Assembly (NCBI GenBank): GCA_021513695.1
Contig: CP084166.1
Span: forward strand, 2,656,001-2,720,000
DNA from: Candidatus Heimdallarchaeum aukensis
Lineage (GTDB): Archaea > Asgardarchaeota > Heimdallarchaeia > Heimdallarchaeales > Heimdallarchaeaceae
Reading direction: 5' to 3'
DNA: 64,000 nucleotides
The notes under the pieces were generated by a model. The model was not told the origin of the DNA, made no database searches, and saw nothing but the letters and a program-made list of their open reading frames with translations. A program made the position numbers and the translations under genes. How positions within the stretch are numbered: the stretch's first letter is position 1; each line of letters opens with the position of its first letter. This document shows positions 1 through 64,000 of this stretch, one piece after another.

Positions 1-2
1 TG

Positions 3-242
3 ACTGGCTGTCACTTTGGTGATTGTCACTATAAGACTGGTAATTACAAAGCATATAGACGTCTTTCGCTAGTCGCAAAGTTGTTAAAACAAGTTGGGGT
101 AAATCCTAAGAGATTTAGATTGACTTGGATATCAGCTACAGAAGCAGCAAAATTCGTAGAAGTGACTACAGAGATGGTAAATGATCTGAAAAAACTTCCT
201 CCTTACTGGAGAAATGGAAATGGAGGTAATACCAATGAATAA
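3..242 (+). CDS. mvhD: MvhD-like hydrogenase delta subunit, C-terminal fragment (5' end lies outside the window)
   Basis: Frame 3 is open from the window edge and reads TGCHFGDCHYKTGNYKAYRRLSLVAKLLKQVGVNPKRFRLTWISATEAAKFVEV... The GCHxGDCHY..GN and RxxLxWxSAxE pattern is the conserved core of the methyl-viologen-reducing hydrogenase delta subunit. The stop TAA at 240-242 overlaps the next gene's ATG at 235. It is absent from the ORF track because no start codon lies in the window. Confidence 0.7.
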   Translation, partial: TGCHFGDCHYKTGNYKAYRRLSLVAKLLKQVGVNPKRFRLTWISATEAAKFVEVTTEMVNDLKKLPPYWRNGNGGNTNE

Positions 243-1233
243 ATTAAAGGTTGCAGTGGCTCTTGGCGCAACTTGTGCAGGTTGTGACGTGGCTATCTTA
301 GATTTGAATGAAAAAATACTAGATGTTATAGAGATAGTAGATTTTGTTTTCTGGCCAACAGCTATGGATTTCAAGCTTGAAGATCTAAAGGCATTAAAAG
401 ATGGTGAAGTAGACGTAGGTTTATACCATGGAGCTATAGGTACAGAAGAAGATGAAGAAATAGCAAAAATATTAAGAAAGAAGTCGAAAGTAGTAGTGGC
501 CTTTGGAGCTTGTGCTAATTTTGGTGGGATACCAAGTCTAACAAATATGCCTTATGAATCAAAAATATTCGATGTGGTTTATAAGGAAAGTCCATCTACT
601 TCAAATCCTGAAGGAACTGTACCTCTAAAAGAAACAGAGGTAGAAGGAACAAAGTTGACTTTACCTGGAATTAGAAAAAGAGCAGATTCTTTGAATAGTG
701 TTATCGATGTAGATTATTACGTTCCAGGCTGTCCTCCTATGGTTCCTTTGATAGAACAAGTGGTAGACATTTTGAGAGTTTTTGTTGAAAAAGGAACTTT
801 ACCTCCTAAAGGAGCTGTTATCGCTGGGCAAGATACACTATGTAAGGAATGCGGAAGAACTAAACCAGAAACCATCTCTTACACAGAGTTTCTCTCTCCA
901 CAAGAAGTGAAAGAGATTGACCCTGACCTTTGTCTTCTATCACAAGGAATTTTGTGTTTAGGACCAGCAACACGTTCTGGTTGTGGAGGATTATGCACAA
1001 GCATGAATGTTGGTTGTAGAGGATGTTTAGGACCAACAGATAAAGTTGATGATCATGGTCTAAAAATGATTTCAGCTCTAACATCACTTTTGGACGTAGA
1101 GCATGAAGAAGAGTATACAGAAGAGGAACTAGATAAATTAATAGAAAAAATCCCAGACCCATTAGGAACATTTTATCGATTTACTTATGGAGTCTCCATG
1201 ATCTCTAAATTACATCCTGATATGGAGGAATAA
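235..1233 (+). CDS. mvhG: [NiFe] hydrogenase small subunit, F420-non-reducing (Mvh/group 3c-like) type
   Basis: The N-terminus reads MNKLKVAVALGATCAGCDVAILD, followed by further Cys clusters (VPGCPP, CKECG, CLGPATRSGCGGLC, GCRGCLGP). It sits between mvhD and the large subunit. GGAGG lies 7 nt upstream of ATG 235, so 235 is preferred over the track start at 214. Confidence 0.8.
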   Translation: MNKLKVAVALGATCAGCDVAILDLNEKILDVIEIVDFVFWPTAMDFKLEDLKALKDGEVDVGLYHGAIGTEEDEEIAKILRKKSKVVVAFGACANFGGIPSLTNMPYESKIFDVVYKESPSTSNPEGTVPLKETEVEGTKLTLPGIRKRADSLNSVIDVDYYVPGCPPMVPLIEQVVDILRVFVEKGTLPPKGAVIAGQDTLCKECGRTKPETISYTEFLSPQEVKEIDPDLCLLSQGILCLGPATRSGCGGLCTSMNVGCRGCLGPTDKVDDHGLKMISALTSLLDVEHEEEYTEEELDKLIEKIPDPLGTFYRFTYGVSMISKLHPDMEE

Positions 1234-1235
1234 AA

Positions 1236-2723
1236 ATGAATCAAAAATTAAATCCAAATATCGTGACTATTGAGCCAGTCACAAGATTAGAAGGATTAGC
1301 AAAAATAACAGTACTTCTTAATGATGAAGGAAATGTAAAAGATGCTTTTTATCAAGTAGTAGAACTCAGAGGTTTTGAGCGTTTTGTTCAAGGAAGACCA
1401 ATTGAGGAAGTATTGAGAATCACACCAAGAATATGTGGTGTATGCCCCATACCTCATCATCTTGCACCAGCAAAAGCAGCAGATAGGGTATATGGGGTCG
1501 ACCCTCCTAAAACTGCAAAATTATTAAGAGAAATGCTAGCTTTGGGACATATTGTTCATAGCCATATTTTGCATTTCTATGCTTTTGCTCTTCCTGATTT
1601 TGTACTAGGAGAAAAGAAAGAACCAGGAACGCATAACATAATTGGTATAGCAAAAGCATTTCCTGATGTGGCGAAAGCTGCCATTAAAGCAAGAGGAGAT
1701 GCCCAAAAAATACAAGCAATGATTGGTGCAAAAGCAACTCATCCTGTTACTGTAATTCCAGGAGGAATAAGTAAAGGAGTAACGAAGGAAGATACAGAAA
1801 AGATATTAGAAATGAGCAAGAATATCGTTGAATTCGGTAAACTGGGTCTTAAGGTCTTTGAAGATTTAGTAGTTAAAAATAAAGATCAAATGGATCTTAT
1901 AAACAGTGACGCCTATCAGATGGATACCTATTATATGTCAATTGTAGGCCCCGATAATACGCTCGATTTCTATAATAGTCAAACAGTTAGAGTAATTGAC
2001 AGTAAAGGAAAAGAATTTGCAAAATTTGAAGCAGAAGATTATTTAGACCATTTAGATGAACATGTTGAACCATGGACATATCTCAAGTTCCCCTATTTGA
2101 AAAAGGTAGGTTGGAAGGGACTTGTTGATGGACCGGATAGTGGTATGTATAGAGTAAATGCTTTAGCACGATTGAACGTTATAGATAAGATAACAACACC
2201 TCTCGCCCAAGAAGCAATGGAAATTATGTATGAAGGTCTAGGTGGAAAACCTGCTCATCACACTTTAGGTTTTAACTGGGCTAGGTTAGTGGAAATACTA
2301 TACAGCGGTGAGAGAATGGTTGAACTAGCTGAAGATCCTGACTTTTATGGTACAAAGTTCAGAGAACAGCTAACCAAGGATATGATTACAGGTGAAGGGG
2401 TGGGAGCCATAGAAGCACCAAGAGGAACTTTATATCATCACTATAAGACTGATAAAGAAGGAAAAGTAACCAAAGCTAATATCATAGTAGCAACCACCAA
2501 CAATAATGCTGCGATTTGTTTAAGTGTGAAAAAAGCCGCTCAAGAAATGATTAAAAACGGTCAGTATAATGAGGATGGCTTAAATAAAATAGAGATGGCT
2601 TTTAGAGCTTATGACCCTTGTTTAGCATGTGCTACCCACGCCATGGTTGGACAAATGCCACTGAAAGTAGAAATATATGATTCTAAGAAAAATAAGATTA
2701 GAGAGTTGACACGTAAACTATGA
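1236..2723 (+). CDS. mvhA: [NiFe] hydrogenase large subunit (Mvh/group 3-like)
   Basis: The N-terminal Ni-ligand motif RICGVCPIPHH and the C-terminal DPCLACATH (DPCxxCxxH) are both present. The start lies 3 nt after the small-subunit stop. Confidence 0.9.
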   Translation: MNQKLNPNIVTIEPVTRLEGLAKITVLLNDEGNVKDAFYQVVELRGFERFVQGRPIEEVLRITPRICGVCPIPHHLAPAKAADRVYGVDPPKTAKLLREMLALGHIVHSHILHFYAFALPDFVLGEKKEPGTHNIIGIAKAFPDVAKAAIKARGDAQKIQAMIGAKATHPVTVIPGGISKGVTKEDTEKILEMSKNIVEFGKLGLKVFEDLVVKNKDQMDLINSDAYQMDTYYMSIVGPDNTLDFYNSQTVRVIDSKGKEFAKFEAEDYLDHLDEHVEPWTYLKFPYLKKVGWKGLVDGPDSGMYRVNALARLNVIDKITTPLAQEAMEIMYEGLGGKPAHHTLGFNWARLVEILYSGERMVELAEDPDFYGTKFREQLTKDMITGEGVGAIEAPRGTLYHHYKTDKEGKVTKANIIVATTNNNAAICLSVKKAAQEMIKNGQYNEDGLNKIEMAFRAYDPCLACATHAMVGQMPLKVEIYDSKKNKIRELTRKL

Positions 2724-3226
2724 AAATAGCAATTATCGGCCTGGGAAACCCCATTGTTGGGGATGATGCTGTCGGAATAAGAGTCTTAGATTACATAAAA
2801 GAGAATAAGACTCTTCCTTCCTTTGTAGACATAATGGTCGATGTAAGCCTTTCTGGAATAGGTTTAGTTGAACTATTCAGAGGATATGACAAAGTGATAA
2901 TAATTGATTCTATGCAATCTAATCAATTTGAACCAGGTACAGTTCTAAGACTCAACCCTGACCAATTTGTAAGTGCATTACACGTTTCAGATTATCATAA
3001 TATGGACTTTTTTACTGCTTACGAATTCGGTAAAGAGATATATGATGATTTACCACCAAATGAACAAATTGTTATCCTCGGAATTGAGATTAATTATATT
3101 ACTGAATTTAGCGATCAGCTATCTCCAGAAATAAAGTCAAAATTTGATGATATTGTAAATGATGTTTATCAATTTATTAAAAAAGAAATAAATCAAGAGA
3201 AGGAGATTATACGCAATGTCCTTTGA
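2720..3226 (+). CDS. hydrogenase maturation endopeptidase (HycI/HoxW/FrhD family)
   Basis: MKIAIIGLGNPIVGDDAVGIRV is the typical N-terminus of this protease family. At 168 aa it is the expected size. Its ATG overlaps the mvhA stop (ATGA). Confidence 0.8.
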   Translation: MKIAIIGLGNPIVGDDAVGIRVLDYIKENKTLPSFVDIMVDVSLSGIGLVELFRGYDKVIIIDSMQSNQFEPGTVLRLNPDQFVSALHVSDYHNMDFFTAYEFGKEIYDDLPPNEQIVILGIEINYITEFSDQLSPEIKSKFDDIVNDVYQFIKKEINQEKEIIRNVL

Positions 3227-3629
3227 ATATATAAAAATAGGAAAAGAAGAAAAAGAATTCATTAGTAAAATAGAAGATATCAGCGGACAGAATCTATATG
3301 CATGTTATCAATGTGGAAAATGTACCGCTGGATGTTCTTTTAGTAATCAGATGGATCTTACAGTAAACCAAGTTATTCATAGATTACAACTTGGGCAAAA
3401 AGAAAAAGTGCTGAGTGCAAAGAGTCCTTGGGTATGTGCGAGTTGTTTGACTTGTACAGTTAGATGCCCACGAGATATTGACGTAGCTGCAATAATGGAG
3501 TCAGTAAGAGAATACATTCTACGTTATGAACCTGAGAGAATAGAAAGAATGAAAGTTACAGGAGAAAAAGCTAAAAACTTGCCTAACATTGCCCTCGTAG
3601 GTAGTTTTAGGAAGAATACTGAATTATAA
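3216..3629 (+). CDS. hdrC: HdrC-like di-[4Fe-4S] protein
   Basis: It carries two ferredoxin-type motifs, CYQCGKCTAGC and CASCLTCTVRCP. It overlaps the upstream gene by 11 nt and directly precedes an HdrB-like gene. Confidence 0.7.
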   Translation: MSFEYIKIGKEEKEFISKIEDISGQNLYACYQCGKCTAGCSFSNQMDLTVNQVIHRLQLGQKEKVLSAKSPWVCASCLTCTVRCPRDIDVAAIMESVREYILRYEPERIERMKVTGEKAKNLPNIALVGSFRKNTEL

Positions 3630-3641
3630 TAGGTGAATTAA

Positions 3642-4532
3642 ATGAAATATTCATATTTTCCAGGATGTAATCTCAAAACAAATGCAAAGGAATATGAACA
3701 TACAGCTGTTGAAGTTTCTAAAATATTAGATGCTGAACTTGTAGAAATGCCAGTGTTTAATTGCTGTGGGACAGTTCATAGTATGGCTTCAGATAATACT
3801 ATGAGGAGAATCGCCCCTGTACGTATTCTTTCAAGATCAGAAGAGCACCAAAAAGAGTTGGAAGATACAAATAACACAGTTGTAACTCTATGTTCCATGT
3901 GTAGTTCAACACTTAAAGTAGTAAATGAAGAAGTAAAAGAAGATGAAGAAATGCTACAGAAAATAAACTGGCAGCTAGAAAGAGATAACTTAAAATATTC
4001 TGGCCATTCGGAAGTCAAACACTATTTAGAAATACTTAGAGATGAAGTTGGTTTTGAAGAAATTGTTAAAAAGGTTAAAAAACAACTTAAAGGAATGAAA
4101 GTTGCTTCTTATTACGGTTGCATGCTGTTACACCCAGATAAAGCTAAAATTGATGACAGCGAAACACCAACAGTGATGGAAACCCTTACCCTTGCACTCG
4201 GAGCAGAAGTAGTTGATTGGCCTTATTTTAAAACTTGTTGCGGTTCTTACCATGTAGTAGACAAAGAAGATATCGTAAACAATCAAATTCTAAAAATAAC
4301 GGAGGGTGCTAAAAAAAGAGGAGCTAATGCTATAATTACTGCTTGTCCTTTATGTGCCTATAATCTTGATAGTCAGCAAGTATTTTTACAGAAAAAAGGA
4401 ATAATAAAAGAAACTATACCTATCTTCTACTTTACTCAACTTATGGCAATAGCTCTAGGAATAAAATTAGAAAATTTTGAAGATCATCATGTAGATCCTA
4501 AACCTTTACTAAAAAGTCTAGGATTAATTTAA
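3642..4532 (+). CDS. hdrB: HdrB-like protein with two CCG cysteine-rich domains
   Basis: It has two CCG-type domains: FPGC...NCCGT...CSMC and YYGC...TCCGS...CPLC. Confidence 0.75.
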   Translation: MKYSYFPGCNLKTNAKEYEHTAVEVSKILDAELVEMPVFNCCGTVHSMASDNTMRRIAPVRILSRSEEHQKELEDTNNTVVTLCSMCSSTLKVVNEEVKEDEEMLQKINWQLERDNLKYSGHSEVKHYLEILRDEVGFEEIVKKVKKQLKGMKVASYYGCMLLHPDKAKIDDSETPTVMETLTLALGAEVVDWPYFKTCCGSYHVVDKEDIVNNQILKITEGAKKRGANAIITACPLCAYNLDSQQVFLQKKGIIKETIPIFYFTQLMAIALGIKLENFEDHHVDPKPLLKSLGLI

Positions 4533-4549
4533 AAAAAAGAGGAATAAAA

Positions 4550-5272
4550 ATGGCAAAAGCAATATCAATGAGAGAAAAAAAGGAAAAACTTGACACAGTA
4601 ACCATATATATTATGGGTCAAGGATACAAAGTTCCTTCTTCTTTAACCATAATGAAAGCAATGGAATATGCTGGTTTTAAACTTAAAAGAGGAGTCGGTT
4701 GTCGTGCAGGTTTTTGTGGAGCATGTGCAACCGTTTATAGAAAATTAGGTGATTACAAAATATATGCTAACTTAGCATGTCAAACTAAAGTCGAAGATGG
4801 GATGTATCTCACACAATTACCTTTTGTTCCTGCTAATAAAGCAGAATACAATCTTGACGAGATTAAACCTTCAGCTTCAACAATGCTCCGTTTCTATCCA
4901 GAAATAGCAAGATGCTTAAGCTGTAATGCTTGTTCAAGAGTGTGCCCACAAGATATACAAGTAATGGACTATGTTCAATACAGCTTGCAAGGGCAAATAG
5001 AAAAAGCAGCAGAACTAGCTTTTGATTGTATTCAATGCGGTCTTTGCGCAATTCGTTGCCCAGCAGAGATTCCTCAATATCATGTGGCGACATTGGCACG
5101 AAGATTACATGGTAAATATCATATGATTGCTCCTGATACTCTAGAACAAAGAGTAAAGGAAATAGAAGAAGGAAAATACGAAAAAGGATTTGAAGAGTTG
5201 ATGTCTCTATCTGAAGAAGAATTGAAGAAACGATACGTTGCAAGAGACTTTATTGATCAGAAAAAGGCGTGA
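4550..5272 (+). CDS. succinate dehydrogenase/fumarate reductase-type iron-sulfur subunit (SdhB/FrdB/TfrB-N-like)
   Basis: It has a 2Fe-2S-like CRAGFCGACA plus two 4Fe-4S motifs, CLSCNACSRVCP and CIQCGLCAIRCP. It lies immediately upstream of the flavoprotein gene. Confidence 0.65.
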   Translation: MAKAISMREKKEKLDTVTIYIMGQGYKVPSSLTIMKAMEYAGFKLKRGVGCRAGFCGACATVYRKLGDYKIYANLACQTKVEDGMYLTQLPFVPANKAEYNLDEIKPSASTMLRFYPEIARCLSCNACSRVCPQDIQVMDYVQYSLQGQIEKAAELAFDCIQCGLCAIRCPAEIPQYHVATLARRLHGKYHMIAPDTLEQRVKEIEEGKYEKGFEELMSLSEEELKKRYVARDFIDQKKA

Positions 5273-6936
5273 GAAAAATGATTAGAGGATATCCAGAAAG
5301 TATGAGAAAAAGTATTGACAAAGTCAATAAAACAAGAGATAAGAGAATCGACCAAATTATGAAAGATTTGACTCTTGAAGAACGTGAGAAAGTATTAAAG
5401 GAATTTCACCCTGATTATAATCCAGCATATAAAAGAACTATAAGTTGGGGACAAAATAAAGGCGATTATGTTCCTAATGAAGTCGCAGATATACTGGAAT
5501 CATACCCAATCTATGATCCAGATGAGATAGATTTAAGTCAAATAGATTACGATGTTGGAATATTAATTATTGGTGCAGGAGGAGCTGGAACAGCTGCTGC
5601 TTTATGGTCTGTTTATTCTGGAGTGCCAAATGATAAGATCCTTCTAACAACTAAATTAAGGCTGGGAGACTGTAATACAGTTATGGCACAAGGAGGGATA
5701 CAAGCTGCTGATAGACCAGAAGATTCACCTTTAATTCATTATTTAGATGCTATGGGTGGAGGACACTTCAAAAATAAACCAGAGTTAGTAAAAGCACTTG
5801 TTTCAGATGGTCCCAAAATAATCAAATGGCATAAAGAACTAGGTTTAATGTACGATCAGAATGAAGATGGAAGTTTTGTAGAAAATGCTGGAGGAGGAAC
5901 ATCTAGAAACAGAATGCACTGCGCAAAAGATTATACAGGAATGGAAATTTTCAGAAATCTAAAAGATGAAGTTATTAACAATGAGATACCTTTATTGGAA
6001 TTTTCACCTGCAGTAGAATTGCTAAAAGATGAAAATGGAAGAGTAGCTGGTGCATTGTTATATAATCTAGAAACAAAAGAATATTCCGTCGTAAGAGCAA
6101 AAACAACCATTTTAACAACAGGAGGTTTTGGAAGATTACACATCGCAGGATTTGCAACAACAAATCACTATGGGGCAACAGGAGACGGAATAGTTATGGC
6201 TTATAGAGCAGGAGCTAAACTAAGAGATTTAGACTCAACACAGTTCCACCCAACAGGAGCAGCTTTCCCTGAACAAATAGTAGGTCTGTTAATTACTGAA
6301 AAAGTAAGAAGTTTAGGAGCACAAGTTTTAGGAAAGAATGGAGAACAAATCTGCTATCCACTAGAACCAAGAGATGTAGAGGCTGCTTCAATAATAAGAG
6401 TAACAAAAAGTACAGATAATTATGTTGAAACTCCAACAGGAATGAGAGGAGTCTGGTTAGATAGTCCATTAATTGAAGAAATCAGAGGAAAGGGAACAAT
6501 TGATAAGAATCTTGCTGCAATGAAAAGAATGTTTGCAAGGTTTGATATTGACATGACAGAAGATCCCATACTTGTTCATCCAACCCTTCATTATCAGAAT
6601 GGAGGAGTGGAACTCGATGAAAATGGATATACTTCTGTACCAGGTTTACTAGGCGCAGGTGAAATAAGCGGAGGAGTACATGGAAAGAATCGTCTTATGG
6701 GTAACTCTCTGCTTGAGGTCAATGTTTTCGGTAGACGAGCAGGTATAACTGCTGCTAAAGAATATAAACGAGGTAAAAAACCAGGCAAACTTACTTTATC
6801 ACATGTAAAGAAAACTATTGAGCAATTAGATGCTCTAAACATTAAGAAAAAACGCTTTTCACCTATCATTCTTCCAGAATATCGTAGTGAAGCAGTAAGA
6901 GACAGATTAATTCAACTATTTGAATCTAGTCTCTAA
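5269..6936 (+). CDS. succinate dehydrogenase/fumarate reductase-type FAD flavoprotein (SdhA/FrdA/TfrA/NadB family)
   Basis: The motifs IGAGGAGTAAAL, MAQGGIQAA, HCAKDYTGMEI, TTGGFGR..GATGDGIVMAYRAGA..QFHPTG, HYQNGGV and GEISGGVHGKNRLMGNSLLEVNVFGRRAG are colinear with the family. There is a ~95-aa N-terminal extension before the FAD fold. GTG 5269 overlaps the upstream stop, and ATG 5278 is an alternative start. Confidence 0.75.
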   Translation: MRKMIRGYPESMRKSIDKVNKTRDKRIDQIMKDLTLEEREKVLKEFHPDYNPAYKRTISWGQNKGDYVPNEVADILESYPIYDPDEIDLSQIDYDVGILIIGAGGAGTAAALWSVYSGVPNDKILLTTKLRLGDCNTVMAQGGIQAADRPEDSPLIHYLDAMGGGHFKNKPELVKALVSDGPKIIKWHKELGLMYDQNEDGSFVENAGGGTSRNRMHCAKDYTGMEIFRNLKDEVINNEIPLLEFSPAVELLKDENGRVAGALLYNLETKEYSVVRAKTTILTTGGFGRLHIAGFATTNHYGATGDGIVMAYRAGAKLRDLDSTQFHPTGAAFPEQIVGLLITEKVRSLGAQVLGKNGEQICYPLEPRDVEAASIIRVTKSTDNYVETPTGMRGVWLDSPLIEEIRGKGTIDKNLAAMKRMFARFDIDMTEDPILVHPTLHYQNGGVELDENGYTSVPGLLGAGEISGGVHGKNRLMGNSLLEVNVFGRRAGITAAKEYKRGKKPGKLTLSHVKKTIEQLDALNIKKKRFSPIILPEYRSEAVRDRLIQLFESSL

Positions 6937-7642
6937 AGTCTTTAACGACTATTTTCTTTTTTTCCATCTCTTTTTCTAATAATCTTATTGGAAATATTTT
7001 TCCATGTGAAGGATAAAGCCATTTTACACCTTCATCTATTAGTTTTTTCCAACTTTCGTATATCTTTTCCTTTTTATTTGCGACTATAGGAAAATAGCTT
7101 CTTCCTGAAAGCAAAGGAAACTTCATAACTATGTCTCCTACAAAAGCATGTTTTTGTTTAAAAATTAATGAAATTGAACCATCAGTATGACCTAATGTAT
7201 GAATTATCTTAGCATCAAATCCATATTCTTTTAGGGAAAATTCATCACTTACTTTAATATCAACAGAAAAAGGAGCTATCTCACGCTTTGTAGAAGAAAA
7301 AATCTTCTTAAGCAATTTATTAGTTAAAACTGCTTCTGGTGTATCTCCCTTTTCCACTAATTCAGCCTCTATTTTGTGCATTAAGACTTTTGCTCCTGTA
7401 ATCTCTTTTATCTCTTTTACAGAACCAATATGGTCTATATGTGCATGTGTAATGATAATTAGCTTGATATTTTCTGGTTGAATAGAATTTTTTTGTAAAA
7501 AATGAACTATCTTTTTATGACTTTTTGGCATTCCTGTATCAACTAAAATACAATTATTATTCTCTTTTATTAGAAAACTATTGACATAACCCAATTTTAT
7601 TCTATGGATAGAAACCATACTTACCAAAGAAAGTTCTTGCAT
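6926..7642 (-). CDS. MBL-fold metallo-hydrolase
   Basis: It has the HxHxDH motif (THAHIDHIG) and a later HTLGHTDGS. It is 238 aa. Confidence 0.75.
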   Translation of the reverse strand: MQELSLVSMVSIHRIKLGYVNSFLIKENNNCILVDTGMPKSHKKIVHFLQKNSIQPENIKLIIITHAHIDHIGSVKEIKEITGAKVLMHKIEAELVEKGDTPEAVLTNKLLKKIFSSTKREIAPFSVDIKVSDEFSLKEYGFDAKIIHTLGHTDGSISLIFKQKHAFVGDIVMKFPLLSGRSYFPIVANKKEKIYESWKKLIDEGVKWLYPSHGKIFPIRLLEKEMEKKKIVVKDFRD

Positions 7643-7924
7643 AATAATATATCTTTTTCGAGTATTAGGAACATTTACATTTTCTAATTATCGATATCCT
7701 CTACTTTAGAGTTTCTTATTAGACAAAAAACGGTTAAAGATGATTTTAGACTTTTAATTTTCTTTAGTTCTATATATAAAAACCATTTTTATTTTTTATT
7801 TCACGTCTATAATTTTCTAAACTATTAACACTTACCTTATTCTCTAATTTTTTCTCGCTCTAATATGTAATTATTGTTTTTTCCGAGTTAGGTTTATAGT
7901 GTAAGCTTTTTAAGGACACTTTAA

Positions 7925-9310
<1,386 letters not shown>

Positions 9311-9320
9311 ATTCTTTAAT

Positions 9321-9338
9321 TTCTTTTTTCTCTTTTTT
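9321..9338 (+). terminator. oligo-T tract downstream of gdhA (archaeal-type terminator candidate)
   Basis: The sequence ttcttttttctctttttt lies directly after the gdhA stop. Confidence 0.4.
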
Positions 9339-9394
9339 AAAAATATCAAAAATGCTTTTTTATTATAATCAAATTATTATAATCAAAAAGAAGA

Positions 9395-10801
9395 TTAGAT
9401 AAAATCTCCCGTTTCTATTTTCTGTGGGAGGTAGAAGTTTGTAATAAATTGTGGGTCACGTGCATTTAATGCTTGTATTTCTGCTTTATAACCTGTATTT
9501 ATTAGGATTTCAAGTTGTTCTTGCCATTTTGGTTTTCTCTTTACGAACTCTTCTTCAAGCATTAACTTTGATCTTCTTATGTCTTTTTGAGTCATTTTGA
9601 TTAGTGCTTCTCTAGGAATATCAAATCCACTTTCAGGTTTTAGATCACTTGGGAGCAAACCTAACCATTTAATATTTGGCACTGCAAGATGGGTTGATTC
9701 GAAACTAAGAGCTTTACTTCCAACGCTATATACTCTCATGATTTCGAATCCGTAAGGGTCAGCATCCATAATGGCAAGAATAGGTAATTGTAAGTCATCA
9801 TTTATTTTCTTTAGAAACTGTCTTGTTGCCATGTCAGGTTGACCTTTAGCTGTAACTAAAATGCTTGGTACATAATCGTAAAAATGGTCTTCTGCTAACC
9901 TGTTAAAAATAGCATCTTTTTCAATAACTAAACAAAATTCAGCATCACTTTCTAAATCTTCGATGTCATCTATATTTGGTGAAATAGCTTTTCCTGAACC
10001 GATAGCTCTACAATCTATAAGATCACCCTTTTCCTTGAATTGTAACTTTCCTACAACAATACCTTTAGACGATGCACTAACATTTAGTGAAGTCCTCGTA
10101 GCTTGTATCATTGCTCCTAAATCTTCAATAAGAGAGTCTGATACTGCTTGTTTCTTAAACGCATTCACATTCATGTAGAAAATATCTCTTTTTGTACTGT
10201 GAATATCACGTGATAGTATGTCATGAAGAAGTCTCATTAATATTGACATTTGTTCAATCGTGCTTACAGAGGATAAACTCCTAAATTGGCGTTCTATCAT
10301 TTGTCTACCAATAAGTACTAATTCTTGTTCTTCATCAAAACCAATATTTCTCTTTCCTCTTGAAGGAATTTTAAAACTAGCTTCATCAGGTTTGTTAAGT
10401 GCTTCATTCAAAAATAATAATGCTGCTTCAACAATTTTATTTTTAGCTTTTTCCGAAGACATTGTTTCTACATTAGTTACACCATAAGGTAACTCATAAT
10501 CCTGCAATAAAGTAAGTTCGTTTCTAAGTTTCCTTATTTTATCAACTGGAACTTTTCTTTTTATTTCAATTCTCATTAATTCTTTCTTAAGAGGATAATT
10601 ACCTAAGGTTTTACCTTTCTCTAGAGGATACCACTTCTTTCCGCTTCTCAAAAAGAGTACAAAAGATCCTTTTTTAAGTTCAAATTCTTCTTGTAATATT
10701 TGAAATAATTCATTTATCTGAATACTGTTATCAAAACTCATTTTTACTTCAGTTGAAGGCAATATTGTTGCATTTTTTACTAAAAAATTATAGTTTACCA
10801 T
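9395..10801 (-). CDS. top6A: DNA topoisomerase VI subunit A (Spo11 family) with N-terminal extension
   Basis: It has the catalytic-tyrosine motif STKRDIFY (Tyr209 by my count), the Toprim Glu in CLVIEKDAIF, and the Toprim DxD in IMDADPYGFEI. At 468 aa it is about 100 aa longer at the N-terminus than the ~370-390-aa archaeal enzymes. Confidence 0.9.
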   Translation of the reverse strand: MVNYNFLVKNATILPSTEVKMSFDNSIQINELFQILQEEFELKKGSFVLFLRSGKKWYPLEKGKTLGNYPLKKELMRIEIKRKVPVDKIRKLRNELTLLQDYELPYGVTNVETMSSEKAKNKIVEAALLFLNEALNKPDEASFKIPSRGKRNIGFDEEQELVLIGRQMIERQFRSLSSVSTIEQMSILMRLLHDILSRDIHSTKRDIFYMNVNAFKKQAVSDSLIEDLGAMIQATRTSLNVSASSKGIVVGKLQFKEKGDLIDCRAIGSGKAISPNIDDIEDLESDAEFCLVIEKDAIFNRLAEDHFYDYVPSILVTAKGQPDMATRQFLKKINDDLQLPILAIMDADPYGFEIMRVYSVGSKALSFESTHLAVPNIKWLGLLPSDLKPESGFDIPREALIKMTQKDIRRSKLMLEEEFVKRKPKWQEQLEILINTGYKAEIQALNARDPQFITNFYLPQKIETGDFI

Positions 10802-10810
10802 TTTTCCACC
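10802..10810 (-). promoter_or_regulatory. 9-nt top6B-top6A spacer containing a Shine-Dalgarno-like GGTGG (translational coupling)
   Basis: The minus strand reads ...ACA AAA TGA GGTGGAAAA ATG GTA... The top6B stop is at 10811-10813 and the top6A ATG is at 10799-10801. Confidence 0.6.
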
Positions 10811-13800
10811 TCATTTTGTACTCCTTTTTTTGGTTTCAATTTTTGTATCAGCTGAAATTTCATCTAAAGTTGTTTGTTTTGTTCGCTTTGAAGTTGTTGT
10901 TTTCTTTGTTGTTGTACTTGGTCTCTTTGTTTTAGTAGTCGTTGTTTTCTTTGTTGTTGTACTTGGTCTCTTTGTTTTAGTAGTCGTTGTTTTCTTTGTT
11001 GTTGTACTTGGTCTCTTTGCTTTGGTAGTCGTTGTTTTTACAAAAGGAATTGTCTGTTTGATCTTCTTTATATCATTATAAGTCATCTCTAGCTTTCCTT
11101 CAAGCTGAGATGTCGGATAAGCAATAAATTCTCCAATTGTATTAATTCCAAGTGAGTTCAACTTATTTCGTATTTGCTGTTTAACATCTAATTTTTCTAT
11201 TGGCTCTTCTATTAACTTTAGTAATTTTTGAACATTTTTGTTTTTGAAAATATCTTTTCTCTTCGTACGATTATCAGCAAATATCAACTCTTCAAACGAA
11301 GATATCCCTATTTCTTTTAATTTTGATATAATCTCACTGCTCATAAATGGTGTACTTTTCACTATTTGCGTTTTACCCTTCTTTGCAATTTTTAGAGATT
11401 GAGGAGTTAAAGTTGCAAAATAGTTTCTTAACTGCCTTTCTGTTATATTAGTAATTTCAGTCAGTTCGTTAATTTTTGTATTAAAAACATCCCAGAGAGA
11501 ATACTTCTGTTTATGGTATAATTTAAAGATACTGTTTGGTTTATCCTGCATTAGTGCATAGAATGAGTAAATTGGGTATGAAAGAAGTTCTTTTAATGTG
11601 GATATCTGTCTGATTGATAACTCTGTTTGTTCTTTAATTCTCTTATCAGAAACTGATAAATGTATAATGTGGGAATACCCACCGTTTTCCAATATGGATT
11701 TTTCAGTATCTGAAAATAGACCTAAATCTTTAATCCTATAGCTATTTAGTTCTAATTGCTCTTTCACTTTAGTCATGTTAAGAGAGTTAAGAAGTTCAGT
11801 AAATTCTGCACGTTGTTTTTCTGTAAATTTAATCTGTAAATCATCTATATTTTGTAGGAAGAAAAGATCATAAACTTGTTCATAACCTCTTTTTGCTAGT
11901 TGAAAAAGTATATTCTTTTGACGTATAAATAATGCTAATGATGCTCTAAAACAAGAAAGAACATCTTTTACTTTCATGGATAAGTCGCTGATATTTTTCT
12001 CTTCAAACAAAGCAATTAGTTCACCTAATGAATTTATATCATTTTCATTTAGCTCGTTAATTATTTCTTTATCGTTTACAAAATCTATAAGTTTAGAATT
12101 GCTTTGAGATGCTAATGAATCTAGATCATGGAACGGAATTTGAGATAAAAGGTTTTTAAGGACAGTTATGTTTGAAGATTTATTTAATAATAGTAAATCA
12201 TAAACTGTTTTTGTATTACTTTTTAGTAGAAGCCTAAATGTTTCCTTACTCTCAAAGACAAGTGGAAGAGAGTAAATTTTTTGTTCAATTCTTAAACGGA
12301 GTTTTTCCGTGATCTTCCATCTCTTTGAAGTTTTTGATTTTGATACAATATTAAACACGTAAGCCTCTTCTATAGAGAAAATGTGACCTTGACTTAAAAC
12401 ATCTAATTCAGTTTTATCCAAAATTGTTTCAGGAATGGGGGTTAACTTAGATGCTAGAGTACGTAATGTTTCTAGTGATAGATTTCGAATCTGACGTATT
12501 AGTCTATTATCGTCGATTATCTGACTTAACTGGTATCTAGGTTTTAAAATTAAATCTCCTATTGTTAAGTTGCCATATTGTTTGAATTTCTCTTTATTTT
12601 CAAAACTTTCATTGACTAGCAAAATAACATGCCTATTTAGAAATTGTAAGTATTCATTAAAGTGTAAAGTTATGGTCTCTGGGAAAGAACTTGTAATTTT
12701 GTCAAATTGCTTTTTATCATATTTCTCCAAGAGAAGTAAGGATTCAAGGGTATATTGGACTTTTAGTTCATCTTTTTCAGGAAGATTCAACTTTTCTTCG
12801 AATTTGGTTGGTTTTGAGAAAATAAATGAGTAAATATCAAGTAGTCTCTTGGATACTTGAGAATTTACTTTTAGAGAATCATGATGTATATTGAAGAAAA
12901 CTAATTGTTGAAAACTTAAGTCTGGGAGTTTTTCGTCAAAATATCGCGAAGAGAGTTTTTGTAAAAGTCCAATTTTTGTTCTTAATGAAGGTGAAAGGTT
13001 AGAAACAACATCAGTGTTTTCAAAGAGATCAAGATAATTCTTAATACCATTTTCTCTCAATTCAGCAATATCAAAATCTTGTAGAACAATGTTTGTTTTT
13101 AGAGCAGGGGGGTTGCTTATTCTAGAAATAGTAATCTTACTAAGAAAAGTGTCAACTTCACTAATGTTTGTGCTTATAATTTTTGCAAGAGCTGGCTTAG
13201 ATAACAAAAGCATTTCTTGTAGAGTACTTACTTTGGATAAAAGTTTTAACCAATTTTCGAGAGGAAGTTGTGGGAAAGAAATCAGATAAATAGATTTGTT
13301 TAATATCTTTTGAACATTATTTCGTAATTTACTTCTCAATTTACAGTGTTTTTTTGATAAATCATAAACCAAATCGTCAATAACTGTATAATATTTCAGT
13401 AATTTTTTCTTTGTTTCACTATCAAACAGCATAATATTGGAAAGTTGAACTCTTTTATCTCTCAATTTTTTAATTGTTTTAACATTCAAAGTTGAGAGAA
13501 CATGATTAACTTTCTCAAGTTGTTTTTCTGATAAGAATGAAGAATATGAAATAGGTTTAATTAGTAAATCCTTTAGTGTTTCGATTTTATGTTCATTCAG
13601 TTTTTCTACTTCTTTTTCAGTGAAATCTGTTATTATAGAGACAGAACTGTTAAGGAGGTTTAGAATCTCTAATCCTGTTTTAGTAAGAAACTCTTTGTTC
13701 ATGTATAAAACAGAAATAAAATCAATGATATTTGAGATCTCTGGAATTTCAATGTTTTTGCTGAATAAGTTTTTTGAATTAATAGTACCAAGAAAATCTT

Positions 13801-16800
13801 TTGTCTTTAACGTAAGAGATAATGTTTTCTTTTTATCTTTAATCAGATTACTAATTATGGTGTTATAATCACCAAAGCTGACTAGTTGATCGTTTTTAAC
13901 AAGATCTCTGATGGTGAAAAGATTGTTGTCAAAGTATTTTGTTTCAATCTCTTCAAATTTTAAGGAGTTAATAGAGCTTAAGAATAGGATTGATGTATCT
14001 AAAATTTGTTTTATTTTTGTTCTTATTTTTTCTATCTTTTTAATATCATAAAGCCAGTTGTATATTGAATTCTCTTCTAAATCTGAAAAACTATAGAATC
14101 CATAAGATAACAAAGTAGATTTTTCTTTTTCACTAAGAAATGGTAAATCTACAAAATGATTTGGCTTATCTTTTTCAATTGTTTTCTTGATTTTATCAAT
14201 CTTTATTGATGAGCGTAGTTTCAATATTTGATCAAGTTTAATCCTTGATTCTTTTGCGACTGTTTTATACGGAATAAGCAGTAGATCTGCGATAGTGTAT
14301 GTTCCACCTTTTTTAAGGTTAGTTTCTATTTTCTCTTCTAGTCCTAAATATCGAATATTGGCTAGTAAATATGGGCTAATTTCTGCAAATATGCTCTTAT
14401 CTTTTAGATTAACATCTCCAAGTAATTCTTGATAAGATAAGTACCCAAGTTTCATTGCTTTTTCTTCATATGAACCTAAAGGAGGAATAAAACTTTCAAG
14501 ATGTAGATTTTTTAACATTGATAGACTTGATAAAATTTCATCAACCATTGCATCATCTAGATTTTGGATAGAGGAAATAACATCTATAATGTAAACTAAC
14601 TTCTTGTTATAACAAGATTTTATTGTATCTAATGTCAATATAGGTAGATTGTTTATGTTTCTACTTAATTTCATTCTAATATCTTTAATTTCTTCAATGT
14701 ATGAATCTGGTAGGCTTAAGAAAAACTCTTCAGGGAAGTAATATAGATATTCAATTGAGAAAACTCCCAAACTGTATAGCTTTTGAACTAATGACTTATT
14801 TAACTTTAAGTTTGCAATATCAAGAGTAGAGAATTGAAGGGAAGATAGATTCCTAATGAAAAGAGAATTGTTCTCTTTTATGGCTTTATCCAATTTTGGG
14901 AGAAGGGTTTCCCACAGGTGAATAGGAATATGAAGGTAGTCATAATATGTTTTTTTATTTTTTAAAGATTCATTAATATTTTTTGTTGAAATCCCGAGTA
15001 TACGCTCAATTGTCTTTATTGGTGTAAAGAGAATAGGTATATTCACTATCAACTTTTCTTTTTCATCTTTGTTTATTTCTAATTGATCTACATCATGATA
15101 AAATAGTTGAATTAAAGAGTAAATCTCATTTTCATTAAGATATTCGATTGTAGAAACCTCGGGTTTTTTGATTGTTTTTGGACTAGTACCTTCTTTAGCT
15201 TCACGTTTTTTAATAAGTGGAAGTTTACCCTCTTTTGTTAGTTCTTTTTCAGTTAAGGATGGTAAAAGGTTTAAGTCGATTCCATAGAGTTTAAGTTCAG
15301 AAACAATATTTCTTTTACTAATCTGTAATTTAATAGTGTTTATCTCTTTATACTCTATTTCAAATAATTTACCCAAAGAAACTGATGGAATAGATAAAAA
15401 TTCAAGTATAGTGTTAATCTTATTTTCAAAGAGAATAGAGTTTTGTTGCAATGAAAGTGAACTTAAGAAGGAAATTGGAGTTGTTCCAAACAATGAGAGA
15501 GTCTTTTTTATTGATGATAAATTCTTATCTTCTGAACTGTAATCCTGTAAACAAAGAAGTTGATCTAAATACTCAATATTAATCTTTTTTAGATATAGCT
15601 TCTGTTGTTTGGACAAAAATTTTACATCACGTAACTTAATTGCCCATTTAGGTATTTGAAAATCAGATAAAGAACTTACTACATATTCTGCTAGTTCTAT
15701 GTCAATATTGTCTGGAGGAAGAAGTAATAAATCAAGAATAAGTTTTTTATCTTCCTTCATCAAATTTCTCAAAAACTCAAGCTGATCTATTTGAGAAAAT
15801 TTATCTAACCAAATAATTGGATATTTTACCATACTTGTAAGAGAATTAGAATTACTAAAGAGAATTTGAGAACTTATGACAAATGGTTGAGGAAGCAGAT
15901 CTAGTAGATTAATAACATCGGGAGAGGTCTTAATGTCTAGTTTATCACTTTTATTTGATAGAATGTCCAGATGATCTTTGGGAATTAAGTTAACTAATTT
16001 TTCTTTAGAAAATTCTTTTACAAAACGGATAATCTCACTTCTAGCATTTGATGGAATAGTTCTCTTTTCTTCAGAGCTAAGAGTAAGAAGTTCAATAATA
16101 TTTTTAACTCCATTTTTCCATAAATCAAGTTTGACGTCTAAACTCATGTCTGAGATAGAAAAAATATTTAGACATAAACCATAGATTAGTTCTTCAAGTT
16201 TAGCAATACTACTCGCTTTTTCTATTTTTTCACTTTCTGAGAATATAAGCAAGTATTCTGGTACCAACCCAAAGATATCTTCAAATGATGCTTTTGAAAG
16301 GTTGAATTTAAAGTCTGTGAGTGTACTTATTAATTCTTTATCTTCTTCAAGAATAGGTATGCCTGAACTAAGGCTTATGTTTCCCTTTCTTTTATCTTTT
16401 AACTCTTCAGGAATGGAATTGAATATCTTCTTAAGATCTTTTTCTCTAACTATAAAGAGGTCAATAACTCGTAGAATGCGGTTTTTTGCAAGACTACGTT
16501 TAATAAAGCGTGAAAGGTTTGAAATTCTGAAGACTGAAGAGTTACAAAGAGAGAGAAAATTATCAATATTTTCCTTAAATTCTTCAGAAAATGATTTTAT
16601 TTGATAACAAAGACCATAAAGATCTTGAACTGTGTCCTTATTCAGTTTTTGTAAGCTAAGAAGATTTCTCTTTGACAATAACGCAAGAGATTCAAGTTTT
16701 ATTCCTTTTTCTTCAACTTCATTTAGTATTTTTTTAACTGAAATATTTTCTTTTATTTTGATAATTTCAGTTTCAGGTATGTCTAAAATTAATGATATCG

Positions 16801-19800
16801 TAGTGATGTCTTCTGTTAAGAAGGTGAGTATATCCCCGACGCCAGAATAAACAAGTTTTAACATTTGTTCTAACTCTAAATCCAAGAAGAATACAGATGA
16901 GAGATACAACTTTGCTTCTTTAAATACATTCATGTTCACTAGATATGGGTATGATTTTCTGATTTCAGACATTCTAGAAATGAAGTCTTGAATTGAATAA
17001 ATCCCTAATTCATGTAATTTTTCTACATATTCACTTGTTATTGATGGACAATTTTCTAGAGGAATTGCAAAACGAAGTCTTTTCTCTTTTAATTCATCTA
17101 AAGATAACAAGTCAAATATATGAAATTCATCATAAATAGGATTGTTTAGAATTTGTGATAATTGTCCTTTTTCAAAAAGAGACAAATCGATTACTGAGTG
17201 AATATCCTGTAATTCTAGTTTCTTTATTTCTTCAAAAGACAAGAAACTAAGAAAAGTTATTGAACCTGATAATATTTCTTTAAATTCTCTATATTTCTCT
17301 TGCTTTAAGATACTGGATGCACCCATTCTTACTCCAGCATAGTACAAAGTTTCTATGTCTGATATTCCTATATCTCGTAATTTAGAAATTTCAGTTTCCG
17401 TGATGAGAGAAGAAGGCATAATAGGGTGAGATCTTGCTTTGTGTAATTCAACAATTTCACTATAAGATAGATTTTCCTTTATTTCATTAATCCTTTTTTG
17501 TGTTTCATTAGATATTTCAGAAAGTTTTTTGGTTGGTGTTGAATAAAAGTCTATTAATGTTGTAATTGAAGATCTGCTAAGAGGAAGAGCAAGATTAACG
17601 TCCAAGTTTAGTGAAGAAATAGGAATAGACAAATCACCTATAAGTTTATCTAAACTATTTTCTTCACCTAGTTTGTTTTTAATTTCCAAGAGAGGAGAGT
17701 TCTCCTCGAATTCAAGTTCAAATAAGCTCCCTAAAGTAATTATAAAGTATTTATTCCTCATATCTTCACTTAAAAGATTGAGAAAAGGTGTAATTCCAAG
17801 TGGTAATTCAAAAACTGAACGAATAAGTGTAATGTTACATTTTTCAAAAGCTAATTGTCTTTCAAATTCGCTGAGGGTTTTTATCAAATCTGTGCTGGAA
17901 ATAACATCAAGTAATGTTAACTCTTCAATATCTTCCAGAATAGTAGAAAAGAAGTCTTTATTGTAAGCAGTTGCAGAAAGAAAATCAAAGTAGTGATAAG
18001 CTCTCAAGTCAATTAATTTAGAAGAATAGTCTGAAACAGTTCTAAATAGCGTTCTATCCGTTAAATCGCTATCTAATATGAATATTAAATGGTAAAGGTG
18101 GGTTATTTGGTTTTGATTAAAAATAGTCAAAGAATAATCTGAAATCTCCTGAAAAATCCGTAAAGGAAGTGATAATATTTTCTTTAATGTGAAAACTTTT
18201 CTCCAGATTGATGAGTTTCTGTCGATGAAAACTTCATCGGGACAGTAGAAAAGTTCTTGAATTGATTGAAATCCTTCATAACTGTAAATTGTTTCTCTAC
18301 TTAGCGTTCTTTGTTCATTTTTGTCAAAAAGTCTAGTTTCATATGCATAGATTGCTCGCGCCTCATATTCTTCTCTTATTCTCTGTGATGTTAAAATGTC
18401 AATTATTTCCTTTGTTTCTTTTGTTGTAATGTTTAGGATATTACTGAGTTTAACAGATGAAGTAGAAACGAAATCAACTATAGTTAATATACCCGCTTTT
18501 CTCAATTCTTCAGTTTGTGAAAAAGAGATATTTGGTAAGAAATAAACAGGGAGACTGAAAAAGTAAAAAATTTCACCAAGATCTAGACTTCTCTTAATAT
18601 TATCAAAACGTTCGTCGGGAATCCCTGTTCTTTCCATTAGAACTTTAGATGACGTAAGTAGAAAACCTAACAATGTATTTATTTTGTTTTTCTTTAAGAG
18701 CTTAATTATATCTGGATCTAACATGTCTGACAAGTGCTTAAATCGTAAATTTAGCACATTTTTTAAATTCTGAACTATCTCCCATGGAATTGTTCTTATT
18801 GCCCATTTTTCTTGCTGAGTAGAAAAGTATAGGTCCTCAATGGTAAAGATGTTGTTAGTTTCTAAAATTTCTACTATCGATGGTCTAAAGATATCAAGTT
18901 CAGAAATATCTGTTCCAGTTTCACTAATCCTGATATTTTTCTTGTATTTTTTAGCTTCTTCTAAATCAATTTTTAAAATAGAAGCGATTGTTTCATCACT
19001 AACAAGGAAAAAGTCAATGATTCTTCTGATTCCAGTTTTTCTTAGAGCATTCAGCTGTTCATGGGATAAGCTTGTTATTTCAATTTCTTCAATTTCTTCC
19101 TCTTGTTTTGTTTCTTCATTTAATATCTTCTTCTTTGTGGTTTTTTCCCAAGTAACTAGCGTCAGGGGAGAACGCAATAGTTTCTTGAATTTTTCAATTA
19201 CACCCCATTTTATTATGGGAGCACCAAAAGTGTAAGGGTGTGTTAAATAAAATAGCTGGTCTATAGAATTGTAACCAATAACAAGTAAAGAACGGATTTC
19301 TTCAGGTGAAAAACGTTCTGAATTTTCAAAATCAAAGGAGATTATTGATTCATACTTACCACTAGATACTTTCTCGTAGAATGGTTGTCCATCTCTATTT
19401 ACATCAAAATTGTTTATTAACTCATCAAAATTCTTCTTTGAAAAATTAAGTATCGTGCTTAATTCATCAAAACTGTAATTTAAAAATTGGTGCAGAGAGT
19501 AAATCTTTTTTGAAGCTAATACTTCATAATCTTTAAGTTTCAAGCTTTTTATACGAGTGATTGGTAATTGCAAAAACTGATAGAAATCAATTATTTCGTG
19601 AGATAACAAAACTTTTTCTGCAAACTCATCAGTATCTTTAAGATTTTTACTATTTATATTGTCGTAGAGTTCAAGTAAAATTTTTTTGTCTTTATTTTTT
19701 GAAATTTCTGTCTCAATAAATACAGGTGTAAGTTGAAGGAAATCTCTTATTGTATTTACATCCTTGGTTTTGAGCTTAAGAAGAGCATCATTCAATGACT

Positions 19801-22800
19801 TTGCTTTAGATTTTGTTGGGGCTAACTTTGCTAAAAATATTAGATCTTCATTCATGAATTCTCTAAAGTTATTCATCTTAGTTAAAAGATCTGAAATCGA
19901 CGGAAGTTCTTCTTCAATATAAAAGTAAAACAACTCTTGTATTGTTGTTTGTTGTTCATTGAATTGCTTAACCAATCTTGGAAAGTGTTTTTTTATTATT
20001 TTTAAATTTCCTTTGTATCTTTCTTTATTTTTTGTAATCTTGTTAGCAGATATACTTTGTTTTAGACGTATAATTTCTTGTTCGTTAAGGTTTAATACCA
20101 AAGAGAGTTCTTTATTACTCCATATTAGAAACCTGCCTATACAGTTTACTCCAATTTCATTCAAAACGTTAATTTTCTCGTTTAGTTCAGGAAAAGCAAA
20201 AATCAAGGGAGTTCGTAATAGTAAGTAATCTGAAACATATTGTTTCTTTGTTTGTTCATCTTTAAATTCAAAATTCTCTGGTTGAGAATATAGAATGTCC
20301 TCTACTGTATAAATTTCATATTTACTTGCTTTGTTCTTCAAAGATAGAAAGTTAGGAATGGGCGTACCTATCTTTTTCTTTATTCTTGCAATCTCGCTTT
20401 TTAATAAACCCATTTCGCGTAATTTTTTCGATGGTGTAATCAAGAATGATGTGGAAGTAAATATCTTGTTTTCTAGCAATTTTTCTTCAGCTTTTTCACT
20501 AATCACTTTTAAGTGTGATAGGTCAAGGTCTTTATTTACTTCATTAAGATGAGAAAGAATGCGAAACTTTGATTCTTCTAATAGACTATCAACAAAAACA
20601 CTTAGTTCTTTTTTCATTAACGTTCTTAATTTAGCGTTTGCATATTGTGCTAAGGTTTCTATATTCGCTGATTTAAGACTGTCTAGTATGTTTTTTCTTA
20701 TATTGTCATCTATGGTTGATATTAGTCCTAGTTTGTTAAGAGGGATAGATCTCTCGCTGTTAGCTAGAATAGTGAAAAATCTAGTATAAATAGAACGCTC
20801 TAATTCTTTGATTTCTAAAAGGTCTTTAGTTGGCGTTTTAAGAAAATTATCTATTGTCTCTATCTTTCTTCTATGAAAAGCATTTTTAGAATATCCATCT
20901 ATCCAATCAGGTTTCATTTTTGTAATGTTGACCTTTAGAAAATCAGGAAACTTTTCTGAAACATGTGAAAATACCTTTTTAACGTAATCAATCAACATTT
21001 CTGTTAAATCATTATCATATTTAAACGAAAAAGGCTCATTGAACTTATAAATAAAATCCTCTAACCCCTTAAACTTATTTGAAAAGTTGGGATAACTTGT
21101 TTTTATATAATTGAAATCTGGATACAGAAATTCTTCTTTTAACTCTGAATAATCAGACATAGTTTCTAAATTAAATTTAAATTCTTCGATAAAGATCGAC
21201 AACTCTACTGTTTCTTGGCCATCTTGAGATTTTGTAACTTCGTTAATTAGCTTAAATTTGTTATCTTCTATTAGACGTTCTACTAAACCTTCAACTAAAC
21301 GCAATTGTGTAGCTTCTGTAGCTAAATAATGATAGCTATTTTGAATCCATCTTTGATATAATGCTTCATTGAAACTACTACTAGTTCCTTGACGTGCAAA
21401 CCTCTTATCTATCATTTTATTTGTTAATGCTTTTAGTGGGAGTTCAGGGCTCAACTTAGACCTGTCTAGTTCATAAATTGTTCTTTGTTTTATTCTTGAA
21501 ACTTCTTTTTTTGAAAGATTCAAAATAGGAGCTAGTTCTGAAACAGGTATGGAAAGAAACTTTCCAATTGTTAAAATATCACTTTTAGCACAACTTTTCT
21601 TGTATTTATCAGGGCACCACACATTAAGTTCAAAAATGGGTGTCCCTAAAGGAACAAAATTTCTAATTTTCTTTTTTGCTCCGTGAGCTAGAGCTGCTGC
21701 AACTTTATATTTTTCTTTATTTATGTTTGTATAAACTATTTTTTCATTCTCTAAAATTCTTGCGAGGTTATCAATTACAACAGGTGCTGATCGTACAAAA
21801 CGGGATAATCGTGCATGTTCTCTTTTCCTTCTTTTTGCTCTACTAAGGAATGTTTTAAGTCTTCTACCAAGTTGTTGTAAAGCTAACCTAATCTCTTCTT
21901 CAATTTCTGGGACGGTTGAGATATACTCCTTACTCGTTTCAGGAAAAGGTATTTTTGTACTTACAATTGATACTGCAATCGCGAGAGGATCTGATTGTCT
22001 TGTAAGACCGTATTCACTCCAATTAAGCGAAGAAACTACTTTTGTAATAACGTCATTTCCCGCACCAAAAATTAAAGGAATTCTATTTGCATATCGATAA
22101 ATTATTTTGTTGTCGACTGACGTGCTTCCTTTTTGTTGAGCATATTTTGATACTCCCCCCCCATAACCTATTGCTGCTTCAACGATAAAAGGATGACCAG
22201 AATAAGCTTTTGGAGGACGAGAAATCGCTTCTACAAACTCTGGTTCAAGTTCTTTTTCTAAACCTTTTCTTAATCTTGCTGCTCCTAAAGGAGAAAGAGC
22301 ATCACCTTGTGGAGCATCAAATCTAAAGATTCTATCTCTTTTTCTTTTTATTTCTTTAGCCTCTTGGTAGGCTTTGATAAATCCTTCATGAACTATTCTT
22401 CTAATTTCTTTAGAAGTAAGGTCGCTAGGCTTTTTATTAGGGTCAATTTCTAAAATCTGAAAGAACTCTTCAGCTACTTCTTTTCTTACTCCCATAAAAT
22501 CTTTTGACAGAAAATCAACTAGATTTTCTGCAGAAGTAGCAGCAATTTTTGCTTTAAACTGAGTGATATCACATCCAAATGGGTGTAACTGAATTACTTT
22601 AGGAGGGTCGGGCATATCATCTACTACTTTTTGGAAAACTAATGTTTCACTTGTTCCTTCTTCATCTCCTGGAAGAACTACAGTAAAACTTGCATAGGGA
22701 GTAATTATAGCTAATTGTTTAAAATACTCCTTAATACTGTTCTTTGCTAGATTCCAAGCTCCAGTAAAAGTTATACTTATCTCAGTACCGCTAGTGTGCA

Positions 22801-23365
22801 AATATCCTGGGTCATCTGGATTATATTCGTGTTGTTCCATAATAACAGGTTCATTTTTTTCCAAGTTGATCATTAAATGAACTTCTGTAGTCATTTCTTC
22901 CATGAAGTATCTGCTCTTTATCCTTGCAGGAAGATCTACAGATGACATAGAATGTAGTAGACACATCTTGGCTCCTAAACCAAATCTGCCTCTAGTTTGA
23001 ATTACTCCATATTTTGTTCCTGTTAATACTCTACCAAAAAGATTTGGAATCTCATGACCAGGAACACCTACACCGTTATCTCTACATGTTAACTGAAGAA
23101 AATCAAGATGTTTTTCTAACTGTTTATATCTGGTAATATCTAATAATTCATTAATTTCAGAACTTGATAACTTCCTTAATTCAATATATATTTCAGGGTT
23201 CACACCTAGTTTTTCTGCTGCATCTAAGCCATTCTCGACCAATTCTCTAACAGAGGTAAAAACAGCTCGCATCGAGTTGCCAAAACCTGCAATGGCCTTA
23301 TTTTCATTGAAGAAAGCAGCTGCACTCATTTTTCGTGTTTTATTTTCTTCAGCCACAAAATTCAC
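10811..23365 (-). CDS. top6B: giant DNA topoisomerase VI subunit B fusion protein (Top6B core + ~3,500-aa HhH-like repeat array + basic K/T-rich tail), 4,184 aa
   Basis: This is a single uninterrupted 12,555-nt ORF. The N-terminus is colinear with Top6B: FFNENKAIAGFGN..RAVFTSVRELVENGLDAA (Bergerat N-box), RDNGVGVP (G1), TRGRFGLGAKM (G2), HPFIVEAAIGYGGG and YRYANRIPLIFGAGNDV (transducer). The start is uncertain. The track's GTG 23365 lies inside the AAGGAGTG SD-like string, so GTG 23356 (8 nt after GGAG) or ATG 23329 are more plausible. Confidence 0.9.
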   Translation of the reverse strand: MNFVAEENKTRKMSAAAFFNENKAIAGFGNSMRAVFTSVRELVENGLDAAEKLGVNPEIYIELRKLSSSEINELLDITRYKQLEKHLDFLQLTCRDNGVGVPGHEIPNLFGRVLTGTKYGVIQTRGRFGLGAKMCLLHSMSSVDLPARIKSRYFMEEMTTEVHLMINLEKNEPVIMEQHEYNPDDPGYLHTSGTEISITFTGAWNLAKNSIKEYFKQLAIITPYASFTVVLPGDEEGTSETLVFQKVVDDMPDPPKVIQLHPFGCDITQFKAKIAATSAENLVDFLSKDFMGVRKEVAEEFFQILEIDPNKKPSDLTSKEIRRIVHEGFIKAYQEAKEIKRKRDRIFRFDAPQGDALSPLGAARLRKGLEKELEPEFVEAISRPPKAYSGHPFIVEAAIGYGGGVSKYAQQKGSTSVDNKIIYRYANRIPLIFGAGNDVITKVVSSLNWSEYGLTRQSDPLAIAVSIVSTKIPFPETSKEYISTVPEIEEEIRLALQQLGRRLKTFLSRAKRRKREHARLSRFVRSAPVVIDNLARILENEKIVYTNINKEKYKVAAALAHGAKKKIRNFVPLGTPIFELNVWCPDKYKKSCAKSDILTIGKFLSIPVSELAPILNLSKKEVSRIKQRTIYELDRSKLSPELPLKALTNKMIDKRFARQGTSSSFNEALYQRWIQNSYHYLATEATQLRLVEGLVERLIEDNKFKLINEVTKSQDGQETVELSIFIEEFKFNLETMSDYSELKEEFLYPDFNYIKTSYPNFSNKFKGLEDFIYKFNEPFSFKYDNDLTEMLIDYVKKVFSHVSEKFPDFLKVNITKMKPDWIDGYSKNAFHRRKIETIDNFLKTPTKDLLEIKELERSIYTRFFTILANSERSIPLNKLGLISTIDDNIRKNILDSLKSANIETLAQYANAKLRTLMKKELSVFVDSLLEESKFRILSHLNEVNKDLDLSHLKVISEKAEEKLLENKIFTSTSFLITPSKKLREMGLLKSEIARIKKKIGTPIPNFLSLKNKASKYEIYTVEDILYSQPENFEFKDEQTKKQYVSDYLLLRTPLIFAFPELNEKINVLNEIGVNCIGRFLIWSNKELSLVLNLNEQEIIRLKQSISANKITKNKERYKGNLKIIKKHFPRLVKQFNEQQTTIQELFYFYIEEELPSISDLLTKMNNFREFMNEDLIFLAKLAPTKSKAKSLNDALLKLKTKDVNTIRDFLQLTPVFIETEISKNKDKKILLELYDNINSKNLKDTDEFAEKVLLSHEIIDFYQFLQLPITRIKSLKLKDYEVLASKKIYSLHQFLNYSFDELSTILNFSKKNFDELINNFDVNRDGQPFYEKVSSGKYESIISFDFENSERFSPEEIRSLLVIGYNSIDQLFYLTHPYTFGAPIIKWGVIEKFKKLLRSPLTLVTWEKTTKKKILNEETKQEEEIEEIEITSLSHEQLNALRKTGIRRIIDFFLVSDETIASILKIDLEEAKKYKKNIRISETGTDISELDIFRPSIVEILETNNIFTIEDLYFSTQQEKWAIRTIPWEIVQNLKNVLNLRFKHLSDMLDPDIIKLLKKNKINTLLGFLLTSSKVLMERTGIPDERFDNIKRSLDLGEIFYFFSLPVYFLPNISFSQTEELRKAGILTIVDFVSTSSVKLSNILNITTKETKEIIDILTSQRIREEYEARAIYAYETRLFDKNEQRTLSRETIYSYEGFQSIQELFYCPDEVFIDRNSSIWRKVFTLKKILSLPLRIFQEISDYSLTIFNQNQITHLYHLIFILDSDLTDRTLFRTVSDYSSKLIDLRAYHYFDFLSATAYNKDFFSTILEDIEELTLLDVISSTDLIKTLSEFERQLAFEKCNITLIRSVFELPLGITPFLNLLSEDMRNKYFIITLGSLFELEFEENSPLLEIKNKLGEENSLDKLIGDLSIPISSLNLDVNLALPLSRSSITTLIDFYSTPTKKLSEISNETQKRINEIKENLSYSEIVELHKARSHPIMPSSLITETEISKLRDIGISDIETLYYAGVRMGASSILKQEKYREFKEILSGSITFLSFLSFEEIKKLELQDIHSVIDLSLFEKGQLSQILNNPIYDEFHIFDLLSLDELKEKRLRFAIPLENCPSITSEYVEKLHELGIYSIQDFISRMSEIRKSYPYLVNMNVFKEAKLYLSSVFFLDLELEQMLKLVYSGVGDILTFLTEDITTISLILDIPETEIIKIKENISVKKILNEVEEKGIKLESLALLSKRNLLSLQKLNKDTVQDLYGLCYQIKSFSEEFKENIDNFLSLCNSSVFRISNLSRFIKRSLAKNRILRVIDLFIVREKDLKKIFNSIPEELKDKRKGNISLSSGIPILEEDKELISTLTDFKFNLSKASFEDIFGLVPEYLLIFSESEKIEKASSIAKLEELIYGLCLNIFSISDMSLDVKLDLWKNGVKNIIELLTLSSEEKRTIPSNARSEIIRFVKEFSKEKLVNLIPKDHLDILSNKSDKLDIKTSPDVINLLDLLPQPFVISSQILFSNSNSLTSMVKYPIIWLDKFSQIDQLEFLRNLMKEDKKLILDLLLLPPDNIDIELAEYVVSSLSDFQIPKWAIKLRDVKFLSKQQKLYLKKINIEYLDQLLCLQDYSSEDKNLSSIKKTLSLFGTTPISFLSSLSLQQNSILFENKINTILEFLSIPSVSLGKLFEIEYKEINTIKLQISKRNIVSELKLYGIDLNLLPSLTEKELTKEGKLPLIKKREAKEGTSPKTIKKPEVSTIEYLNENEIYSLIQLFYHDVDQLEINKDEKEKLIVNIPILFTPIKTIERILGISTKNINESLKNKKTYYDYLHIPIHLWETLLPKLDKAIKENNSLFIRNLSSLQFSTLDIANLKLNKSLVQKLYSLGVFSIEYLYYFPEEFFLSLPDSYIEEIKDIRMKLSRNINNLPILTLDTIKSCYNKKLVYIIDVISSIQNLDDAMVDEILSSLSMLKNLHLESFIPPLGSYEEKAMKLGYLSYQELLGDVNLKDKSIFAEISPYLLANIRYLGLEEKIETNLKKGGTYTIADLLLIPYKTVAKESRIKLDQILKLRSSIKIDKIKKTIEKDKPNHFVDLPFLSEKEKSTLLSYGFYSFSDLEENSIYNWLYDIKKIEKIRTKIKQILDTSILFLSSINSLKFEEIETKYFDNNLFTIRDLVKNDQLVSFGDYNTIISNLIKDKKKTLSLTLKTKDFLGTINSKNLFSKNIEIPEISNIIDFISVLYMNKEFLTKTGLEILNLLNSSVSIITDFTEKEVEKLNEHKIETLKDLLIKPISYSSFLSEKQLEKVNHVLSTLNVKTIKKLRDKRVQLSNIMLFDSETKKKLLKYYTVIDDLVYDLSKKHCKLRSKLRNNVQKILNKSIYLISFPQLPLENWLKLLSKVSTLQEMLLLSKPALAKIISTNISEVDTFLSKITISRISNPPALKTNIVLQDFDIAELRENGIKNYLDLFENTDVVSNLSPSLRTKIGLLQKLSSRYFDEKLPDLSFQQLVFFNIHHDSLKVNSQVSKRLLDIYSFIFSKPTKFEEKLNLPEKDELKVQYTLESLLLLEKYDKKQFDKITSSFPETITLHFNEYLQFLNRHVILLVNESFENKEKFKQYGNLTIGDLILKPRYQLSQIIDDNRLIRQIRNLSLETLRTLASKLTPIPETILDKTELDVLSQGHIFSIEEAYVFNIVSKSKTSKRWKITEKLRLRIEQKIYSLPLVFESKETFRLLLKSNTKTVYDLLLLNKSSNITVLKNLLSQIPFHDLDSLASQSNSKLIDFVNDKEIINELNENDINSLGELIALFEEKNISDLSMKVKDVLSCFRASLALFIRQKNILFQLAKRGYEQVYDLFFLQNIDDLQIKFTEKQRAEFTELLNSLNMTKVKEQLELNSYRIKDLGLFSDTEKSILENGGYSHIIHLSVSDKRIKEQTELSIRQISTLKELLSYPIYSFYALMQDKPNSIFKLYHKQKYSLWDVFNTKINELTEITNITERQLRNYFATLTPQSLKIAKKGKTQIVKSTPFMSSEIISKLKEIGISSFEELIFADNRTKRKDIFKNKNVQKLLKLIEEPIEKLDVKQQIRNKLNSLGINTIGEFIAYPTSQLEGKLEMTYNDIKKIKQTIPFVKTTTTKAKRPSTTTKKTTTTKTKRPSTTTKKTTTTKTKRPSTTTKKTTTSKRTKQTTLDEISADTKIETKKRSTK
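10883..11035 (-). repeat. 45-bp tandem repeat encoding the (KRPSTTTKKTTTTKT)n basic tail of the giant ORF
   Basis: Plus-strand copies at 10911-10955 and 10956-11000 are identical 45/45. Flanking copies (11001-~11035 and ~10883-10910) are diverged. The protein reads TTTTKAKRPSTTTKKTTTTKTKRPSTTTKKTTTTKTKRPSTTTKKTTTSKRTKQTT. Confidence 0.9.
11048..21730 (-). repeat. protein-level array of degenerate ~60-70-aa helix-hairpin-helix units (RNA polymerase alpha-CTD-like / RadA N-domain-like) within the giant ORF
   Basis: The recurring pattern is P-h-x-x-L.....L...G-I/V-x-T/S-h-x-D/E-h-h...S..-L..IL.h...E...I. Examples are LRKAGILTIVDFVSTSSVKLSNILNITTKETKEIIDIL, LNEIGVNCIGRFLIWSNKELSLVLNLNEQEIIRLKQSI, LRKTGIRRIIDFFLVSDETIASILKIDLEEAKKYKKNI, LKKNKINTLLGFLLTSSKVLMERTGIPDERFDNIKRSL, LKEIGISSFEELIF and PIEKLDVKQQIRNKLNSLGINTIGEFIAYPTSQLEGKLEMTYNDIKKIKQTI (last unit, nt 11048-11203). 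I recognised roughly 35-45 units by eye. The repeats are degenerate at the DNA level. aa ~640-890 look non-repetitive and aromatic-rich. Confidence 0.6.
21731..23365 (-). other. portion of the giant ORF corresponding to a canonical Top6B (GHKL ATPase, H2TH, transducer), aa 1 to ~545
   Basis: The motifs listed for the parent CDS apply here. The last recognisable Top6B-like helix is EIRLALQQLGRRLKTFLSRAKRRKREHARL (aa ~491-520, nt ~21806-21895). The domain boundary is approximate. Confidence 0.75.
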
Positions 23366-23503
23366 TCCTTATATTCCGAATTAATGTACAAACATACATT
23401 CTTTTTCTATTATTTAAAGATAAATTAACCGTTTTAATAATTTAGCGCTTTAGGATTGAAATACAAAAAGTGAAATAATAAAATAAAAAATAGAGAAAAT
23501 AGA

Positions 23504-26440
23504 TTATTTTTTCTTGCGGAACAATTGTTGTTTTACTGGTTCTGGATTAATTGTTAGAGAAGAAACAATTATACCAAGTGTTAGAATAAATAATGCTGCA
23601 AAAGCCCCTCCAGTTCTGTAAGAGTCAGCTCTTCCGATTATTGAGAGGAACTCATCTTCTATTTGTTTAGCAAGGTTATCTGTGGAATATAGGATATCTT
23701 CGAGCCAGAATAAGTTTGCCATGTCTGCAGTAAGTTTTGGATAAGTTTGATGCCATGTTCTGTATTTATATTGAATGTCTTCAGTATCTTCTACAACATC
23801 TTCATCAAGGAATGGATAGTACTCAATATATTGTCCTGCATAAGTGTTGTATTGTACTCTATCTCTTCGTTCAAGAATTGTACCAGTTGTTGGGTCAGTG
23901 AAGATCTGTTGGAAGTGGAATTCATCACGTATAGAACCTGGGAAGGTGTGAGTGATATAAATATCGTCATTCTTCCAATCGGTACCATGAATTTGGTTCC
24001 ATCTTCCTACATGGACGAAACTCTCGTTTAGGTAGTCTGCATACTCTTGCCAGTATAAATCGTATTGATCGACTTGTAGGTAAGGTTGTTGTGTATCTGC
24101 ATAATAAATGTAAGCATCTCTACCATACATGATTGTTTTATCTCTGGCTGAATCAAATATAAATGGACGATAGAAGTACTCAACCCATCTTTGTGTAAAT
24201 CCTCTTTCTGTGTTTGGAGGTAGGACATCTAATCCATAAGTTTCACTAAATGGTTCAAACTGTGTAGTCTTCATTGGCCAATTGTTTAATTGAACAAAAG
24301 AAGCTTTATCCCAAATTTCAACGAATGTTCTTAATTCGTCTCTATGTAAGACATCACTGAATGAACCTGAAGAATAGGTTATGTGTATTAATCCTTTTGA
24401 ACCATCTGCAAGGTAAATGTTTTCACCAGAAGCATAAATATCGTATGCTTCTCCGTCACTATCATAAGTTGCTAAACTTGTTAAGGAATTGACGTTAGAT
24501 GCATCAACTACAATCAAACCATTTTCTCCAGCAGTGAGATATAGCAGATCGTTGTTTTGGTATAGGTTGAAGAATCCACCAGAAACACCAAAGTCATATG
24601 TTCCTATTTGAGTTAAGGTGTTTCCACTAATGGAATAAACAACAAGTCCTAAGGTGTCATCAAGAACATACAGAGTTGTTCCATCTAATAATAACTGAGT
24701 TGCTCCAGTAAGAGAAACGTTTGCTAATGATTCTAATGTAACTGCATCAAAAACTTCTATTCCTCGTCCCTGTTCAACAGCATAGGCTTTTGTTCCATCA
24801 GTTACAACAGCTGTAACAGGAGATTCAGTCTCTTTAAGTGTGTTTAGTGATATGTCTCCTCCATTAGTAGTTGCTTTAGCTAATCCATATTGACCCATAG
24901 CGATGAGCATAAAAGTCTTTGTTGGATTATATTCAAGGTCTAAAGCGTTTATATCTCCTCCATTGGTCCAAACTGTAATTTGGTCAATTTCTGTAAGATC
25001 AGACATATCTAATGAAACTATTCCTTTTTCTCCTGCTGCTACGTATGCAAAATCGCCATATAAACTAGTTTCAAAAGCGATGTCTCTGAAGAAATAACCT
25101 TGTAATCTGTATCCACCAATACCCAAAAACAAGGGGCTGGATGTGTTTACTATTCTAAATCCTCTATTTCCTTCAATAACATAAGCGAATTCGTCATTCA
25201 TTTCAACCTTATAACTTTGAGATTCTTCGAAGGTTGGTATGTTGGCTATTCCAATGATTTCATCAACTTTTGTTATATTATCTCTTCCTGTTTTAACAGC
25301 GTATAATAGGTCTGTTGAAGGATCAACTGAGTCAACTGCAAATGACTGATTAACTAAGAAAGGATATTTTTTTCCGCCGAGGAGTGGATCTTCAACTCCT
25401 GTAACCCATTCTAAAGCTGTTCTTTCACATATGTATGATATCTTGTTTTCATATAACCAGTTTAAAGCAGGTGTACCAGTAAGATATCTGATGTATGCAG
25501 CAAAAGATTGAGCTTGTTCTAGTTCCTCTGGTGTATCGATGTCATAAATTTCTGCTAACTTTTGAGTTACATTAATTGTGAGGATTGAGGGGTCATAGCT
25601 TAACCCTTGGACTAAATCAAGGAAGTACTTCATAGAACCGGCTTCTCCAGTGAATAGAGAATAATCATGACCATCTGCAGTAATTGCATTAAAGAGAATT
25701 TTGTAGGCTGTAGCGCTATCAAAGTTAATATCAGTGTGGTCAGGACGTGAGTTGATCCACATGTGAGGGCTATATTTGATACTATAAATTAGGTCGTTAG
25801 TTTGAGCATATGCCTTATTTAGCACAAGTTTAGCAATCTCACTGTTGTTGTATCCTAAACCTTCTAACTCGCTTCGAATCATAAATCCTGCAACATAAGC
25901 TTGTAAACCATATTCTGAACCATTACCAAAATTTTTCACATAATATGGCCAGAGGTAGTTATAATTGATGATTTTCTCATTACCTGTTAATGTTGAAAGT
26001 GTTTTATTTAAAGTGTATTGTTTCCGTTCGGTGTAAACAACATAATCATTTTCTTCACTATAATCAATTACAAATTTCTTCACTTCTAAGTCAAATACTA
26101 GTTTTCCTGGAATACCTATGTAAGTAATTGGAGTGTTCTTGTACAAGTATGCGTTTCTATCACTTATGTTGTAAAATTCTATATACGTATGAGCGTAATA
26201 ATTACTATCATCAGAGTATTTAGCAACATACATCCAATCAGAGTAATTGTCGCTTCCTCCTTCATAAGGATCAAGATCGTCTTCTGTAATCATACCATAC
26301 TCATTTAGCTTCTCTTCTATTTGATTATTGATTTTAATAGTTTGAATTGGTAACATTACGCCAACTGCGATAGCTGATCCAGAAGTTAAAATTAAAATAA
26401 ATATTCCTAACATTACACGGAATTTTTTCTGCATAGTCAT
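23504..26440 (-). CDS. LVIVD-repeat (beta-propeller) surface protein with N-terminal signal/anchor and C-terminal TM anchor
   Basis: The N-terminal hydrophobic segment is VMLGIFILILTSGSAIAVGVML, and the C-terminal one is FAALFILTLGIIVSSLTI followed by a basic tail. The repeated motifs are FAYVIEGNRGFRIVN, FAYVAAGEKGIVSLDMSD, AYAVEQGRGIEVFD, LYVLDDTLGLVVYSI, LYLTAGENGLIVVDASN and IYLADGSKGLIHI. Confidence 0.6.
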   Translation of the reverse strand: MTMQKKFRVMLGIFILILTSGSAIAVGVMLPIQTIKINNQIEEKLNEYGMITEDDLDPYEGGSDNYSDWMYVAKYSDDSNYYAHTYIEFYNISDRNAYLYKNTPITYIGIPGKLVFDLEVKKFVIDYSEENDYVVYTERKQYTLNKTLSTLTGNEKIINYNYLWPYYVKNFGNGSEYGLQAYVAGFMIRSELEGLGYNNSEIAKLVLNKAYAQTNDLIYSIKYSPHMWINSRPDHTDINFDSATAYKILFNAITADGHDYSLFTGEAGSMKYFLDLVQGLSYDPSILTINVTQKLAEIYDIDTPEELEQAQSFAAYIRYLTGTPALNWLYENKISYICERTALEWVTGVEDPLLGGKKYPFLVNQSFAVDSVDPSTDLLYAVKTGRDNITKVDEIIGIANIPTFEESQSYKVEMNDEFAYVIEGNRGFRIVNTSSPLFLGIGGYRLQGYFFRDIAFETSLYGDFAYVAAGEKGIVSLDMSDLTEIDQITVWTNGGDINALDLEYNPTKTFMLIAMGQYGLAKATTNGGDISLNTLKETESPVTAVVTDGTKAYAVEQGRGIEVFDAVTLESLANVSLTGATQLLLDGTTLYVLDDTLGLVVYSISGNTLTQIGTYDFGVSGGFFNLYQNNDLLYLTAGENGLIVVDASNVNSLTSLATYDSDGEAYDIYASGENIYLADGSKGLIHITYSSGSFSDVLHRDELRTFVEIWDKASFVQLNNWPMKTTQFEPFSETYGLDVLPPNTERGFTQRWVEYFYRPFIFDSARDKTIMYGRDAYIYYADTQQPYLQVDQYDLYWQEYADYLNESFVHVGRWNQIHGTDWKNDDIYITHTFPGSIRDEFHFQQIFTDPTTGTILERRDRVQYNTYAGQYIEYYPFLDEDVVEDTEDIQYKYRTWHQTYPKLTADMANLFWLEDILYSTDNLAKQIEDEFLSIIGRADSYRTGGAFAALFILTLGIIVSSLTINPEPVKQQLFRKKK

Positions 26441-26672
26441 TTTCCTCGCAACAATATCTGTTTATGCTTCCGTCTCTTATGTCTATTTAAATGTAATGAC
26501 ATAATCACTAGACATATTGGACTAGAGACATTATCAGTGCAACAGAGAAATAAACAATTATATATTTTGCGTATGTGTTCTTTTTAAGGAATCATATATC
26601 TAGAAGATTTTTATCCAAAAACAAGTTGATGAAAAAAAGTATGTAAAAAGAAGGTATGTATCCATAGAAAGA

Positions 26673-27938
26673 TTATCCACTTTTCTTCTCTTCTTCATCC
26701 TCTTTTGAGATGTTCTCTTCTATTAGATAGTATTCCTTCTCAAATAAACTATCACACGAAGATAAGATGGAAGCTCCAATAAGTTCGCCGTCAGAATTGT
26801 ACTCTTTGACGATTATATTGTTTAATATATTAAATGAATCAACAATTTCCTGGGGAATACTAACAAAAGAGAATATTCCTCTAATGATTGTTCCTCTTCT
26901 CTTATCACCGTTTATTGCAAAAAATACATCCTTATTTGAGTACTTTTGTCTAAAAACCTTATAATTTGCAACTGATAGACCTTCGTCTGTTGTTTGAATA
27001 CTAATAAAACCTCTTAAAGGAGGATTGTCGATTTCTATACTTGATGCTAAATTTTCAACTTTCAACAGAACTGTAAAATCATTAATTTGCTCATAAATGT
27101 CATAAGCAACCAAAGAACAAAGACCCTTTGCTTCCTGAAAAATATACAGAAAGTCTGACAAATCATAGGAATAAAAGTCATTCTTTGAGATAGAAGCTGT
27201 TGTAATATCAATTATTATATTCATTACTCTATCTCTAAATTTGTTTTTCAACTCAAGATAATCATTGGAAGGGTTGTTTTCTATTAATTTATTATGATCT
27301 AGTAGGATAAATGGAATTAAGGTATTTTCTAAATTTATTAAATATGAAATGAAACTCAAGAACGAAACTTCAGCATTTAAGTCCTGTTTTCTTAATGGCT
27401 TTTCAAGGATAACTATTGGAGTTTTTCCTTTCTTTTTAATGATGGGTAAGAGATCCATTAACAAACCAAACAGAAAACCATCATTTCCTGCGAAAATAAA
27501 GATAATTGAAGAATTTCCTGTAACATTTTCGATTTTCTGCAAGACCTCAAACTGATTTTCCCTAAACCACTTTTTTCCCAAAGAAAAAGTAGAATTTATG
27601 ATCTCTCTACTAGGTAATCGAATAGAATGATTCTTGTTTTCATATTTGTTCAATATCTCTTCATTAGCTAATAGTAGGGAATTGCATTTTTTTATTCTTC
27701 TTGTAAGAGAAGGATAGAATTCACAGCTTTCTTCTAAAAATAGAAACGCAAAGTCCTTTAGTTTTTCTTCTCCTTCAAAAAACAGGGTATCAGATAACTC
27801 TGAACCAAAAAAAGGTTTTTCATCATTTCTACTATCTGAAATTATTCCCTGAAAATCAAATTTGTATAAAGGATTGAATTTTTGTTTCCTTGTCCCTAGA
27901 ATTGTTTTTTTCCTTTTTAATATTCTTTTCAAACTCAT
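26673..27938 (-). CDS. hypothetical protein, possible degenerate FtsZ/tubulin-superfamily paralogue
   Basis: The segment SSIIFIFAGNDGFLFGLLMDLLPIIKKKGKTPIVILEKPL...LIPFILLDHNKLIE is colinear with FtsZ VFItAGmGGGTGtGaaPviAeiAKe.G.ltVgvVTkPF...lIvipNdkLl, but the GGGTGSG signature is replaced by NDGFLFG. Its basic N-terminus (MSLKRILKRKK) resembles that of the gene at 30959 (MSFLKKLRKKS). Confidence 0.3.
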   Translation of the reverse strand: MSLKRILKRKKTILGTRKQKFNPLYKFDFQGIISDSRNDEKPFFGSELSDTLFFEGEEKLKDFAFLFLEESCEFYPSLTRRIKKCNSLLLANEEILNKYENKNHSIRLPSREIINSTFSLGKKWFRENQFEVLQKIENVTGNSSIIFIFAGNDGFLFGLLMDLLPIIKKKGKTPIVILEKPLRKQDLNAEVSFLSFISYLINLENTLIPFILLDHNKLIENNPSNDYLELKNKFRDRVMNIIIDITTASISKNDFYSYDLSDFLYIFQEAKGLCSLVAYDIYEQINDFTVLLKVENLASSIEIDNPPLRGFISIQTTDEGLSVANYKVFRQKYSNKDVFFAINGDKRRGTIIRGIFSFVSIPQEIVDSFNILNNIIVKEYNSDGELIGASILSSCDSLFEKEYYLIEENISKEDEEEKKSG

Positions 27939-28007
27939 TTTGCAACACTTAACGAAACTTCATTTTATATTTTATTTATTGCTTTTTATTTCTATCGAAA
28001 AGCAATT

Positions 28008-29414
28008 TTAATGTTTTCCCGCAAGTACTTCATTGGTGTTGAATACTTGGATTGTATTAGTTTTTCTTGGTATGCCTAAATAGCTTCCTCCTACTAATAC
28101 TACAGTGTCATCATCCTTCAAATGTTCCTCATTAATTAATCGTGAAATACAAGTGTAAACTAGTTGATCATAATCTGTTTCATATGTGTGGAAAATAGGC
28201 TTCACTCCCCAATAGAGTTGTACTCTTCTTAATGTCCTCTTTTCGGGTGTAGAGGCAAATATTGGTAAGTGCAATCTATATTTTGACACCATTTGCGAAC
28301 TATAACCTGTACGAGTAAGAGCAATTATAGCTTTAGCAGAAAGATTCTGAGCAATATCGACAGCTGCTTTTCCTATAGATTCTTCTATGTTTTTAGCTTT
28401 ATACCTTGGAATAAAAGTGAGATCGCTTTTTTCTGCTTCTCTAATAATTTGATCCATTACGTTGATTACAGTAATAGGATGAATTCCTGTAGCAGTTTCA
28501 GCGGACAACATCACTGCATCAGCACCATCAAAAACAGCATGGGCAACATCACTAGCCTCAGCACGAGTTGGGATAGGTTCAATTGTCATTGATTCGAGCA
28601 TCTGTGTAGCAACGATCACTGGTTTTCCAAGTTCCATTCCCATTTGAATATATTGTTTTTGTAAAACTGGCACTCTCTCAGGGCCTATTTCAATTCCTAG
28701 GTCTCCTCTTGCAACCATTAATCCATCACAATTCTTCATGATGGACTTAACGTTATTCACTGCATCAATATGCTCAATCTTTGCAATTATGGGAATATAT
28801 TGAGATGTTGAGGATTTTATTATCTCTTTTATCTTCTTAATGTCTTTGACATCTCTTACAAAACTTATGAAAAGATAATCGACTTCTAAATCACAAGCCT
28901 TTTCAATATCCTTTATGTCTTTTTTAGTTGGCACATGTAAAGTTAAATTTGAATCAGGAACATTCACTCCTTTTCTTGTTGATATTGTTCCGCCATCTCT
29001 AACTACGCATTTAATTAAACTCCCATCAATTTCTAAAACCTCTAGTTTTACTAAACCATCATTAATAAAAATAGGTGAACCCACTTTCACTTCTTTGTAT
29101 AAATCTTTGTAATTAACTGAAAAGTAATTTTTTGTACTTATTATTGATTCATCATTGGTTATTGTTACCTTTTCACCAATTTCTAGTGAAACTGCCTCTT
29201 TAAATTTTCCAATACGTATTTTGGGACCAGCTATATCAATTGCTATTGCAATATTAGGACAATTTTCTCTAATTCTATTAAAAATTGTTTCATGTTCGTT
29301 GTGAGTTCCATGAGAGAAATTTAATCTAGCTACATTCATTCCAGCTTTTTCCATCTTTTTCAGCATTTCTGCAGAATCAGATGATGGCCCAATAGTGCAA
29401 ACAATTTTAGTCAT
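28008..29414 (-). CDS. pyk: pyruvate kinase
   Basis: The motifs are MTKIVCTIGPSS, ARLNFSHG, IAKIEH and MVARGDLGIEIG, followed by a C-terminal regulatory domain. The ATG at 29414 is preferred over the track's TTG at 29420. Confidence 0.9.
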   Translation of the reverse strand: MTKIVCTIGPSSDSAEMLKKMEKAGMNVARLNFSHGTHNEHETIFNRIRENCPNIAIAIDIAGPKIRIGKFKEAVSLEIGEKVTITNDESIISTKNYFSVNYKDLYKEVKVGSPIFINDGLVKLEVLEIDGSLIKCVVRDGGTISTRKGVNVPDSNLTLHVPTKKDIKDIEKACDLEVDYLFISFVRDVKDIKKIKEIIKSSTSQYIPIIAKIEHIDAVNNVKSIMKNCDGLMVARGDLGIEIGPERVPVLQKQYIQMGMELGKPVIVATQMLESMTIEPIPTRAEASDVAHAVFDGADAVMLSAETATGIHPITVINVMDQIIREAEKSDLTFIPRYKAKNIEESIGKAAVDIAQNLSAKAIIALTRTGYSSQMVSKYRLHLPIFASTPEKRTLRRVQLYWGVKPIFHTYETDYDQLVYTCISRLINEEHLKDDDTVVLVGGSYLGIPRKTNTIQVFNTNEVLAGKH

Positions 29415-29637
29415 TCTCAACTTTAATCGTCTAAGTATTCGTATTTTTACTTAAAAGATTATGCTTGTGTTCTTTCTCCAAATTTGAAAAAACAACCTTT
29501 TTTTGCAAGTGTAACTGTTTCAAAGAATTGATTTTCCTATCTAGAGGACCAATCAGTTATTTTTTTTTAAGAAATCCTAATTTGTTATTGTTTCTCTTGC
29601 GAAAGTTTAAAAATGTAAATTTGCTCTTTTCATTGAA

Positions 29638-30948
29638 ATGGAAGAAAATTCAAAAACTCTTGTTAGTGGGATTAAAGCAAATTTAGTATATCCAGAATCT
29701 AAAGTAAAACCAGTCTTTAATTTTGAAAATATGATAGTTGAACATTATAAACGATTTCCACGAACTGCAGTTTTAATCGAAAATCCAAAATATGCAAAAG
29801 CTCTAATGAACCCTCTAAAATCATTTTATCTAGTACCTATTGCCATTTTCAAAGTCAAATTTAATACTGTTCTCTCAATGAAATTTTGGAATTATATCGC
29901 TTTGTGGTTATACATCCTTATTGTTTCTATTCCTAACTCTGTTTTTATGTATATAACGTTTAGTAGCAACAAAATTTTGGGAGACATAACTTTTTCAGTT
30001 ATTATACCCATGTTGGTTTCATCCCTAGTAGCTCTTTGGTATTTGAAATTTACTCATGATGGTTTCTTTGGATTGATTATAGAGAAAAAAGTTGAATGGT
30101 TAGAAAAGCCTGTAAAAGAATATTATGATAAATATTATGATAAAAAATTTAGCTTAAATATTGTTTTAGTTGTTTTAAGTGTCTTAACATCATTAGGAGT
30201 GGGAATTCCTGTATTAATTTATGCTTCAAGTCAAGGTTTACAATCTGCAATTATATTTGGAGTTATAGGAATGATTTGTAATTTCGTAGTTTTTTATATT
30301 TTCTACTTATCTTTACAATATACTATATTAAACACCAAAATCTATTCTAAAGTATTAAACGCAATAAAAAGTAGAATTGATATCTATCTCAATGAGTATG
30401 GAACTTTGTTAAATAGTGAAAATTACGAAATTATTTGGGCTCTAGGAGATACCCCTGGAAGATCAATAAGGCAGCTTGAAAATATACCCGTGGCTGGAGT
30501 GTTATCTGCGTTAATAGTAACAATTGCCATGTTGATGGGAACAATTAATCAAGCAGTCCTTGGAGTAGTCAAAGGGAATATGCCAACAGTGAATGTATTC
30601 AATTCGCAAATGAGTCTTAACGCAATAATAGCTGCAATCTCCCTAGTTATAGCTATCATAATAGTACTAATTGTTGTTCTTCCATTGTATATCTTCAGTG
30701 GAAAAATGAAGAAATTCAAAATTAAAGCTTTAATAGAACTTGATAACTATATTTTTGCAAATGTAATGGAATTTGAACAACGCTATTCTGAACTTGCAAA
30801 GCAAGAAACAGTAACAATATTTGCTCTCAGAGAGTATATATCGGGTATGAGAACAATTCCTATTTCAGCAGCAAAGATTATCAAAAGTTTAACAGCTGTT
30901 GCAGTATGGTTTGTAAATGTCCGAAAAATAATTAGAGCGTTTAATTAA
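29638..30948 (+). CDS. polytopic membrane protein of unknown function (upstream partner of the tubulin/FtsZ-like gene)
   Basis: It is 436 aa with many long hydrophobic segments, for example IALWLYILIVSIP, ITFSVIIPMLVSSLVALWYL, IVLVVLSVLTSLGVGIPVLIYA, IIFGVIGMICNFVVFYIFYL and IIAAISLVIAIIIVLIVVLPLYIF. I recognised no family motif. Its stop lies 10 nt before the next ATG. Confidence 0.5.
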   Translation: MEENSKTLVSGIKANLVYPESKVKPVFNFENMIVEHYKRFPRTAVLIENPKYAKALMNPLKSFYLVPIAIFKVKFNTVLSMKFWNYIALWLYILIVSIPNSVFMYITFSSNKILGDITFSVIIPMLVSSLVALWYLKFTHDGFFGLIIEKKVEWLEKPVKEYYDKYYDKKFSLNIVLVVLSVLTSLGVGIPVLIYASSQGLQSAIIFGVIGMICNFVVFYIFYLSLQYTILNTKIYSKVLNAIKSRIDIYLNEYGTLLNSENYEIIWALGDTPGRSIRQLENIPVAGVLSALIVTIAMLMGTINQAVLGVVKGNMPTVNVFNSQMSLNAIIAAISLVIAIIIVLIVVLPLYIFSGKMKKFKIKALIELDNYIFANVMEFEQRYSELAKQETVTIFALREYISGMRTIPISAAKIIKSLTAVAVWFVNVRKIIRAFN

Positions 30949-30958
30949 GTGAGGAAAA

Positions 30959-32098
30959 ATGTCGTTCTTAAAGAAACTTAGAAAAAAATCAATAGATATC
31001 GCAGTAATTGCTGTTGGTGACGCAGCTTGTATAATAGGTGCTAAATTTATCCAAAATTTAAAAGAAAATAAGATTAATGTCAAATCTCTGGCAGTGAACA
31101 CAAAGAACAACTTTGGTTCTAAGATTTCTGATCCTTATAATGACAAGTTTTGGTTTGCTGAGCAATATTCTTCTACAAATCGTAATTTAGAATTTGCAAG
31201 AAAGCTTTTAGAAGAAAGAAAAGAGGTTCTAACTGATAAATTGAGGAATGTTGTCTTTTATCGTTTAGATGATAAAAAACGTAAAGAGAAACTCGCTTTA
31301 CATCTTATAATTGCTAGTGGAGGAGGAACTGGTTCAGCAGGTTCAATGATAATAAGTAAAATAATCAAGGATATAACTGGCGAATCTCCAACAATAATAT
31401 TTATTGTTCCTGAAAAGCATGAACCTTCTATTGTTCAATATAACACAGCAACAGCTTTGTTCTATCTAGGATTTGATAGTCTAGGTCCTAATTGTCCTAC
31501 TATTCTTTTTGACAATGAAAAATTAATTTCAGTTGATGAAACTTTGGATATTAAAAAGGCATTGGACTATTGTAATAACTATCTAGCTGATACTCTCTCT
31601 ACTACTATTTTAGCAGCTCTGCAAGAATCATCTCATGAAGAATTTAATGCTGGTTTAAATGATTTCTTCAAATCTTTTAGTTCTGAAGCAAAAGGAATAG
31701 GTGTTATTATCTCTGTCGATAAAACTTTTGAATCGTTAGAAAAAGCACAAAATATTAGGTTTTCTGACATATTCTTCAAAGAATTAGAACTAACATCAAG
31801 TTTAACTGCAGACATTACTAAAGCAAGGTTGGGCTTCCTATCTATTATCGCTCCTCATTCTTATCAGACAACTTTTGAAACCAAAAAGATAGTAAAAAGA
31901 TTCGAAAAAGGGTCAATTAAAGTCTCATTAACAGCTTTAGAAGAGCCTATACTTTTAATACGCGGTGTAATAACGGGGTTGCATCCTGATTTCATTGAGA
32001 GATTTTGGGATATTTTTGAACGGGCTAGAGATTCGAGAAAAGAAATTCTAATCCTAGAAGAGCAAATAAGAAACATGAAATTAGTTTTTTCCAACTAA
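30959..32098 (+). CDS. divergent FtsZ/tubulin/CetZ-superfamily GTPase homologue
   Basis: The tubulin/FtsZ signature reads LIIASGGGTGSAGSMIISKI (GGGTGS at nt 31319-31336). After it come IIFIVPEKHEPSIVQYNTATAL (T5/H5-like; compare tubulin VVEPYNA), TILFDNEKL (compare FtsZ vIpNDkL) and NAGLNDFFKS (T7-like NxDF). The N-terminal IAVIAVGDAACIIG stands in place of the GxGxxG T1 loop. Confidence 0.55.
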   Translation: MSFLKKLRKKSIDIAVIAVGDAACIIGAKFIQNLKENKINVKSLAVNTKNNFGSKISDPYNDKFWFAEQYSSTNRNLEFARKLLEERKEVLTDKLRNVVFYRLDDKKRKEKLALHLIIASGGGTGSAGSMIISKIIKDITGESPTIIFIVPEKHEPSIVQYNTATALFYLGFDSLGPNCPTILFDNEKLISVDETLDIKKALDYCNNYLADTLSTTILAALQESSHEEFNAGLNDFFKSFSSEAKGIGVIISVDKTFESLEKAQNIRFSDIFFKELELTSSLTADITKARLGFLSIIAPHSYQTTFETKKIVKRFEKGSIKVSLTALEEPILLIRGVITGLHPDFIERFWDIFERARDSRKEILILEEQIRNMKLVFSN

Positions 32099-32152
32099 TT
32101 TCTTATTTGTGACCGTGATAAACCTTATTAATTTAATGCAAGTTTTTCATTA

Positions 32153-35125
32153 ATGAATAGTCTAAATCCAAAGAAGGTAGGTAAAAAGCTCCAAAGGAGA
32201 ATTAAAGGAAAAGTAGTTTGGGACAAAGTTTCTAGATACTTGTATTCCACCGATGCTAGTATCTATAAACTTATGCCCTTGATTGTTGCTCAACCTAAAT
32301 GCACAGAAGATGTCCAAGAAATAGTAAAATTCTGTAATAAACACAAACTTTCTATTCATCCTCGAGGTGCAGGAACAGGGTTGGGAGGACAAGCTTTAGG
32401 AGAGGGCGTGGTAATAGATTTTGCAAGATTTATGCGTAACATAATCGAAATTAACCTTGAAGAAGACTATGTCTGGACTGAGGTAGGAATAAAGGGTGCC
32501 CCCTTACAAAAAAGATTAGGGGAATATAATAAATACATTCCTCCAGATCCAAGTAGTCAAGATTATGCTACCTTGGGTGGAATGATTGCAAATAATGCTT
32601 CTGGCTCTCATTCTGTGAAATATGGTGATTGTGATAAATGGGTAGAAGAATTGGAAGTTGTTCTTGCAGACGGAAATGTAATTCATACTAAAGAATACGA
32701 TATTGAGAGTGAAGAGTTTAAAAGAATATTAGAAAAGGATACACTAGAATCATACATATATAAAAACCTGTTAGAACTTTGGAAAAAGAATGAAGAAAAA
32801 ATAAAGAAAGCTTATCCTCCTGTCCCACATAATGCTACAGGATATGAACTTAGAAAACTGATTTACGACGGAAAAATAAATCTTACAAGGTTATTTGTTG
32901 GTTCTGAAGGTACATTTGGGGTTATAACAAAAGCAAAAATGAGAATCAAGACCAAACCAAAATACAAAGTTCTTTCAACAGTCTATTTTGATGATTTAGT
33001 AAAAGCAGGAAAGGCAATTCAATATATTTTAGAACAAGATCCAGCAGCCATTGAATTACTAGGTAAAAAACTTCTAAATATGGCAAGAGAACGATATCCT
33101 TCTCTAGATAAGAAACTACCTAAAGAATTAGATACGATGCTTTTAGTTGAATTTGAAGGAGATGACTTAGAAGAATGCAAAAAGCTAACTGAAATTACAA
33201 AAAAGAAAGTTACTCAAACTGAAAAACTAGCTTTTGAATTTCTCTCGGCAGAAGATCCTGAAGAACAAGCTAATCTATGGGAAGCAAGAAAGTCTGCTGT
33301 GCCACTTTTGTATAAAATTAAAGGAGATAAGAAAATAATTGCATTAATTGAAGATGCAGTAGTTCCTCCAGAGCATCTAGCAAGATATGTAACAGAATTG
33401 GAGAAAGCTTGTAAAGATCTGGGAGTTGAATTTATTGCATATGGACATGCAGCAAAAGGATTACTACACAATCGCCCTCTAATAGATATGAAAAACCCTG
33501 AAGATATAAAGAAAATGCAAAAGTTAGCAGATAAAAGCTTTGAACTAGTTAAGGAGCTTGGGGGCGCAATAAGCGGTGAGCATTCAGATGGAAGGATAAG
33601 GGCGAAGTATATAAAACCACAATATGGAGAAGAAGTTTTTAATATTTTTAGAGAAGTAAAAAGAACCTTTGACCCTGAAAACATGTTCAATCCTGATATT
33701 AAAGTAATGGCTAAAGAAGATGTTCAAATTAGTAATTTGAAATTTGGAGAAAAATACAAGCCCAAAGCTCATAACACAATTCTAAACCTTGGTTCAGAAG
33801 AATATCAAAGAATCATTGAGACATGTATTGGTTGCGGAAAGTGTGGTATCGACGAACCAATTCTAGTTATGTGCCCAGTATATAAAGGTAAGCCTTACGA
33901 GCACACTTTAACTAGAGGAAAGAATAACATACTCAGAGGATATATTGAAGGAGAATTTACTCTTAAAGAATTACTAGAAAACGATGTCTTTGAGTTTATT
34001 ATTTACAATTGTGTGAATTGTCAGCAATGTATGTATGATTGTCCAAGCGAGGTAGACACAGCTATTTTGATGACAGAAATGAAAATACAATACATGGAAT
34101 ACCATAAACCTACATTGAAAAACCTATTTTCAACAATCAAATTACACAGAACTTTCCATTGGACTTATCAATATTTACGTAATTTTTCACTTGCTAAAAT
34201 AGATCTTATAGGGAAATTGGCATCGATATTTTCTCCTTTCTCTAATTGGATGACTAGTTTTATACTTACTAGATTCGGAATGCATTTGACAATAGGTATC
34301 GATTATAGGAGAAAGATGCCAGCTTTCCAAAGAAAGACATTCGTTAAATGGTGGAAGAAGCATCAAAAAACAGCTAATGCTGAAGAACCAAAGAAAGAAA
34401 AACTAAAAGTCGTTTATTTCCATGGTTGTTCAGCAAATACGATTACACCTGAAGTAGGAAAATCAACTGTTGAATTGTTAGAAAAACTAGGTGTAGAAGT
34501 TGTTGTACCTCCACAAAAATGCTGTGGAAGTCCAGCTTATTCTTATGGTGCTAAGAGTGTTCTAGATAAAAATGTTAAATTCAATTTAGATAGCTTAAGT
34601 CAATATTTAGATGATGGTTGTGATGCAATTGTTACTAGTTGTACTAGTTGTTCTCTTGCTCTTAAAAGTGAATATAAACATATAACTAACAATGAGAAAG
34701 CATTGAAGGTTTCTGAAAAAACCTTTCTTACTACTGAATTTGTTGATAAACTATTAAAAGAAAATAAGCTGGATGTTGAATTCAAGCCAGTTAAAGCTAA
34801 AGTACTCTATCATACATCATGCCACTTAAAAGCACAAAGAGAAATTACAACTATTTCTTTTGATCTCCTCAATAAAATACCAGAACTCGAAGTGGAAAAA
34901 GGTCCAAATACTTGCTGTGGTGTTTCTGGAAGTTGGGGAATGAAAAAAGAAAATTACTACGCTTCAATGAAAATCGGACATTGGCTTTTTGATTCTGTAA
35001 AACAAGAAGATATTGATGTTGCTGTCACAGATTGCCCAACTTGTAAAATGCAAATTGAGCATGGAACATCTAAAGAAGTTGATCATCCAGTGATTCTTCT
35101 TTACAAGTCAATAACTGTTAAATAA
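32153..35125 (+). CDS. FAD-linked oxidase fused to Fe-S/CCG domains (YdiJ / GlcD-GlpC-like D-2-hydroxyacid dehydrogenase family)
   Basis: The N-terminal FAD-binding PCMH-type region reads HPRGAGTGLGGQALG. The central ferredoxin motifs are CIGCGKCG and CVNCQQCMYDCP. The C-terminal CCG-type domains read FHGC...KCCGSP...CTSC and HTSC...TCCGVSG...CPTC. It is 990 aa. Confidence 0.7.
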   Translation: MNSLNPKKVGKKLQRRIKGKVVWDKVSRYLYSTDASIYKLMPLIVAQPKCTEDVQEIVKFCNKHKLSIHPRGAGTGLGGQALGEGVVIDFARFMRNIIEINLEEDYVWTEVGIKGAPLQKRLGEYNKYIPPDPSSQDYATLGGMIANNASGSHSVKYGDCDKWVEELEVVLADGNVIHTKEYDIESEEFKRILEKDTLESYIYKNLLELWKKNEEKIKKAYPPVPHNATGYELRKLIYDGKINLTRLFVGSEGTFGVITKAKMRIKTKPKYKVLSTVYFDDLVKAGKAIQYILEQDPAAIELLGKKLLNMARERYPSLDKKLPKELDTMLLVEFEGDDLEECKKLTEITKKKVTQTEKLAFEFLSAEDPEEQANLWEARKSAVPLLYKIKGDKKIIALIEDAVVPPEHLARYVTELEKACKDLGVEFIAYGHAAKGLLHNRPLIDMKNPEDIKKMQKLADKSFELVKELGGAISGEHSDGRIRAKYIKPQYGEEVFNIFREVKRTFDPENMFNPDIKVMAKEDVQISNLKFGEKYKPKAHNTILNLGSEEYQRIIETCIGCGKCGIDEPILVMCPVYKGKPYEHTLTRGKNNILRGYIEGEFTLKELLENDVFEFIIYNCVNCQQCMYDCPSEVDTAILMTEMKIQYMEYHKPTLKNLFSTIKLHRTFHWTYQYLRNFSLAKIDLIGKLASIFSPFSNWMTSFILTRFGMHLTIGIDYRRKMPAFQRKTFVKWWKKHQKTANAEEPKKEKLKVVYFHGCSANTITPEVGKSTVELLEKLGVEVVVPPQKCCGSPAYSYGAKSVLDKNVKFNLDSLSQYLDDGCDAIVTSCTSCSLALKSEYKHITNNEKALKVSEKTFLTTEFVDKLLKENKLDVEFKPVKAKVLYHTSCHLKAQREITTISFDLLNKIPELEVEKGPNTCCGVSGSWGMKKENYYASMKIGHWLFDSVKQEDIDVAVTDCPTCKMQIEHGTSKEVDHPVILLYKSITVK

Positions 35126-35214
35126 TAAAATACAGCAAATCTGATTTTTTCTTTTTCATTTTTTTTCAAATAGCAAAGAATTTATAGTTCAATCTGAACA
35201 TATTGTTGTTAAAC

Positions 35215-36180
35215 ATGAGCGAAACAGAACCTTGTCCTTATTGTTTTAGAGAAATTAAAAAAGGGGTAAATTTTTGTAAATATTGTGGCTCTGCAATAAA
35301 ATATTGTCCAGAATGTAATTCTGCAAATAAAGCTGAAAGCCTTTTCTGTAGTTCTTGTGGAAAAGATATTAGAGATATCATCGCGAAAAAGAGAGAGACA
35401 GAGCCTCCAATCTCTCATCGCGTTGTTGGTCCAACTGCAAGTCAAAAAATAGTTATGTGGCCTCCTCCAGGCCAATTTTTTCCAACACAACCAAAATATA
35501 GACCTTATCAAACACCAGAGGAACAATTATTTGGAACAGCAGATAAACAAGAGTCTTTTCAACCAAAAATCGTTTATCCTTATTCGAAGGTAGCAATACT
35601 CGGGTTCTTGAGAGGTCCAATCTCAACTTCAAAAGTTTTTTCTTCTGTTATTGAAGCATTTGCTTATGGACTGTCTCTCATTGCCGCAGGAGTGTTAATC
35701 ATAAGTTTAAGTTTTCTTTTTCTCCAAACTTTGATCTTACCAATAATAGGATTGCTGTGGGGAGGAACTTTAATTCTATCTGCTCCTTTTTTCGGTATGT
35801 ATTTTGTTACTTCAAGCTGGTTATATAAAGCATTTAAAATTAAAAAACCTGTTAGCGATATGACTATATTGTGGAACTATCTGTTTAGTATAATTTTCTT
35901 TTCCTTTATTTCGCTCATTTTATTACCTTTGCTCGCAACAAACACTCTATTTGCTACAATTTTTGGGATAATAGCTTTAATTGTTATCTTTGCTGTATTA
36001 ATTGTGATCCCACTAAAAGCTTTTCTTATTGACTTAGCCTACGTAAAAGCAGCTGTAATGGAACGAGAGAGTCAAAAAGATAAAGAAGAAACTTCAGATG
36101 AAGATAAAACTCAAAACGATAAAGAGGAAGTTGAAGAAACAAAAAAAGAAGCTTATAAAATAGAAAAAAAGGAAAGTTAA
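35215..36180 (+). CDS. zinc-ribbon membrane protein of unknown function
   Basis: The N-terminus has a double zinc ribbon, CPYC..CKYCG and CPEC..CSSCG. Four or more hydrophobic helices follow, then an acidic/Lys-rich tail. The ATG at 35215 is preferred over the track's TTG at 35203. Confidence 0.5.
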   Translation: MSETEPCPYCFREIKKGVNFCKYCGSAIKYCPECNSANKAESLFCSSCGKDIRDIIAKKRETEPPISHRVVGPTASQKIVMWPPPGQFFPTQPKYRPYQTPEEQLFGTADKQESFQPKIVYPYSKVAILGFLRGPISTSKVFSSVIEAFAYGLSLIAAGVLIISLSFLFLQTLILPIIGLLWGGTLILSAPFFGMYFVTSSWLYKAFKIKKPVSDMTILWNYLFSIIFFSFISLILLPLLATNTLFATIFGIIALIVIFAVLIVIPLKAFLIDLAYVKAAVMERESQKDKEETSDEDKTQNDKEEVEETKKEAYKIEKKES

Positions 36181-36758
36181 ACTAATCTTTGAACCAATTT
36201 TACTGTCTTATTATCTTCAGCAATATCCACTATTCCATTATTCCTCAAGTCATAAAGAGCTTTCATAACTGCTGCAGGAGTTATTCCCGTTGTTTTTACT
36301 ATCTCATCTCTTGTCCATTCTTCTTTATCTGTGCCTTGCAATAATAACAGAATTTTGGTGTGAGGATTCGCTGCAAAGACATTTTCAAATAGTATAGAAT
36401 AAATTGCAAGTAGCTCTTCAATATCCATTTCTTTAGCTTTTTCAGCAGCTAACTCTTCATACAATGTTCTAAATTTTGACATAGATTCTTCAAGATTATT
36501 TAACTTTTCTTCATATTCTTTGTTTTTTTGCTCTAATTCATTGACTTTCTCAAGTTTTTCTTTAGTCTCAATGGCTAATTTTTCAAGTTCAGCTTCCTTC
36601 TCTTTTAACTCTTTAGAGTATCTTTTATTTGCTTTCTCTAAATTTTCTGCATATTCAATTAGACCAAGTAAAAGGACGGGTAATTGCTCAAAGTTATCTT
36701 TAATAGAAAAATAAAGTTCTTTAAATTCCTTTAAAGTATTTGAATCTAAGTTTGTCAT
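36177..36758 (-). CDS. coiled-coil protein with C-terminal winged-helix (MarR/TrmB-like) domain
   Basis: The N-terminal half is heptad-like and E/K-rich. The C-terminus TRDEIVKTTGITPAAVMKALYDLRNNGIVDI is a typical wHTH recognition region. Confidence 0.4.
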   Translation of the reverse strand: MTNLDSNTLKEFKELYFSIKDNFEQLPVLLLGLIEYAENLEKANKRYSKELKEKEAELEKLAIETKEKLEKVNELEQKNKEYEEKLNNLEESMSKFRTLYEELAAEKAKEMDIEELLAIYSILFENVFAANPHTKILLLLQGTDKEEWTRDEIVKTTGITPAAVMKALYDLRNNGIVDIAEDNKTVKLVQRLV

Positions 36759-37016
36759 AATACTTTAACTATAATAATTATAGTATTTATTTGTTTTGTA
36801 AAATTATTAGCTAATATTAAATTTAAAGATTTAAACAAGTTATTCATCCTGTTTTCAAATAGAGAGGTGTTTAACTTTCTCTTTTATCTTAATTGACTTG
36901 ATTTTTGTGCAAAGTGGTTGTACGCCAATCTTGTTATCGGGAAAGTTCTATGAATGGTAATGTCTTAATACACAAAACCAAGAACCGGATTAATGTAAAA
37001 AAGCAATTATGAAAAA

Positions 37017-37451
37017 TCAAGTTGATGAGATAATTTCAATTTTATCTCCTACAGATATAATGCCTGGTCTAACGACTTTTGCGAAAATTCCTTCTTCTAT
37101 CATAGCTTTCTTTTTCTCATATTCTTCTGGACTAAATTGCTCTTTTGGTTTTCCTATCTGAACGATTTCTAAAACAACCTTATTTATTTTTATTTTAGTA
37201 CCTATTGGTTTATTATTGAGTTCAATTCCGTCGATTGTTAGATTTTCAAAAAGATCTCCATAACTTAGTTTATCTGGGTTTTTCATAAGTTTTTGAATAC
37301 TCTTTATACTTAATAATGAAACTTGTTTATCCCAATTTCCTGAATGAGAATCTCCTTTTAAACCCAAATTAGTTACTTCTACGGTATTAATGTTCTTTTT
37401 TGGCAATTCTCTCTTTGGGCTAATGTTTACAGCTAAAACTGTACCAATCAT
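37017..37451 (-). CDS. MOSC domain protein
   Basis: At 144 aa it is the size of a stand-alone MOSC protein, and GLKGDSHSGNWDKQVSLLS...LGENLTI-like (FENLTIDG) matches their layout. It is next to AOR and MoaD-like genes. Confidence 0.5.
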   Translation of the reverse strand: MIGTVLAVNISPKRELPKKNINTVEVTNLGLKGDSHSGNWDKQVSLLSIKSIQKLMKNPDKLSYGDLFENLTIDGIELNNKPIGTKIKINKVVLEIVQIGKPKEQFSPEEYEKKKAMIEEGIFAKVVRPGIISVGDKIEIISST

Positions 37452-37520
37452 AAGAGAAAAAAAATAAATGAAAAGTTAAATTTTTCGTAATTTATGAAGA
37501 ATGGAATTACTGAAAAATCA

Positions 37521-37760
37521 TTATCCTCCTCCAATAGGTGGAAACAGTGAGATAGTACAATTGTCTTCTAACAGTTCGCTTTTAGATACTTTTTTCCCGT
37601 TTAAGAGAATAAGATGAATTTCTTCAGGTTTAAAATCTAGTTTTTTTATTACATCTTCAACAGTAGCATTTTCATCAACATCTAATTCTAAAGGATTTAA
37701 ATCGTTAACATGTGGATATTTTTGTCTTAGGTAAGCAAATACTTTGACATAAATTTTCAA
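37521..37760 (-). CDS. MoaD/ThiS-family ubiquitin-like sulfur carrier
   Basis: It is 79 aa and ends in ...SLFPPIGGG (C-terminal Gly-Gly). It lies immediately downstream of aor. Confidence 0.65.
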   Translation of the reverse strand: MKIYVKVFAYLRQKYPHVNDLNPLELDVDENATVEDVIKKLDFKPEEIHLILLNGKKVSKSELLEDNCTISLFPPIGGG

Positions 37761-37806
37761 CTAATTAATCACCTTTGTTGAGTAATAGAAAAAAAAATAA
37801 AAGAGG

Positions 37807-39651
37807 TTATATTTCAAGTTCTAATTCTTTAATTTTTTCGGGTGTAGGAATACCATCTTCCCATCCACGTAGCTTATAATACTCTTGTTTCATTTGTTCT
37901 AATTCAACAATTTGTCCTTCTGATGCTCCTTCTGGCATCTTTTCCTCAAGTAGTCGTTTAGGTAATGTGTCATCTTTTCCAGATATTCCTAACTTATTTA
38001 GGATCATCCTTTCTAAATTAGTTATTCTTTCACCTGTCTTCAATAGTTCATCGGTTGTTACGTCCCAACCAGTTACTGGGCCTATCATTTCAGCATACTC
38101 ATCTAAACCAAGAGCAAAAGTTAAGAATAAACAATTAACGCTTGAATTTACTACACTAGTGAAATCTTGGAACGTTTTAGTTAGTTCAGCTTTTCCTTCT
38201 ATTGTGAATCTATCAACATCTCCTAGAACTTCTGCAGCAATAGTATAACCTGTGACATGGCAACCTCCTCGATTAGCTGTAGCATAATTTAATCCAATGC
38301 CTTTTGCTCCTCGTGGGTCATATGCTGGCATTTCTAAACCTTTTACTGACATCGATAATTCAGGAGCTCCATAATGTTCACACATTTTACGTGATCCTTC
38401 TCCAATCCAATAACCTAAACCTTGTCTAAAGGCAGCCATCCATGTGAGTTCTACAATAGCATCAGGGTTTCCAAATTCTACTTTTAATCCTTGTAAATCT
38501 TCTTCAGGTATTAACCCTTTTTCATTTAATTCCATCGCTGCAGCAATTGTGGAGCCAATAGATATCGGATCCATACCAAAGATGTCACAATAGTGGTTAG
38601 CTCGAATAACAGCTCCCATATTGTTGACATTTGTTGTACCTCCTAGTGCCCAAATTGCTTCATATTCAGGACCTTCTGTAAATGAAATCTTATAAGGGCC
38701 AAGTTCAACCTTTGTTTTTCTTCCACAAGCAACAACACAACCCCAACATGGGTGTTTGGAAATCAAATATTTCTCTGTCAAAGTCTCTCCTGAAATATTT
38801 TCTGCTTCTTTATCTACTCCTGTTTGCCAATTTTTAGTCGGGAAAAGACCATTTTGATTGATTATATTAACTAATACTGCAGTTCCATAAGTAGGTAAAC
38901 CTTCTCCTGTGACTCCATTTTCTTTTAGTTTTTCAACATGTTCTTTTACTTTTGTTTCAAATTCCTCTTGTTTAGCAATTTGTGGCTTAGCATTTCCATC
39001 TACAATTATGGCTTTTAACTTCTTTGAACCCATTATAGCTCCTAAACCTGTTCTACCGGCTGCTCTGTGTATTTCATTCATAATTACGGCACAAGGAACA
39101 AGATTTTCTCCTGCTGGGCCTATGCAACTAACTCCTGCTCTTTTTCTTTCGTGTTTTGATTGTAACCACTTTGTAGTGTCTATAGTATTTTTACCCCATA
39201 TTTCGCTAGCATCATGTAATTCTGGTTTTCCATCAATAATAGACAAGTAAACGGGTGTATCACTCTTTCCTTCAATAACAATTCCATCGTATCCTGCAAA
39301 TTTAAGCTTTGCACCCCAAGTACCACCAGTATTTCCAGAACCAATAGATCCTGTGAGAGGAGATTTCAAAGCCATTACATGATGTCTACCACTATTTGGA
39401 GAACGTGTTCCTGTAACTGGGCCTGTAGAAAAGAATAAAACGTTGTCAGGTGATAAAGCATCCATCTCTTTTAAATCTACACCTTTTTTTTCTAATTCTT
39501 TTGCATAATTCCAAAGATAGTAAACAGCTAAACCTTTTCCTCCAATAAATTTGCGTAGTATATCTTCTGGGAAATCAAAATCAGACATTTCTTTTGAACT
39601 TAGATTAACTTTTAACCATTTTCCCATATATCCATAATTCATTTTGCTCAC
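37807..39651 (-). CDS. aor: aldehyde:ferredoxin oxidoreductase (tungstopterin AOR family)
   Basis: It is 614 aa with an AOR-type N-terminus (GYMGKWLKVNLS..FIGGKGLA) and the [4Fe-4S] ligand motif HPCWGCVVACGR. The whole length is family-like. Confidence 0.85.
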   Translation of the reverse strand: MSKMNYGYMGKWLKVNLSSKEMSDFDFPEDILRKFIGGKGLAVYYLWNYAKELEKKGVDLKEMDALSPDNVLFFSTGPVTGTRSPNSGRHHVMALKSPLTGSIGSGNTGGTWGAKLKFAGYDGIVIEGKSDTPVYLSIIDGKPELHDASEIWGKNTIDTTKWLQSKHERKRAGVSCIGPAGENLVPCAVIMNEIHRAAGRTGLGAIMGSKKLKAIIVDGNAKPQIAKQEEFETKVKEHVEKLKENGVTGEGLPTYGTAVLVNIINQNGLFPTKNWQTGVDKEAENISGETLTEKYLISKHPCWGCVVACGRKTKVELGPYKISFTEGPEYEAIWALGGTTNVNNMGAVIRANHYCDIFGMDPISIGSTIAAAMELNEKGLIPEEDLQGLKVEFGNPDAIVELTWMAAFRQGLGYWIGEGSRKMCEHYGAPELSMSVKGLEMPAYDPRGAKGIGLNYATANRGGCHVTGYTIAAEVLGDVDRFTIEGKAELTKTFQDFTSVVNSSVNCLFLTFALGLDEYAEMIGPVTGWDVTTDELLKTGERITNLERMILNKLGISGKDDTLPKRLLEEKMPEGASEGQIVELEQMKQEYYKLRGWEDGIPTPEKIKELELEI

Positions 39652-39741
39652 CTCACGTGAACTACTGAAGTAAACTCTTTCACATATAAAAGATTTTTTG
39701 AAAATTACGAACTTTTTTAAATAGAACAGTTAAAAAAACTC

Positions 39742-41073
39742 TTGATATACTTGTCTAATTTCCCAGAAATAATACAAATTGAACCAACAAATTCATGTAA
39801 TTTCTCTTGCTCTATGTGTTTGTTGTCTTTATGGAAAAATGAGAAAAGAAACTCGATTTCTCTCTCTCTTTTTGAGCATATTGCGCAAGAAACATTTCCT
39901 CATATCTCGCGAGTAGTATTGTATGGAATGGGAGAACCTCTTACACATGAGAAATTTCTTGATCTACTCAGAATAGCAAGAAAATATCTGCAACCTGAAG
40001 GAACAATTGCATTTACGACAAATGGTTCATTATTTAATAACAATATGATTGATGAAGTTCTTGAAAACAATCTTGCAAATGAGATTGTTTTTTCATGTGA
40101 TACTTTTGAAGAAGAAGAGGAGTCATTAGGTCATTCTATGGCAGTAACCACAGTAAGAAAAAATCTGGATTATCTCTTAAAACATGAAAAACGAGGTAGA
40201 ATCAAAGTAGGAATCGAAATTGTTGTGATGAAGAGAAATTATAAATCTCTTGAAAAATCGATACAAATGTTCTGCGATAAGAAAGTGGATTTCATTACAG
40301 TTAGTCATATGTACCCATACAAAGAACATGTCCAAAATGAGACAATGTATACGATGCTTACAGAAGAAGCACTAGATATTTTTGAAGGGTCAGGAGAGAA
40401 ATGGGATGAGCTTATACTTGGTGTAACACGAGAAAAATTCGCAGAATCTATGCAGTTACAATATAGAGAATTATACAAATACAAAGACAGATTAGTAAAA
40501 AAGGAAAGGCCGTATTCAGAAAGATATAATGAATTATTATCTAAAGCAAAAAAGAAAAATGTTCTTTTAAACACTTCATTATACTTGAAAGAAAAAGAAA
40601 AATTAGAACGTTTAAGAGAACTTGAAACAATTTTCAAAAAAATTATTCAAATATCAAAAAAATCAGGGGTAAAAGTTTTTCTTCCTGATATTATCCCATC
40701 TTTTAAACGCAGAGAATGCCCCTATCAATCAAATAATGCTGTAGTTATAAGGTCAGATGGAGAAGTCGTTCCTTGTTTTAAATATCTTTATGATCATCCC
40801 TCATATTTGGATTATCATAGTAGAGAGTCTTCATTCTTTTCTTTTGGGAATGTGAAAAACAATTCTTTTTCAGAGATTTGGAATAGTGCTGATTTTACTT
40901 CTTTTAGAAACAAACTTAAAGATATGAATAAAAATGTTCCATACTGCGGAAACTGCAGTTTCTCGACAAATAATTGTTTTTATGTTACAGAAGGACAAAG
41001 TGATTGTTGGGGAAATGAACCTTTTTGTTCAGAATGTCCATATAGTTTGAATCTTACGAAATGTTTGCTTTAG
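39742..41073 (+). CDS. radical SAM protein with Cys-rich SPASM-like C-terminus (Cmo-like AOR-associated maturase candidate)
   Basis: It has the CxxxCxxC motif (CNFSCSMC) near the N-terminus. The C-terminal cysteines are ECPYQ, VPCF, YCGNCSF..NNC and CWGNEPFCSECP. It is divergent from aor. The TTG start is uncertain. Confidence 0.65.
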   Translation: MIYLSNFPEIIQIEPTNSCNFSCSMCLLSLWKNEKRNSISLSLFEHIAQETFPHISRVVLYGMGEPLTHEKFLDLLRIARKYLQPEGTIAFTTNGSLFNNNMIDEVLENNLANEIVFSCDTFEEEEESLGHSMAVTTVRKNLDYLLKHEKRGRIKVGIEIVVMKRNYKSLEKSIQMFCDKKVDFITVSHMYPYKEHVQNETMYTMLTEEALDIFEGSGEKWDELILGVTREKFAESMQLQYRELYKYKDRLVKKERPYSERYNELLSKAKKKNVLLNTSLYLKEKEKLERLRELETIFKKIIQISKKSGVKVFLPDIIPSFKRRECPYQSNNAVVIRSDGEVVPCFKYLYDHPSYLDYHSRESSFFSFGNVKNNSFSEIWNSADFTSFRNKLKDMNKNVPYCGNCSFSTNNCFYVTEGQSDCWGNEPFCSECPYSLNLTKCLL

Positions 41074-41228
41074 AGTTTGTTACAAGAATAAGAATGTTAC
41101 TAAAAACAAAAAAGTTCTTTACTTTGAATTATCACTTTATCTTTCGAATTCTATATTGAAAATTTCGTCTACTTTAAGTTTTTTATTTTGCAAAGAATTT
41201 TTAAATGATTACTTTTTCAAAATCTTCG

Positions 41229-41927
41229 ATGGAAGCTATAATTCTTTGTGGGGGATTAGGAACAAGAATTAGAACTATTACTCAAGATTCTATTCCTAAA
41301 GCAATGGTGAAAATTAAAGGTAAAACTATTTTAGAATGGGAAATAGAATGGTTGAATAAATATGGAATTGATCATGTTATTTTAGCAGTAAGACATTTGG
41401 CAGATTACATACAAAAAAACCTTGGTAATAGCTATCAAACTGAAATAGGTAAAGTAAAAATTACTTATAGTAAAGAACCAGAAAAACTTGGTTCAGGAGG
41501 AGCTGTTCGATTTGCTCAAAAACATGTTTCAGATGAGCAAGTTATTATTATGAATGGAGATGTTTTAACAAATTTTAACCTTAAAGAAATGATCGACGAA
41601 CATTTAAAAGGAAATTTAACAGGTACAATAGGCGTTTCAATGATGCGTAGTCCCTACGGGATAGTCGAATTTGATGATAACTTAGTAATATCAGAATTTA
41701 AAGAAAAACCTCTGCTTAATCATTGGATTCACTCTGGTGTTGACATCTTCCAAAAAAAGGTTTTACTTTCTTTTCCTGAAAAAGGTCAGATGGAGGACAC
41801 TATATTTGTAGAACTTGCAAAGAAAAAAGAACTTGCGGTGTTTAAAATAGAACCTAAATATTATTGGAGAAGTATCGATACAACAAAAGATTTCCAAGAA
41901 GCAGAAAAAGATTGGACAGGAATATAA
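41229..41927 (+). CDS. sugar-phosphate nucleotidyltransferase
   Basis: MEAIILCGGLGTRIR carries the GxGxR signature, and LGSGGA comes later. The track start at 41205 adds 8 aa; ATG 41229 gives the family-typical N-terminus. Confidence 0.7.
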   Translation: MEAIILCGGLGTRIRTITQDSIPKAMVKIKGKTILEWEIEWLNKYGIDHVILAVRHLADYIQKNLGNSYQTEIGKVKITYSKEPEKLGSGGAVRFAQKHVSDEQVIIMNGDVLTNFNLKEMIDEHLKGNLTGTIGVSMMRSPYGIVEFDDNLVISEFKEKPLLNHWIHSGVDIFQKKVLLSFPEKGQMEDTIFVELAKKKELAVFKIEPKYYWRSIDTTKDFQEAEKDWTGI

Positions 41928-41930
41928 TTC

Positions 41931-42728
41931 TCAAAAAGTTGGATTCCACTCAAATCTTCTTTGAATATATATTTGTTCAAATCCGAGACTATAATATAAT
42001 TGTTCTGCCTTACTGTTTAATACAGTTTGAAGGCAAAATTCTAAATCTTTGTCTTCAATCAATTTTTCTGAAATGAAGTTCGATAACATAGCTTTAGCAT
42101 AACCCCTTCTTTGAAAACGTTTTTTAGTTCCAACTCCATAAATTCCAATGAGTTCTTCAGTCTTTATACTGCAAAAACATGATATGTCCTTTCCTGAAAC
42201 AACTCCTACATAAAAAGAAATGTTATTCTTCATTTGAAGAAGAACCATGTCCGAAATATATTTCTTTAAACTTCTTGGATATTGAAAAGCATCAAAAAAA
42301 ACATTAACCCATCTGTTGTAATTTTTTTCTGTTAATTCATCAATTTGTAAGGCATTATTTCTGAAATAATTAATTTTATCAAATTTTGTAAGAGACATTA
42401 CATCTACATCAGTTAGAGACCTAAGAAAACCTTTTTCTCTAAGAACTTTTGCGTTGTAATTATAATTGGAATCCTGTGGAATTTTTACTGTAAAATACTT
42501 TTTTCCATTATCAAAAAAAGAGAAACATTGTTCAAGAAACAGATCAAATTCAGAAGACCCCAAATGTGTTGGAGTAATATAACTGTAGGTGTCGATTGTA
42601 TTATTTTTTAAAAAATAGCCATATTTATTGTGAAAAACTTCTGAATTGGGCATAAAACTATAAAATAAATACTCGTTAAAATCATATTTCTTTCTTATAT
42701 CAATTTTTGATTGAGACATTAGATTCAA
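41931..42728 (-). CDS. GNAT-family N-acetyltransferase
   Basis: The C-terminal domain has the acetyl-CoA motif VGTKKRFQRRGYAKAML. Confidence 0.6.
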   Translation of the reverse strand: MNLMSQSKIDIRKKYDFNEYLFYSFMPNSEVFHNKYGYFLKNNTIDTYSYITPTHLGSSEFDLFLEQCFSFFDNGKKYFTVKIPQDSNYNYNAKVLREKGFLRSLTDVDVMSLTKFDKINYFRNNALQIDELTEKNYNRWVNVFFDAFQYPRSLKKYISDMVLLQMKNNISFYVGVVSGKDISCFCSIKTEELIGIYGVGTKKRFQRRGYAKAMLSNFISEKLIEDKDLEFCLQTVLNSKAEQLYYSLGFEQIYIQRRFEWNPTF

Positions 42729-42849
42729 CAGAACTTATTTCGATTAAGAGCTTATTATAGTTTCCTTTTCTTAATTAAGATACTAGCTCAAATTTAATAA
42801 ATTAGCAAAAGATTTTAAAGCACTCTTTTTTTTGCAAATATGAAATATA

Positions 42850-43128
42850 ATGAGCACAAAAACAGAAAGAAGTTTCGCTAAAGAAGTAGGGAGAGCAATT
42901 ATTGGAGCTCTAGTTCTAATAGTCTTACTAGTTATATGGTTACTTTGGGATAAAATATATCATGTTTTCTACAATGATTTGTTCCCTAACGCACCTAAAG
43001 GAACGCTTTTGATTTATTGGTTGTTGTTCTTGTTTCCAATAACTTTTGGAGGAATCTCTTTACTGATCGATGGAGGATACAAAGCTTATAAAATAGCCGT
43101 TCCTGAAAAAGAAGAAGAGGAAGAATAA
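42850..43128 (+). CDS. small membrane protein (2 TM), acidic tail
   Basis: It has two hydrophobic segments, AIIGALVLIVLLVIWLLW and LLIYWLLFLFPITFGGISLLI. I recognised no family. Confidence 0.4.
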   Translation: MSTKTERSFAKEVGRAIIGALVLIVLLVIWLLWDKIYHVFYNDLFPNAPKGTLLIYWLLFLFPITFGGISLLIDGGYKAYKIAVPEKEEEEE

Positions 43129-43201
43129 TCTAAACAAAATATTTTTTTAGTTTTTCTACATTATTTCACTAAAAGGTTCAACTCTTTATTTTGGTGAAGC
43201 A

Positions 43202-44233
43202 ATGTTTGAAATTGATCTAAGAATTCAAAAGGTAATAAAGAAAGTACTAAAAAACAATTTAGCATTACAAGACGGTGAAAAGTTTCTAATAGCTACTGAT
43301 TATCCATCTACCTTAGATTTAAAGTACAAGGAACCAGAAATTCTTCAGAGAATTTTTGCAAGAAATTTTCTTGCTCGATTTATCCAAAAAATCGCAAAGG
43401 ATAAGTTTCCTAATGTAAAAACTGATTTTATTGCTTATCAATGTCCTTGGGTACATTACCCTGAAAAGATAGATGATTTAGTTGATAAGGTTAAAAATTA
43501 TGATGTATGTTATATTCTTTCAGAGTTTTCTGTCTGGAATATTTTTAGATCTAAAGATTCAAAATTAATAACTAAAACTAGATTTGCTTTTTCTCCAAGT
43601 TGTGATGAAACCATTTTTCGCCCACATGGCCCTTTAGATATCGATAGTAACAAACTTGAAAGAAATGTAATGAATACTTATGCAAAGATCAATAAAGGAA
43701 AAAATGTAAGAATATGGAATCATATAGGCACAAATTTAGAAATAAATTTAACAGAATATAAATCTAGAATTGCCTATGAATCAGGTATCATAAATTATCC
43801 TGGGAAAAAGTCCAATCTTCCTGCTGGCGAAGTACTTATTATGAACCCTGATATTAACGGCACTTATGTAGTTCCTGCTGGTTGGATAGAAGAACTAAAA
43901 TCTAATCTTGTTATTGAGATTAGGAATAGTGAAATAACAAAGATCTACCAGCAGGGAGAAGGAAATTGGATAGAAAATAATTATTTTCTAGTTAAATATC
44001 CTAACAAAATCTCATTTTTCTCTATTGGTCATAACTATCAAGCCAACAACCCTTTTCTAATAATTGAGATGCTAAAAATGAGAGGATTGGCTTCAATAAA
44101 GATTAACAATCGAGGGCTAAGACAACTAGATATTCTGAACACTAAAGTTTTCACAGGTCATTTTCCCTCTCCAAATATTTATCTTGAGGTAGACGGGGAA
44201 GAAATATTCCGTAATGGACAATTCATGCTATAG
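43202..44233 (+). CDS. hypothetical protein (weak resemblance to M29/AmpS-type aminopeptidases)
   Basis: Only a local NLPAGEVLI motif resembles the M29 'PxGEVF' region. This call is not robust. Confidence 0.25.
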   Translation: MFEIDLRIQKVIKKVLKNNLALQDGEKFLIATDYPSTLDLKYKEPEILQRIFARNFLARFIQKIAKDKFPNVKTDFIAYQCPWVHYPEKIDDLVDKVKNYDVCYILSEFSVWNIFRSKDSKLITKTRFAFSPSCDETIFRPHGPLDIDSNKLERNVMNTYAKINKGKNVRIWNHIGTNLEINLTEYKSRIAYESGIINYPGKKSNLPAGEVLIMNPDINGTYVVPAGWIEELKSNLVIEIRNSEITKIYQQGEGNWIENNYFLVKYPNKISFFSIGHNYQANNPFLIIEMLKMRGLASIKINNRGLRQLDILNTKVFTGHFPSPNIYLEVDGEEIFRNGQFML

Positions 44234-44320
44234 CATATTTTAATTAACAGAACTCAAGTTTTATCATATAAAAGAAAATTGAAAAAATAAACGAAAATAA
44301 ATGAAATAAAATTTTAAATT

Positions 44321-44554
44321 TTATTGCTCAACACATATCATTGTCATCGTTGAACGAACATTATCTAATGCACGAAGATTTTCAGTAACAATCTTTTTCA
44401 AAGATTCTGTGTCTTCTGCTTCAATTTTTGCAATTAGATCATATACTCCGTATACTACGTGAGCTTCTTTCACATTAGGAAGTTCTAATAACTGCTCCAT
44501 TACGTTATTTTCCTCCCCAATTTCGCTATTTATTAAAATAAAAGCTGTTGCCAT
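44321..44554 (-). CDS. stand-alone Lrp/AsnC-type RAM (ligand-binding) domain protein
   Basis: The 77-aa sequence AFILINSEIGEENNVMEQLLELPNVKEAHVVYGVYDLIAKIEAEDTESLKKIV matches the RAM-domain pattern. Confidence 0.65.
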   Translation of the reverse strand: MATAFILINSEIGEENNVMEQLLELPNVKEAHVVYGVYDLIAKIEAEDTESLKKIVTENLRALDNVRSTMTMICVEQ

Positions 44555-44806
44555 TCTTTCATCACCAATATTAGTTCTATATGTATGTATATTTTAATAT
44601 TAATAAACTTTATTCCTAAAATATACTTTCTACTCATTTATTGGTAATAGGATACGGGTATTTTATACATATCTTATATTTTTAATTAACTAGTGATGTT
44701 ATTTATTAAAGAACTTTTATTTTCAAAACTAGTCAAAGTGGTGAAAAAATTTAGTCTATTGAGAAAATAAAGAAAAGAATTTAAGTTAGAGAGAAAAGGA
44801 AAAAAT

Positions 44807-45244
44807 ATGGAAGACATATCAAAGTTAAATGAAAACTGTTTTGCTTGTGGAAAAAACAATCCTATAGGCCCTAAATTACAGTTTCGTATTAATTCTGAAA
44901 ATCAAGTAGAAACAAGTTTTACTCCCCCACAAGAATGGAGCGGTTGGGGAGAAATAGTTCACGGGGGATTACAGACTGTGATTCTAGATGAAATTTCAGC
45001 TTGGGCAATTGTTCTTCTAACAAAAAAATTTACTCTGACGATAAAAGCAAACGTTGAATTTTTAAGGCCTGTGTATGTTAATGAAAGCCTAACAGCTACA
45101 GCAAAAATTGAAAAAATTGAAGATGACATTATCTATGTATCTAGTGTAATTTTAAATGAAAAAGAGAAAATATGTACAAAAGGTCGATTTATTTTTAAAG
45201 AAGTTTCAGAAGAAAAACTTGCAAGCGTAGCCGTTAAAAGATAA
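44807..45244 (+). CDS. PaaI/hotdog-fold thioesterase
   Basis: It has CFACGKNNPIGPKLQF at the N-terminus, followed by VHGGLQTVILDE, as in PaaI/YbgC-like proteins. Confidence 0.6.
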   Translation: MEDISKLNENCFACGKNNPIGPKLQFRINSENQVETSFTPPQEWSGWGEIVHGGLQTVILDEISAWAIVLLTKKFTLTIKANVEFLRPVYVNESLTATAKIEKIEDDIIYVSSVILNEKEKICTKGRFIFKEVSEEKLASVAVKR

Positions 45245-45382
45245 AAGATTCTTCATATTTCTCTTGTTTTTTCGTTTTTTGTAAAAATTTTTTACAATTA
45301 CGAATATTTATGAAAAATATTTATAGAAGGAATATTTTTGAATATTACTGATATGGGGATTGAGAATATATGGGGAAAATAA

Positions 45383-46810
45383 ATGAAAAATGAACATAGG
45401 CTACTACGTAAATTTGAAGAAATGGAAAAAGAACAAAAAATAGCTGAAATTGTTGAAAGTTCTGTAGATAAAAAGGAAGATAATTTAACAGATTTTGAAT
45501 TCTATAGTATTTTATACATTAAAGCTAGAGCTAATTTTATTCTTAGGAATTTTGAAGAAGCAAAAAAGTTTCTCTCTCAAATAGAAAAGTGGGCGATAGA
45601 TCATAATATTGAGTTATTTGTAAAAAGTAAAGTGTTAGAAGCTAATTGCTGTACTATTACAGGACAGTTGGTTGAAGCACAGAAAATTTTCGAAGAAATT
45701 TTCACGAAATATCCTGAAATAAAAGAATACCCTTTTTACACAAACATAATTATTAACTACGGACACACTTTTTTCTATCAAGGTAAGATTATTGATGCAA
45801 ATAATCAATATATAAAGGCTTTAACTATAGCTAAAGAACGAAATCTCCGTCAGGATAAAATAAAAAATAATCTTGCTCTAACATATACTCAATTAGGTAA
45901 TTATGAGAAGGCTATAGAATTATTAGAAGAAGTCATCAAAGAAAAAGAAAGAATGAATGATTTTCAAGGATGGACTATTGCCAAAGTTAACTTAGGTTCG
46001 ATATGTAGCTACCATGGTGATTTTCAAAGAGCTAATGAAAATATTGACATTGCAATAAAATTTGCTGAAGAAAAATTGTTCATAAGAGAGCTAGCAGGAG
46101 CTCATTCAGCTAAAGGTTTGGTTTTGCTTAAAGAAAAGAAGGTGTTAAAAGCCCAACAACATTTAGAAAAAGCAAAATCCATACTTGAACAGATTAATGT
46201 TAAAGATATTCTTCCTGAAGTGCTAGTAAGGCTAGGCTTCATATATTTTCTACTTGGTGAATATGAAAGAGTTGAACCTATTATCGACACTATTGAAAAA
46301 TTTGCTGAGGAACAAAAAAGTACTCTTTTCTTAGTCTGGGGTATCTGTTTGGAAACAATGGTGAGATTCGAAAAAAATCAAGACAAAAATGCCTTAAGGC
46401 AGATTGAAAATGTTCTTGATATTTCATTAGAGTTTAATATTATTCCTGCTTTCATTCAAGCATCAGTTTTAGCTCTCTATATCTATGCTGCAATTGAAGA
46501 TGTTGAACAGGTAAATGAAATATCAATTCGTGCTCTAAAAGTAGTTGAAGAGAAAGAGATAAAACTTGTCCAAATCCAACTTTACATCATTTTATGTTTT
46601 GTAAATTTGATTCTAAATAATAATAAGGCACTTATGAAGTATTTCAATAAATTATCAAAATTAAACAAAGAAAATTTATACCCTGATGATATTAAAAAAT
46701 TAAACTATTTTGTTGAAAATAGAAGAAAAACAAACAATTCTGATAATATAGACAATGAAATTCGTAATGTACTTATCGATTTTCTTCAAAGAATAAGTCC
46801 TTGGTTTTAA
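45383..46810 (+). CDS. TPR-repeat protein
   Basis: It shows repeated 34-aa A/Y/G-pattern helices, for example LALTYTQLGNYEKAIELLEEVI and LGFIYFLLGEYERVEPIIDTI. Confidence 0.6.
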   Translation: MKNEHRLLRKFEEMEKEQKIAEIVESSVDKKEDNLTDFEFYSILYIKARANFILRNFEEAKKFLSQIEKWAIDHNIELFVKSKVLEANCCTITGQLVEAQKIFEEIFTKYPEIKEYPFYTNIIINYGHTFFYQGKIIDANNQYIKALTIAKERNLRQDKIKNNLALTYTQLGNYEKAIELLEEVIKEKERMNDFQGWTIAKVNLGSICSYHGDFQRANENIDIAIKFAEEKLFIRELAGAHSAKGLVLLKEKKVLKAQQHLEKAKSILEQINVKDILPEVLVRLGFIYFLLGEYERVEPIIDTIEKFAEEQKSTLFLVWGICLETMVRFEKNQDKNALRQIENVLDISLEFNIIPAFIQASVLALYIYAAIEDVEQVNEISIRALKVVEEKEIKLVQIQLYIILCFVNLILNNNKALMKYFNKLSKLNKENLYPDDIKKLNYFVENRRKTNNSDNIDNEIRNVLIDFLQRISPWF

Positions 46811-46984
46811 CTTATTCCACTGTTTTATTTTTTTACTTATTCTCGCGTTTTATACCTAAGAAGTTGTTTTTCACAATGTAATTTTTTTATTAGTAACATT
46901 TATATCAAATAAAGACAATTTCATAATGTTACACTTTTGAGTATAAATTTTATCCTCATTTTGTAACTTAAAAGGTGAGATAAT

Positions 46985-47404
46985 ATGTTTGATACTGTTG
47001 GCGAATGGCTAGATAAAATGGAATTGAAATATCAAAAAAATGAAGAAAAAAGAACTTTTGTTCTTCCTTATGACATTAACAATGTGAAATTTATGGTTAT
47101 TATCCTTGTTTTTCCTGAAAAATGGATAAAAATAGGAGCACTAATAATGAAGGCAGAAAAAGTCGTGGAAGAAATGTATTTAGCTCTACTTCAAGAAAAT
47201 TGGAACTTGTTTGAAGTTACATATTCTGTTGACGAACAAGGAAATATTTTTTCAGAAAATGATATACCCCATACATCCAATTATGAAAACTTTGTGTCTG
47301 AATTTCAAGCTGTTATTTTTGGTGTGATAAACTTTTTCGATAAAATTGCACCTAAATTCCAAGCTAAAGCGGTAGACACTTACAACTCAGAAGCATGGGT
47401 TTAG
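46985..47404 (+). CDS. hypothetical protein (possibly YbjN-like)
   Basis: Only its size and alternating pattern (WLDKMELKYQK...FVLPY...LLQENWNLFEVTYSVDEQGNIF) suggest a YbjN-like fold. Confidence 0.3.
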   Translation: MFDTVGEWLDKMELKYQKNEEKRTFVLPYDINNVKFMVIILVFPEKWIKIGALIMKAEKVVEEMYLALLQENWNLFEVTYSVDEQGNIFSENDIPHTSNYENFVSEFQAVIFGVINFFDKIAPKFQAKAVDTYNSEAWV

Positions 47405-47435
47405 TTCTAATTTTGTTTCTATCTTTTTTATCCAT

Positions 47436-48671
47436 TTATTTTGGTTTTTTTATTAGAAGATAACCAAGAGAACTGATAAATCTTCCAACTGTTATTACAG
47501 TCAATAAGAAAACAATCGCTTTCCATTTTCCCAAAGAACTAAACATTATCTCTGCAATTAAACCAAATATTAAAGAACCTAAGAATGTTGATACCCCAAG
47601 AAAAAGGTTGTAGATTCCAGTATATGTCCCTTTTTCTTCAGTAGCCGCACAATCAAGAATAAAACTATTTTGCCCTACAATAAAGATCGCGTTACTCATT
47701 CCTGAAACAGCTGAACCGATAGCTATTATCCACCAATAAGGCCACCAGAGAACAGTAAAAATAAGGTTTAGAGGGATGTAAAACATAAAAACTCTACCAA
47801 AGAAAAGCAATGTTTTTCTGGGGATTATATTTATTATTTTGCTTAATATGAGTAGGGTCAATATTTGTGTTACACTAAAAGCTGCCCAAATAAACGTGTT
47901 TTCTTGAGCAGTAGCGTACTCAGCTCTAACAAAACTAAAAATAGGCCAGCCTGCAGCCATAAAGAAAAACATAATTGAGTTTACGTAAACGAATCTTCTA
48001 AATTCTTTATTCTTTTTAACTGGTGCTAATGAAAAAACAGTTTTTTCTTGAAGTTTCTTTACTGGAGGGTCAAAAATAAATAGACTTACACAAGCACTTA
48101 ATAAAAATAATAAAGCAGTGACACGCAAAATAATCGAGTATTGTTTAAAAGTTGTGTCTCCTAAGCTTCCTAGCTGTCCAATAATTAAAAGAGAAGAAAG
48201 AGTTGCTATCGCTCCAACTATAGTAATCATACTGATTAGACCTGCTCTATTAGCTCTATTTGTCAAATCACCTTGTAAGGCAGTAAAAGCTGGATAGTAA
48301 ATAGCATAACCAAATGAAAAAATAATTACGGCTATTAAAAGAACCCAACCTTTTGAAATAAAAGGAAAGGTAAAAAGAGCTAGCCCGGAAAATAGAAAAC
48401 CAAAAATTAACATGATTTTTCTACCAATTCTATCAGATATTCTTCCAAATGTTGATTGAAAAATTTGCTGAATCAGGTTTCTACTTGAAGTAATTAGGGA
48501 AATTATGGCCGGAGACGAACCGATTATAACAGCAAAGAGTTCAATAAAAAGCCTAGCAATAAAACTAGCAGCTGTTCCAAAGCCTGTAATAAGGTAAAGA
48601 ACTGTTTTACTGAAATTTGAAGAAGAATAGAATGTTCTGTATCTAGCATAAATTTTTTTGAAATCAGTCAT
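47436..48671 (-). CDS. MFS transporter
   Basis: It has ~12 hydrophobic segments, and the MFS loop signature FGRISDRIGRKIM lies between TM2 and TM3. Confidence 0.8.
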   Translation of the reverse strand: MTDFKKIYARYRTFYSSSNFSKTVLYLITGFGTAASFIARLFIELFAVIIGSSPAIISLITSSRNLIQQIFQSTFGRISDRIGRKIMLIFGFLFSGLALFTFPFISKGWVLLIAVIIFSFGYAIYYPAFTALQGDLTNRANRAGLISMITIVGAIATLSSLLIIGQLGSLGDTTFKQYSIILRVTALLFLLSACVSLFIFDPPVKKLQEKTVFSLAPVKKNKEFRRFVYVNSIMFFFMAAGWPIFSFVRAEYATAQENTFIWAAFSVTQILTLLILSKIINIIPRKTLLFFGRVFMFYIPLNLIFTVLWWPYWWIIAIGSAVSGMSNAIFIVGQNSFILDCAATEEKGTYTGIYNLFLGVSTFLGSLIFGLIAEIMFSSLGKWKAIVFLLTVITVGRFISSLGYLLIKKPK

Positions 48672-48778
48672 TATTCCATAAATAAGAAAATTGTTTTTAA
48701 ATTTAAGTTTTCACAACTTATTAATCAACGATTTAAAAGTTCCTGTTGTTAAACCTATAAGTATTTATTCAATTCTTT

Positions 48779-49927
48779 CTATTTATCCTTTTTCTTTTCA
48801 ATATAGGAATAGAAGATTGTATCTATTTCATTTAGTATTATTAGAATTTTTTCTAAGTTAACTTTCATTAAGGAATTGTCAGGCATATTTACTTCAGTTT
48901 CAAAAATTAATACTTGAATAGGATTTCGTAGCCCATCAATAAGAGTTTCTAAATAATCATAACTGTTCTCTAGAAAAGAAAACATTTTGTTACTTTTATC
49001 TTTTTCAACTTCTATTTCCTTATTTCTAGATCTTAACTTACTCTTAATATTAAGTACTCTTAAGGTAAAATATGAAATTATTATAGTTGCAAATCCCAAA
49101 AAAATTTTTATGAATAGAATTAAGTAGTTTTCTTCAGTCTCGAAATAGTTTCTTAAACAATCGTAGTATGATGAATCTTTATCTTGTTTAAGTTCAGAGA
49201 GATAGTGATCTATTGTTCCAAGTAAATAATACTTATTTAAATTATCTTTTCCTGAAGAAAATTTCAAACTAAGAGGGTTAAAAATTATATCTAGCTCTCT
49301 AACTTTTGTGTTTTTCAATTTATAATTATAAAATAAGTTATTTACAACTCCTGCATCTAACTTGTGCTTATCTTCTAAATCTTCAATTAAGTCATCGTAA
49401 TTTTGATACTCTATAAAGGAGCTTTCTATTTTGTATTCATTGAGCAAGTTCTTAATTCCATTATTACTTTTATACATAGGATCATCAACTACAACTCCTA
49501 TTCTTTTATGATGAAGATCAAAAATTGTGTGTATTTCAGAACTAGTTGTTACTACTACTCCCATAGTTGATATAACTGTTTCATTGTTAAATTCTAGACT
49601 ATTATATGTATCAAAAGAGTAGTCAACTGCTAGAATAATGTCAATCTCATTACGAATTGTTTTATTATACACATCAGAAAAAGTTCCAAAATAATAATTG
49701 ATTTTCCAATTTACTTTTAAACCAATATATTCGATTAGATCAATAAAAATCCCTTTTATTGCATCATCTTCTTTAAATGAAAAGGGAGGATTATTGTAAA
49801 TACCTATAGAAACTTCTGTTTGATTGACATCAAAATTGATTGAGGATACATTAATGTAACCTATAGGAAATATAAAGAAACAAACAATAAGAAAAAAAAT
49901 AAAAGGTTTTTTTTTGTATAAATTCAT
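48779..49927 (-). CDS. membrane sensor-like protein: extracytoplasmic SBP_bac_3-like domain + TM + short degenerate HisKA-like tail (no ATPase domain)
   Basis: It begins with a signal/anchor (PFIFFLIVCFFIFPIGYI). A solute-binding-like region follows (IGIYNNPPFSFKEDDAIKGIFIDLIEYIG), then a TM segment (LILFIKIFLGFATIIISYF). The ~100-aa tail contains LIDGLRNPIQVLIF, which resembles HisKA_2 HRVKNNLQVI but has no His. Confidence 0.45.
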   Translation of the reverse strand: MNLYKKKPFIFFLIVCFFIFPIGYINVSSINFDVNQTEVSIGIYNNPPFSFKEDDAIKGIFIDLIEYIGLKVNWKINYYFGTFSDVYNKTIRNEIDIILAVDYSFDTYNSLEFNNETVISTMGVVVTTSSEIHTIFDLHHKRIGVVVDDPMYKSNNGIKNLLNEYKIESSFIEYQNYDDLIEDLEDKHKLDAGVVNNLFYNYKLKNTKVRELDIIFNPLSLKFSSGKDNLNKYYLLGTIDHYLSELKQDKDSSYYDCLRNYFETEENYLILFIKIFLGFATIIISYFTLRVLNIKSKLRSRNKEIEVEKDKSNKMFSFLENSYDYLETLIDGLRNPIQVLIFETEVNMPDNSLMKVNLEKILIILNEIDTIFYSYIEKKKDK

Positions 49928-50316
49928 TTTTCTAACACAATACAGAAAATATTATTATAGTATTCTAAGTATTTCATCTTAATAAAAATTATGATGTGCT
50001 AATTTTTGAACTTTAAACATAAAAAAGTTCTTTACTAAAATGATTCAAATTATTTGTTAAATTAAATTAAGGTACAAGATATTTGGAAATCAAAACATAT
50101 GCAAATGATTTATTTAATAAAGAAATAATTTATCCTAATACATTATATTAGTTACTGCTGTAACAACGATCTCTGTTAATAACTTTTTTTTTCATAATTT
50201 GCAATTAAACTCTTTATGTAATTCTTTTAATGTCAACTATATTACCACTTAAAAACAAAATTTGTCAAATAATAATATTTATTTTTTTCAGTATTATAAA
50301 TTTTAATAGATAATAA

Positions 50317-50676
50317 ATGAAAATTTTAATCGTGGACGATGATGAAAATATTCGATTTATTTTTTCTAAAGTGTTACAAGGTTATTGTATTAAAACAGCA
50401 ATTAATGGTTTAGAAGCTGTTGAAACTTCGATATCTTGGAATCCTGATTTAATACTAATGGATATTCGTATGCCTATAATGGATGGTATTGAAGCAGCAA
50501 TAAAAATTAAAAATATTAACGAAAATCAGAAAATTATTGGAATTTCAGCTTATAGTGAAATAGAATCTGAACATTTGGAAAACAATCCATTTACTTCTTT
50601 TTTACGAAAACCAATTTCAATTAATCAATTACGTGAAGAAGTGGAAAAGTATTTACAACATAATAAATTTTTGTAG
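50317..50676 (+). CDS. single-domain response regulator (CheY-like receiver)
   Basis: It has MKILIVDDDENIR, the phospho-acceptor context DLILMDIRMPIMDG, and a conserved Lys in FLRKP. It is 119 aa. Confidence 0.85.
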   Translation: MKILIVDDDENIRFIFSKVLQGYCIKTAINGLEAVETSISWNPDLILMDIRMPIMDGIEAAIKIKNINENQKIIGISAYSEIESEHLENNPFTSFLRKPISINQLREEVEKYLQHNKFL

Positions 50677-50863
50677 TTAAATTTTTATCTAATTTTCTTA
50701 ACAAACTTGGTTTTTTATTGAAAGAATAGTAATTAATCTTTATAAGATGCGATTAGCTCAGTATTACTATTCATTTAAACTATAAAATATATTGATACGA
50801 AGTGTATCTTAATCTTTATTAATGAGAAAGAGAAAAGTATACACTTAACAAAGAGGGAAACAA

Positions 50864-51625
50864 TTGGAATTGCTAGGTATAAACTCTTTACCTTCAATTG
50901 AAATATCCTTGAAAAGAAAAGAAAGAATCAAAGAAAGTAAAAGTCAACTAGTTTTAGGCTATCATGATGAAAAGTGGAATATTATAACTTCCACCGATCG
51001 AAGAGAAGAAATAGAAAATTTAAAGACTTACAAAGGAACTACAGTTATCTCCTCATTGGTAAATAAAGGTAAGATAGTAAGTGAAGATACATTAAGAAAA
51101 CAGCTGTTCCAAAAATACTGGTTTTTCAGTATGAAAGGAGATGTAAATATTATAAAGTTGGTCGATGATATTTATAACCGTAGCTTTCCCATTTTTTTAG
51201 AAAATTTTGTTCCTAATTCTGATTCTGAAGAAGAGTTAATTTTTTCAATCATTCTAGAAGGTATTTCTAAAATCAGATATAATATTCATGAAGAAAAAAT
51301 AGCTCTTAAACTTAAAGAAATACTTAGTTGGATTGAACCTTATGGAAAAATATGTTTTTTGCTCTCTGATGGAAATTCTATGTTTGCATATAGATCTGCT
51401 CCTGCTCTATACTATAACCAAGTAGAAAAACCTCTGTTCTCTAGTATTTCTGTTTCTCTTGACATGTATGAACTAAATTTACATACTAAAAATCTGAAAA
51501 AATTAGTTCTCATATCTTCGTCCCCGAAAGAGAGAGAAAATTGGTCTTTGATGGAAAGAGGAAAAGTTTACTGCTTTTGTGGTGGAGAAGATATAAGCAA
51601 TAAAGAGAAAGTCTATTGGAGATAA
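50864..51625 (+). CDS. YafJ-like class II glutamine amidotransferase-fold protein lacking the Cys1 nucleophile
   Basis: The N-terminus M-ELLGINS compares with YafJ MCELLGMS. ICFLLSDGNSMFAYRS compares with FNMLLSDGRYVMAYCS, and the C-terminus WSLMERGKVYCFCGGE compares with WQKIMPGEWRLFCLGE. The YafJ sequence is recalled from memory. The gene has a TTG start with an in-frame TAA 18 nt upstream. Confidence 0.4.
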   Translation: MELLGINSLPSIEISLKRKERIKESKSQLVLGYHDEKWNIITSTDRREEIENLKTYKGTTVISSLVNKGKIVSEDTLRKQLFQKYWFFSMKGDVNIIKLVDDIYNRSFPIFLENFVPNSDSEEELIFSIILEGISKIRYNIHEEKIALKLKEILSWIEPYGKICFLLSDGNSMFAYRSAPALYYNQVEKPLFSSISVSLDMYELNLHTKNLKKLVLISSSPKERENWSLMERGKVYCFCGGEDISNKEKVYWR

Positions 51626-51719
51626 TAGAATTATTTCTCCTAGATTTATTCTCGAAATAAAAGTTCTAATTATTAATGTCCTAAATAAAAAGTAAAAAAG
51701 AAAAAAAAAGAATTTGATG

Positions 51720-52844
51720 TTACCAGATGTAGAACAATGCTGTGTTTCCATCAAATTCCTGAGGAGCATCTACTCCATGATTTTTTGGATAGTTAGCAAA
51801 AGCATAATCAAAGACATCTTCCATTGGAGTAGTAACATCTCCATTAAAGTGTCCGATTAGGGTGTATTCAAGGAAATAGTATGTCCACATTCCATTTTGA
51901 TGTTCAGAGTCATCATAACCGTATCCTCTCTCTGTACAGGTAGTAGTAAGATAAACATGTTCACTATTTGGCATGTTCATCAAATCATCTCCAAACCCTC
52001 CAGAGTAGCAATGGTCTAAAAAGACGAAAATTCTATCTGCAACAGCATTATCTAAAATTGCTGCTAACTCTGTATCATAGAGATTTCCATCTTCTCCGTT
52101 TTCTCCTGAACTGCAGTCCCACATACATAAGTAGGAAGACCCTCTTCCATTACCCGAACCATGACCACTACTGATAAATGCAATTACATCATCACTATCA
52201 GCCGAAGCAACCATGTCTTGTAAGGCTTGCTTTACATTATATTCTGTAGCTAGGCCATCATATTTTGGGTAATTATCGGTATGTCCATCACCGAGAACAA
52301 CTATGTGCTCATATCCAATTCCATTCAAATAATTATACCAATCGGTTGCATCTTCGTCACAATAAGAGAGATCACTTATTGCTTTGTAGTCGCTAATGCC
52401 AACTAAAACTGCCCAATGCTCTACTTCAGTAGAGGGTGGTGGAGTAGCATCATTTGCAACTGTTACAGAAATGGTGTCAGAACCAGTTTGTCCACCACTA
52501 TCAGTAGCTGTTGCTTCAATTGTGTGAGAACCATCAGCATAAGCTGTTGTATCCCAATCATATTGATTTGCATGAACAATGAATACACCGTCTATATAGA
52601 TATCTGCTATGAGATCTCCATCTTCTTTATCAGTAGCTGAAACTAAAATAGTAACAACTCCACTAACTGTATCTCCATTAGATGGAGAATCAATGGAAAC
52701 TGTAGGAGCTTTATTTAGACCAGGTGGGACAAGAGGTTTTGCTCTCACATTAGCCTGAGTTTGTAATGGTATCATAGTAATAAGAAAAGCTCCAATCACC
52801 AAAACTGTAAATATTGTTATCTTTTTTTTCATTTTTTTCACCAA
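51720..52844 (-). CDS. secreted caspase-like (peptidase C14 / clan CD) protein with N-terminal Ig-like domain
   Basis: It has a signal peptide (ITIFTVLVIGAFLITMIP) and an Ig-like segment (SIDSPSNGDTVSGVVTILVSATD...HTIEATATDSGGQTGSDTISVTV). The caspase-fold motifs are HWAVLVGISDYK, the His-Gly dyad in FISSGHGSG, and the catalytic Cys in FLDHCYSGGF. Confidence 0.6.
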   Translation of the reverse strand: MVKKMKKKITIFTVLVIGAFLITMIPLQTQANVRAKPLVPPGLNKAPTVSIDSPSNGDTVSGVVTILVSATDKEDGDLIADIYIDGVFIVHANQYDWDTTAYADGSHTIEATATDSGGQTGSDTISVTVANDATPPPSTEVEHWAVLVGISDYKAISDLSYCDEDATDWYNYLNGIGYEHIVVLGDGHTDNYPKYDGLATEYNVKQALQDMVASADSDDVIAFISSGHGSGNGRGSSYLCMWDCSSGENGEDGNLYDTELAAILDNAVADRIFVFLDHCYSGGFGDDLMNMPNSEHVYLTTTCTERGYGYDDSEHQNGMWTYYFLEYTLIGHFNGDVTTPMEDVFDYAFANYPKNHGVDAPQEFDGNTALFYIW

Positions 52845-53028
52845 ATAAACTTGGTTGATTGAAATTATTTAAACAATTATTTAAATACTATGTTAAAATT
52901 ATTTCACTTTTTTATTAACTAGTAATGCATAAAAGTAAAAAATAGCATAAAAGGCAAAAAAAATGACCTGACACCAAATATGAAGCAAAGAACATAATAT
53001 TTTGTTTTTTAAAAAAAAGAAAAAAGAG

Positions 53029-54048
53029 TTATGGAGCTTGAATTAGACCATAACCAAATTCTGGATCCCAACCAGGTTCACCAAGATCTAAAGCATTGTT
53101 GATTAACCAATCTTTAACTGCAGCAGGATCTCTTTGTCCACCCATTGCTAGATAGAGAGCAACTAAACCACTTACATGTGGGCAAGCCATGGATGTACCA
53201 GAGAGTGTATCATAACCTCCGTTTTTGTAGGTGGAATAAATACTTACTCCAGGAGCAGCAAAATCTAGAAATGGACCAGAGTTTGAGAAACTGGCAATTG
53301 TGTCGTCTTTGTCCGTTGCTCCAACAGCTATAACTTCATCGTATGCTGCTGGCCAACTGTATTCGTCAGTTGTTGGATCACCATCTCCTTCATTTCCTGC
53401 AGCTGCTACAATAGTAATTCCAGCGTTATAAGCATCGATAATTGCATTGTGAACTTCTTCACCAGGGTCTCCAGAAGCGCCTAGAGACATGCTAATAACA
53501 TCAGCATCGTCTTCTGTACCAACAACACCATCAGGCCCTTCCATTGCAAGATATATTCCTGTGATTAAATCATCCCAATCTCCACGACCGCCAGCTCCTA
53601 GAACCTTTATGGCATAGATTTGGACATTAGCATACATACCTACTACTCCATTGTTGTCTCGAATAGCTCCTATTGTTCCAGCTACGTGAGTTCCATGACC
53701 ATTTTTATCATCAGGATCTCCTCCTCCTGTAGCGTCAACAGCCCAAGCAATATTTGGCATTAAGTCTGGATGATCTAAATCGATACCAGAATCCAGAATA
53801 GCTACTTGAACTGCAGTTGTATATTGGTCACCATAATAAGCACCATTAAAAACTCGTTCGATACCCCAAGGAGTCTCTGGATCATCATCTTGCCAATCAT
53901 AAGTTGTATCATCTCCTCCTCCAAATAGCCAATCAGGAGGACCAGCAAGTGCGAAGGATTGTTTAGCGTAACTTGAAATGGGTACAGCGATTAGACCTAG
54001 TATTAGGGTTGCTAGTAATATACTTTTTATGCTTTTCATTTTTATCAC
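53029..54048 (-). CDS. secreted subtilisin-like serine protease (peptidase S8)
   Basis: It has a signal peptide and the catalytic triad motifs VAILDSGIDLDHPDL (Asp), HGTHVAGTIG (His) and SGTSMACPHVSG (Ser). Confidence 0.9.
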   Translation of the reverse strand: MIKMKSIKSILLATLILGLIAVPISSYAKQSFALAGPPDWLFGGGDDTTYDWQDDDPETPWGIERVFNGAYYGDQYTTAVQVAILDSGIDLDHPDLMPNIAWAVDATGGGDPDDKNGHGTHVAGTIGAIRDNNGVVGMYANVQIYAIKVLGAGGRGDWDDLITGIYLAMEGPDGVVGTEDDADVISMSLGASGDPGEEVHNAIIDAYNAGITIVAAAGNEGDGDPTTDEYSWPAAYDEVIAVGATDKDDTIASFSNSGPFLDFAAPGVSIYSTYKNGGYDTLSGTSMACPHVSGLVALYLAMGGQRDPAAVKDWLINNALDLGEPGWDPEFGYGLIQAP

Positions 54049-54292
54049 TTTTTATATGGTTGTGTTCAACCAAAAGAAAGTTCATATTATCTTATAAAAA
54101 CATTGTGTCAAATTTTTATAAGTAAATACTTATTTGAAAAAACGGCGCACTTGCTTGCCTTAGTTTAACAAATTGTTTGCCTTACAAGTTTCTGAAAAAA
54201 GGAGTTTAATTGCGGGGTAACAGTTGTTTTTTGATACCTACAAAAAAGTTGGTTGAGACAAAGGGATAAAAATATAAATGTTAATTTGAAAT

Positions 54293-54793
54293 ATGTCTCT
54301 GAGTAACATGCAATTGAAAAAGAAATTGTTATTATTAATTATTGGTTTCATAGTATTTAGTTCTTTAGTGAGAGCGCTTCCTCAAGATGATTCAGTTTCA
54401 ACTAACTCTACAGATAATTTGTTGAGACTATCACTTTATGATGCTTCTTATAACGATTTTGATGATGATGGAAGAATGGATGATGTTGAGTGTTTTCTTG
54501 ATATCATGATTTCAGATGACTTGAACAGGAAAAATTTTATCTGTGATATATCAATTTATCTGCCTAATGGAGATAGTTATGAATATAGTATCTTAGTATC
54601 TATGAAGTATGATAGCATAACACTCAGAATCGTTTTCATGAATCATGCATATGTTTCTGGAGATTATAGAATCAAAGTGGAAATAAATTTATTTACATCT
54701 GGTTTCTACTATGATGAAACAGAAATAGTTTTTGATCCACCAAGTGAAGAAATTCCTGATGATGAACCATTTATAACTTACTCCACAGTATAA
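54293..54793 (+). CDS. hypothetical secreted/anchored protein
   Basis: It has an N-terminal hydrophobic segment (LLLLIIGFIVFSSLV) and an acidic C-terminus. I recognised no family. Confidence 0.4.
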   Translation: MSLSNMQLKKKLLLLIIGFIVFSSLVRALPQDDSVSTNSTDNLLRLSLYDASYNDFDDDGRMDDVECFLDIMISDDLNRKNFICDISIYLPNGDSYEYSILVSMKYDSITLRIVFMNHAYVSGDYRIKVEINLFTSGFYYDETEIVFDPPSEEIPDDEPFITYSTV

Positions 54794-54844
54794 TTATAAT
54801 TTAAAGAATATATTTTAAAAAATTCTGAAAGCAGTTGCTAGAGG

Positions 54845-55969
54845 GTGCCTATTGGATTGATTACAAAAACAGACTACCAATTACTAATCTTATTGCAATC
54901 TAAGCCTACAATTAGCTATTCTGATATTGCACGCATTTTTAATATAAGTTCAGCAACTGCAAAAAGAAAAATTGTTGAATTAAGAAATAAAGGATTATAT
55001 TCTGGTAAGTATGCACAATTTTATCCTACAGCTTTAGGGCTGAATAAATTTATAGTGGTTTCTTTTGTTAAGAGTATTAAGCAAATTTTAATGCTTGAAA
55101 AAGCTCTACGAGAACACCCTTATACAATTCACAGATCAAGGATTTATTCGCCTAAACTAGGTATCTACTCTGAATTTAATTTTCCAATGGAGAATACAAG
55201 TTTTTTAGAAGAGTTTTTTGACAATCTAAAAAATGAAAAGGTGATTGACTCTTTCACCATTTTTGAATCAACCCATATTGAGAAAACGTTACCATTAAAT
55301 CTCAATAAAGTTAGTTTAGATACTCTTAGTTGGGAATATGATTGGAATACCTTAAAAGAATCCTTAGACAAAACAGAAAAAGCTGTTATTCCTGTTCCTC
55401 CCCGAAATATGCTTAAATCTATGAAAGAACTTGATTTTAAGATCTTAAGCATTCTTACCGTTAATGCAGATTATTCTCAGAGAGAGATAAGTCGGATGTT
55501 AAAAAGAGATAGAACTGAAGTTTGGAGAAGATTCAAGTTTCTTGAAGAGAATATTATATCTGGATATCGTTCCAAAATTAATCGTCAAAAATTTAACATC
55601 ACAAGCAATAAAATCATTTTCTTAAGGTTTGAAGATGAGTTGGAACTCTGGCAATATTTTTCTCTTCTTTCTGACGAACAACTGCGCCCTCCTTTTCGAT
55701 ATAGAATAGAAATATTAAAAGAAAAAAATTCTATGAAGAAAATCTTTCAAATTTATATTTCACTTCCTCAAAATCATGAGGCCCAGTTATTTTACTTTAT
55801 TGCAGATAATACGGATTTTGAGAGTTATAATATTGATACAGTAGGTACTCATGGTGTAAGATATTCCTTTTATGAACCTAATTTTGATTATAATGATTGG
55901 GAATGGAAAATAAACAGAAAATATGTTGTAACTGACCCTATTAGAAATATTATACCTAAAAAAATCTGA
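54845..55969 (+). CDS. tandem-duplicated Lrp/AsnC-like transcriptional regulator (two HTH modules in one chain)
   Basis: The first HTH_AsnC-type module is DYQLLILLQSKPTISYSDIARIFNISSATAKRKIVELRNKGLY, and the second is DFKILSILTVNADYSQREISRMLKRDRTEVWRRFKFLEENII. Each is followed by an ~80-100-aa RAM-like stretch. The gene has a GTG start. Confidence 0.55.
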   Translation: MPIGLITKTDYQLLILLQSKPTISYSDIARIFNISSATAKRKIVELRNKGLYSGKYAQFYPTALGLNKFIVVSFVKSIKQILMLEKALREHPYTIHRSRIYSPKLGIYSEFNFPMENTSFLEEFFDNLKNEKVIDSFTIFESTHIEKTLPLNLNKVSLDTLSWEYDWNTLKESLDKTEKAVIPVPPRNMLKSMKELDFKILSILTVNADYSQREISRMLKRDRTEVWRRFKFLEENIISGYRSKINRQKFNITSNKIIFLRFEDELELWQYFSLLSDEQLRPPFRYRIEILKEKNSMKKIFQIYISLPQNHEAQLFYFIADNTDFESYNIDTVGTHGVRYSFYEPNFDYNDWEWKINRKYVVTDPIRNIIPKKI

Positions 55970-56098
55970 TTTGATTCCTGAATTATCAATTAAAGCTAAA
56001 TTATTGGAAAACATTTCTAATTTTTCTTTTTCTGTCACAAAGTCTTAAAGAAATATATTTAAAGAAATTAGATAGTCTTTGAATTAGAGGAAAGAAAA

Positions 56099-57409
56099 AT
56101 GAATATAATGAATGACATTAATGATTCTGACCCTATAGTAGCTGATACAATTTTAAAAGAACTAAAGCGTCAAGAGGAAGGAATCGAACTTATTCCTTCT
56201 GAGAACTACACCTCAAGAGCTGTGTTGCAAGCAATTGGAAGTGTATTTACTAACAAATACTCTGAAGGTTATCCTAAAAAGAGATACTATGGTGGAAATG
56301 AAATTGTTGATGAAGTTGAACAGATAGCCATTGACAGAGCAAAAGAACTATTTGGTTGTGAGCATGTTAATGTACAACCTTATTCTGGTTCTCCTGCAAA
56401 TCAAGCAGTTTTTTTTGCTCTTTTAGAACTGGGAGATAAGTTTTTAGGCTTAAATCTCACTTCTGGTGGACACCTTACACACGGAAGCCATGTGAATTTT
56501 TCAGGTAAAAACTATACTTGTGTGAGCTATGATGTCGATAAAGAAACAGAAATGTTAGATATGGACTCAATTAGAAAACTTGCAATAGAAGAGAAACCCA
56601 AAATGATTATTTCTGGATTAACTGCTTATCCACGAGAAATTGACTTTAAAGCTTTTCAAGAGATTGCTGAAGAAGTAGACGCTTATCACTTTGCTGATAT
56701 CTCTCATATTGCAGGATTAGTCGCAGGAGGGGTTCATCCAAGTCCTGTTCCACATGCTGATGTGGTAACAACAACAACTCATAAAAGCTTGAGAGGTCCT
56801 AGAGGAGCTATTATAATGACCAAAATTGAAGATCGGTTACATGACAAATATCATTCAAATACGAAGAAGAACCTTGCTCAACTTATCGATTCTGCTGTTT
56901 TTCCAGGTCTCCAAGGAGGGCCTCATGATAATACAACAGCTGCGAAAGCAGTAGCTTTTGGAGAGGCACTTAAACCTGAGTTCAAAGAATACGCCTCGCA
57001 GATAGTAAAAAATGCTAAAACTCTTGCAGATGAACTAATGTCACTTGGAATTAAGTTGGTTACTAACGGAACAGATAATCATTTAATATTGATAGATCTC
57101 CGTCCAGAAGGATTAACTGGTCAAGGTAAACTAATTCAAAATGCTTTAGATGCAGCAGGAATAACAGTAAACAAGAATACAGTACCATATGAACCATCAA
57201 CACCATTCAACCCGTCAGGAATAAGGTTAGGTACACCTGCAGTAACTACAAGAGGAATGAAAGAGTCAGAAATGAAAGTTATTGCAGAAGGTTTAGCTAA
57301 AGTTATAAAAGCTAAAGGAGATCCTGAAGTTAGTGCTAAAGTTAAGAAGGATATCTTAGAACTTACAAAACAATTCCCATTATACCCTGGGATGAAAATA
57401 CTGCAATAA
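56099..57409 (+). CDS. glyA: serine hydroxymethyltransferase
   Basis: It has the PLP-lysine motif VVTTTTHKSLRGPRG. IPSENYTSRAVLQA and YYGGNE lie at the N-terminus. Confidence 0.92.
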   Translation: MNIMNDINDSDPIVADTILKELKRQEEGIELIPSENYTSRAVLQAIGSVFTNKYSEGYPKKRYYGGNEIVDEVEQIAIDRAKELFGCEHVNVQPYSGSPANQAVFFALLELGDKFLGLNLTSGGHLTHGSHVNFSGKNYTCVSYDVDKETEMLDMDSIRKLAIEEKPKMIISGLTAYPREIDFKAFQEIAEEVDAYHFADISHIAGLVAGGVHPSPVPHADVVTTTTHKSLRGPRGAIIMTKIEDRLHDKYHSNTKKNLAQLIDSAVFPGLQGGPHDNTTAAKAVAFGEALKPEFKEYASQIVKNAKTLADELMSLGIKLVTNGTDNHLILIDLRPEGLTGQGKLIQNALDAAGITVNKNTVPYEPSTPFNPSGIRLGTPAVTTRGMKESEMKVIAEGLAKVIKAKGDPEVSAKVKKDILELTKQFPLYPGMKILQ

Positions 57410-57420
57410 ATTTCCTTCTT

Positions 57421-57429
57421 TCTTTTTTT
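57421..57429 (+). terminator. oligo-T tract after glyA
   Basis: The sequence tcttttttt lies 12 nt after the glyA stop. Confidence 0.35.
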
Positions 57430-57442
57430 ATAGATTATAAAA

Positions 57443-57751
57443 TTAAACTCTTTTTCCTGAAAGGTTTAATTTATAGGTTCGAATTGTTTCTGGTTGAATA
57501 ATTTTACCTGTTGGAGTTATAAATGATAAAGCATCGAAGGGACATTGAACAATGCAAGTTCCACATTTTATACAATCTATTGAATTGACTATTTTCACTT
57601 TTTTTTCCTCTTCATCCATTGAATAGCAGTTACGATGACAGACATCTATACAAATTCCTGTTCCTTTACATTTTTCTTTATCTAAAAGTATTTTGTACTT
57701 GCTTTCTTCAATAATGTCATTTTTATATAACTTTGATGAAGATAAAAAGAT
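57443..57751 (-). CDS. ferredoxin-like 2x[4Fe-4S]-type ORF without a canonical start codon (not in the ORF track; possible non-canonical start or pseudogene)
   Basis: My manual translation of the minus strand gives ...IIEESKYKILLDKEKCKGTGICIDVCHRNCYSMDEEEKKVKIVNSIDCIKCGTCIVQCPFDALSFITPTGKIIQPETIRTYKLNLSGKRV*. The stop is at 57443-57445. The second motif, CIKCGTCIVQCP, is canonical. The first, CKGTGICIDVC, has Thr in place of the second Cys. There is no in-frame ATG, GTG or TTG between the upstream stop (57752-57754) and the first Cys (57668-57670). The only ATG (57617-57619) lies between the two motifs. Confidence 0.45.
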   Translation of the reverse strand: MFLSSSKLYKNDIIEESKYKILLDKEKCKGTGICIDVCHRNCYSMDEEEKKVKIVNSIDCIKCGTCIVQCPFDALSFITPTGKIIQPETIRTYKLNLSGKRV

Positions 57752-57761
57752 TTACAATTTT

Positions 57762-58262
57762 TTAATACTCTGGTGTTGCGTCTTCCCAAAGAAAATCCCA
57801 CATTTCTGAAGTGTAAAGAGTTTCTTTTTCTACAATTACTCTCATAAGTCTTTTTAGAAGAGCATGATGTCGAATTTCATCCTGATAGATAGCCCGAATT
57901 ACAAATCGCTCTTTTTCACTTTCTAGTTTTTCAAGGAGTTCCTTGTAAGTTTTAATAGCAGATGATTCAAGTTCAATATGTTGCTGAATTGCATCACTAA
58001 TAATATCAGATTGTTTTTCACCTATAAAAGGAGTGGTTTCACCAATTAATGCAATTAAGGCATTTAGCATACTTTTATGTTTTTGAGAATCTATAGCAAT
58101 AGCTAAGACAAGCTCTTTAATTAAACTATTTTTTATTTTTTCCACAGATTCTTTTGCCTTTTCAATTATTTTTTCTTCAAGTTTTACTTGTTTTTTATAA
58201 AAATCCAGTTTTTCTTCTTGATTCATTGTTACCAATTGTACATAAAAGTTGTTTTTATACAA
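57762..58262 (-). CDS. helical protein, possibly ferritin-like/rubrerythrin-like
   Basis: Its composition suggests a four-helix protein, and it has DSQKH and QDEIRHH (ExxH-like) motifs. The assignment is weak. Confidence 0.35.
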   Translation of the reverse strand: MYKNNFYVQLVTMNQEEKLDFYKKQVKLEEKIIEKAKESVEKIKNSLIKELVLAIAIDSQKHKSMLNALIALIGETTPFIGEKQSDIISDAIQQHIELESSAIKTYKELLEKLESEKERFVIRAIYQDEIRHHALLKRLMRVIVEKETLYTSEMWDFLWEDATPEY

Positions 58263-58369
58263 GAACTTTTTTATCGGAGAATCTCAATTTGTATATTGAT
58301 AGTAAAATAACACTTCAAGCGAATAGTTTTTAAATTAACATCAAACTCGAGAAATAAGTGAGATAGATA

Positions 58370-58648
58370 ATGTCCTCAGAAAGAAGAGTTGTTAGAAAGA
58401 AGAAGAAATTTGGTCTAGTTCTTGAATTTGTACCTGTTGTTAGAGATCTATTTCCTGATGATGAAGTTAAAGAAAAGATACAAGGAGAAATAAAAAGAGC
58501 AAATGGACTTACTCCTCAATTTCTTGCAGATAAATATAATGTACGAATTAGTACCATCAAGAAAATGCTCAGAGAAGCAGAAGCGAATGGTATTATAGAA
58601 TGTGTTGCAAGTAATAAACGTACAAGAGTTTATAAAGCAAAACAATAA
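58370..58648 (+). CDS. rps25e: ribosomal protein S25e
   Basis: It is 92 aa with a basic N-terminus (RRVVRKKKKF). The following winged-helix region LTPQFLADKYNVRISTIKKMLREAEANGIIECVASNKRTRVYK is typical of eS25. Confidence 0.65.
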   Translation: MSSERRVVRKKKKFGLVLEFVPVVRDLFPDDEVKEKIQGEIKRANGLTPQFLADKYNVRISTIKKMLREAEANGIIECVASNKRTRVYKAKQ

Positions 58649-58715
58649 GAAGATTAGTTTGTTTTTACAACTACTAATTTATTATTTTAACTATTTTTAG
58701 AACCTTAAATAATTT

Positions 58716-59690
58716 TTAGTAAAATTCAAGACTAGCTGGTGAAGTATCAGAAATTCCCTGTTCAGTAACATAAAATAGAATCTCTCTATCAGGAAAACGA
58801 GAACTGTCAAATAATCTAGCAATTCTTGCACTTCCTCTACTTTTTCGAAGGAAAATCCTTTGTTGAGGACGATGAGCCCAAGCAAAGCCTAGGGCTGGTT
58901 CTTCTCCACTTCCATAGAGAAATTGATCTATAGCAGCAATTATTTGGTTAGTAACAACTATAGCAACATCATAATCTACAGCTATTTCTACAAGTTTTTC
59001 AGCCAAACTCATAATCTTTTGTTGTCTCTCAACTAGTCTATCTTTTCCAATAAATTCTGCTCGAAAGTGTGCAGCAAGAGAATCAATAATTACAAGTTTA
59101 ATATTCTCTTCAGGAATAATTTTTTCTAATTGATTTATGTATGCAAGCATTATATCTGTGTTGGAAGTAGGGGCGACTAGTATATTGTCTAAAACCTTTT
59201 TCGTATTCTTTACCTTGTAAGAAGCAATTTCCTCTATTCTTTGGGGAGAAAAAGTTCTTTCTGTATCAATGAAAAAAGCTTTTCCTTCAAGTCCGCCAAG
59301 ATCTTTAGGCAGTTGTACATTAATGCATAGTTGAAAACAAAGTTGAGTTTTCCCGCTGCTGAAAGAACCAACTAATTCTGTTATTTCTCCTGTCCAAATA
59401 CCACCATTAAGCATACTATCAAATTCTTCTGAACTTGTAGTTATTCGTCCTCTATTACGTTCAATTTCCAAAAACTCTGTAGCAGTATAAGGGTGAATAC
59501 CTAACTGATCTTGCGCTTTTTGAATAATTAAAGCAGATAGTTCTTCTTCTATTTCTAAGTCTTCAGCAAGTTCTTTTTCACTCATAAGAGATAATTGACC
59601 TAAAGAATAATTTTTCTGTTCCAATTTTTTTATTATCTCTTTTTCAATTCCTTCAAGTTGTGTCATAGTTGTCTGTTCAACGTTGAACAT
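58716..59690 (-). CDS. radA: DNA repair and recombination protein RadA
   Basis: It has an N-terminal HhH domain (LEGIEKEIIKKLEQKNYSLGQLSLMSEKELAEDLEIEEELSALIIQKAQ), Walker A GSFSSGKTQ and Walker B KLVIIDSL. It is 324 aa. Confidence 0.9.
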   Translation of the reverse strand: MFNVEQTTMTQLEGIEKEIIKKLEQKNYSLGQLSLMSEKELAEDLEIEEELSALIIQKAQDQLGIHPYTATEFLEIERNRGRITTSSEEFDSMLNGGIWTGEITELVGSFSSGKTQLCFQLCINVQLPKDLGGLEGKAFFIDTERTFSPQRIEEIASYKVKNTKKVLDNILVAPTSNTDIMLAYINQLEKIIPEENIKLVIIDSLAAHFRAEFIGKDRLVERQQKIMSLAEKLVEIAVDYDVAIVVTNQIIAAIDQFLYGSGEEPALGFAWAHRPQQRIFLRKSRGSARIARLFDSSRFPDREILFYVTEQGISDTSPASLEFY

Positions 59691-59852
59691 TTAGATATAT
59701 AAAACTATTACCAGAGAAAAGAGAAATCATCAATAAATGAAAATCAATGATTTTAAAAGCTATATTGGATTATTCTAGATTTCAAGTTTTACAACACTTT
59801 TTTTAAAAAATAAATACTTATATATAAAGAATGTAATACACATACGATAAAA

Positions 59853-60074
59853 ATGAGTTACGATATAAAAAATGAATACGTAACGCCGAAAAAAATCGAA
59901 AAAGAACTAAAAGCAATATTATACGATATGGAAAGTAAAAATACAGCTATAATTGAAGATGCATGTTATAAATGGGTTAAACTGGAGGAAAGATTTGCTA
60001 AGTATATTCCTGAAGAAAAAAGAAAAGAATTAGCGAAAAGAATAAGTAAACTTAAGCATTATAATGATAGTTAG
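59853..60074 (+). CDS. small hypothetical protein
   Basis: This is a 73-aa ORF in an otherwise empty 660-bp gap. I recognised no motif. Confidence 0.3.
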   Translation: MSYDIKNEYVTPKKIEKELKAILYDMESKNTAIIEDACYKWVKLEERFAKYIPEEKRKELAKRISKLKHYNDS

Positions 60075-60351
60075 AAATGGCTAAAAATTGATTGCAAAAA
60101 TTAATTTAAATTCAACTTCGATTTTGTATTTGTGTTCTTTTTAGAGACTTAAAATCATTATTTTATTAAAAGTTGACTGACCGTTAATTTTATATATCAG
60201 TCTAAGTCGAATTTTTACGGAAATTGTTTCTCATGCTAAAAAAGACAAACAAAAAAGCTAGTTAAAAATCACTTGGTAAAAAAAATTAACAAAATTGATT
60301 GAATACAAAAAACCAAGATGAATGAGAAATAAAATAAAAAAGGTGAATGAA

Positions 60352-61968
60352 ATGTACGGACAACCAATATATATTTTGAAAGAAGGAACAGAAAGAACAA
60401 CAGGAAAAGACGCACAAAGAAATAATATTTCAGCTGCTAAGGCAGTAGCAGAAGCAGTAAGAACAGCTCTTGGTCCAAAAGGAATGGACAAAATGCTTGT
60501 AGATGGATTTAGTGATGCAACAGTAACAAACGATGGAGTAACTATTCTTAAAGAAATTGAAGTTCAGCATCCTGCTGCAAAATTTGTTATCGACCTAGCT
60601 AAGACCCAAGACCAAGAGACTGGAGACGGAACTACTACTGTTGTTGTTATTGCTGGAGAACTTCTTAAACAAGCTGAAGAGCTTTTAGATATTAATATTC
60701 ATCCAAGTTTAATTATTGAAGGTTACAAACTTGCTATGGAAGAAGTAAAGAATATTCTTGAAAAAATTGCTATACCTGTTCCATTTGATGATGCTGAAAT
60801 GATGAAGAATATTTCAATGACTTCCATGAGCAGCAAAATTATCGCTAGCGAGAAAGAATTTATGTCAGATATCGTTGTTGAAGCCGTTAGATCCGTTACA
60901 GAGGATCGTGATGGCAAAAAATTTGCTGATATTGACAACATTCTAATTCAAAAGAAACGTGGTGGAAGCATTAGAGATACAGAATTAATCAAAGGTTTAT
61001 TGATTGATAAAGAGTTTGTTCATCCAGATATGCCTAAAAAAGTAACAGATGCTAAGATTCTTCTTTTAGACAAAGGACTAGAACTTTCCAAGACTGAAAT
61101 TGATGCTAAATTACAAATTAGCACTCCAGATCAAGTACAGGCATTTCTAGATAATGAACACCAAATGCTTAAAGACATGGCAGAAAAGATTATTGCTTCT
61201 GGAGCAAATGTAGTGCTTTGTCAAAAAGGAATCGATGATATTGTTCAACACTATCTAGCAAAATCTGGTATTGCAGCTGTAAGACGAATTAAGAAATCTG
61301 ATATGAAGAAACTAGCTCGTGCTACTGGAGCTAAGATCACAACCAGTCTTGAAGATTTATCCAATTATCTTGGAACAGCTGGTTTAGTTGAAGAGGTCGC
61401 CATTGGAGACGACCACATGATAAAAATCACAGACTGCAAAGATCCAAAAGCTGTTTCCATTCTCATTCGTGGTGGAACTGAAATGGTTGTTAATGAAGCT
61501 GAACGTGCTATTCATGATGCTCTATGCGTAGTCCGACAGATCATTCACGATGAAAAAGCAGTTGCTGGTGGTGGAGCTCCTGAAATTGAGATAGCTTATC
61601 GTTTAGCTGAATTCGCAAAAGGTCAACCAAGTAAAATACAAAAGGCCGTTGAACAATTCGCTAAAGCCATGGAAATTATCCCCAGAACCCTTGCTGAAAA
61701 TGCAGGATTAGACCCCATTGATATTCTCAGCGATTTATACAGTAAACATGCCAAAAATGGTACAACTTTTGGTGTAGATCCTTTCAGTGGCTCTGTTGCT
61801 GATATGAAAAAACTCAATGTTATTGAACCTATTTCAGTTAAGAAACAAGCTATTAGCAGTGCCTCTGAAGCTGCAATGATGATACTCAGAATTGATGATG
61901 TCATCGCTGCAAAAGAACTTGGAGAAGGTCCTAATCCACCAGGTCCAGGTGGAGAAGACTTCGATTAG
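60352..61968 (+). CDS. ths: thermosome subunit (group II chaperonin)
   Basis: The motifs are [10 protein letters not shown], the nucleotide-binding GDGTTT, and VAGGGAPE. The ATG at 60352, with GGTGA 5 nt upstream, is preferred over the track's 60322. Confidence 0.92.
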
Positions 61969-61980
61969 TTTTTTCTTTTT
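61969..61980 (+). terminator. oligo-T tract immediately after the thermosome stop
   Basis: The sequence ttttttcttttt starts at the first base after the TAG. Confidence 0.45.
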
Positions 61981-62056
61981 CCTTATCTTTTCTTTTGTAT
62001 AATTTTCTTTATTTTGTTATAGAAAACTTCTTTAGTTTTCTCCTCAATTCCACTAT

Positions 62057-62863
62057 ATGAAAGCAAAACGTGCTATTATAGGTGGTTCAGGAGTTTATGA
62101 AATATTTGAAGAATCTGAACCTATTAATGTAAATGCTTTTGGTCGTGATGTCACGCTCTATAAACTCGAAAGAGAAGGAAGAGAAGTTTTCTTTTTACCT
62201 CGACATGGTAAAGATCATAGTGTTCCACCGCATAAAATTGACTATTTAGGAAATATTTATGCGCTTTATTCTCTTGGTGTTAGTGAGATTATTGCAACAA
62301 ATGCCGTTGGATCAATTGTTCCTGAAGTTAAACCAGGAGAATTTGTTCTTCCAGACCAGTTTATTGATAACACCCGTAATCGTACTCTCACATTCTTTAG
62401 TGGAGAGAAAATTAACGGTTGGGAACCAAAGATTAAGTTAGGCGATGGAACTGTTAGAGAAGGTGTTGTCCATTTAGATTATACAGAACCCTATTGTCCT
62501 CGCCTTAGAAATCTATTAGGAACTATAACGGAAAATCTTGGAGAAAAAGTTCATCATTCTGGTGTTTATGTATGCTCAGAAGGTCCTCGCTTTGAGACCC
62601 CAGCAGAAGTTGAAATGTATCGTCATTTTGGTGGGACAATTGCAGGAATGACTACTATTCCTGAAGCTGTTCTTGCTAGAGAAGCAAACATGTGTTATGC
62701 TACAATATGTTTAGTTACCAATTTTGGTGCTGGTATGCAAAAAAAGGTGACACATGAAGAAGTTATTGAACTGTTCAATGAAAAAACACAAATTGTAAGG
62801 AAAATTATTGAAACAGCTGTTTTCTCTGATGTTGAAAATACAACTTGTAATTGCAGGGTATAA
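62057..62863 (+). CDS. mtnP: S-methyl-5'-thioadenosine phosphorylase (MTAP / PNP family 2)
   Basis: IIGGSGVY, FLPRHGKDHSVPPHKIDYLGNIYAL, IATNAVGS, EGPRFETPAE and GMTTIPEAVLARE are colinear with MTAP. Confidence 0.85.
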   Translation: MKAKRAIIGGSGVYEIFEESEPINVNAFGRDVTLYKLEREGREVFFLPRHGKDHSVPPHKIDYLGNIYALYSLGVSEIIATNAVGSIVPEVKPGEFVLPDQFIDNTRNRTLTFFSGEKINGWEPKIKLGDGTVREGVVHLDYTEPYCPRLRNLLGTITENLGEKVHHSGVYVCSEGPRFETPAEVEMYRHFGGTIAGMTTIPEAVLAREANMCYATICLVTNFGAGMQKKVTHEEVIELFNEKTQIVRKIIETAVFSDVENTTCNCRV

Positions 62864-62887
62864 TTTCCTTTATTTTTTAGTTTTTTT

Positions 62888-63664
62888 CTAAAAGAACCTG
62901 CTAAATTTCTCAAGCTTTTCAGAAAAATATCCTCTTTTAGATTGCTCAATTGCTTCTTTATAATATCTTAAAGCTGCATTCTTATTTCCTGCTAAAAGAT
63001 GAGATTGAATGAGATCAATTCTTAAAGTAAATAAGATCCTTTCTGATTTTCCACTCTTGTAATAATTATACGCTTGTTCAAGATATTTTAGAGAATCAGC
63101 ATATTTTTCTAATGATATCAAAAATTCTCCCAATTCTAAGGATGTTACTGCCATTTTTTCTTTAACATTAACTGATTGAAAGAGTTTAAGGGCATTAGTA
63201 AAATTAGATATTATTTCTTCTTTTTTCTCAACAAACTTTCTAGGATTTTTTATTCTTGCAATTGCCAAAGCTCTTAGAGCATCTGCTTGTTTTTCTAAAT
63301 TGTTAACAAATTCAAATGAATTTATTGCTCTAGTTAAATATTCTTTAGCTTTTGAAATGTTGTTTTTGTTGTCTCTATAGATCAAACCTAGAAGATATTC
63401 ACAAGTCCCTTTTTTTGAAGTATTTTTCCCCTCAAATTTGAAAATGGCTTCTTCATAAGCTTTAATCCCTTTATCTAATTGTCCTAATTTAATATATGAG
63501 TTTGCTATATAAATTAAACATTCTCCTTCCAATTCCTTATCGTTTAAAGCAGCAAATAATTGTTCTGCGTATGTTAAGCTTCTGATACAAGCAATATATT
63601 TTCTTTCTTTATATTCTTGCTTGCCTAGTTCAAGATACTTCTTTGCTTCGTCTTTTTCTTTCAT
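62888..63664 (-). CDS. TPR-repeat protein
   Basis: It shows repeated TPR-like helices: LIYIANSYIKLGQLDKGIKAYEEAI, LGLIYRDNKNNISKAKEYLTRAI and LGEFLISLEKYADSLKYLEQAY. Confidence 0.6.
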   Translation of the reverse strand: MKEKDEAKKYLELGKQEYKERKYIACIRSLTYAEQLFAALNDKELEGECLIYIANSYIKLGQLDKGIKAYEEAIFKFEGKNTSKKGTCEYLLGLIYRDNKNNISKAKEYLTRAINSFEFVNNLEKQADALRALAIARIKNPRKFVEKKEEIISNFTNALKLFQSVNVKEKMAVTSLELGEFLISLEKYADSLKYLEQAYNYYKSGKSERILFTLRIDLIQSHLLAGNKNAALRYYKEAIEQSKRGYFSEKLEKFSRFF

Positions 63665-63813
63665 AGTTTGTATTCACCGAGCTGACATATGACATGATCA
63701 ATTTTGTCGGTCAGATAATAAATTTATCCAAACAAATTTTTATTGTGTAAAATTAAAATCTATCATTTAAATAAAAGGGAAAAATTAGTTTAGGTGATTG
63801 TTCTGAAAAAATC

Positions 63814-64000
63814 CTACTTCTTTGAGAAAAATAGCTTTTCTTGTTCATAATTGGTAGAAACTTTATTCCAATCGATATCCTGTGAAATAATTCTTTTTCC
63901 TGCATCTTCCAAGGTAGTCACATCTCTTGAGTTGATAATACTTAGTAATTCTCTGGCTTTTCTAATTATAGTCCTTCGTTTGTAGATTTGTTTTTGTTTT
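63814..64000 (-). CDS. 3' end of an unidentified gene (5' part outside the window)
   Basis: The minus-strand frame is open from the window edge and reads KQKQIYKRRTIIRKARELLSIINSRDVTTLEDAGKRIISQDIDWNKVSTNYEQEKLFFSKK*. The stop is at 63814-63816. I cannot assign a function. Confidence 0.3.
   Translation of the reverse strand, partial: KQKQIYKRRTIIRKARELLSIINSRDVTTLEDAGKRIISQDIDWNKVSTNYEQEKLFFSKK

Follow-up and report, generated by a model that had tools for sequence, protein, structure and literature searches.

Eight genes on the same strand occupy positions 3-6936 of the window, the 64,000-nt stretch of the Candidatus Heimdallarchaeum aukensis genome analysed here, and Pfam and NCBIfam matches confirm the gene set that an earlier note had read from this DNA (Table 1). 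The tight packing described there is borne out, as every junction overlaps or spans no more than 17 nt: the mvhG ATG at 235 overlaps the mvhD stop at 240-242, mvhG and mvhA are 2 nt apart, mvhA and the protease gene overlap in ATGA (2720-2723), the protease and hdrC-like genes share 11 nt (3216-3226), gaps of 12 and 17 nt separate the hdrB-like gene from the hdrC-like and Fe-S genes, and the flavoprotein gene follows in GTGA (5269-5272). The mvhG start is ambiguous (ATG 214, 220 or 235; the public gene call is 220), and the flavoprotein may start at ATG 5278 instead of GTG 5269, as does the database protein (552 aa). Just downstream of the operon, the window also holds a glutamate dehydrogenase gene.

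Table 1. Genes at positions 3-6936 of the window and the matches or motifs that identify them.
Feature	Coordinates	Strand	Evidence
mvhD, 3' part	3..242	+	Pfam FlpD E=2e-21; last 79 codons of 154-aa MvhD
mvhG, small subunit of group-3c-type [NiFe] hydrogenase	235..1233	+	Oxidored_q6 E=2e-24
mvhA, large [NiFe] hydrogenase subunit	1236..2723	+	NiFeSe_Hases; VhuA model 400 bits
hydrogenase maturation endopeptidase	2720..3226	+	Pfam HycI E=7.5e-11; TIGR00072 95 bits (cut-off 47)
hdrC-like two-[4Fe-4S] protein, short form	3216..3629	+	two CX2CX2CX3C motifs
hdrB-like, two CCG domains	3642..4532	+	ligands for two non-cubane [4Fe-4S] clusters
Fe-S subunit of reductase	4550..5272	+	Pfam Fer2 and Fer4 matches
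FrdA/TfrA-like flavoprotein	5269..6936	+	FAD_binding_2 E=5e-61

The guess that hdrA might lie upstream proved correct. On an overlapping contig (L001), which matches the window without a difference along 10,925 nt and served as the source for the upstream genes, hdrA ends 5 nt before mvhD, whose full frame (L001 4501-4965) starts 222 nt upstream of the window. The 653-aa hdrA product matches methanogen HdrA structures over its full length (E=1e-206), and hdrA is preceded by korA, korB and korG, genes for a 2-oxoacid:ferredoxin oxidoreductase. The Kor assignment is at family level, the beta and gamma subunits scoring under their equivalog cut-offs, and 2-oxoglutarate is the putative substrate. 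The full order of the 12 genes is korA-korB-korG-hdrA-mvhD-mvhG-mvhA-protease-hdrC-hdrB-FeS-flavoprotein, and the window holds the downstream two-thirds.

As judged by homology, the operon encodes a complete Hdr-Mvh set of the bifurcating type (HdrABC-MvhADG). HdrA and MvhD both have HdrA2 as top model (819 and 160 bits), MvhD matching the C-terminal MvhD part of HdrA2 and also VhuD; in bacterial relatives HdrA and MvhD are fused and exceed the HdrA2 cut-off (1143 vs 1100). MvhA carries the metal-binding motifs RICGVC (N-terminal) and DPCLAC (C-terminal), and among solved proteins it matches best, over its full length, Mvh subunit A from the Mvh-Hdr complex of methanogens (5odc_F, E=1e-118), while it reaches only 119 bits against sulfhydrogenase; the top NCBIfam model of MvhG is VhuG, at 179 bits under a cut-off of 450. 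HdrC is short (137 aa vs ~185 aa in methanogens), aligns with solved HdrC over residues ~10-103 of the latter (8rvv_C, E=4e-18), scores 66 bits on TIGR03290, under the cut-off of 160, and keeps all 8 Cys in 58 homologues. HdrB aligns over its whole length with methanogen HdrB of known structure (9sfi_C, E=1e-32; 5odc_B), scores alike on the HdrB (148 bits) and MFR SdhE (152 bits) models, under the cut-off of both, and keeps all 10 Cys in 98-100% of 62 homologues. Its two CCG motifs are both complete, which fits thiol/disulfide chemistry as well as pure relay. These two proteins, the predicted acceptor end, are far more diverged from the methanogen proteins (HdrB 117, HdrC 69 bits) than HdrA or MvhA (691 and 400 bits).

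The label "FrdB-like", given earlier to the Fe-S subunit, holds for the [2Fe-2S] domain at its N-terminus, which matches positions 19-85 of the TfrB model (E=1.5e-11), but not for the remainder, a generic 2x[4Fe-4S] ferredoxin domain; the TfrB model spans the Fe-S part as well as the CCG part. The 12 Cys of the Fe-S subunit do not vary among 77 homologues, its gene immediately precedes that of the flavoprotein in 80/80 loci, and a single protein (P0123) is a natural fusion of the two. The N-terminal extension noticed in the flavoprotein is real, as the Pfam domain and the E. coli SdhA alignments both begin at about residue 98, and it is a folded domain of ~95 aa; at the other end Pfam did not find Succ_DH_flav_C, so that the C-terminal domain of SdhA is absent. 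An AF2 model (pLDDT 84) has E. coli FrdA as its top fold match. The flavoprotein meets no NCBIfam equivalog cut-off, the top model being TfrA (309 bits vs 718), with nadB at 261 vs 453. It keeps the active-site residues H327, T343, E344, R368, H441 and R475, and the equivalents of SdhA His242, Thr254, Glu255, Arg286, His354 and Arg399 do not vary among 60 members of the family, which identifies it, on sequence grounds, as a predicted C4-dicarboxylate enzyme. Asn136 replaces the FAD-linking His and is invariant across the family; a protein above the TfrA equivalog cut-off has Gly at this position. Enzymes with non-covalent FAD reduce fumarate but are poor at oxidising succinate. The family is distinct and highly conserved, with at least 580 matches in species-representative genomes. 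Grouping with NadB, which the earlier note had named as evidence against its reading, is not seen: an NJ tree sets the family apart from the NadB pair, with low bootstrap values (50% against 38%) for its deep branching relative to the TfrA/Sdh and NadB groups. A NadB identity was also rejected on the NadB-specific Glu121 position, which is Gly.

The synteny that the earlier note proposed to look for in relatives is found again in dozens of genomes at species level, spread over many phyla of archaea and bacteria, which is far beyond chance. Of the 58 relatives whose upstream flank reaches at least 6 kb, all 58 have the Fe-S gene, 49 (84%) HdrB, 48 (83%) HdrA, 44 MvhD, 33 (57%) Kor and 24 (41%) MvhA, and the HdrB gene immediately precedes the Fe-S gene in 52/66 loci. 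In a second set, 57 loci of at least 12 kb, the input module is Mvh in 26 (46%) and a Flx-like NAD(P)H module in 10, the Flx form occurring also in other Heimdallarchaeota (L009-L013). The two were found together in none of the 57, a swap that would follow from the docking of a mid-potential donor via MvhD/FlxD; 21 of the 57 have neither within the fetched flank, which speaks against an H2-driven reading. Pathway genes recur in the same set: class I fumarase alpha/beta (12/11), succinyl-CoA synthetase beta/alpha (11/10) and malic enzyme (11), with one locus (L067) reading KorG-HdrA-MvhDGA-HdrCB-FeS-Flav-KorDAB-ME-FumAB-SucC. Identities of HdrB, MvhA, KorB and KorG to the window proteins co-vary with that of the flavoprotein across loci (r about 0.9).

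What the operon does is best discussed from what is observed, namely which genes it contains, that cluster ligands and active-site residues are conserved and that synteny is maintained; from this we infer complex formation, the reductive direction and direct transfer from HdrB to the Fe-S subunit without a diffusible thiol. The reading to which we give slightly better than even chances is that the operon encodes a soluble, flavin-based electron-bifurcating H2:fumarate/ferredoxin oxidoreductase that feeds 2-oxoglutarate synthesis. H2 would be oxidised by MvhAG and the electrons passed via MvhD to the bifurcating FAD of HdrA, from which an uphill branch would reduce ferredoxin and a downhill branch would run through HdrC and HdrB to the [2Fe-2S]/2x[4Fe-4S] subunit and on to the FrdA-like subunit, whose non-covalent FAD would reduce fumarate to succinate. 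The Kor-type enzyme would spend the reduced ferredoxin on carboxylating succinyl-CoA to 2-oxoglutarate, so that one fumarate would pay for exactly one 2-oxoglutarate. The recurrence of the cluster suggests that electrons finally pass to fumarate rather than to a disulfide of the methanogen type; by this electron path, fumarate would therefore fill the place of CoM-S-S-CoB in methanogens. The potentials are about +30 mV for fumarate and about -140 mV for CoM-S-S-CoB, and 2 H2 + Fd(ox) + fumarate -> Fd(red) + succinate is calculated to yield about -70 kJ/mol at standard potentials. The earlier proposal of an H2-linked, CCG-domain-mediated fumarate reductase is thus supported, on comparative and sequence grounds, by the predicted dicarboxylate site and by synteny with HdrCB, HdrA and pathway genes, but its wording "rather than a classical heterodisulfide reductase" needs extending: the cluster holds a complete HdrABC-MvhADG set plus the fumarate module.

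It is possible, though we regard it as unlikely, that the same complex runs in reverse as a confurcating, H2-evolving succinate oxidase, in which HdrA would merge electrons from succinate with those of ferredoxin reduced by Kor during 2-oxoglutarate oxidation, and H2 would be formed. A fermenting or syntrophic Asgard archaeon could then run 2-oxoglutarate via succinyl-CoA, succinate, fumarate and malate to pyruvate. Ca. Heimdallarchaeum is predicted in its genome description to oxidise organics via a partial TCA cycle and to release the electrons as H2, which would favour this direction (PMC8813620), and other work on Asgard archaea has interpreted Hdr-Mvh as confurcating and H2-evolving (PMC9723677). 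The malic enzyme, fumarase, succinyl-CoA synthetase and Kor neighbours suit either direction. The neighbouring glutamate dehydrogenase gene would fit H2 evolution, but is not conserved, occurring besides in one locus only (L077). The invariant Asn, with the poor succinate oxidation of non-covalent flavin enzymes, also argues against this direction, and at about +70 kJ/mol (calculated, standard potentials) it would be feasible only below roughly 0.1 Pa H2 (calculated), a lower level than in typical methanogenic syntrophy. A thiol-mediated coupling would leave the net reaction unchanged but place a diffusible carrier between two enzymes: HdrABC-Mvh would reduce a small or protein-bound disulfide, and the Fe-S/flavoprotein pair, as a split thiol:fumarate reductase with the CCG protein, would reoxidise the thiol. 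This option was raised by the authors of the tubeworm-symbiont cluster (PMC6315080 supplement). It would suit the complete CCG motifs and the TfrA and TfrB matches, as well as the extra CCG protein or second HdrCB pair beside the cluster in some relatives (L007, L039, L041, L048, L078) and the GcvH (lipoyl carrier) neighbour in 5/57. We nevertheless consider it distinctly unlikely, as the operon and most relatives have a single HdrCB pair, which would make and consume the same thiol and so be equivalent to direct transfer, and the clusters share no conserved gene for a carrier or for its biosynthesis. To our knowledge, CoM or CoB synthesis is not known from non-methanogens. Their production by such organisms has been noted as an open problem (PMC8163825, PMC9723716).

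The missed equivalog cut-offs, the weakly supported deep position in the tree and the unusual architecture, with an N-terminal domain gained and the C-terminal one missing, could instead indicate another substrate, be it L-aspartate as in NadB or another enoate, for example urocanate, mesaconate or acrylate, with Hdr serving a different pathway. The invariance of all fumarate/succinate-binding residues, the missing NadB-specific Glu and the recurrence of fumarase and succinyl-CoA synthetase genes make this very improbable, and we know of no Fe-S partner of NadB, unlike the flavoprotein with its constant Fe-S neighbour. A mere juxtaposition in this genome of two unrelated units, one of hydrogenase/Hdr genes and one of reductase genes, is barely credible given the overlapping or closely spaced junctions, the association across archaeal and bacterial phyla and the co-varying module identities.

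The reductive, H2-linked reading has parallels in several known systems. To make 2-oxoglutarate, methanogens reduce fumarate with CoM-SH and CoB-SH; the heterodisulfide is then reduced again by Hdr-Mvh, which also yields reduced ferredoxin. HdrA, MvhA, MvhD, HdrB and HdrC are homologous to the solved MvhADG-HdrABC complex, and TfrAB of Methanothermobacter, acting together with MvhADG-HdrABC, follows the same overall logic. However, methanogens use two enzymes with a diffusible heterodisulfide between them, whereas here there is one operon with one HdrCB pair; HdrC is about 50 aa shorter, the flavoprotein differs from TfrA in score and in both terminal domains, and the Fe-S and CCG parts united in TfrB are separate proteins. 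The type E succinate:quinone oxidoreductases and 8-methylmenaquinol:fumarate reductase (SdhABE) likewise combine an SdhA/SdhB-like pair with a two-CCG HdrB-like protein, with a 4-Cys motif in the Fe-S subunit where classical SdhB has its 3Fe-4S site, and the HdrB-like protein of the window matches the MFR SdhE model. As fumarate/succinate enzymes that work with a CCG protein and no thiol substrate they set a precedent, but they are membrane-associated and quinone-linked, with a full-length flavoprotein and without HdrA, MvhD or hydrogenase. HdrA2B2C2 of Methanosarcina acetivorans, with HdrA fused to MvhD, is the best match of HdrA and MvhD, but reduces CoM-S-S-CoB with F420H2 and ferredoxin and lacks a fumarate module. 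The five-subunit NADH:fumarate reductase of Hydrogenobacter thermophilus, reported to be irreversible (Miura et al. 2008, cited in PMC13147460), is also soluble, quinone-independent and in the service of a reductive TCA cycle; its extra subunits are different proteins from scattered loci, and neither bifurcation nor a link to Hdr, MvhD or a hydrogenase is reported.

The closest parallel in module set is the flxABCD-hdrABC-korABCD-tfrAB rTCA cluster of Ca. Endoriftia, the Escarpia symbiont and Thioflavicoccus mobilis, for which a complex bifurcating electrons to OGOR and fumarate reductase was proposed and co-expression reported (Rubin-Blum et al. 2019, PMC6315080; Mitchell et al. 2024, PMC11636981). 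Shared are the co-directional frdB/frdA-like pair, hdrC, hdrB, korDABC, hdrA and an MvhD-type subunit (flxD), a likeness at the level of modules. The donor differs, being the [NiFe] hydrogenase MvhAG with its protease here and the NADH dehydrogenase FlxABC there, and the host is an Asgard archaeon without the surrounding ATP-citrate-lyase rTCA cluster. The operon would thus be an H2-linked archaeal variant of the Flx-linked version proposed in 2019 for tubeworm symbionts. Its linkage to a Kor-type oxidoreductase would give the reduced ferredoxin a destination.

The eight co-directional genes that the earlier note had placed at 3-6936 were all found and identified with Pfam and NCBIfam models, and the tight junctions claimed for them hold as well (overlaps at 235-242, 2720-2723, 3216-3226 and 5269-5272; gaps of 2, 12 and 17 nt). 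The operon stops at 6936, and its last 11 nt are shared with a convergent gene of the metallo-beta-lactamase fold on the minus strand (6926-7642). L001, a public contig that is identical to the window across the entire 10,925-nt overlap, adds 4.7 kb upstream, bringing the part of the genome covered to 64 kb plus 4.7 kb. It carries, in this order, korA (cut at the end of the fetched stretch), korB and korG of a 2-oxoacid:ferredoxin oxidoreductase (Kor), hdrA (653 aa) and mvhD, with gaps of 3, 8 and 5 nt and one 4-nt overlap at the junctions. Thus, the window starts inside a 12-gene array, and the suspicion that hdrA might simply lie upstream was justified, since it occupies positions 2534-4495 of L001, 5 nt before mvhD. 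The flavoprotein is 100% identical to the database protein P0001 (552 aa, start ATG 5278), while an exact-sequence database look-up with MvhA returned no match. A scan for bacterial sigma-70 promoters and terminators found as many sites as expected from shuffled sequence, or fewer, a result that carries no meaning in an archaeal host.

Genes of the operon, with positions in the whole stretch
Gene or product	Positions	Identified by	Remarks
mvhD, 3' part	3-242	Pfam FlpD	
mvhG	235-1233	Pfam/NCBIfam	start uncertain: 214, 220 or 235
mvhA	1236-2723	Pfam/NCBIfam	
hydrogenase maturation protease	2720-3226	Pfam/NCBIfam	
HdrC-like protein	3216-3629	Pfam/NCBIfam	two [4Fe-4S]
HdrB-like protein	3642-4532	Pfam/NCBIfam	two CCG
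Fe-S protein	4550-5272	Pfam/NCBIfam	
flavoprotein	5269-6936	FAD_binding_2	start GTG 5269 or ATG 5278 (public records: 5278)

MvhA finds its best match in the Mvh subunit A of the solved Mvh-Hdr complex (5odc_F, E=1e-118, 400 bits, full length) and scores only 119 bits against sulfhydrogenase. Its translation contains the RICGVC and DPCLAC motifs, that is, the N- and C-terminal Cys pairs that bind Ni-Fe, and with MvhG and MvhD both identified beside it the Mvh-type set of large subunit, small subunit and MvhD is present, at scores under the NCBIfam Vhu equivalog cut-offs (MvhA 400 of 800, MvhG 179 of 450). Judged by its sequence, the hydrogenase belongs to the Mvh (group 3c) type; in the genome paper on Ca. 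Heimdallarchaeum the cytosolic hydrogenases are given as two sulfhydrogenases, SHY I and SHY II, and Hdr, Mvh and fumarate all go unmentioned (PMC8813620). HdrA matches solved methanogen HdrA from end to end (residues 3-651, E=1e-206), and HdrA and MvhD both score best on the HdrA2 model. Kor alpha, for which a Thermoplasmata relative supplied the sequence, scores above the cut-off of the 2-oxoacid:acceptor oxidoreductase alpha equivalog, and the best models for Kor beta and gamma are 2-oxoglutarate or 2-oxoacid ones, with scores under their cut-offs. In many related clusters very large proteins of two to four HdrA-like segments replace or accompany the ordinary 650-aa HdrA (for example 1496 aa in locus L036, 1403 aa in L078, 1105 aa in L024 and L037, and ~1000 aa in L053, L066 and L068); duplicated HdrA fusions are mentioned in PMC11237513.

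The acceptor side, HdrB and HdrC, has diverged from the methanogen proteins much more than HdrA and MvhA have. HdrB aligns over its full length with methanogen HdrB (E=1e-32), and HdrC aligns with the first ~100 residues of its counterpart and lacks the C-terminal ~50 aa. Both miss their equivalog cut-offs (148 of 345 bits for HdrB, 66 of 160 for HdrC). The ten cysteines of HdrB and the eight of HdrC are kept in 98-100% of ~60 homologues from related clusters. A gene for the lipoyl carrier GcvH lies near the cluster in five or six loci of relatives (L021, L026, L035, L041, L051, L056), and it is possible that GcvH is a protein-bound dithiol partner for HdrB, as was suggested for Culexarchaeia (PMC9723716).

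The Fe-S protein combines a C-X4-C-X2-C...C [2Fe-2S] motif, resembling the N-terminus of TfrB and SdhB, with two complete CX2CX2CX3CP motifs, and all 12 of its cysteines are invariant among 77 homologues. A phmmer search against solved structures gave generic ferredoxin-type matches only and none to SdhB. A natural fusion joins this Fe-S protein to a flavoprotein of a sister clade. The flavoprotein itself is about 30% identical to SdhA, FrdA, NadB and the soluble fumarate reductases, and passes none of the NCBIfam equivalog cut-offs; the best model is TfrA (NF004900: 309 bits against a cut-off of 718, covering model positions 7-425 of 546). It shares the catalytic and substrate residues of the SdhA/FrdA superfamily but neither the FAD-linking histidine nor the C-terminal domain. 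His242, Thr254, Glu255, Arg286, His354 and Arg399 of E. coli SdhA correspond to H327, T343, E344, R368, H441 and R475, and these six dicarboxylate-site residues are invariant in 60 relatives, as is Asn136 at the position of the FAD-linking His45 of SdhA. The same column holds His in E. coli FrdA and SdhA and in PRK07803 proteins, and Gly in a protein that passes the TfrA cut-off, so that absence of the covalent-FAD histidine is common to the latter and to the window flavoprotein. The C-terminal domain of SdhA, FrdA, NadB and TfrA is missing, and a Succ_DH_flav_C match is absent. Set against the membrane-bound complex II type, 8-alpha-histidyl FAD, C-terminal domain and anchor genes are therefore all lacking, no membrane anchor gene being present in the operon across the window and L001. 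At its other end the protein carries a conserved, cysteine-free extension of ~95 residues, which AlphaFold2 predicts to be folded (pLDDT 82-97 over residues 1-100; 84 overall). The best fold match of the model is E. coli FrdA (1kf6_A), and since ~455 columns align, the N-terminal extension has no counterpart in FrdA.

In a HMMER scan of 1.84 billion representatives, the flavoprotein family collapses into one cluster at 50% identity. After it come sister groups, 39-45% identical, in which most of the extension is present (78-91 aligned residues), and beyond these ordinary SdhA, TfrA and NadB relatives. Twenty of these relatives, labelled with NCBIfam models, were placed together with E. coli FrdA, SdhA and NadB in a distance-based neighbor-joining tree (distances and bootstrap computed in numpy). 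The family and a larger clade without the histidine and the C-terminal domain each receive 100% bootstrap support, and the family is a clade separate from P0189, the database protein that passes the TfrA cut-off; the deeper order is split between two alternatives at 50% and 38%. It follows that the family is a branch of its own and belongs to neither TfrA nor NadB. The earlier note had proposed such a placement as a check on the flavoprotein, which does fall outside NadB: the NadB pair, itself supported at 100%, stands outside the clade that lacks the histidine and the C-terminal domain. L-aspartate oxidase (NadB) was rejected on this tree, on the Gly found at the column of Glu121, which we take to be a NadB-specific residue, and on the Fe-S partner and the neighbours; the score on the nadB model (TIGR00551) is 261 bits against 453. 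Five further database flavoproteins of ~400-410 aa (P0151, P0154, P0163, P0165 and P0180) form a 100%-supported clade with the family. They have neither the N-terminal extension nor the C-terminal domain; where the FAD-linking His would stand they carry Asn or Lys, and Pro takes the place of Thr254.

Searching species-representative genomes with family-specific patterns yielded at least 580 confirmed matches, of which the best 80 all come from metagenome-assembled genomes of uncultured lineages from anoxic habitats. Archaeal carriers include Heimdall-, Loki- and Thorarchaeota, Thermoplasmata, Theionarchaea/Methanofastidiosa, Bathyarchaeia, Culexarchaeia and Thermoprotei, and bacterial ones Acetothermia/Bipolaricaulota, WOR-3, Aerophobetes, Aminicenantes, Thermotogae, Chloroflexi, Spirochaetota and others. 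Open reading frames in the loci of the best 80 were labelled by BLASTP against the window proteins, and unlabelled neighbours were clustered and given Pfam labels from one scanned example per cluster. The earlier note had proposed looking for the same eight-gene order in relatives. The Fe-S gene immediately precedes the flavoprotein gene in 80 of 80 loci, and MvhA occurs in 24 of the 58 loci that extend at least 6 kb upstream. The same 58 loci have HdrB in 49, HdrC in 48, HdrA in 48, MvhD in 44 and Kor in 33, with Kor, HdrA and MvhA together in 16. At 52 of 66 loci the gene before the Fe-S gene is that for HdrB. Conservation is highest in the flavoprotein and the Fe-S protein, which are ~60% identical between archaea and bacteria, and across loci the identity to the window proteins co-varies between modules.

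Recurrent neighbours are class I fumarase alpha and beta, succinyl-CoA synthetase beta and alpha, malic enzyme and GcvH, as well as a PyrK/HydG-like NAD-binding [2Fe-2S] protein and a polyferredoxin, which by sequence look like FlxA and FlxB/C. Fifty-seven loci span at least 12 kb; Mvh is found in 26 of them, Flx-like genes in 10, both in none and neither inside the fetched flank in 21. TCA-branch modules (Kor, fumarase, succinyl-CoA synthetase, malic enzyme) are represented at least once in 41 of the 57 and at least twice in 18. Some bacterial loci hold the whole route in a single array, for example L067 (KorG-HdrA-MvhD-MvhG-MvhA-HdrC-HdrB-FeS-Flav-KorD-KorA-KorB-ME-FumA-FumB-SucC). A glutamate dehydrogenase gene (7949-9310, plus strand) lies just after the operon in the window and makes a tempting next step from 2-oxoglutarate. 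However, a functional link was rejected, as the adjacency is not conserved and, outside the organism's own genome, L077 is the only related locus with this neighbour.

Among described systems, the nearest is the flxABCD-hdrABC-korABCD-tfrAB cluster found in tubeworm symbionts and in Thioflavicoccus (here called the Endoriftia type). Its authors put forward a complex from which bifurcated electrons would reach OGOR and thiol:fumarate reductase (PMC6315080); the cluster's co-expression was reported later (PMC11636981) and the bifurcation idea restated in 2026 (PMC13147460). Going by the published gene list, hdrA, hdrB, hdrC, an MvhD/FlxD gene, kor and an frdB/frdA-like pair are co-directional there and matched here. 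However, the donor of the Endoriftia type is the FlxABC NADH dehydrogenase, and the window has mvhG, mvhA and the protease gene in its place. TfrB unites the Fe-S part and two CCG domains in one polypeptide, whereas separate genes encode first the CCG protein (296 aa) and then the Fe-S protein (240 aa) in the window, with TfrB model scores of 44 bits for the Fe-S and 31 bits for the CCG protein against a cut-off of 385. Likewise, TfrA is full-length with its C-terminal domain, unlike the window flavoprotein. The presence of sdhA/tfr beside hdr genes has been noted in passing for Culexarchaeia (PMC9723716), and also for Thiomargarita and Mnemosynellales, and papers on Asgard archaea report Hdr-Mvh and a 'cytoplasmic fumarate reductase' separately, leaving the Hdr substrate open (PMC9723677; PMC8163825). 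In the open-access literature we found no description of the hydrogenase-linked cluster, its presence in Asgard archaea, the flavoprotein architecture or how widely the family occurs. The Aquifex subunit table gives no support for Hdr-like subunits in the Hydrogenobacter NADH:fumarate reductase. We rate the Endoriftia-type system as known yet only hypothesised, and the hydrogenase-linked form as a variant on it.

What might such an array do? A bifurcation-type Hdr-Mvh, a flavoenzyme of the fumarate/succinate type together with its Fe-S subunit, and a Kor-type oxidoreductase are each encoded by a complete gene set, with ligands and active sites intact and a linkage that is conserved, including to fumarate-making and succinate-using enzymes. 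In view of the residues and the conserved synteny, it is unlikely that hydrogenase/Hdr and reductase genes are merely juxtaposed, or that the flavoprotein acts on a different substrate. In the scheme that we propose, all proteins would join in one complex, in which electrons from H2 would bifurcate at HdrA, one branch passing to ferredoxin and the other reaching fumarate by way of HdrC, HdrB and the Fe-S subunit. For each fumarate reduced, as much ferredoxin would be made as is required to carboxylate the resulting succinyl-CoA. With standard potentials of -414 mV for H2, +30 mV for fumarate and about -500 mV for ferredoxin, the forward reaction is calculated to release about 70 kJ/mol (~-70 kJ/mol), and the reverse reaction to require H2 below ~0.1 Pa.

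Foremost among the rivals is a reversal of the same complex, which would then be a confurcating succinate oxidase that evolves H2. It would fit the lifestyle prediction published for Ca. Heimdallarchaeum (PMC8813620) as well as earlier readings of Asgard Hdr-Mvh (PMC9723677), but the very low H2 that it demands and the loss of the covalent-FAD histidine count against it, and because of this loss and the thermodynamics we favour the reductive direction for the putative complex. Another rival has the same net reaction carried out by two enzymes connected through a thiol. HdrB retains all features required for disulfide chemistry. There is a single HdrCB pair, and the adjacency of HdrB and the Fe-S gene is conserved. 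For these reasons, and by analogy with TfrB, which is one polypeptide, and with type E complex II, in which a CCG protein is used without a thiol, we favour direct electron transfer from HdrB without a thiol carrier. Taken to its full extent, direct transfer would make this a thiol-independent HdrABC, in which the non-cubane clusters of HdrB act as a relay or docking node wiring HdrA to the fumarate reductase within one soluble Mvh-Hdr-Frd megacomplex, possibly with Kor, and in which fumarate is the high-potential acceptor of bifurcation. We put this forward tentatively, as a possibility that falls somewhat short of probable.

Other genes of the window merit mention. The Top6A/Spo11 gene (9395-10801, minus strand) adjoins a 4184-aa open reading frame (10811-23365, minus strand) that starts as topoisomerase VI subunit B, with a weak GHKL ATPase match at 38-135 and a Topo-VIb transducer at 352-518 (E=3.5e-57), and continues for ~3,600 repeat-rich residues with helix-hairpin-helix-type matches (RAD51D_N, RNA_pol_A_CTD) to a C-terminal end of KRPSTTTKKTTTT repeats; this size is very unusual for a Top6B. 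The second CCG-domain redox protein of the window is a 990-aa fusion (32153-35125, plus strand) of a GlcD/D-lactate-dehydrogenase-type FAD oxidase, a 4Fe-4S dicluster and two CCG domains (HdrD/GlcF-like). A 379-aa reading frame (30959-32098, plus strand) has a weak match to the Tubulin/FtsZ GTPase domain (31.3 bits against a Pfam cut-off of 33), and the adjoining 436-aa frame (29638-30948) has no Pfam match. At 51720-52844 and 53029-54048, both on the minus strand, a protein with a caspase domain (Peptidase_C14) and a bacterial Ig domain adjoins a subtilase gene.

Many archaea and bacteria other than methanogens, Asgard archaea among them, possess HdrABC-MvhADG but are not known to make CoM-S-S-CoB, and papers on these lineages leave the acceptor open (PMC9723716; PMC8163825). 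The operon and its conserved relatives offer fumarate as a concrete candidate acceptor and 2-oxoglutarate synthesis as a concrete use of the reduced ferredoxin. If the thiol-independent reading is true, it would explain what Hdr-Mvh reduces in Asgard archaea and in hundreds of other non-methanogens, with H2 consumed for anabolic CO2 fixation into 2-oxoglutarate. The result also touches on the direction in which H2 is turned over by Hdr-Mvh complexes of Asgard archaea, consumption or release, a point over which archaeal-host models of eukaryote origins differ. Given how widespread the family is, fumarate reduction linked to ferredoxin-dependent CO2 fixation, in a stoichiometrically matched and energy-saving manner, may be a common, overlooked trait.

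What the first reader, a model, noticed from the sequence alone, without database searches (positions are those of the whole stretch)
9395..10810. Top6A carries a ~100-aa N-terminal extension and is translationally coupled to the giant B subunit
Seen in the sequence: the catalytic Tyr (STKRDIFY) is residue 209 by my count. In the well-studied archaeal Top6A proteins it lies near residue ~100-106 (established knowledge). About 100 extra residues therefore precede the CAP/5Y domain, including ...KKGSFVLFLRSGKKWYPLEKGKTLGNYPLKKELMRIEIKRK..., a small beta-rich-looking module of unknown type. The B stop (10811-10813) and A start (10799-10801) are separated only by GGTGGAAAA. Inference: both partners of this Topo VI have been remodelled. 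The A-subunit extension may dock onto, or regulate, the enlarged B subunit.
Basis: partly seen in the sequence, partly recalled or inferred. Interest (0 to 1): 0.5.

Follow-up and report, generated by a model that had tools for sequence, protein, structure and literature searches.

The report
Ubiquitin-like domain fused to Asgard Top6A
The extra ~100 residues at the start of this Heimdallarchaeal topoisomerase VI catalytic subunit are a built-in ubiquitin-like domain plus one helix, kept in most Asgard lineages and always found beside a giant B subunit; I found no paper that describes it.

Summary
Top6A (9395-10801, minus strand, 468 aa) has its catalytic Tyr at residue 209. Solved Top6A structures and six curated full-length family models align only from residue about 110-120 onward.

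The extension has two parts:
- Residues about 2-84 are a ubiquitin-like beta-grasp domain. The AF2 model has pLDDT 84, the top Foldseek hits are ubiquitin and ISG15, hhalign to ubiquitin gives 94.5%, and a profile of the extension retrieves eukaryotic polyubiquitins.
- Residues 87-100 are a helix that Ubl-less Asgard relatives also carry.

The domain has no C-terminal Gly-Gly, so it is a fixed domain and not a conjugatable or cleavable ubiquitin. M1 is the start: it has a GAGGTGG Shine-Dalgarno site, and starting at M21 would delete two strands.

The architecture is clade-wide (Heimdall, Kari, Hod, Borr, Sif, Hermod, Thor, Odin, Loki). In nearly every locus with enough flank, and in every one where B is linked and complete, it sits beside a Top6B of 2,181 to more than 4,000 aa with a homologous tail. 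Ubl-less relatives have B of 534-1,123 aa.

The function is inferred. The most likely role is a docking module at the A/B junction. Tight B-A coupling is ordinary. I rate it a new variant of a known enzyme, of moderate interest.

The parts
9395..10801 (-). top6A coding sequence, 468 aa plus stop (TAA at 9395-9397)
   Evidence: ORF list and translation. Pfam TP6A_N 3.6e-19 and Toprim 2.4e-59. PDB Top6A matches down to 1.6e-57.
10550..10801 (-). Ubiquitin-like beta-grasp domain, residues 1-84 (strands 3-10, 17-24, 47-53, 56-59 and 76-82; helix 29-40); no C-terminal Gly-Gly
   Evidence: AF2 model, pLDDT 84. Foldseek against PDB: top hits are ubiquitin and ISG15, E 4e-5, target TM-score 0.73-0.84. 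hhalign to ubiquitin: 94.5%, E 7.6e-8. A profile of the extension retrieves polyubiquitins. 8 of 24 orthologues match Pfam ubiquitin.
10502..10543 (-). Amphipathic helix, residues 87-100, shared with Ubl-less Asgard-type Top6A (the Asgard/eukaryote N-terminal helix)
   Evidence: AF2 helix at 87-100 and 87-97. tblastn matches of Ubl-less relatives begin at query residues 82-88. Alignment. Brinkmeier et al. 2022 (PMC9665070).
10478..10489 (-). PYGV motif, residues 105-108; P105 is invariant; it links the helix to the canonical Top6A N-terminus
   Evidence: P105 is invariant in 24, 43 and 85 sequences.
10079..10258 (-). Winged-helix / 5Y-CAP domain, residues 182-241, with catalytic Tyr209 (codon 10175-10177)
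   Evidence: Pfam PF04406. T203, K204, R205, F208 and Y209 are invariant.
9416..9937 (-). Toprim domain, residues 289-462, with invariant acidic residues E294, D346 and D348
   Evidence: Pfam PF21180, 200.6 bits. Invariant columns.
10806..10812 (-). Shine-Dalgarno-like GAGGTGG; it overlaps the top6B stop codon and ends 4-5 nt before the top6A ATG
   Evidence: Sequence. In the window-wide scan, 13 of 32 long ORFs carry such motifs, and there is none before M21.
10811..23365 (-). top6B, 4,184 aa from GTG 23365 (4,172 aa from ATG 23329): GHKL and transducer core in about the first 520 aa, then a ~3,600-aa tail of helix-hairpin-helix-type repeats
   Evidence: ORF. Pfam Topo-VIb_trans 3.5e-57, RAD51D_N 8.7e-17 summed over many weak stretches, RNA_pol_A_CTD 2.2e-6.
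21266..21790 (-). Top6B residues 526-700, just after the transducer stalk. This segment is conserved across Asgard giant B subunits and is a candidate contact region for the A N-terminus (inference).
   Evidence: Mean column identity 0.53-0.63 over 15 B sequences from Heimdall, Loki, Odin, Thor, Hod, Borr, Sif and Hermod, falling to 0.23-0.35 after residue 725.

Best explanation
Shown: the ~105-residue extension is made of two elements. The first is an integral, non-conjugatable ubiquitin-like (beta-grasp) domain at residues about 2-84. The second is a helix at residues 87-100 that other Asgard-type, and reportedly eukaryotic, Top6A proteins also have. The protein is translated from M1 as the second gene of a top6B-top6A operon, 9 nt after the B stop, from a GAGGTGG ribosome-binding site. 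The Ubl-Top6A architecture is inherited across most Asgard lineages, and in almost every examinable locus it lies beside a Top6B with a very long, homologous helix-hairpin-helix tail.

Inferred mechanism: in solved Topo VI structures the N-terminal part of A clasps the C-terminal hairpin that ends the B transducer stalk. The Ubl should therefore sit at the A/B junction, which is where the clade-specific B extension begins. It most likely acts as a protein-protein docking module that contacts the conserved post-stalk segment of B (about residues 526-700). In that role it would stabilise or position the start of the tail next to the DNA-cleaving core, and could influence the stalk-mediated coupling between the ATPase and cleavage.
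For: Identity of the domain:
- AF2 gives pLDDT 84 for residues 1-115 with beta-beta-alpha-beta-beta-beta order, and pLDDT ~90 for the same region in the full-length model, which has pTM 0.83.
- In the Foldseek PDB search, 63 hits have E<=1e-3, and the top 50 listed are almost all ubiquitin, ISG15 or ubiquitin variants.
- hhalign to ubiquitin gives 94.5%.
- The profile search of 1.84 billion proteins returns polyubiquitins with 76-residue periodicity.
- Loki-type orthologues pass Pfam's own thresholds for ubiquitin and Rad60-SLD.

Start codon: a Shine-Dalgarno site precedes M1 and none precedes M21. Strands 1 and 2 lie upstream of M21 and are conserved, with N/D at position 10 in 42 of 43 sequences.

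Domain boundary: Ubl-less relatives align from residue 82-88.

Link to B:
- Nearly all Ubl-bearing loci with enough flank have a B tail homologous to this one: 2,181-2,570 aa when complete, more than 3,318 aa when running off the locus, and 4,184 aa here.
- The six Ubl-less loci with a B gene have B of 534-1,123 aa with no tail similarity.
- Residues 526-700 of B are conserved.

Position at the junction: query residue 111 aligns to residue 9 of 2zbk_A. Structural descriptions of M. mazei Top6 say the A winged-helix domain binds the B C-terminal hairpin after the stalk (PMC13040014).
Against: - No A-B complex could be modelled, so no contact has been shown.
- The co-occurrence of Ubl and tail may stem from one ancestral event, so it is weak statistical evidence for a direct interaction.
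- In one relative A is not next to B (L001). In another, only a 902-937-aa tail-like ORF lies upstream (L002/L063).
- Ubl length is constant while B length varies two-fold.
- The Ubl evolves much faster than the core: 31% against 57-59% mean column identity.
- The window protein itself gets no Pfam ubiquitin hit.
Confidence: 0.5

Rival explanations
1. The Ubl is an accessory DNA-contact element. It would be a basic domain placed beside the exit path of the sharply bent G-segment arms, adding to the DNA contacts of the B stalk and helping the enzyme hold or sense bent or crossed DNA.
For: The domain is basic in most lineages: median pI 9.5 and net charge +4, and pI 9.7 and +6 in the window, against 6.6 for ubiquitin. 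Relative to ubiquitin it has a lineage-specific 5-residue hairpin insertion (GKKWY, 54-58) in which K55 is conserved in 34 of 43 sequences. Positions 81-82 are basic in 100% and 77% of sequences. In M. mazei Top6-DNA structures the DNA arms contact positive clusters at the C-terminal end of the B stalk, near where the N-terminus of A lies (PMC13040014).
Against: The charge is not conserved: pI ranges from 4.7 to 10.7, and the lowest values are acidic. Ubiquitin-like domains are typically protein-binding.
Confidence: 0.2
2. The Ubl is a recruitment handle, like the integral Ubl domains of eukaryotic shuttle or adaptor proteins. It would be recognised by ubiquitin-binding partners of the Asgard ubiquitin, Cdc48, proteasome or ESCRT systems, for example to localise Topo VI or to remove enzyme trapped covalently on DNA.
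For: The domain is closer in sequence and fold to ubiquitin and ISG15 than to archaeal ThiS/MoaD/SAMP-type beta-grasp proteins. It occurs in the archaeal group known (established knowledge) to encode eukaryote-like ubiquitin machinery. It is tethered by a lower-confidence linker, with pLDDT 58-79 around residues 100-112.
Against: No partner was identified and no neighbouring ubiquitin-system genes were seen. By my hand mapping from the hhalign alignment, which is approximate for strand 5, the positions equivalent to ubiquitin H68 and V70 are charged here (R77, E79). That argues against canonical ubiquitin-receptor binding.
Confidence: 0.15
3. The Ubl is a ubiquitin precursor. As in eukaryotic ubiquitin-ribosomal-protein fusions, it would be cleaved off to give free modifier and a normal-length Top6A.
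For: It is an N-terminal fusion of a ubiquitin-related domain to a housekeeping protein, which superficially resembles the Ub-L40 and Ub-S27a fusions (established knowledge).
Against: There is no Gly-Gly or any glycine at the domain end. The sequence there is IEIKRKVPVDK, and the consensus across 43 sequences is [KR][RK]x[VI]x[L]. The helix that follows is continuous with the domain in the models.
Confidence: 0.02
4. The extension is an annotation artefact, and the true start is an internal Met that gives a normal-length Top6A.
For: In-frame Met codons exist at residues 21, 76 and 114.
Against: The region is conserved as protein in more than 100 orthologues from 97% down to about 45% identity, with the same length (Tyr at 203-220 in nearly all). 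It folds confidently. M1 has a strong ribosome-binding site and the internal Mets have none.
Confidence: 0.01

Closest known systems
Canonical archaeal Top6A (S. shibatae 2zbk_A, M. mazei 2q2e_A/9o0g, M. jannaschii 1d3y)
   Same: Residues 111-468 share the winged-helix/5Y-CAP domain with the catalytic Tyr, the Toprim domain with invariant acidic residues, and the overall fold (target TM-score 0.85, rmsd 2.5-2.7 A). Like them, it is encoded next to top6B.
   Different: It carries about 105 extra N-terminal residues: a ubiquitin-like domain plus a helix. It scores below the equivalog cut-offs of all six NCBIfam Top6A models, which may be why NCBI records name these proteins 'hypothetical protein'.
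Asgard/eukaryotic-type TopoVIA with an additional N-terminal helix (Brinkmeier et al. 2022, PMC9665070)
   Same: The helix at residues 87-100 and the downstream PYGV-type motif correspond to the extra N-terminal helix reported for Asgard and eukaryal TopoVIA. Ubl-less Asgard relatives (Njord and others) start at this helix.
   Different: The main text of that paper never uses the word ubiquitin and lists only an 'Nter helix'. Here a complete beta-grasp domain precedes the helix. Whether eukaryotic TOP6A or SPO11 retains any trace of it was not tested.
Ubiquitin / ISG15 / Rad60-SLD (ubiquitin-like beta-grasp superfamily)
   Same: It shares the fold and detectable sequence similarity with them. 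The core positions correspond, for example F50 to ubiquitin F45 and L49 to I44.
   Different: It has no C-terminal Gly-Gly, is not free-standing, has a 5-residue insertion between strands 3 and 4, and is basic. It is an integral domain and not a modifier.
SMCHD1 N-terminal Ubl next to a GHKL ATPase (PMC6620310)
   Same: This is a precedent for a built-in ubiquitin-like domain that serves as a structural stabiliser of a GHKL-family machine (title and abstract listed).
   Different: In SMCHD1 the Ubl is on the ATPase polypeptide itself. Here it is on the DNA-cleaving partner subunit. There is no evidence of common descent of the fusion.
Top6B C-terminal extensions in gyrase-encoding archaea (Villain et al. 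2022, PMC9348778)
   Same: That work reports lineage-specific Top6B C-terminal extensions, including in Asgard archaea. In Odin and Thor relatives gyrase genes lie directly upstream of top6B-top6A.
   Different: It does not discuss a matching change in the A subunit. The tails here run to thousands of residues of helix-hairpin-helix-type repeats, whereas the euryarchaeal extension is a ~100-aa Ig-like domain.

Membership tests
Top6A/Spo11 (type IIB topoisomerase A subunit) | Winged-helix/5Y-CAP domain with the catalytic tyrosine | tested here: met
   PF04406 at 68.8 bits against a cut-off of 26. Y209 lies in the invariant TKRDxFY motif.
Top6A/Spo11 (type IIB topoisomerase A subunit) | Toprim domain with conserved acidic metal-binding residues | tested here: met
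   PF21180 at 200.6 bits. E294, D346 and D348 are invariant in 85 sequences.
Top6A/Spo11 (type IIB topoisomerase A subunit) | Partner GHKL/transducer B subunit | tested here: met
   The upstream ORF carries HATPase_c and Topo-VIb_trans (7.5e-58) and lies 9 nt away.
Top6A/Spo11 (type IIB topoisomerase A subunit) | ATP-dependent strand-passage activity | not testable with these tools
   This needs biochemistry.
Ubiquitin-like beta-grasp domain | beta-beta-alpha-beta-beta-(3-10)-beta topology of about 75-85 residues | tested here: met
   AF2 secondary-structure order and pLDDT 84-90. Foldseek target TM-score 0.73-0.84 to ubiquitin and ISG15.
Ubiquitin-like beta-grasp domain | Sequence-profile similarity to the ubiquitin family | tested here: met
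   hhalign 94.5%, E 7.6e-8. The profile finds polyubiquitins. 8 of 24 orthologues hit PF00240, and two (P0072, P0083) score above its gathering cut-off. The window protein alone gives no Pfam hit.
Ubiquitin-type modifier or cleavable ubiquitin-fusion precursor | C-terminal Gly-Gly at the end of the domain for processing and conjugation | tested here: not met
   Residues 78-90 read IEIKRKVPVDKIR, and no glycine appears among the three commonest residues at positions 76-90 in 43 sequences.
Translationally coupled operon pair | The downstream start lies within a few nucleotides of the upstream stop, with a ribosome-binding site inside or at the end of the upstream gene | tested here: met
   TGA-GGTGGAAAA-ATG, with GAGGTGG overlapping the stop. 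In most relatives the B stop and A start are within about 20 nt or overlap.
Translationally coupled operon pair | Translation of the downstream gene depends on translation of the upstream gene | not testable with these tools
   This needs reporter or Ribo-seq experiments. An internal promoter cannot be excluded in this 31.5% G+C DNA.

The most novel reading that the evidence does not exclude
The Ubl is a genuine ubiquitin-system handle on a topoisomerase. Asgard ubiquitin-binding, Cdc48 or proteasome-type factors would recognise it to localise Topo VI or to extract enzyme trapped covalently on DNA. [quoted passage not shown] That would make it a prokaryotic forerunner of ubiquitin/SUMO-dependent control of type II topoisomerase and Spo11 complexes.
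Probability: 0.1. Interest if true: 0.85.

Novelty: new variant of a known kind. Interest (0 to 1): 0.55.

Why it matters
Topo VI is the archaeal ancestor-type of plant Topo VI and of Spo11, the enzyme that starts meiotic recombination. Recent work places the conserved Asgard Top6A as sister to the eukaryotic proteins (PMC12680538).

Most Asgard lineages carry a ubiquitin-like domain permanently fused to the DNA-cleaving subunit, inherited together with a B subunit that has a tail of thousands of residues of DNA-binding repeats. This defines a distinct Asgard form of the enzyme. It gives a concrete, testable handle (delete residues 1-84) on how the A/B junction and the tail work.

It also raises the question of whether the eukaryotic enzymes lost this module and replaced it with separate partners.

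Practically, these genes are widely labelled 'hypothetical protein' and fall below the curated Top6A family cut-offs.

Tried and rejected
- Internal start (M21, M76 or M114): rejected on conservation, fold and ribosome-binding site.
- Pfam PF20768 'all-beta domain in Topo VI alpha' as an existing description of the extension: rejected, because it maps to residues about 251-286 between the two core domains.
- Cleavable ubiquitin precursor: rejected, because there is no Gly-Gly.
- Programmed read-through fusing B to A: the B stop and the A start are in the same frame here (TGA GGT GGA AAA ATG). In relatives the gap is a multiple of three in only about 8 of 18 measurable loci, close to chance, so I treat it as coincidence.
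- The idea that Ubl size tracks B size: rejected. The Ubl is constant while B ranges from 2,181 to 4,184 aa.
- Foldseek against the AlphaFold database: the library was unavailable.
- Supplementary files of the two most relevant papers: not held.
- Five of the seven literature searches combined topoisomerase VI, Top6A or TopoVIA with Asgard, ubiquitin or ubiquitin-like. They found no description of this domain. This does not prove that none exists.
- A-B complex modelling: not possible with the tools.

Full report
**Observation**

The minus-strand ORF 9395..10801 encodes a 468-aa protein. STKRDIFY occupies residues 202-209, so the catalytic tyrosine is Y209. Pfam finds the type IIB winged-helix domain at 182-241 and the Toprim domain at 289-462, and nothing before residue 182.

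The solved Top6A proteins align only with the C-terminal three quarters. S. shibatae 2zbk_A residue 9 pairs with query residue 111, and M. mazei 2q2e_A residue 16 pairs with query residue 119. Six curated NCBIfam full-length Top6A models begin to match at query residues 110-134. The junction with the upstream gene is also as stated: TGA at 10813-10811, then GGTGGAAAA, then ATG at 10801.

**What the extension is**

More than 100 homologues have the same length and the tyrosine at 203-220. They are labelled Heimdallarchaeaceae (99% and 97% identical, so the window comes from a Candidatus Heimdallarchaeum relative), Kariarchaeaceae, Hodarchaeales, Thor-, Odin- and Promethearchaeota.

Several lines of evidence identify a ubiquitin-like domain:
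- Two hits carried precomputed Pfam ubiquitin and Rad60-SLD matches. In a scan of 24 diverse members, 8 hit ubiquitin (best 2.8e-6), 5 hit UN_NPL4 and 2 hit Rad60-SLD. Two Loki-type members score above Pfam's own thresholds for ubiquitin and Rad60-SLD.
- An AF2 model of residues 1-115, built on a 43-sequence alignment, has mean pLDDT 84. Its order is strand 3-10, strand 17-24, helix 29-40, strands 47-53 and 56-59, strand 76-82, then helix 87-100. This is the ubiquitin beta-grasp order.
- Foldseek against the PDB returns ubiquitin, ISG15 and ubiquitin variants almost exclusively, with E down to 4e-5, target TM-scores of 0.73-0.84 and rmsd of 2.1-3.2 A.
- Profile-profile comparison of the 43-sequence alignment with human ubiquitin gives 94.5% probability, E 7.6e-8.
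- An HMM of the same alignment, run over 1.84 billion representative proteins, pulls out eukaryotic polyubiquitins with 76-residue periodicity. I verified this by reading two of them.

Compared with ubiquitin, the domain has a 5-residue insertion (GKKWY, 54-58) between strands 3 and 4 and no C-terminal glycine. It is usually basic, with median pI 9.5, 9.7 in the window, and a range of 4.7-10.7. It is therefore an integral ubiquitin-like domain, and neither a modifier nor a cleavable precursor.

**Boundary and start codon**

A scan of one genome per GTDB species returned 80 loci, which I analysed by script. Every complete Top6A ORF in loci L001-L072 has the Ubl (HMM E 1e-16 to 1e-38). The 13 more distant Asgard-type loci are Njordarchaeia, several MAGs labelled Heimdallarchaeota, Sifarchaeum subterraneum and one labelled Nitrososphaerota. 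They lack the Ubl, have the tyrosine at 136-154, and match the query only from residue 82-88 onward.

Their N-termini start at the helix that follows the Ubl here. The extension is thus Ubl (1-84) plus the extra N-terminal helix that Brinkmeier et al. 2022 reported for Asgard and eukaryal TopoVIA.

M1 is preceded by GAGGTGG with a 4-5 nt spacer, one of the best ribosome-binding matches among 32 long ORFs in the window. M21 has none. M21 would also remove strands 1 and 2, which are conserved, with N/D at position 10 in 42 of 43 sequences.

**Relation to the B subunit**

The upstream ORF (10811..23365, 4,184 aa) has the GHKL and transducer core in its first ~520 residues. A long tail follows, giving summed RAD51D_N and RNA-polymerase-alpha-CTD matches, which are helix-hairpin-helix-type modules.

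In relatives, B is 2,181-2,570 aa in Loki, Odin, Thor, Hod, Borr, Sif and Hermod lineages. It is more than 3,318 aa, running off the 10-kb flank, in Heimdall and Kari lineages. Its tail is homologous to this one (phmmer E <= 1e-25). B stop and A start are usually within about 20 nt or overlap.

The six Ubl-less loci that include a B gene have B of 534-1,123 aa with no similarity to this tail.

There are exceptions among Ubl-bearing genomes. In one, A is unlinked from B (L001). In another, only a 902-937-aa tail-like ORF lies upstream (L002/L063). Two more loci have a broken upstream ORF: L020 has a complete 424-aa tail-like ORF, and in L046 B is split into a 3,018-aa ORF and a separate core fragment.

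So 'both partners remodelled' is right, and it is a trait of the clade and not of this genome. Ubl length does not follow B length. The B segment just after the stalk (residues 526-700) is conserved at 0.53-0.63 column identity across lineages, while later parts fall to 0.23-0.35.

**Mechanism**

What is shown is the domain identity, its boundary, the start codon, the operon layout, the phyletic distribution and the co-occurrence with the tailed B.

What is inferred is the function. In solved Topo VI structures the N-terminal part of A binds the helical hairpin that ends the B stalk, and bent DNA arms run along that stalk (PMC13040014; alignment). The Ubl, attached about 25 residues upstream of the first residue that aligns with canonical Top6A, should therefore lie at the A/B junction, where the B tail begins.

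I judge a docking or stabilising role towards the post-stalk part of B as most likely. A DNA-arm contact role and a recruitment-handle role are the main rivals. The full-length AF2 model (pLDDT 87, pTM 0.83, Ubl pLDDT ~90, linker 66-79) is compatible with a positioned but flexibly linked domain. No complex could be modelled.

**Comparison with the literature**

The core is an ordinary Top6A, with target TM-score 0.85 to M. mazei and S. shibatae structures. I found three relevant prior observations:
- an extra N-terminal helix in Asgard and eukaryal TopoVIA (PMC9665070);
- C-terminal Top6B extensions in gyrase-encoding Asgard archaea (PMC9348778);
- Asgard Top6A treated as a eukaryotic-signature protein because of an internal motif (PMC12680538).

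The main texts of PMC9665070, PMC12680538 and PMC11302465 contain no occurrence of 'ubiquitin'. PMC9348778 did not turn up in any search that required that word. Five searches found no description of a Ubl on Top6A. Automated Pfam annotation does flag ubiquitin on a few Loki-type orthologues.

**Verdict**

This is a new variant of a known enzyme family: real, conserved, structurally assigned with high confidence, and functionally open. The tight B-A spacing and Shine-Dalgarno site are ordinary.

Noticed in passing
window 10799-10813: The top6B stop and the top6A start are in the same reading frame (TGA GGT GGA AAA ATG), so read-through of one stop codon would fuse B to A through a Gly-Gly-Lys linker. 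In relatives the gap is a multiple of three about as often as chance predicts.
   Followed up: partly
window 10892-11038 (minus strand, last ~50 codons of top6B): There is a near-perfect 45-nt tandem repeat (3.3 copies, 97% match). It encodes a basic Ser/Thr-rich tail (KRPSTTTKKTTTTKT, three times) just before the B stop codon.
   Followed up: partly
window 23329-23365: The mechanical top6B ORF starts at GTG 23365, but an ATG at 23329 gives MSAAAFFNENK, which looks like the usual Top6B N-terminal strap. The true start is probably the ATG (4,172 aa).
   Followed up: no
L004 69-9982 and L005 1-9989: In Odin and Thor relatives, gyrA (and gyrB in the Thor locus) lie immediately upstream of top6B-top6A on the same strand, forming a topoisomerase gene cluster. 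In the window the upstream neighbour is instead an LVIVD-repeat protein (23504-26440).
   Followed up: partly
L002/L063 7274-9984 (CP070760.1): In this complete 'Heimdallarchaeota' chromosome, only a 902-937-aa ORF homologous to the B tail, with no GHKL or transducer core, lies upstream of the Ubl-Top6A. Genes on the opposite strand lie before it. B may be split, or its core may be encoded elsewhere.
   Followed up: no
L001 (1.6-Mb contig, ERZ25073866): A Ubl-bearing Top6A (58% identical) lies with no top6B within 10 kb on either side, so the B-A operon is not universal.
   Followed up: no
P0111 and P0118 (L061): Some orthologues carry a ~25-residue, arginine-rich insertion (ITTRRRRKIKELGRG) in the loop between strands 1 and 2 of the Ubl, which moves the tyrosine to about 237.
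   Followed up: no
L074, L076, L077, L079, L080: A group of MAGs labelled Heimdallarchaeota has Ubl-less Top6A (Tyr about 142-145) next to a ~1,110-1,120-aa Top6B whose extension is unrelated to the window's tail. This may be a second, intermediate form of Asgard Topo VI, or a paralogue.
   Followed up: partly
window 9398-10801: All six NCBIfam Top6A equivalog models score far below their cut-offs (for example 256 against 531 bits). This may explain why NCBI records name these Asgard proteins 'hypothetical protein'.
   Followed up: yes

Follow-up and report, generated by a model that had tools for sequence, protein, structure and literature searches.

A giant topoisomerase VI B subunit bearing a multi-thousand-residue array of helical modules in archaea of the Heimdall group

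In the window (the whole stretch of 64,000 nucleotides analysed here, from contig CP084166.1 of Candidatus Heimdallarchaeum aukensis), the B subunit of topoisomerase VI (Top6B) is encoded by a giant gene, in which a canonical Top6B core is followed in the same reading frame by about 3,600-3,640 extra residues, making the protein about eight times larger than normal. Topoisomerase VI (Topo VI), the type II topoisomerase of archaea, is ancestral to the meiotic Spo11 complex. To our knowledge, the enzymes used in mechanistic work on Topo VI have all had A/B pairs of about 45 + 60 kDa. With a conserved and strongly selected B subunit of ~485 kDa, Topo VI would become a machine in the megadalton range that carries two very large arms of repeats. 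The hosts are members of the Heimdall group, among which are the archaea thought to be the nearest to eukaryotes. The finding bears on the targeting of a crossing-sensing decatenase on a chromosome with both gyrase and histones, on the evolution of the accessory or tethering regions of type II topoisomerases, and on the capabilities of very large tandem arrays of the alpha-CTD/RAD51-NTD type. The features of the giant gene and its surroundings are as follows (window coordinates):

23366..23503, minus strand: A/T-rich upstream intergenic region; AAGGAG precedes the GTG at 23356
10811..23365, minus strand: giant top6B ORF, GTG start, 4,184 codons plus stop, no internal stop, ~485 kDa
21731..23365, minus strand: canonical Top6B core, aa 1-545 (GHKL ATPase, H2TH region, transducer and C-terminal helix)
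21608..21730, minus strand: conserved linker, aa 546-586, from the transducer helix to the first module, with the invariant W583 (alignment columns)
11051..21607, minus strand: array of alpha-CTD/RAD51-NTD-like four-helix modules, aa 587-4105
20861..21364, minus strand: early-extension motifs, the most conserved outside the core (17 homologues, down to 24% identity)
10814..11050, minus strand: basic Lys/Ser/Thr-rich C-terminal tail, aa 4106-4184, net charge +20, pI 11.3
10892..11038, minus strand: 45-nt tandem repeat, 3.3 copies, 97% identity, encoding TTTKTKRPSTTTKKT
10802..10810, minus strand: 9-nt spacer with GGTGG, from the stop of top6B to the ATG of top6A
9395..10801, minus strand: top6A, 468 aa, TP6A_N and Toprim domains, with an N-terminal extension of ~110 aa

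The first-pass annotation of this DNA had called a single uninterrupted 12,555-nt minus-strand ORF, which starts with the motifs of Top6B and is followed after 9 nt by top6A. This description was borne out in full: the 4,184 codons are free of internal stops, every motif position is exact, profile searches recognise the N-terminal region as Top6B, and top6A lies downstream in the same orientation. Judged from its sequence, the region spanning residues 1-545 is a complete Top6B, the B subunit of a genuine type IIB topoisomerase. First, residues 7-550 pass the curated NCBIfam equivalog cut-offs of both PRK04184 (470.8 bits versus 274) and TIGR01052 (400.6 bits versus 380.7), and the Pfam domain Topo-VIb_trans matches the transducer at residues 352-518 (193 bits). 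Second, residues 8-540 align end-to-end with the Top6B of S. shibatae (2zbk_B, E = 3e-88), and the alignment with the M. mazei subunit (2q2e_B, E = 6e-67) ends at residue 541. Third, the catalytic Glu/Asn (N-box), the G1 DxGxG, the G2 GxxGxG and the switch Lys are all kept in the alignment with S. shibatae; the sequences ELVENGLDA (41-49), DNGVG (96-100) and GRFGLG (126-131) match the ATP-binding motifs of the S. shibatae Bergerat fold, and the switch lysine is the K of ETSKEY (476-481), which is aligned with the lysine of S. shibatae AGKES. Further core motifs are HPFIVEAAIGYGGG (391-404) and YRYANRIPLIF (423-433), whereas in the WKxY motif of the known Top6B the K is replaced by Ser (WSEY). 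An AlphaFold2 (AF2) model places the long C-terminal helix of the core at residues 486-540. The length of 4,184 aa falls outside the range of ~470-680 aa, which is a usual and not a defining property of Top6B; normal-sized proteins make up the majority of the core-homologue matches. The true start is probably the GTG at codon 4 (window 23356), because AAGGAG lies 8 nt upstream of it and the N-terminus then has the same length as in the homologues; the protein would thus comprise 4,181 aa.

An artefact, i.e. a chimeric assembly or a frame left open by chance in AT-rich DNA, has a negligible probability and is already refuted. What speaks for it is confined to the C-terminal 45-nt tandem repeat, inside which short-read assemblies break. 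The Logan assembly of SRR15988954 is 100% identical to the window: the ORF runs unbroken for 4,125 codons in one contig, which breaks in this repeat, and a second contig restarts within the repeat and continues into top6A; this second assembly shows no stop or junction. At 29.7% G+C, the probability that a frame of this length is open by chance is ~1e-158, and the remaining five frames each hold 149-498 stop codons over 10811-23365. A scan of species-representative genomes yielded 28 orthologous loci, all from MAGs of Heimdallarchaeota; one of these genomes, that of Ca. Heimdallarchaeum endolithica PR6 (CP084167.1), is complete. The Top6B frame is open to the end of the fetched DNA in 25 of these 28 loci, and for at least 3,880 codons in 19 of them; the orthologous loci are overwhelmingly single ORFs and not separate genes. 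The window is 86% identical to PR6 at the DNA level and therefore comes from a sister species, and a more distant locus (L026, 59% core identity) carries a complete 3,460-codon gene abutting top6A. The dN/dS values calculated against PR6 are far below 1, at 0.01-0.02 for the core; across the extension, which is under purifying selection, each bin of 300 codons gives 0.03-0.17. The extension is also colinear across orthologues, at 22-53% identity (core, 71-75%).

In an exhaustive HMMER search, residues 541-1740 of the extension matched only 39 of 1.84 billion representative proteins, at least 14 of which are full-length, with the Top6B core at the N-terminus and the array behind it. These full-length giants fall into two size classes, 3,483-4,341 aa and 2,269-2,967 aa, exemplified by NPD87881.1 (4,170 aa, Asgard group) and MHA2296358.1 (2,412 aa, Hodarchaeales); their database annotation is plainly 'DNA topoisomerase VI subunit B'. 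A few matches are assigned to Thor- or Lokiarchaeota, an assignment of doubtful reliability. In the top 120 core homologues, a module following the core is limited to the Heimdall/Hod group, and the Top6B of Njord-, Kor- and Bathyarchaeota and of plants end in short tails devoid of it. A single-module precursor at the C-terminus of a normal-sized Top6B from other Asgard archaea, TACK archaea or plants was also considered, and none occurs in these 120 homologues. An 800-aa piece of the extension used as the query retrieved only three partial 'hypothetical' Heimdall proteins, an exact-sequence database look-up of the giant Top6B returned no record, and its closest core homologues in the protein database are all 'partial', cut by contig ends. 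Gene calling and short-read assembly often cut the gene short or divide it, the weak points being the C-terminal repeat and A-runs, and Asgard Top6B phylogenomic marker sets consequently use fragments. Topo VI and HhH-type modules were already known, as was a topoisomerase carrying HhH domains in tandem; what appears to be new is a Top6B with a module array of thousands of residues, the sequences of which are public and auto-annotated as Top6B. Neither a giant Top6B nor the repeat array is described in the searched open-access and bioRxiv literature on Topo VI, Asgard archaea and replication, in agreement with the first-pass statement that none of the characterised archaeal enzymes (Sulfolobus, Methanosarcina) is known to have a multi-thousand-residue DNA-binding appendage.

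The modules of the array are of the helix-hairpin-helix (HhH) type, with the SAM-like, four- or five-helix, two-hairpin fold of the RpoA alpha-CTD and the RAD51 N-terminal domain (NTD). The Pfam family RAD51D_N scored 61.5 bits (cut-off 27.3), as a sum over many weak stretches of the extension; RNA_pol_A_CTD scored 27.7 bits (cut-off 23.8) at residues 1911-1967; and the module profile matched the RpoA CTD with E = 2.6e-4. Applying hhalign to slices of the ortholog alignment, we detected modules of ~60 aa each, 28 of them at a probability of at least 80% and about 40 at 20% or more; a repeat HMM enriched with orthologues came out narrower. The region that follows the transducer is all-helical in a confident AF2 model, with a helix at residues 552-561 of the linker, and the module spacing in this model would extrapolate to about 54-55 modules. 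The three-dimensional evidence comes from AlphaFold models; one of them, of residues 1401-2200 and built on a four-sequence alignment, was for the most part of low confidence (pLDDT 50), and only its residues 40-260 were used. About one third of the extension has no recognisable module, and Pfam scans of these stretches and of the tail gave nothing over cut-off. The Gly of the first hairpin is present in 12 of the 28 modules, and the second hairpin of the giant Top6B has no conserved Gly. The early-extension motifs are ALxRRWIxNxYxYLAT (residues ~668-684, with the invariant W673) and DWxDGYxKNAFxRRKI (residues 820-835, with the invariant W821).

In three relatives (L002, L027 and L032), the annotation gives a Top6B of normal or medium size and, behind it, one or two more ORFs; in one case these are a 622-aa Top6B and then a 2,996-aa ORF. 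These loci raise the question of whether the fusion exists in the gene alone, with core and array made as separate polypeptides through an internal start, proteolysis, frameshifting or premature termination. We regard this as very unlikely. At these loci the frame is indeed interrupted, either at the passage from core to array or inside one of them, but the breaks occur at different positions (residues ~525, ~870, and ~610 plus ~1,260), they sit in A-runs or in a ~95-nt deletion with no start codon there, and the homology to the intact protein crosses the frame change in all three. Moreover, L032 has an uninterrupted counterpart of 2,318 aa that is 92% identical, and the frame is intact in 25 of the 28 orthologous loci. 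The frame is fragile at the split loci because the sense strand is rich in A-runs, with 120 runs of at least five A, eight of which have seven or more. A true split-gene design was rejected on the same grounds, namely the homology across the breaks and the lack of a suitably placed start codon; we read the split loci as probable sequencing or assembly errors, or recent lesions, and a real tolerance of splitting is possible. The short isoform that the first-pass annotation had suggested, made by premature termination, is unsupported. Oligo-T tracts are mildly depleted overall (30 observed versus 43 +/- 4.5 expected), and no internal termination signal was found at the junction of core and array, the T5 tracts being scattered and not clustered there.

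As a step towards the function of the extension, we looked at its charge. The array has a net charge of +5 over 3,560 aa (pI 7.9), and it is acidic in 12 of the 14 full-length homologues (net -17 to -112, pI 4.9-6.5). The conserved module columns are hydrophobic core positions, and none of the basic columns is conserved. The only strongly basic part of the extension is made of its last ~80 residues; equivalent tails, with a net charge of +19 to +27 over 80 aa, occur in the homologues of 3.5-4.3k aa, and the tail is weaker in the smaller (2.3-3.0k aa) Hodarchaeales-type proteins. Within the array, the modules starting at residues 892, 958, 2287 and 3012 are consistently basic across homologues, and several others are consistently acidic. 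The alpha-CTD and the N-terminal domains of RAD51 paralogues are contact modules for both DNA and protein, and in this fold protein-protein contacts are as frequent as DNA contacts. The alpha-CTD residues that contact DNA are R265, N268, G296 and K298, and these are not conserved in the module consensus. Taken together, the charge pattern appears to speak, indirectly, against uniform DNA binding along the array. The 'enormous non-specific DNA-binding scaffold' of the first-pass annotation thus stands in part only: the HhH-type fold of the modules fits it, but the array is neutral or acidic and has no conserved basic positions.

From these lines of evidence, we tentatively propose, at slightly less than an even chance, that the extension is a structured arm or platform which, by means of its basic tip, some of its modules and its contacts with proteins, tethers or organises Topo VI. 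The giant Top6B would be the working ATPase (B) subunit of the A2B2 enzyme. The C-terminus of its core would lie at the base of the transducer stalk, beside the DNA gate of Top6A, from where the chain would run on into a folded array of ~3,560 residues and 40-55 modules and then into the basic tail of ~80 residues. Each holoenzyme would thereby carry two arms of ~400 kDa and exceed 1 MDa in total. The arms would serve mainly as a structured tether or platform and not as a continuous DNA sheath: the basic tail, together with those few modules that are consistently basic, would bind DNA or chromatin, and the many modules of neutral or acidic charge would provide rigid spacing and surfaces for contacts with proteins. 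On the chromosome, the arms may in this way serve to anchor Topo VI, to concentrate it or to organise it, and may specialise it, for instance in decatenation or in the capture of crossings, in lineages that also have gyrase. The data show the ORF, its catalytic core, the operon with top6A, the conservation and purifying selection, the fold of the modules and the pattern of charge; from these we infer the anchoring role, the partners bound and the effect on topoisomerase activity. The weaker basic tails of the Hodarchaeales-type proteins of 2.3-3.0k aa count against the tether model, and they indicate that the basic tip is not the whole story.

Two other readings of the arm draw on the same data. 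If most modules bound duplex DNA non-specifically, the arms could coat the DNA next to the G-segment, or wrap it, over hundreds of base pairs, or else they could capture T-segments, in the manner of the 12 (HhH)2 domains of Methanopyrus topoisomerase V (Topo V) or of the C-terminal domains of GyrA/ParC. The fold would suit such a wrapping or processivity role, for the modules are of the two-hairpin HhH type and both the RpoA alpha-CTD and the RAD51 NTD, which share it, bind DNA; in addition, the array is predicted to begin where the flanking G-segment DNA would exit, and in Topo V tandem (HhH)2 domains do wrap DNA and raise activity (PMC9489208). We nevertheless consider wrapping unlikely, given that the Topo V track is positive whereas the present array is nearly neutral and mostly acidic in the homologues, that its conserved columns are hydrophobic and none is basic, that the hairpin Gly is kept in fewer than half of the 28 modules, and that there is no sequence or structural match to the Topo V repeats. 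It is because of the array charge and of the conservation pattern of the modules that the structured arm is favoured over wrapping. At the other extreme, the array might have no role on DNA and be a scaffold for proteins only, its SAM-like modules associating with each other or recruiting histones, SMC or replication factors. We hold such a scaffold to be improbable in view of the conserved basic tail and of a few modules of consistently basic charge; the housekeeping genes next to the giant top6B point to no partner.

A further reading, which we consider quite unlikely, is that Topo VI, through its giant arms, is part of the structure of the chromosome in addition to being an enzyme. The arms would self-associate, or bind DNA and the proteins of chromatin, and so build an axis or scaffold. 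Were this the case, Topo VI would be an archaeal functional counterpart of eukaryotic topoisomerase II in its scaffold or tether role, and this would have arisen in Heimdallarchaeaceae and Hodarchaeales, the archaeal lineages closest to eukaryotes.

Similarly to the archaeal Top6B of known structure (S. shibatae, 2zbk/1mx0; M. mazei, 2q2e), the giant has the canonical core and lies in an operon with top6A. The known proteins, of about 470-620 aa, terminate with one or two helices or, in the case of M. mazei, with an Ig-like domain of ~100 aa, whereas the giant has ~3,640 more residues consisting of all-helical modules and a basic tail; the beta-rich Ig-like C-terminal domain of the M. mazei type appears to be absent, as the post-transducer region is modelled as all-helical. 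As for the fold of the modules, the RpoA alpha-CTD and the NTD of RAD51, RadA and RAD51 paralogues occur once per protein, on a flexible linker, whereas dozens of such modules are concatenated and apparently packed in the giant. The C-terminal region of eukaryotic topoisomerase II is a non-catalytic, basic, chromatin-tethering element. It shares with the giant arm the concept of a non-catalytic tether or DNA-binding partner, as do the accessory proteins BIN4/MID and RHL1 of plant Topo VI (PMC9665070). The topoisomerase II tail is disordered and the plant partners are separate proteins, whereas the extension is a folded repeat array, for which no homology to the topoisomerase II C-terminal region, BIN4/MID or RHL1 was detected. 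The only other known topoisomerase with a long tandem array of two-hairpin helical domains is Topo V of Methanopyrus kandleri, whose 12 (HhH)2 domains form a positively charged track, wrap the DNA and increase activity (PMC9489208). Its catalytic domain is of type IC, unrelated to the type IIB of the giant Top6B; it has 12 domains as compared with ~40-55; and its repeats form a positive track with AP-lyase sites, whereas the array of the giant is neutral, and acidic in most homologues. No match of either sequence or structure to the Topo V repeats was found, and the resemblance would be convergent at best. Villain et al. (2022) reported that gyrase-bearing archaea evolved C-terminal additions to Top6B, which were proposed to specialise Topo VI (PMC9348778). 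Like the extension of the giant, these additions follow the transducer and occur in gyrase-encoding Asgard lineages; unlike it, they are small globular domains modelled on representative sequences, with no mention of a multi-thousand-residue array (PMC9348778).

Downstream of the giant gene, the TGA stop codon (10811-10813) and the ATG of top6A (10799-10801) are separated by a 9-nt spacer, in which the ribosome-binding-site-like GGTGG implies that top6B and top6A would be co-transcribed and translationally coupled. The Top6A protein, encoded on the same strand, scored 68.8 bits with TP6A_N and 200.6 bits with Toprim, and its RDIFY and DADPYG motifs were found by inspection; a Pfam scan of its N-terminus gave nothing over cut-off. 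The 64-kb window contains neither tRNA genes nor Rfam matches. In the Hodarchaeales locus L032, gyrA adjoins top6B; both this adjacency and the Top6B additions of gyrase-bearing archaea (PMC9348778) are consistent with the tether model.

Two motifs of the early extension (the first part of the region beyond the Top6B core), ALxRRWIxNxYxYLAT and DWxDGYxKNAFxRRKI, are near-invariant among homologues of the giant Top6B down to 24% overall identity, and the tryptophans W583, W673 and W821 are invariant among homologues. From this conservation, we propose the two motifs as a candidate specific contact site. In the comparison with the sister species Ca. Heimdallarchaeum endolithica PR6, the final third of the giant ORF has a synonymous divergence of 0.28-0.43, down from about 0.9 before it, and a slightly raised dN/dS. 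The lowered synonymous divergence may result from a recent recombination between lineages. These two regions of the window are as follows:

20861-21364, minus strand: the two early-extension motifs (aa 668-835 of the giant Top6B)
10814-14365, minus strand: stretch of low synonymous divergence from PR6 (aa >3000)

Frame changes, occurring at A-runs or at a deletion of about 95 nt, break the giant gene in three MAG contigs of relatives, so that gene callers give a "normal" Top6B plus "hypothetical" ORFs. Two of these loci, L002 and L032, come from the sister JGI samples 3300041086 and 3300041085, respectively. The breaks are located as follows:

L027, about 6745-6760
L032, about 3195 and about 5020
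L002, about 5925-5970

The sense strand of the giant top6B (window 10811-23365, minus strand) is rich in A-runs (120 of A5 or longer), and its T runs of at least five are rarer than in synonymous-codon shuffles (30 versus 43 ± 4.5), none being as long as T7. This scarcity over 12.5 kb fits with an avoidance of archaeal oligo-T terminators.

Regarding the start of the giant top6B, an AAGGAG sequence lies 8 nt 5' of the second in-frame GTG (codon 4, 23356; window 23351-23370, minus strand). As the homologues begin at the position equivalent to this GTG, the maximal ORF probably has three residues too many at its N-terminus. The genes flanking top6B are as follows:

Window 23504-26440, minus strand: 978-aa protein with a weak LVIVD-repeat match, immediately upstream of top6B
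L032 (Hodarchaeales contig Ga0452209_041493), 1-3204: gyrA, then top6B

The upstream neighbour has a counterpart of 1,008-1,022 aa in the relatives' loci L002 and L003, showing that synteny is conserved. In L032, top6B starts at 1369, directly after the end of the co-oriented gyrA at 1368, thereby placing the gyrase and giant Topo VI genes directly next to each other.

On the other side of the giant gene, Top6A carries an N-terminal extension:

10472-10801, minus strand: about 110 aa (aa 1-110), outside the coverage of the Top6A profiles

The sole match of this extension is a weak one to the ubiquitin-like domain FERM_f0 (E = 0.013, below cut-off). Elsewhere in the window, a 379-aa ORF (30959-32098, plus strand) matches the tubulin/FtsZ GTPase domain with 31.3 bits, just below the Pfam cut-off of 33, and may encode a divergent Asgard tubulin-family protein.
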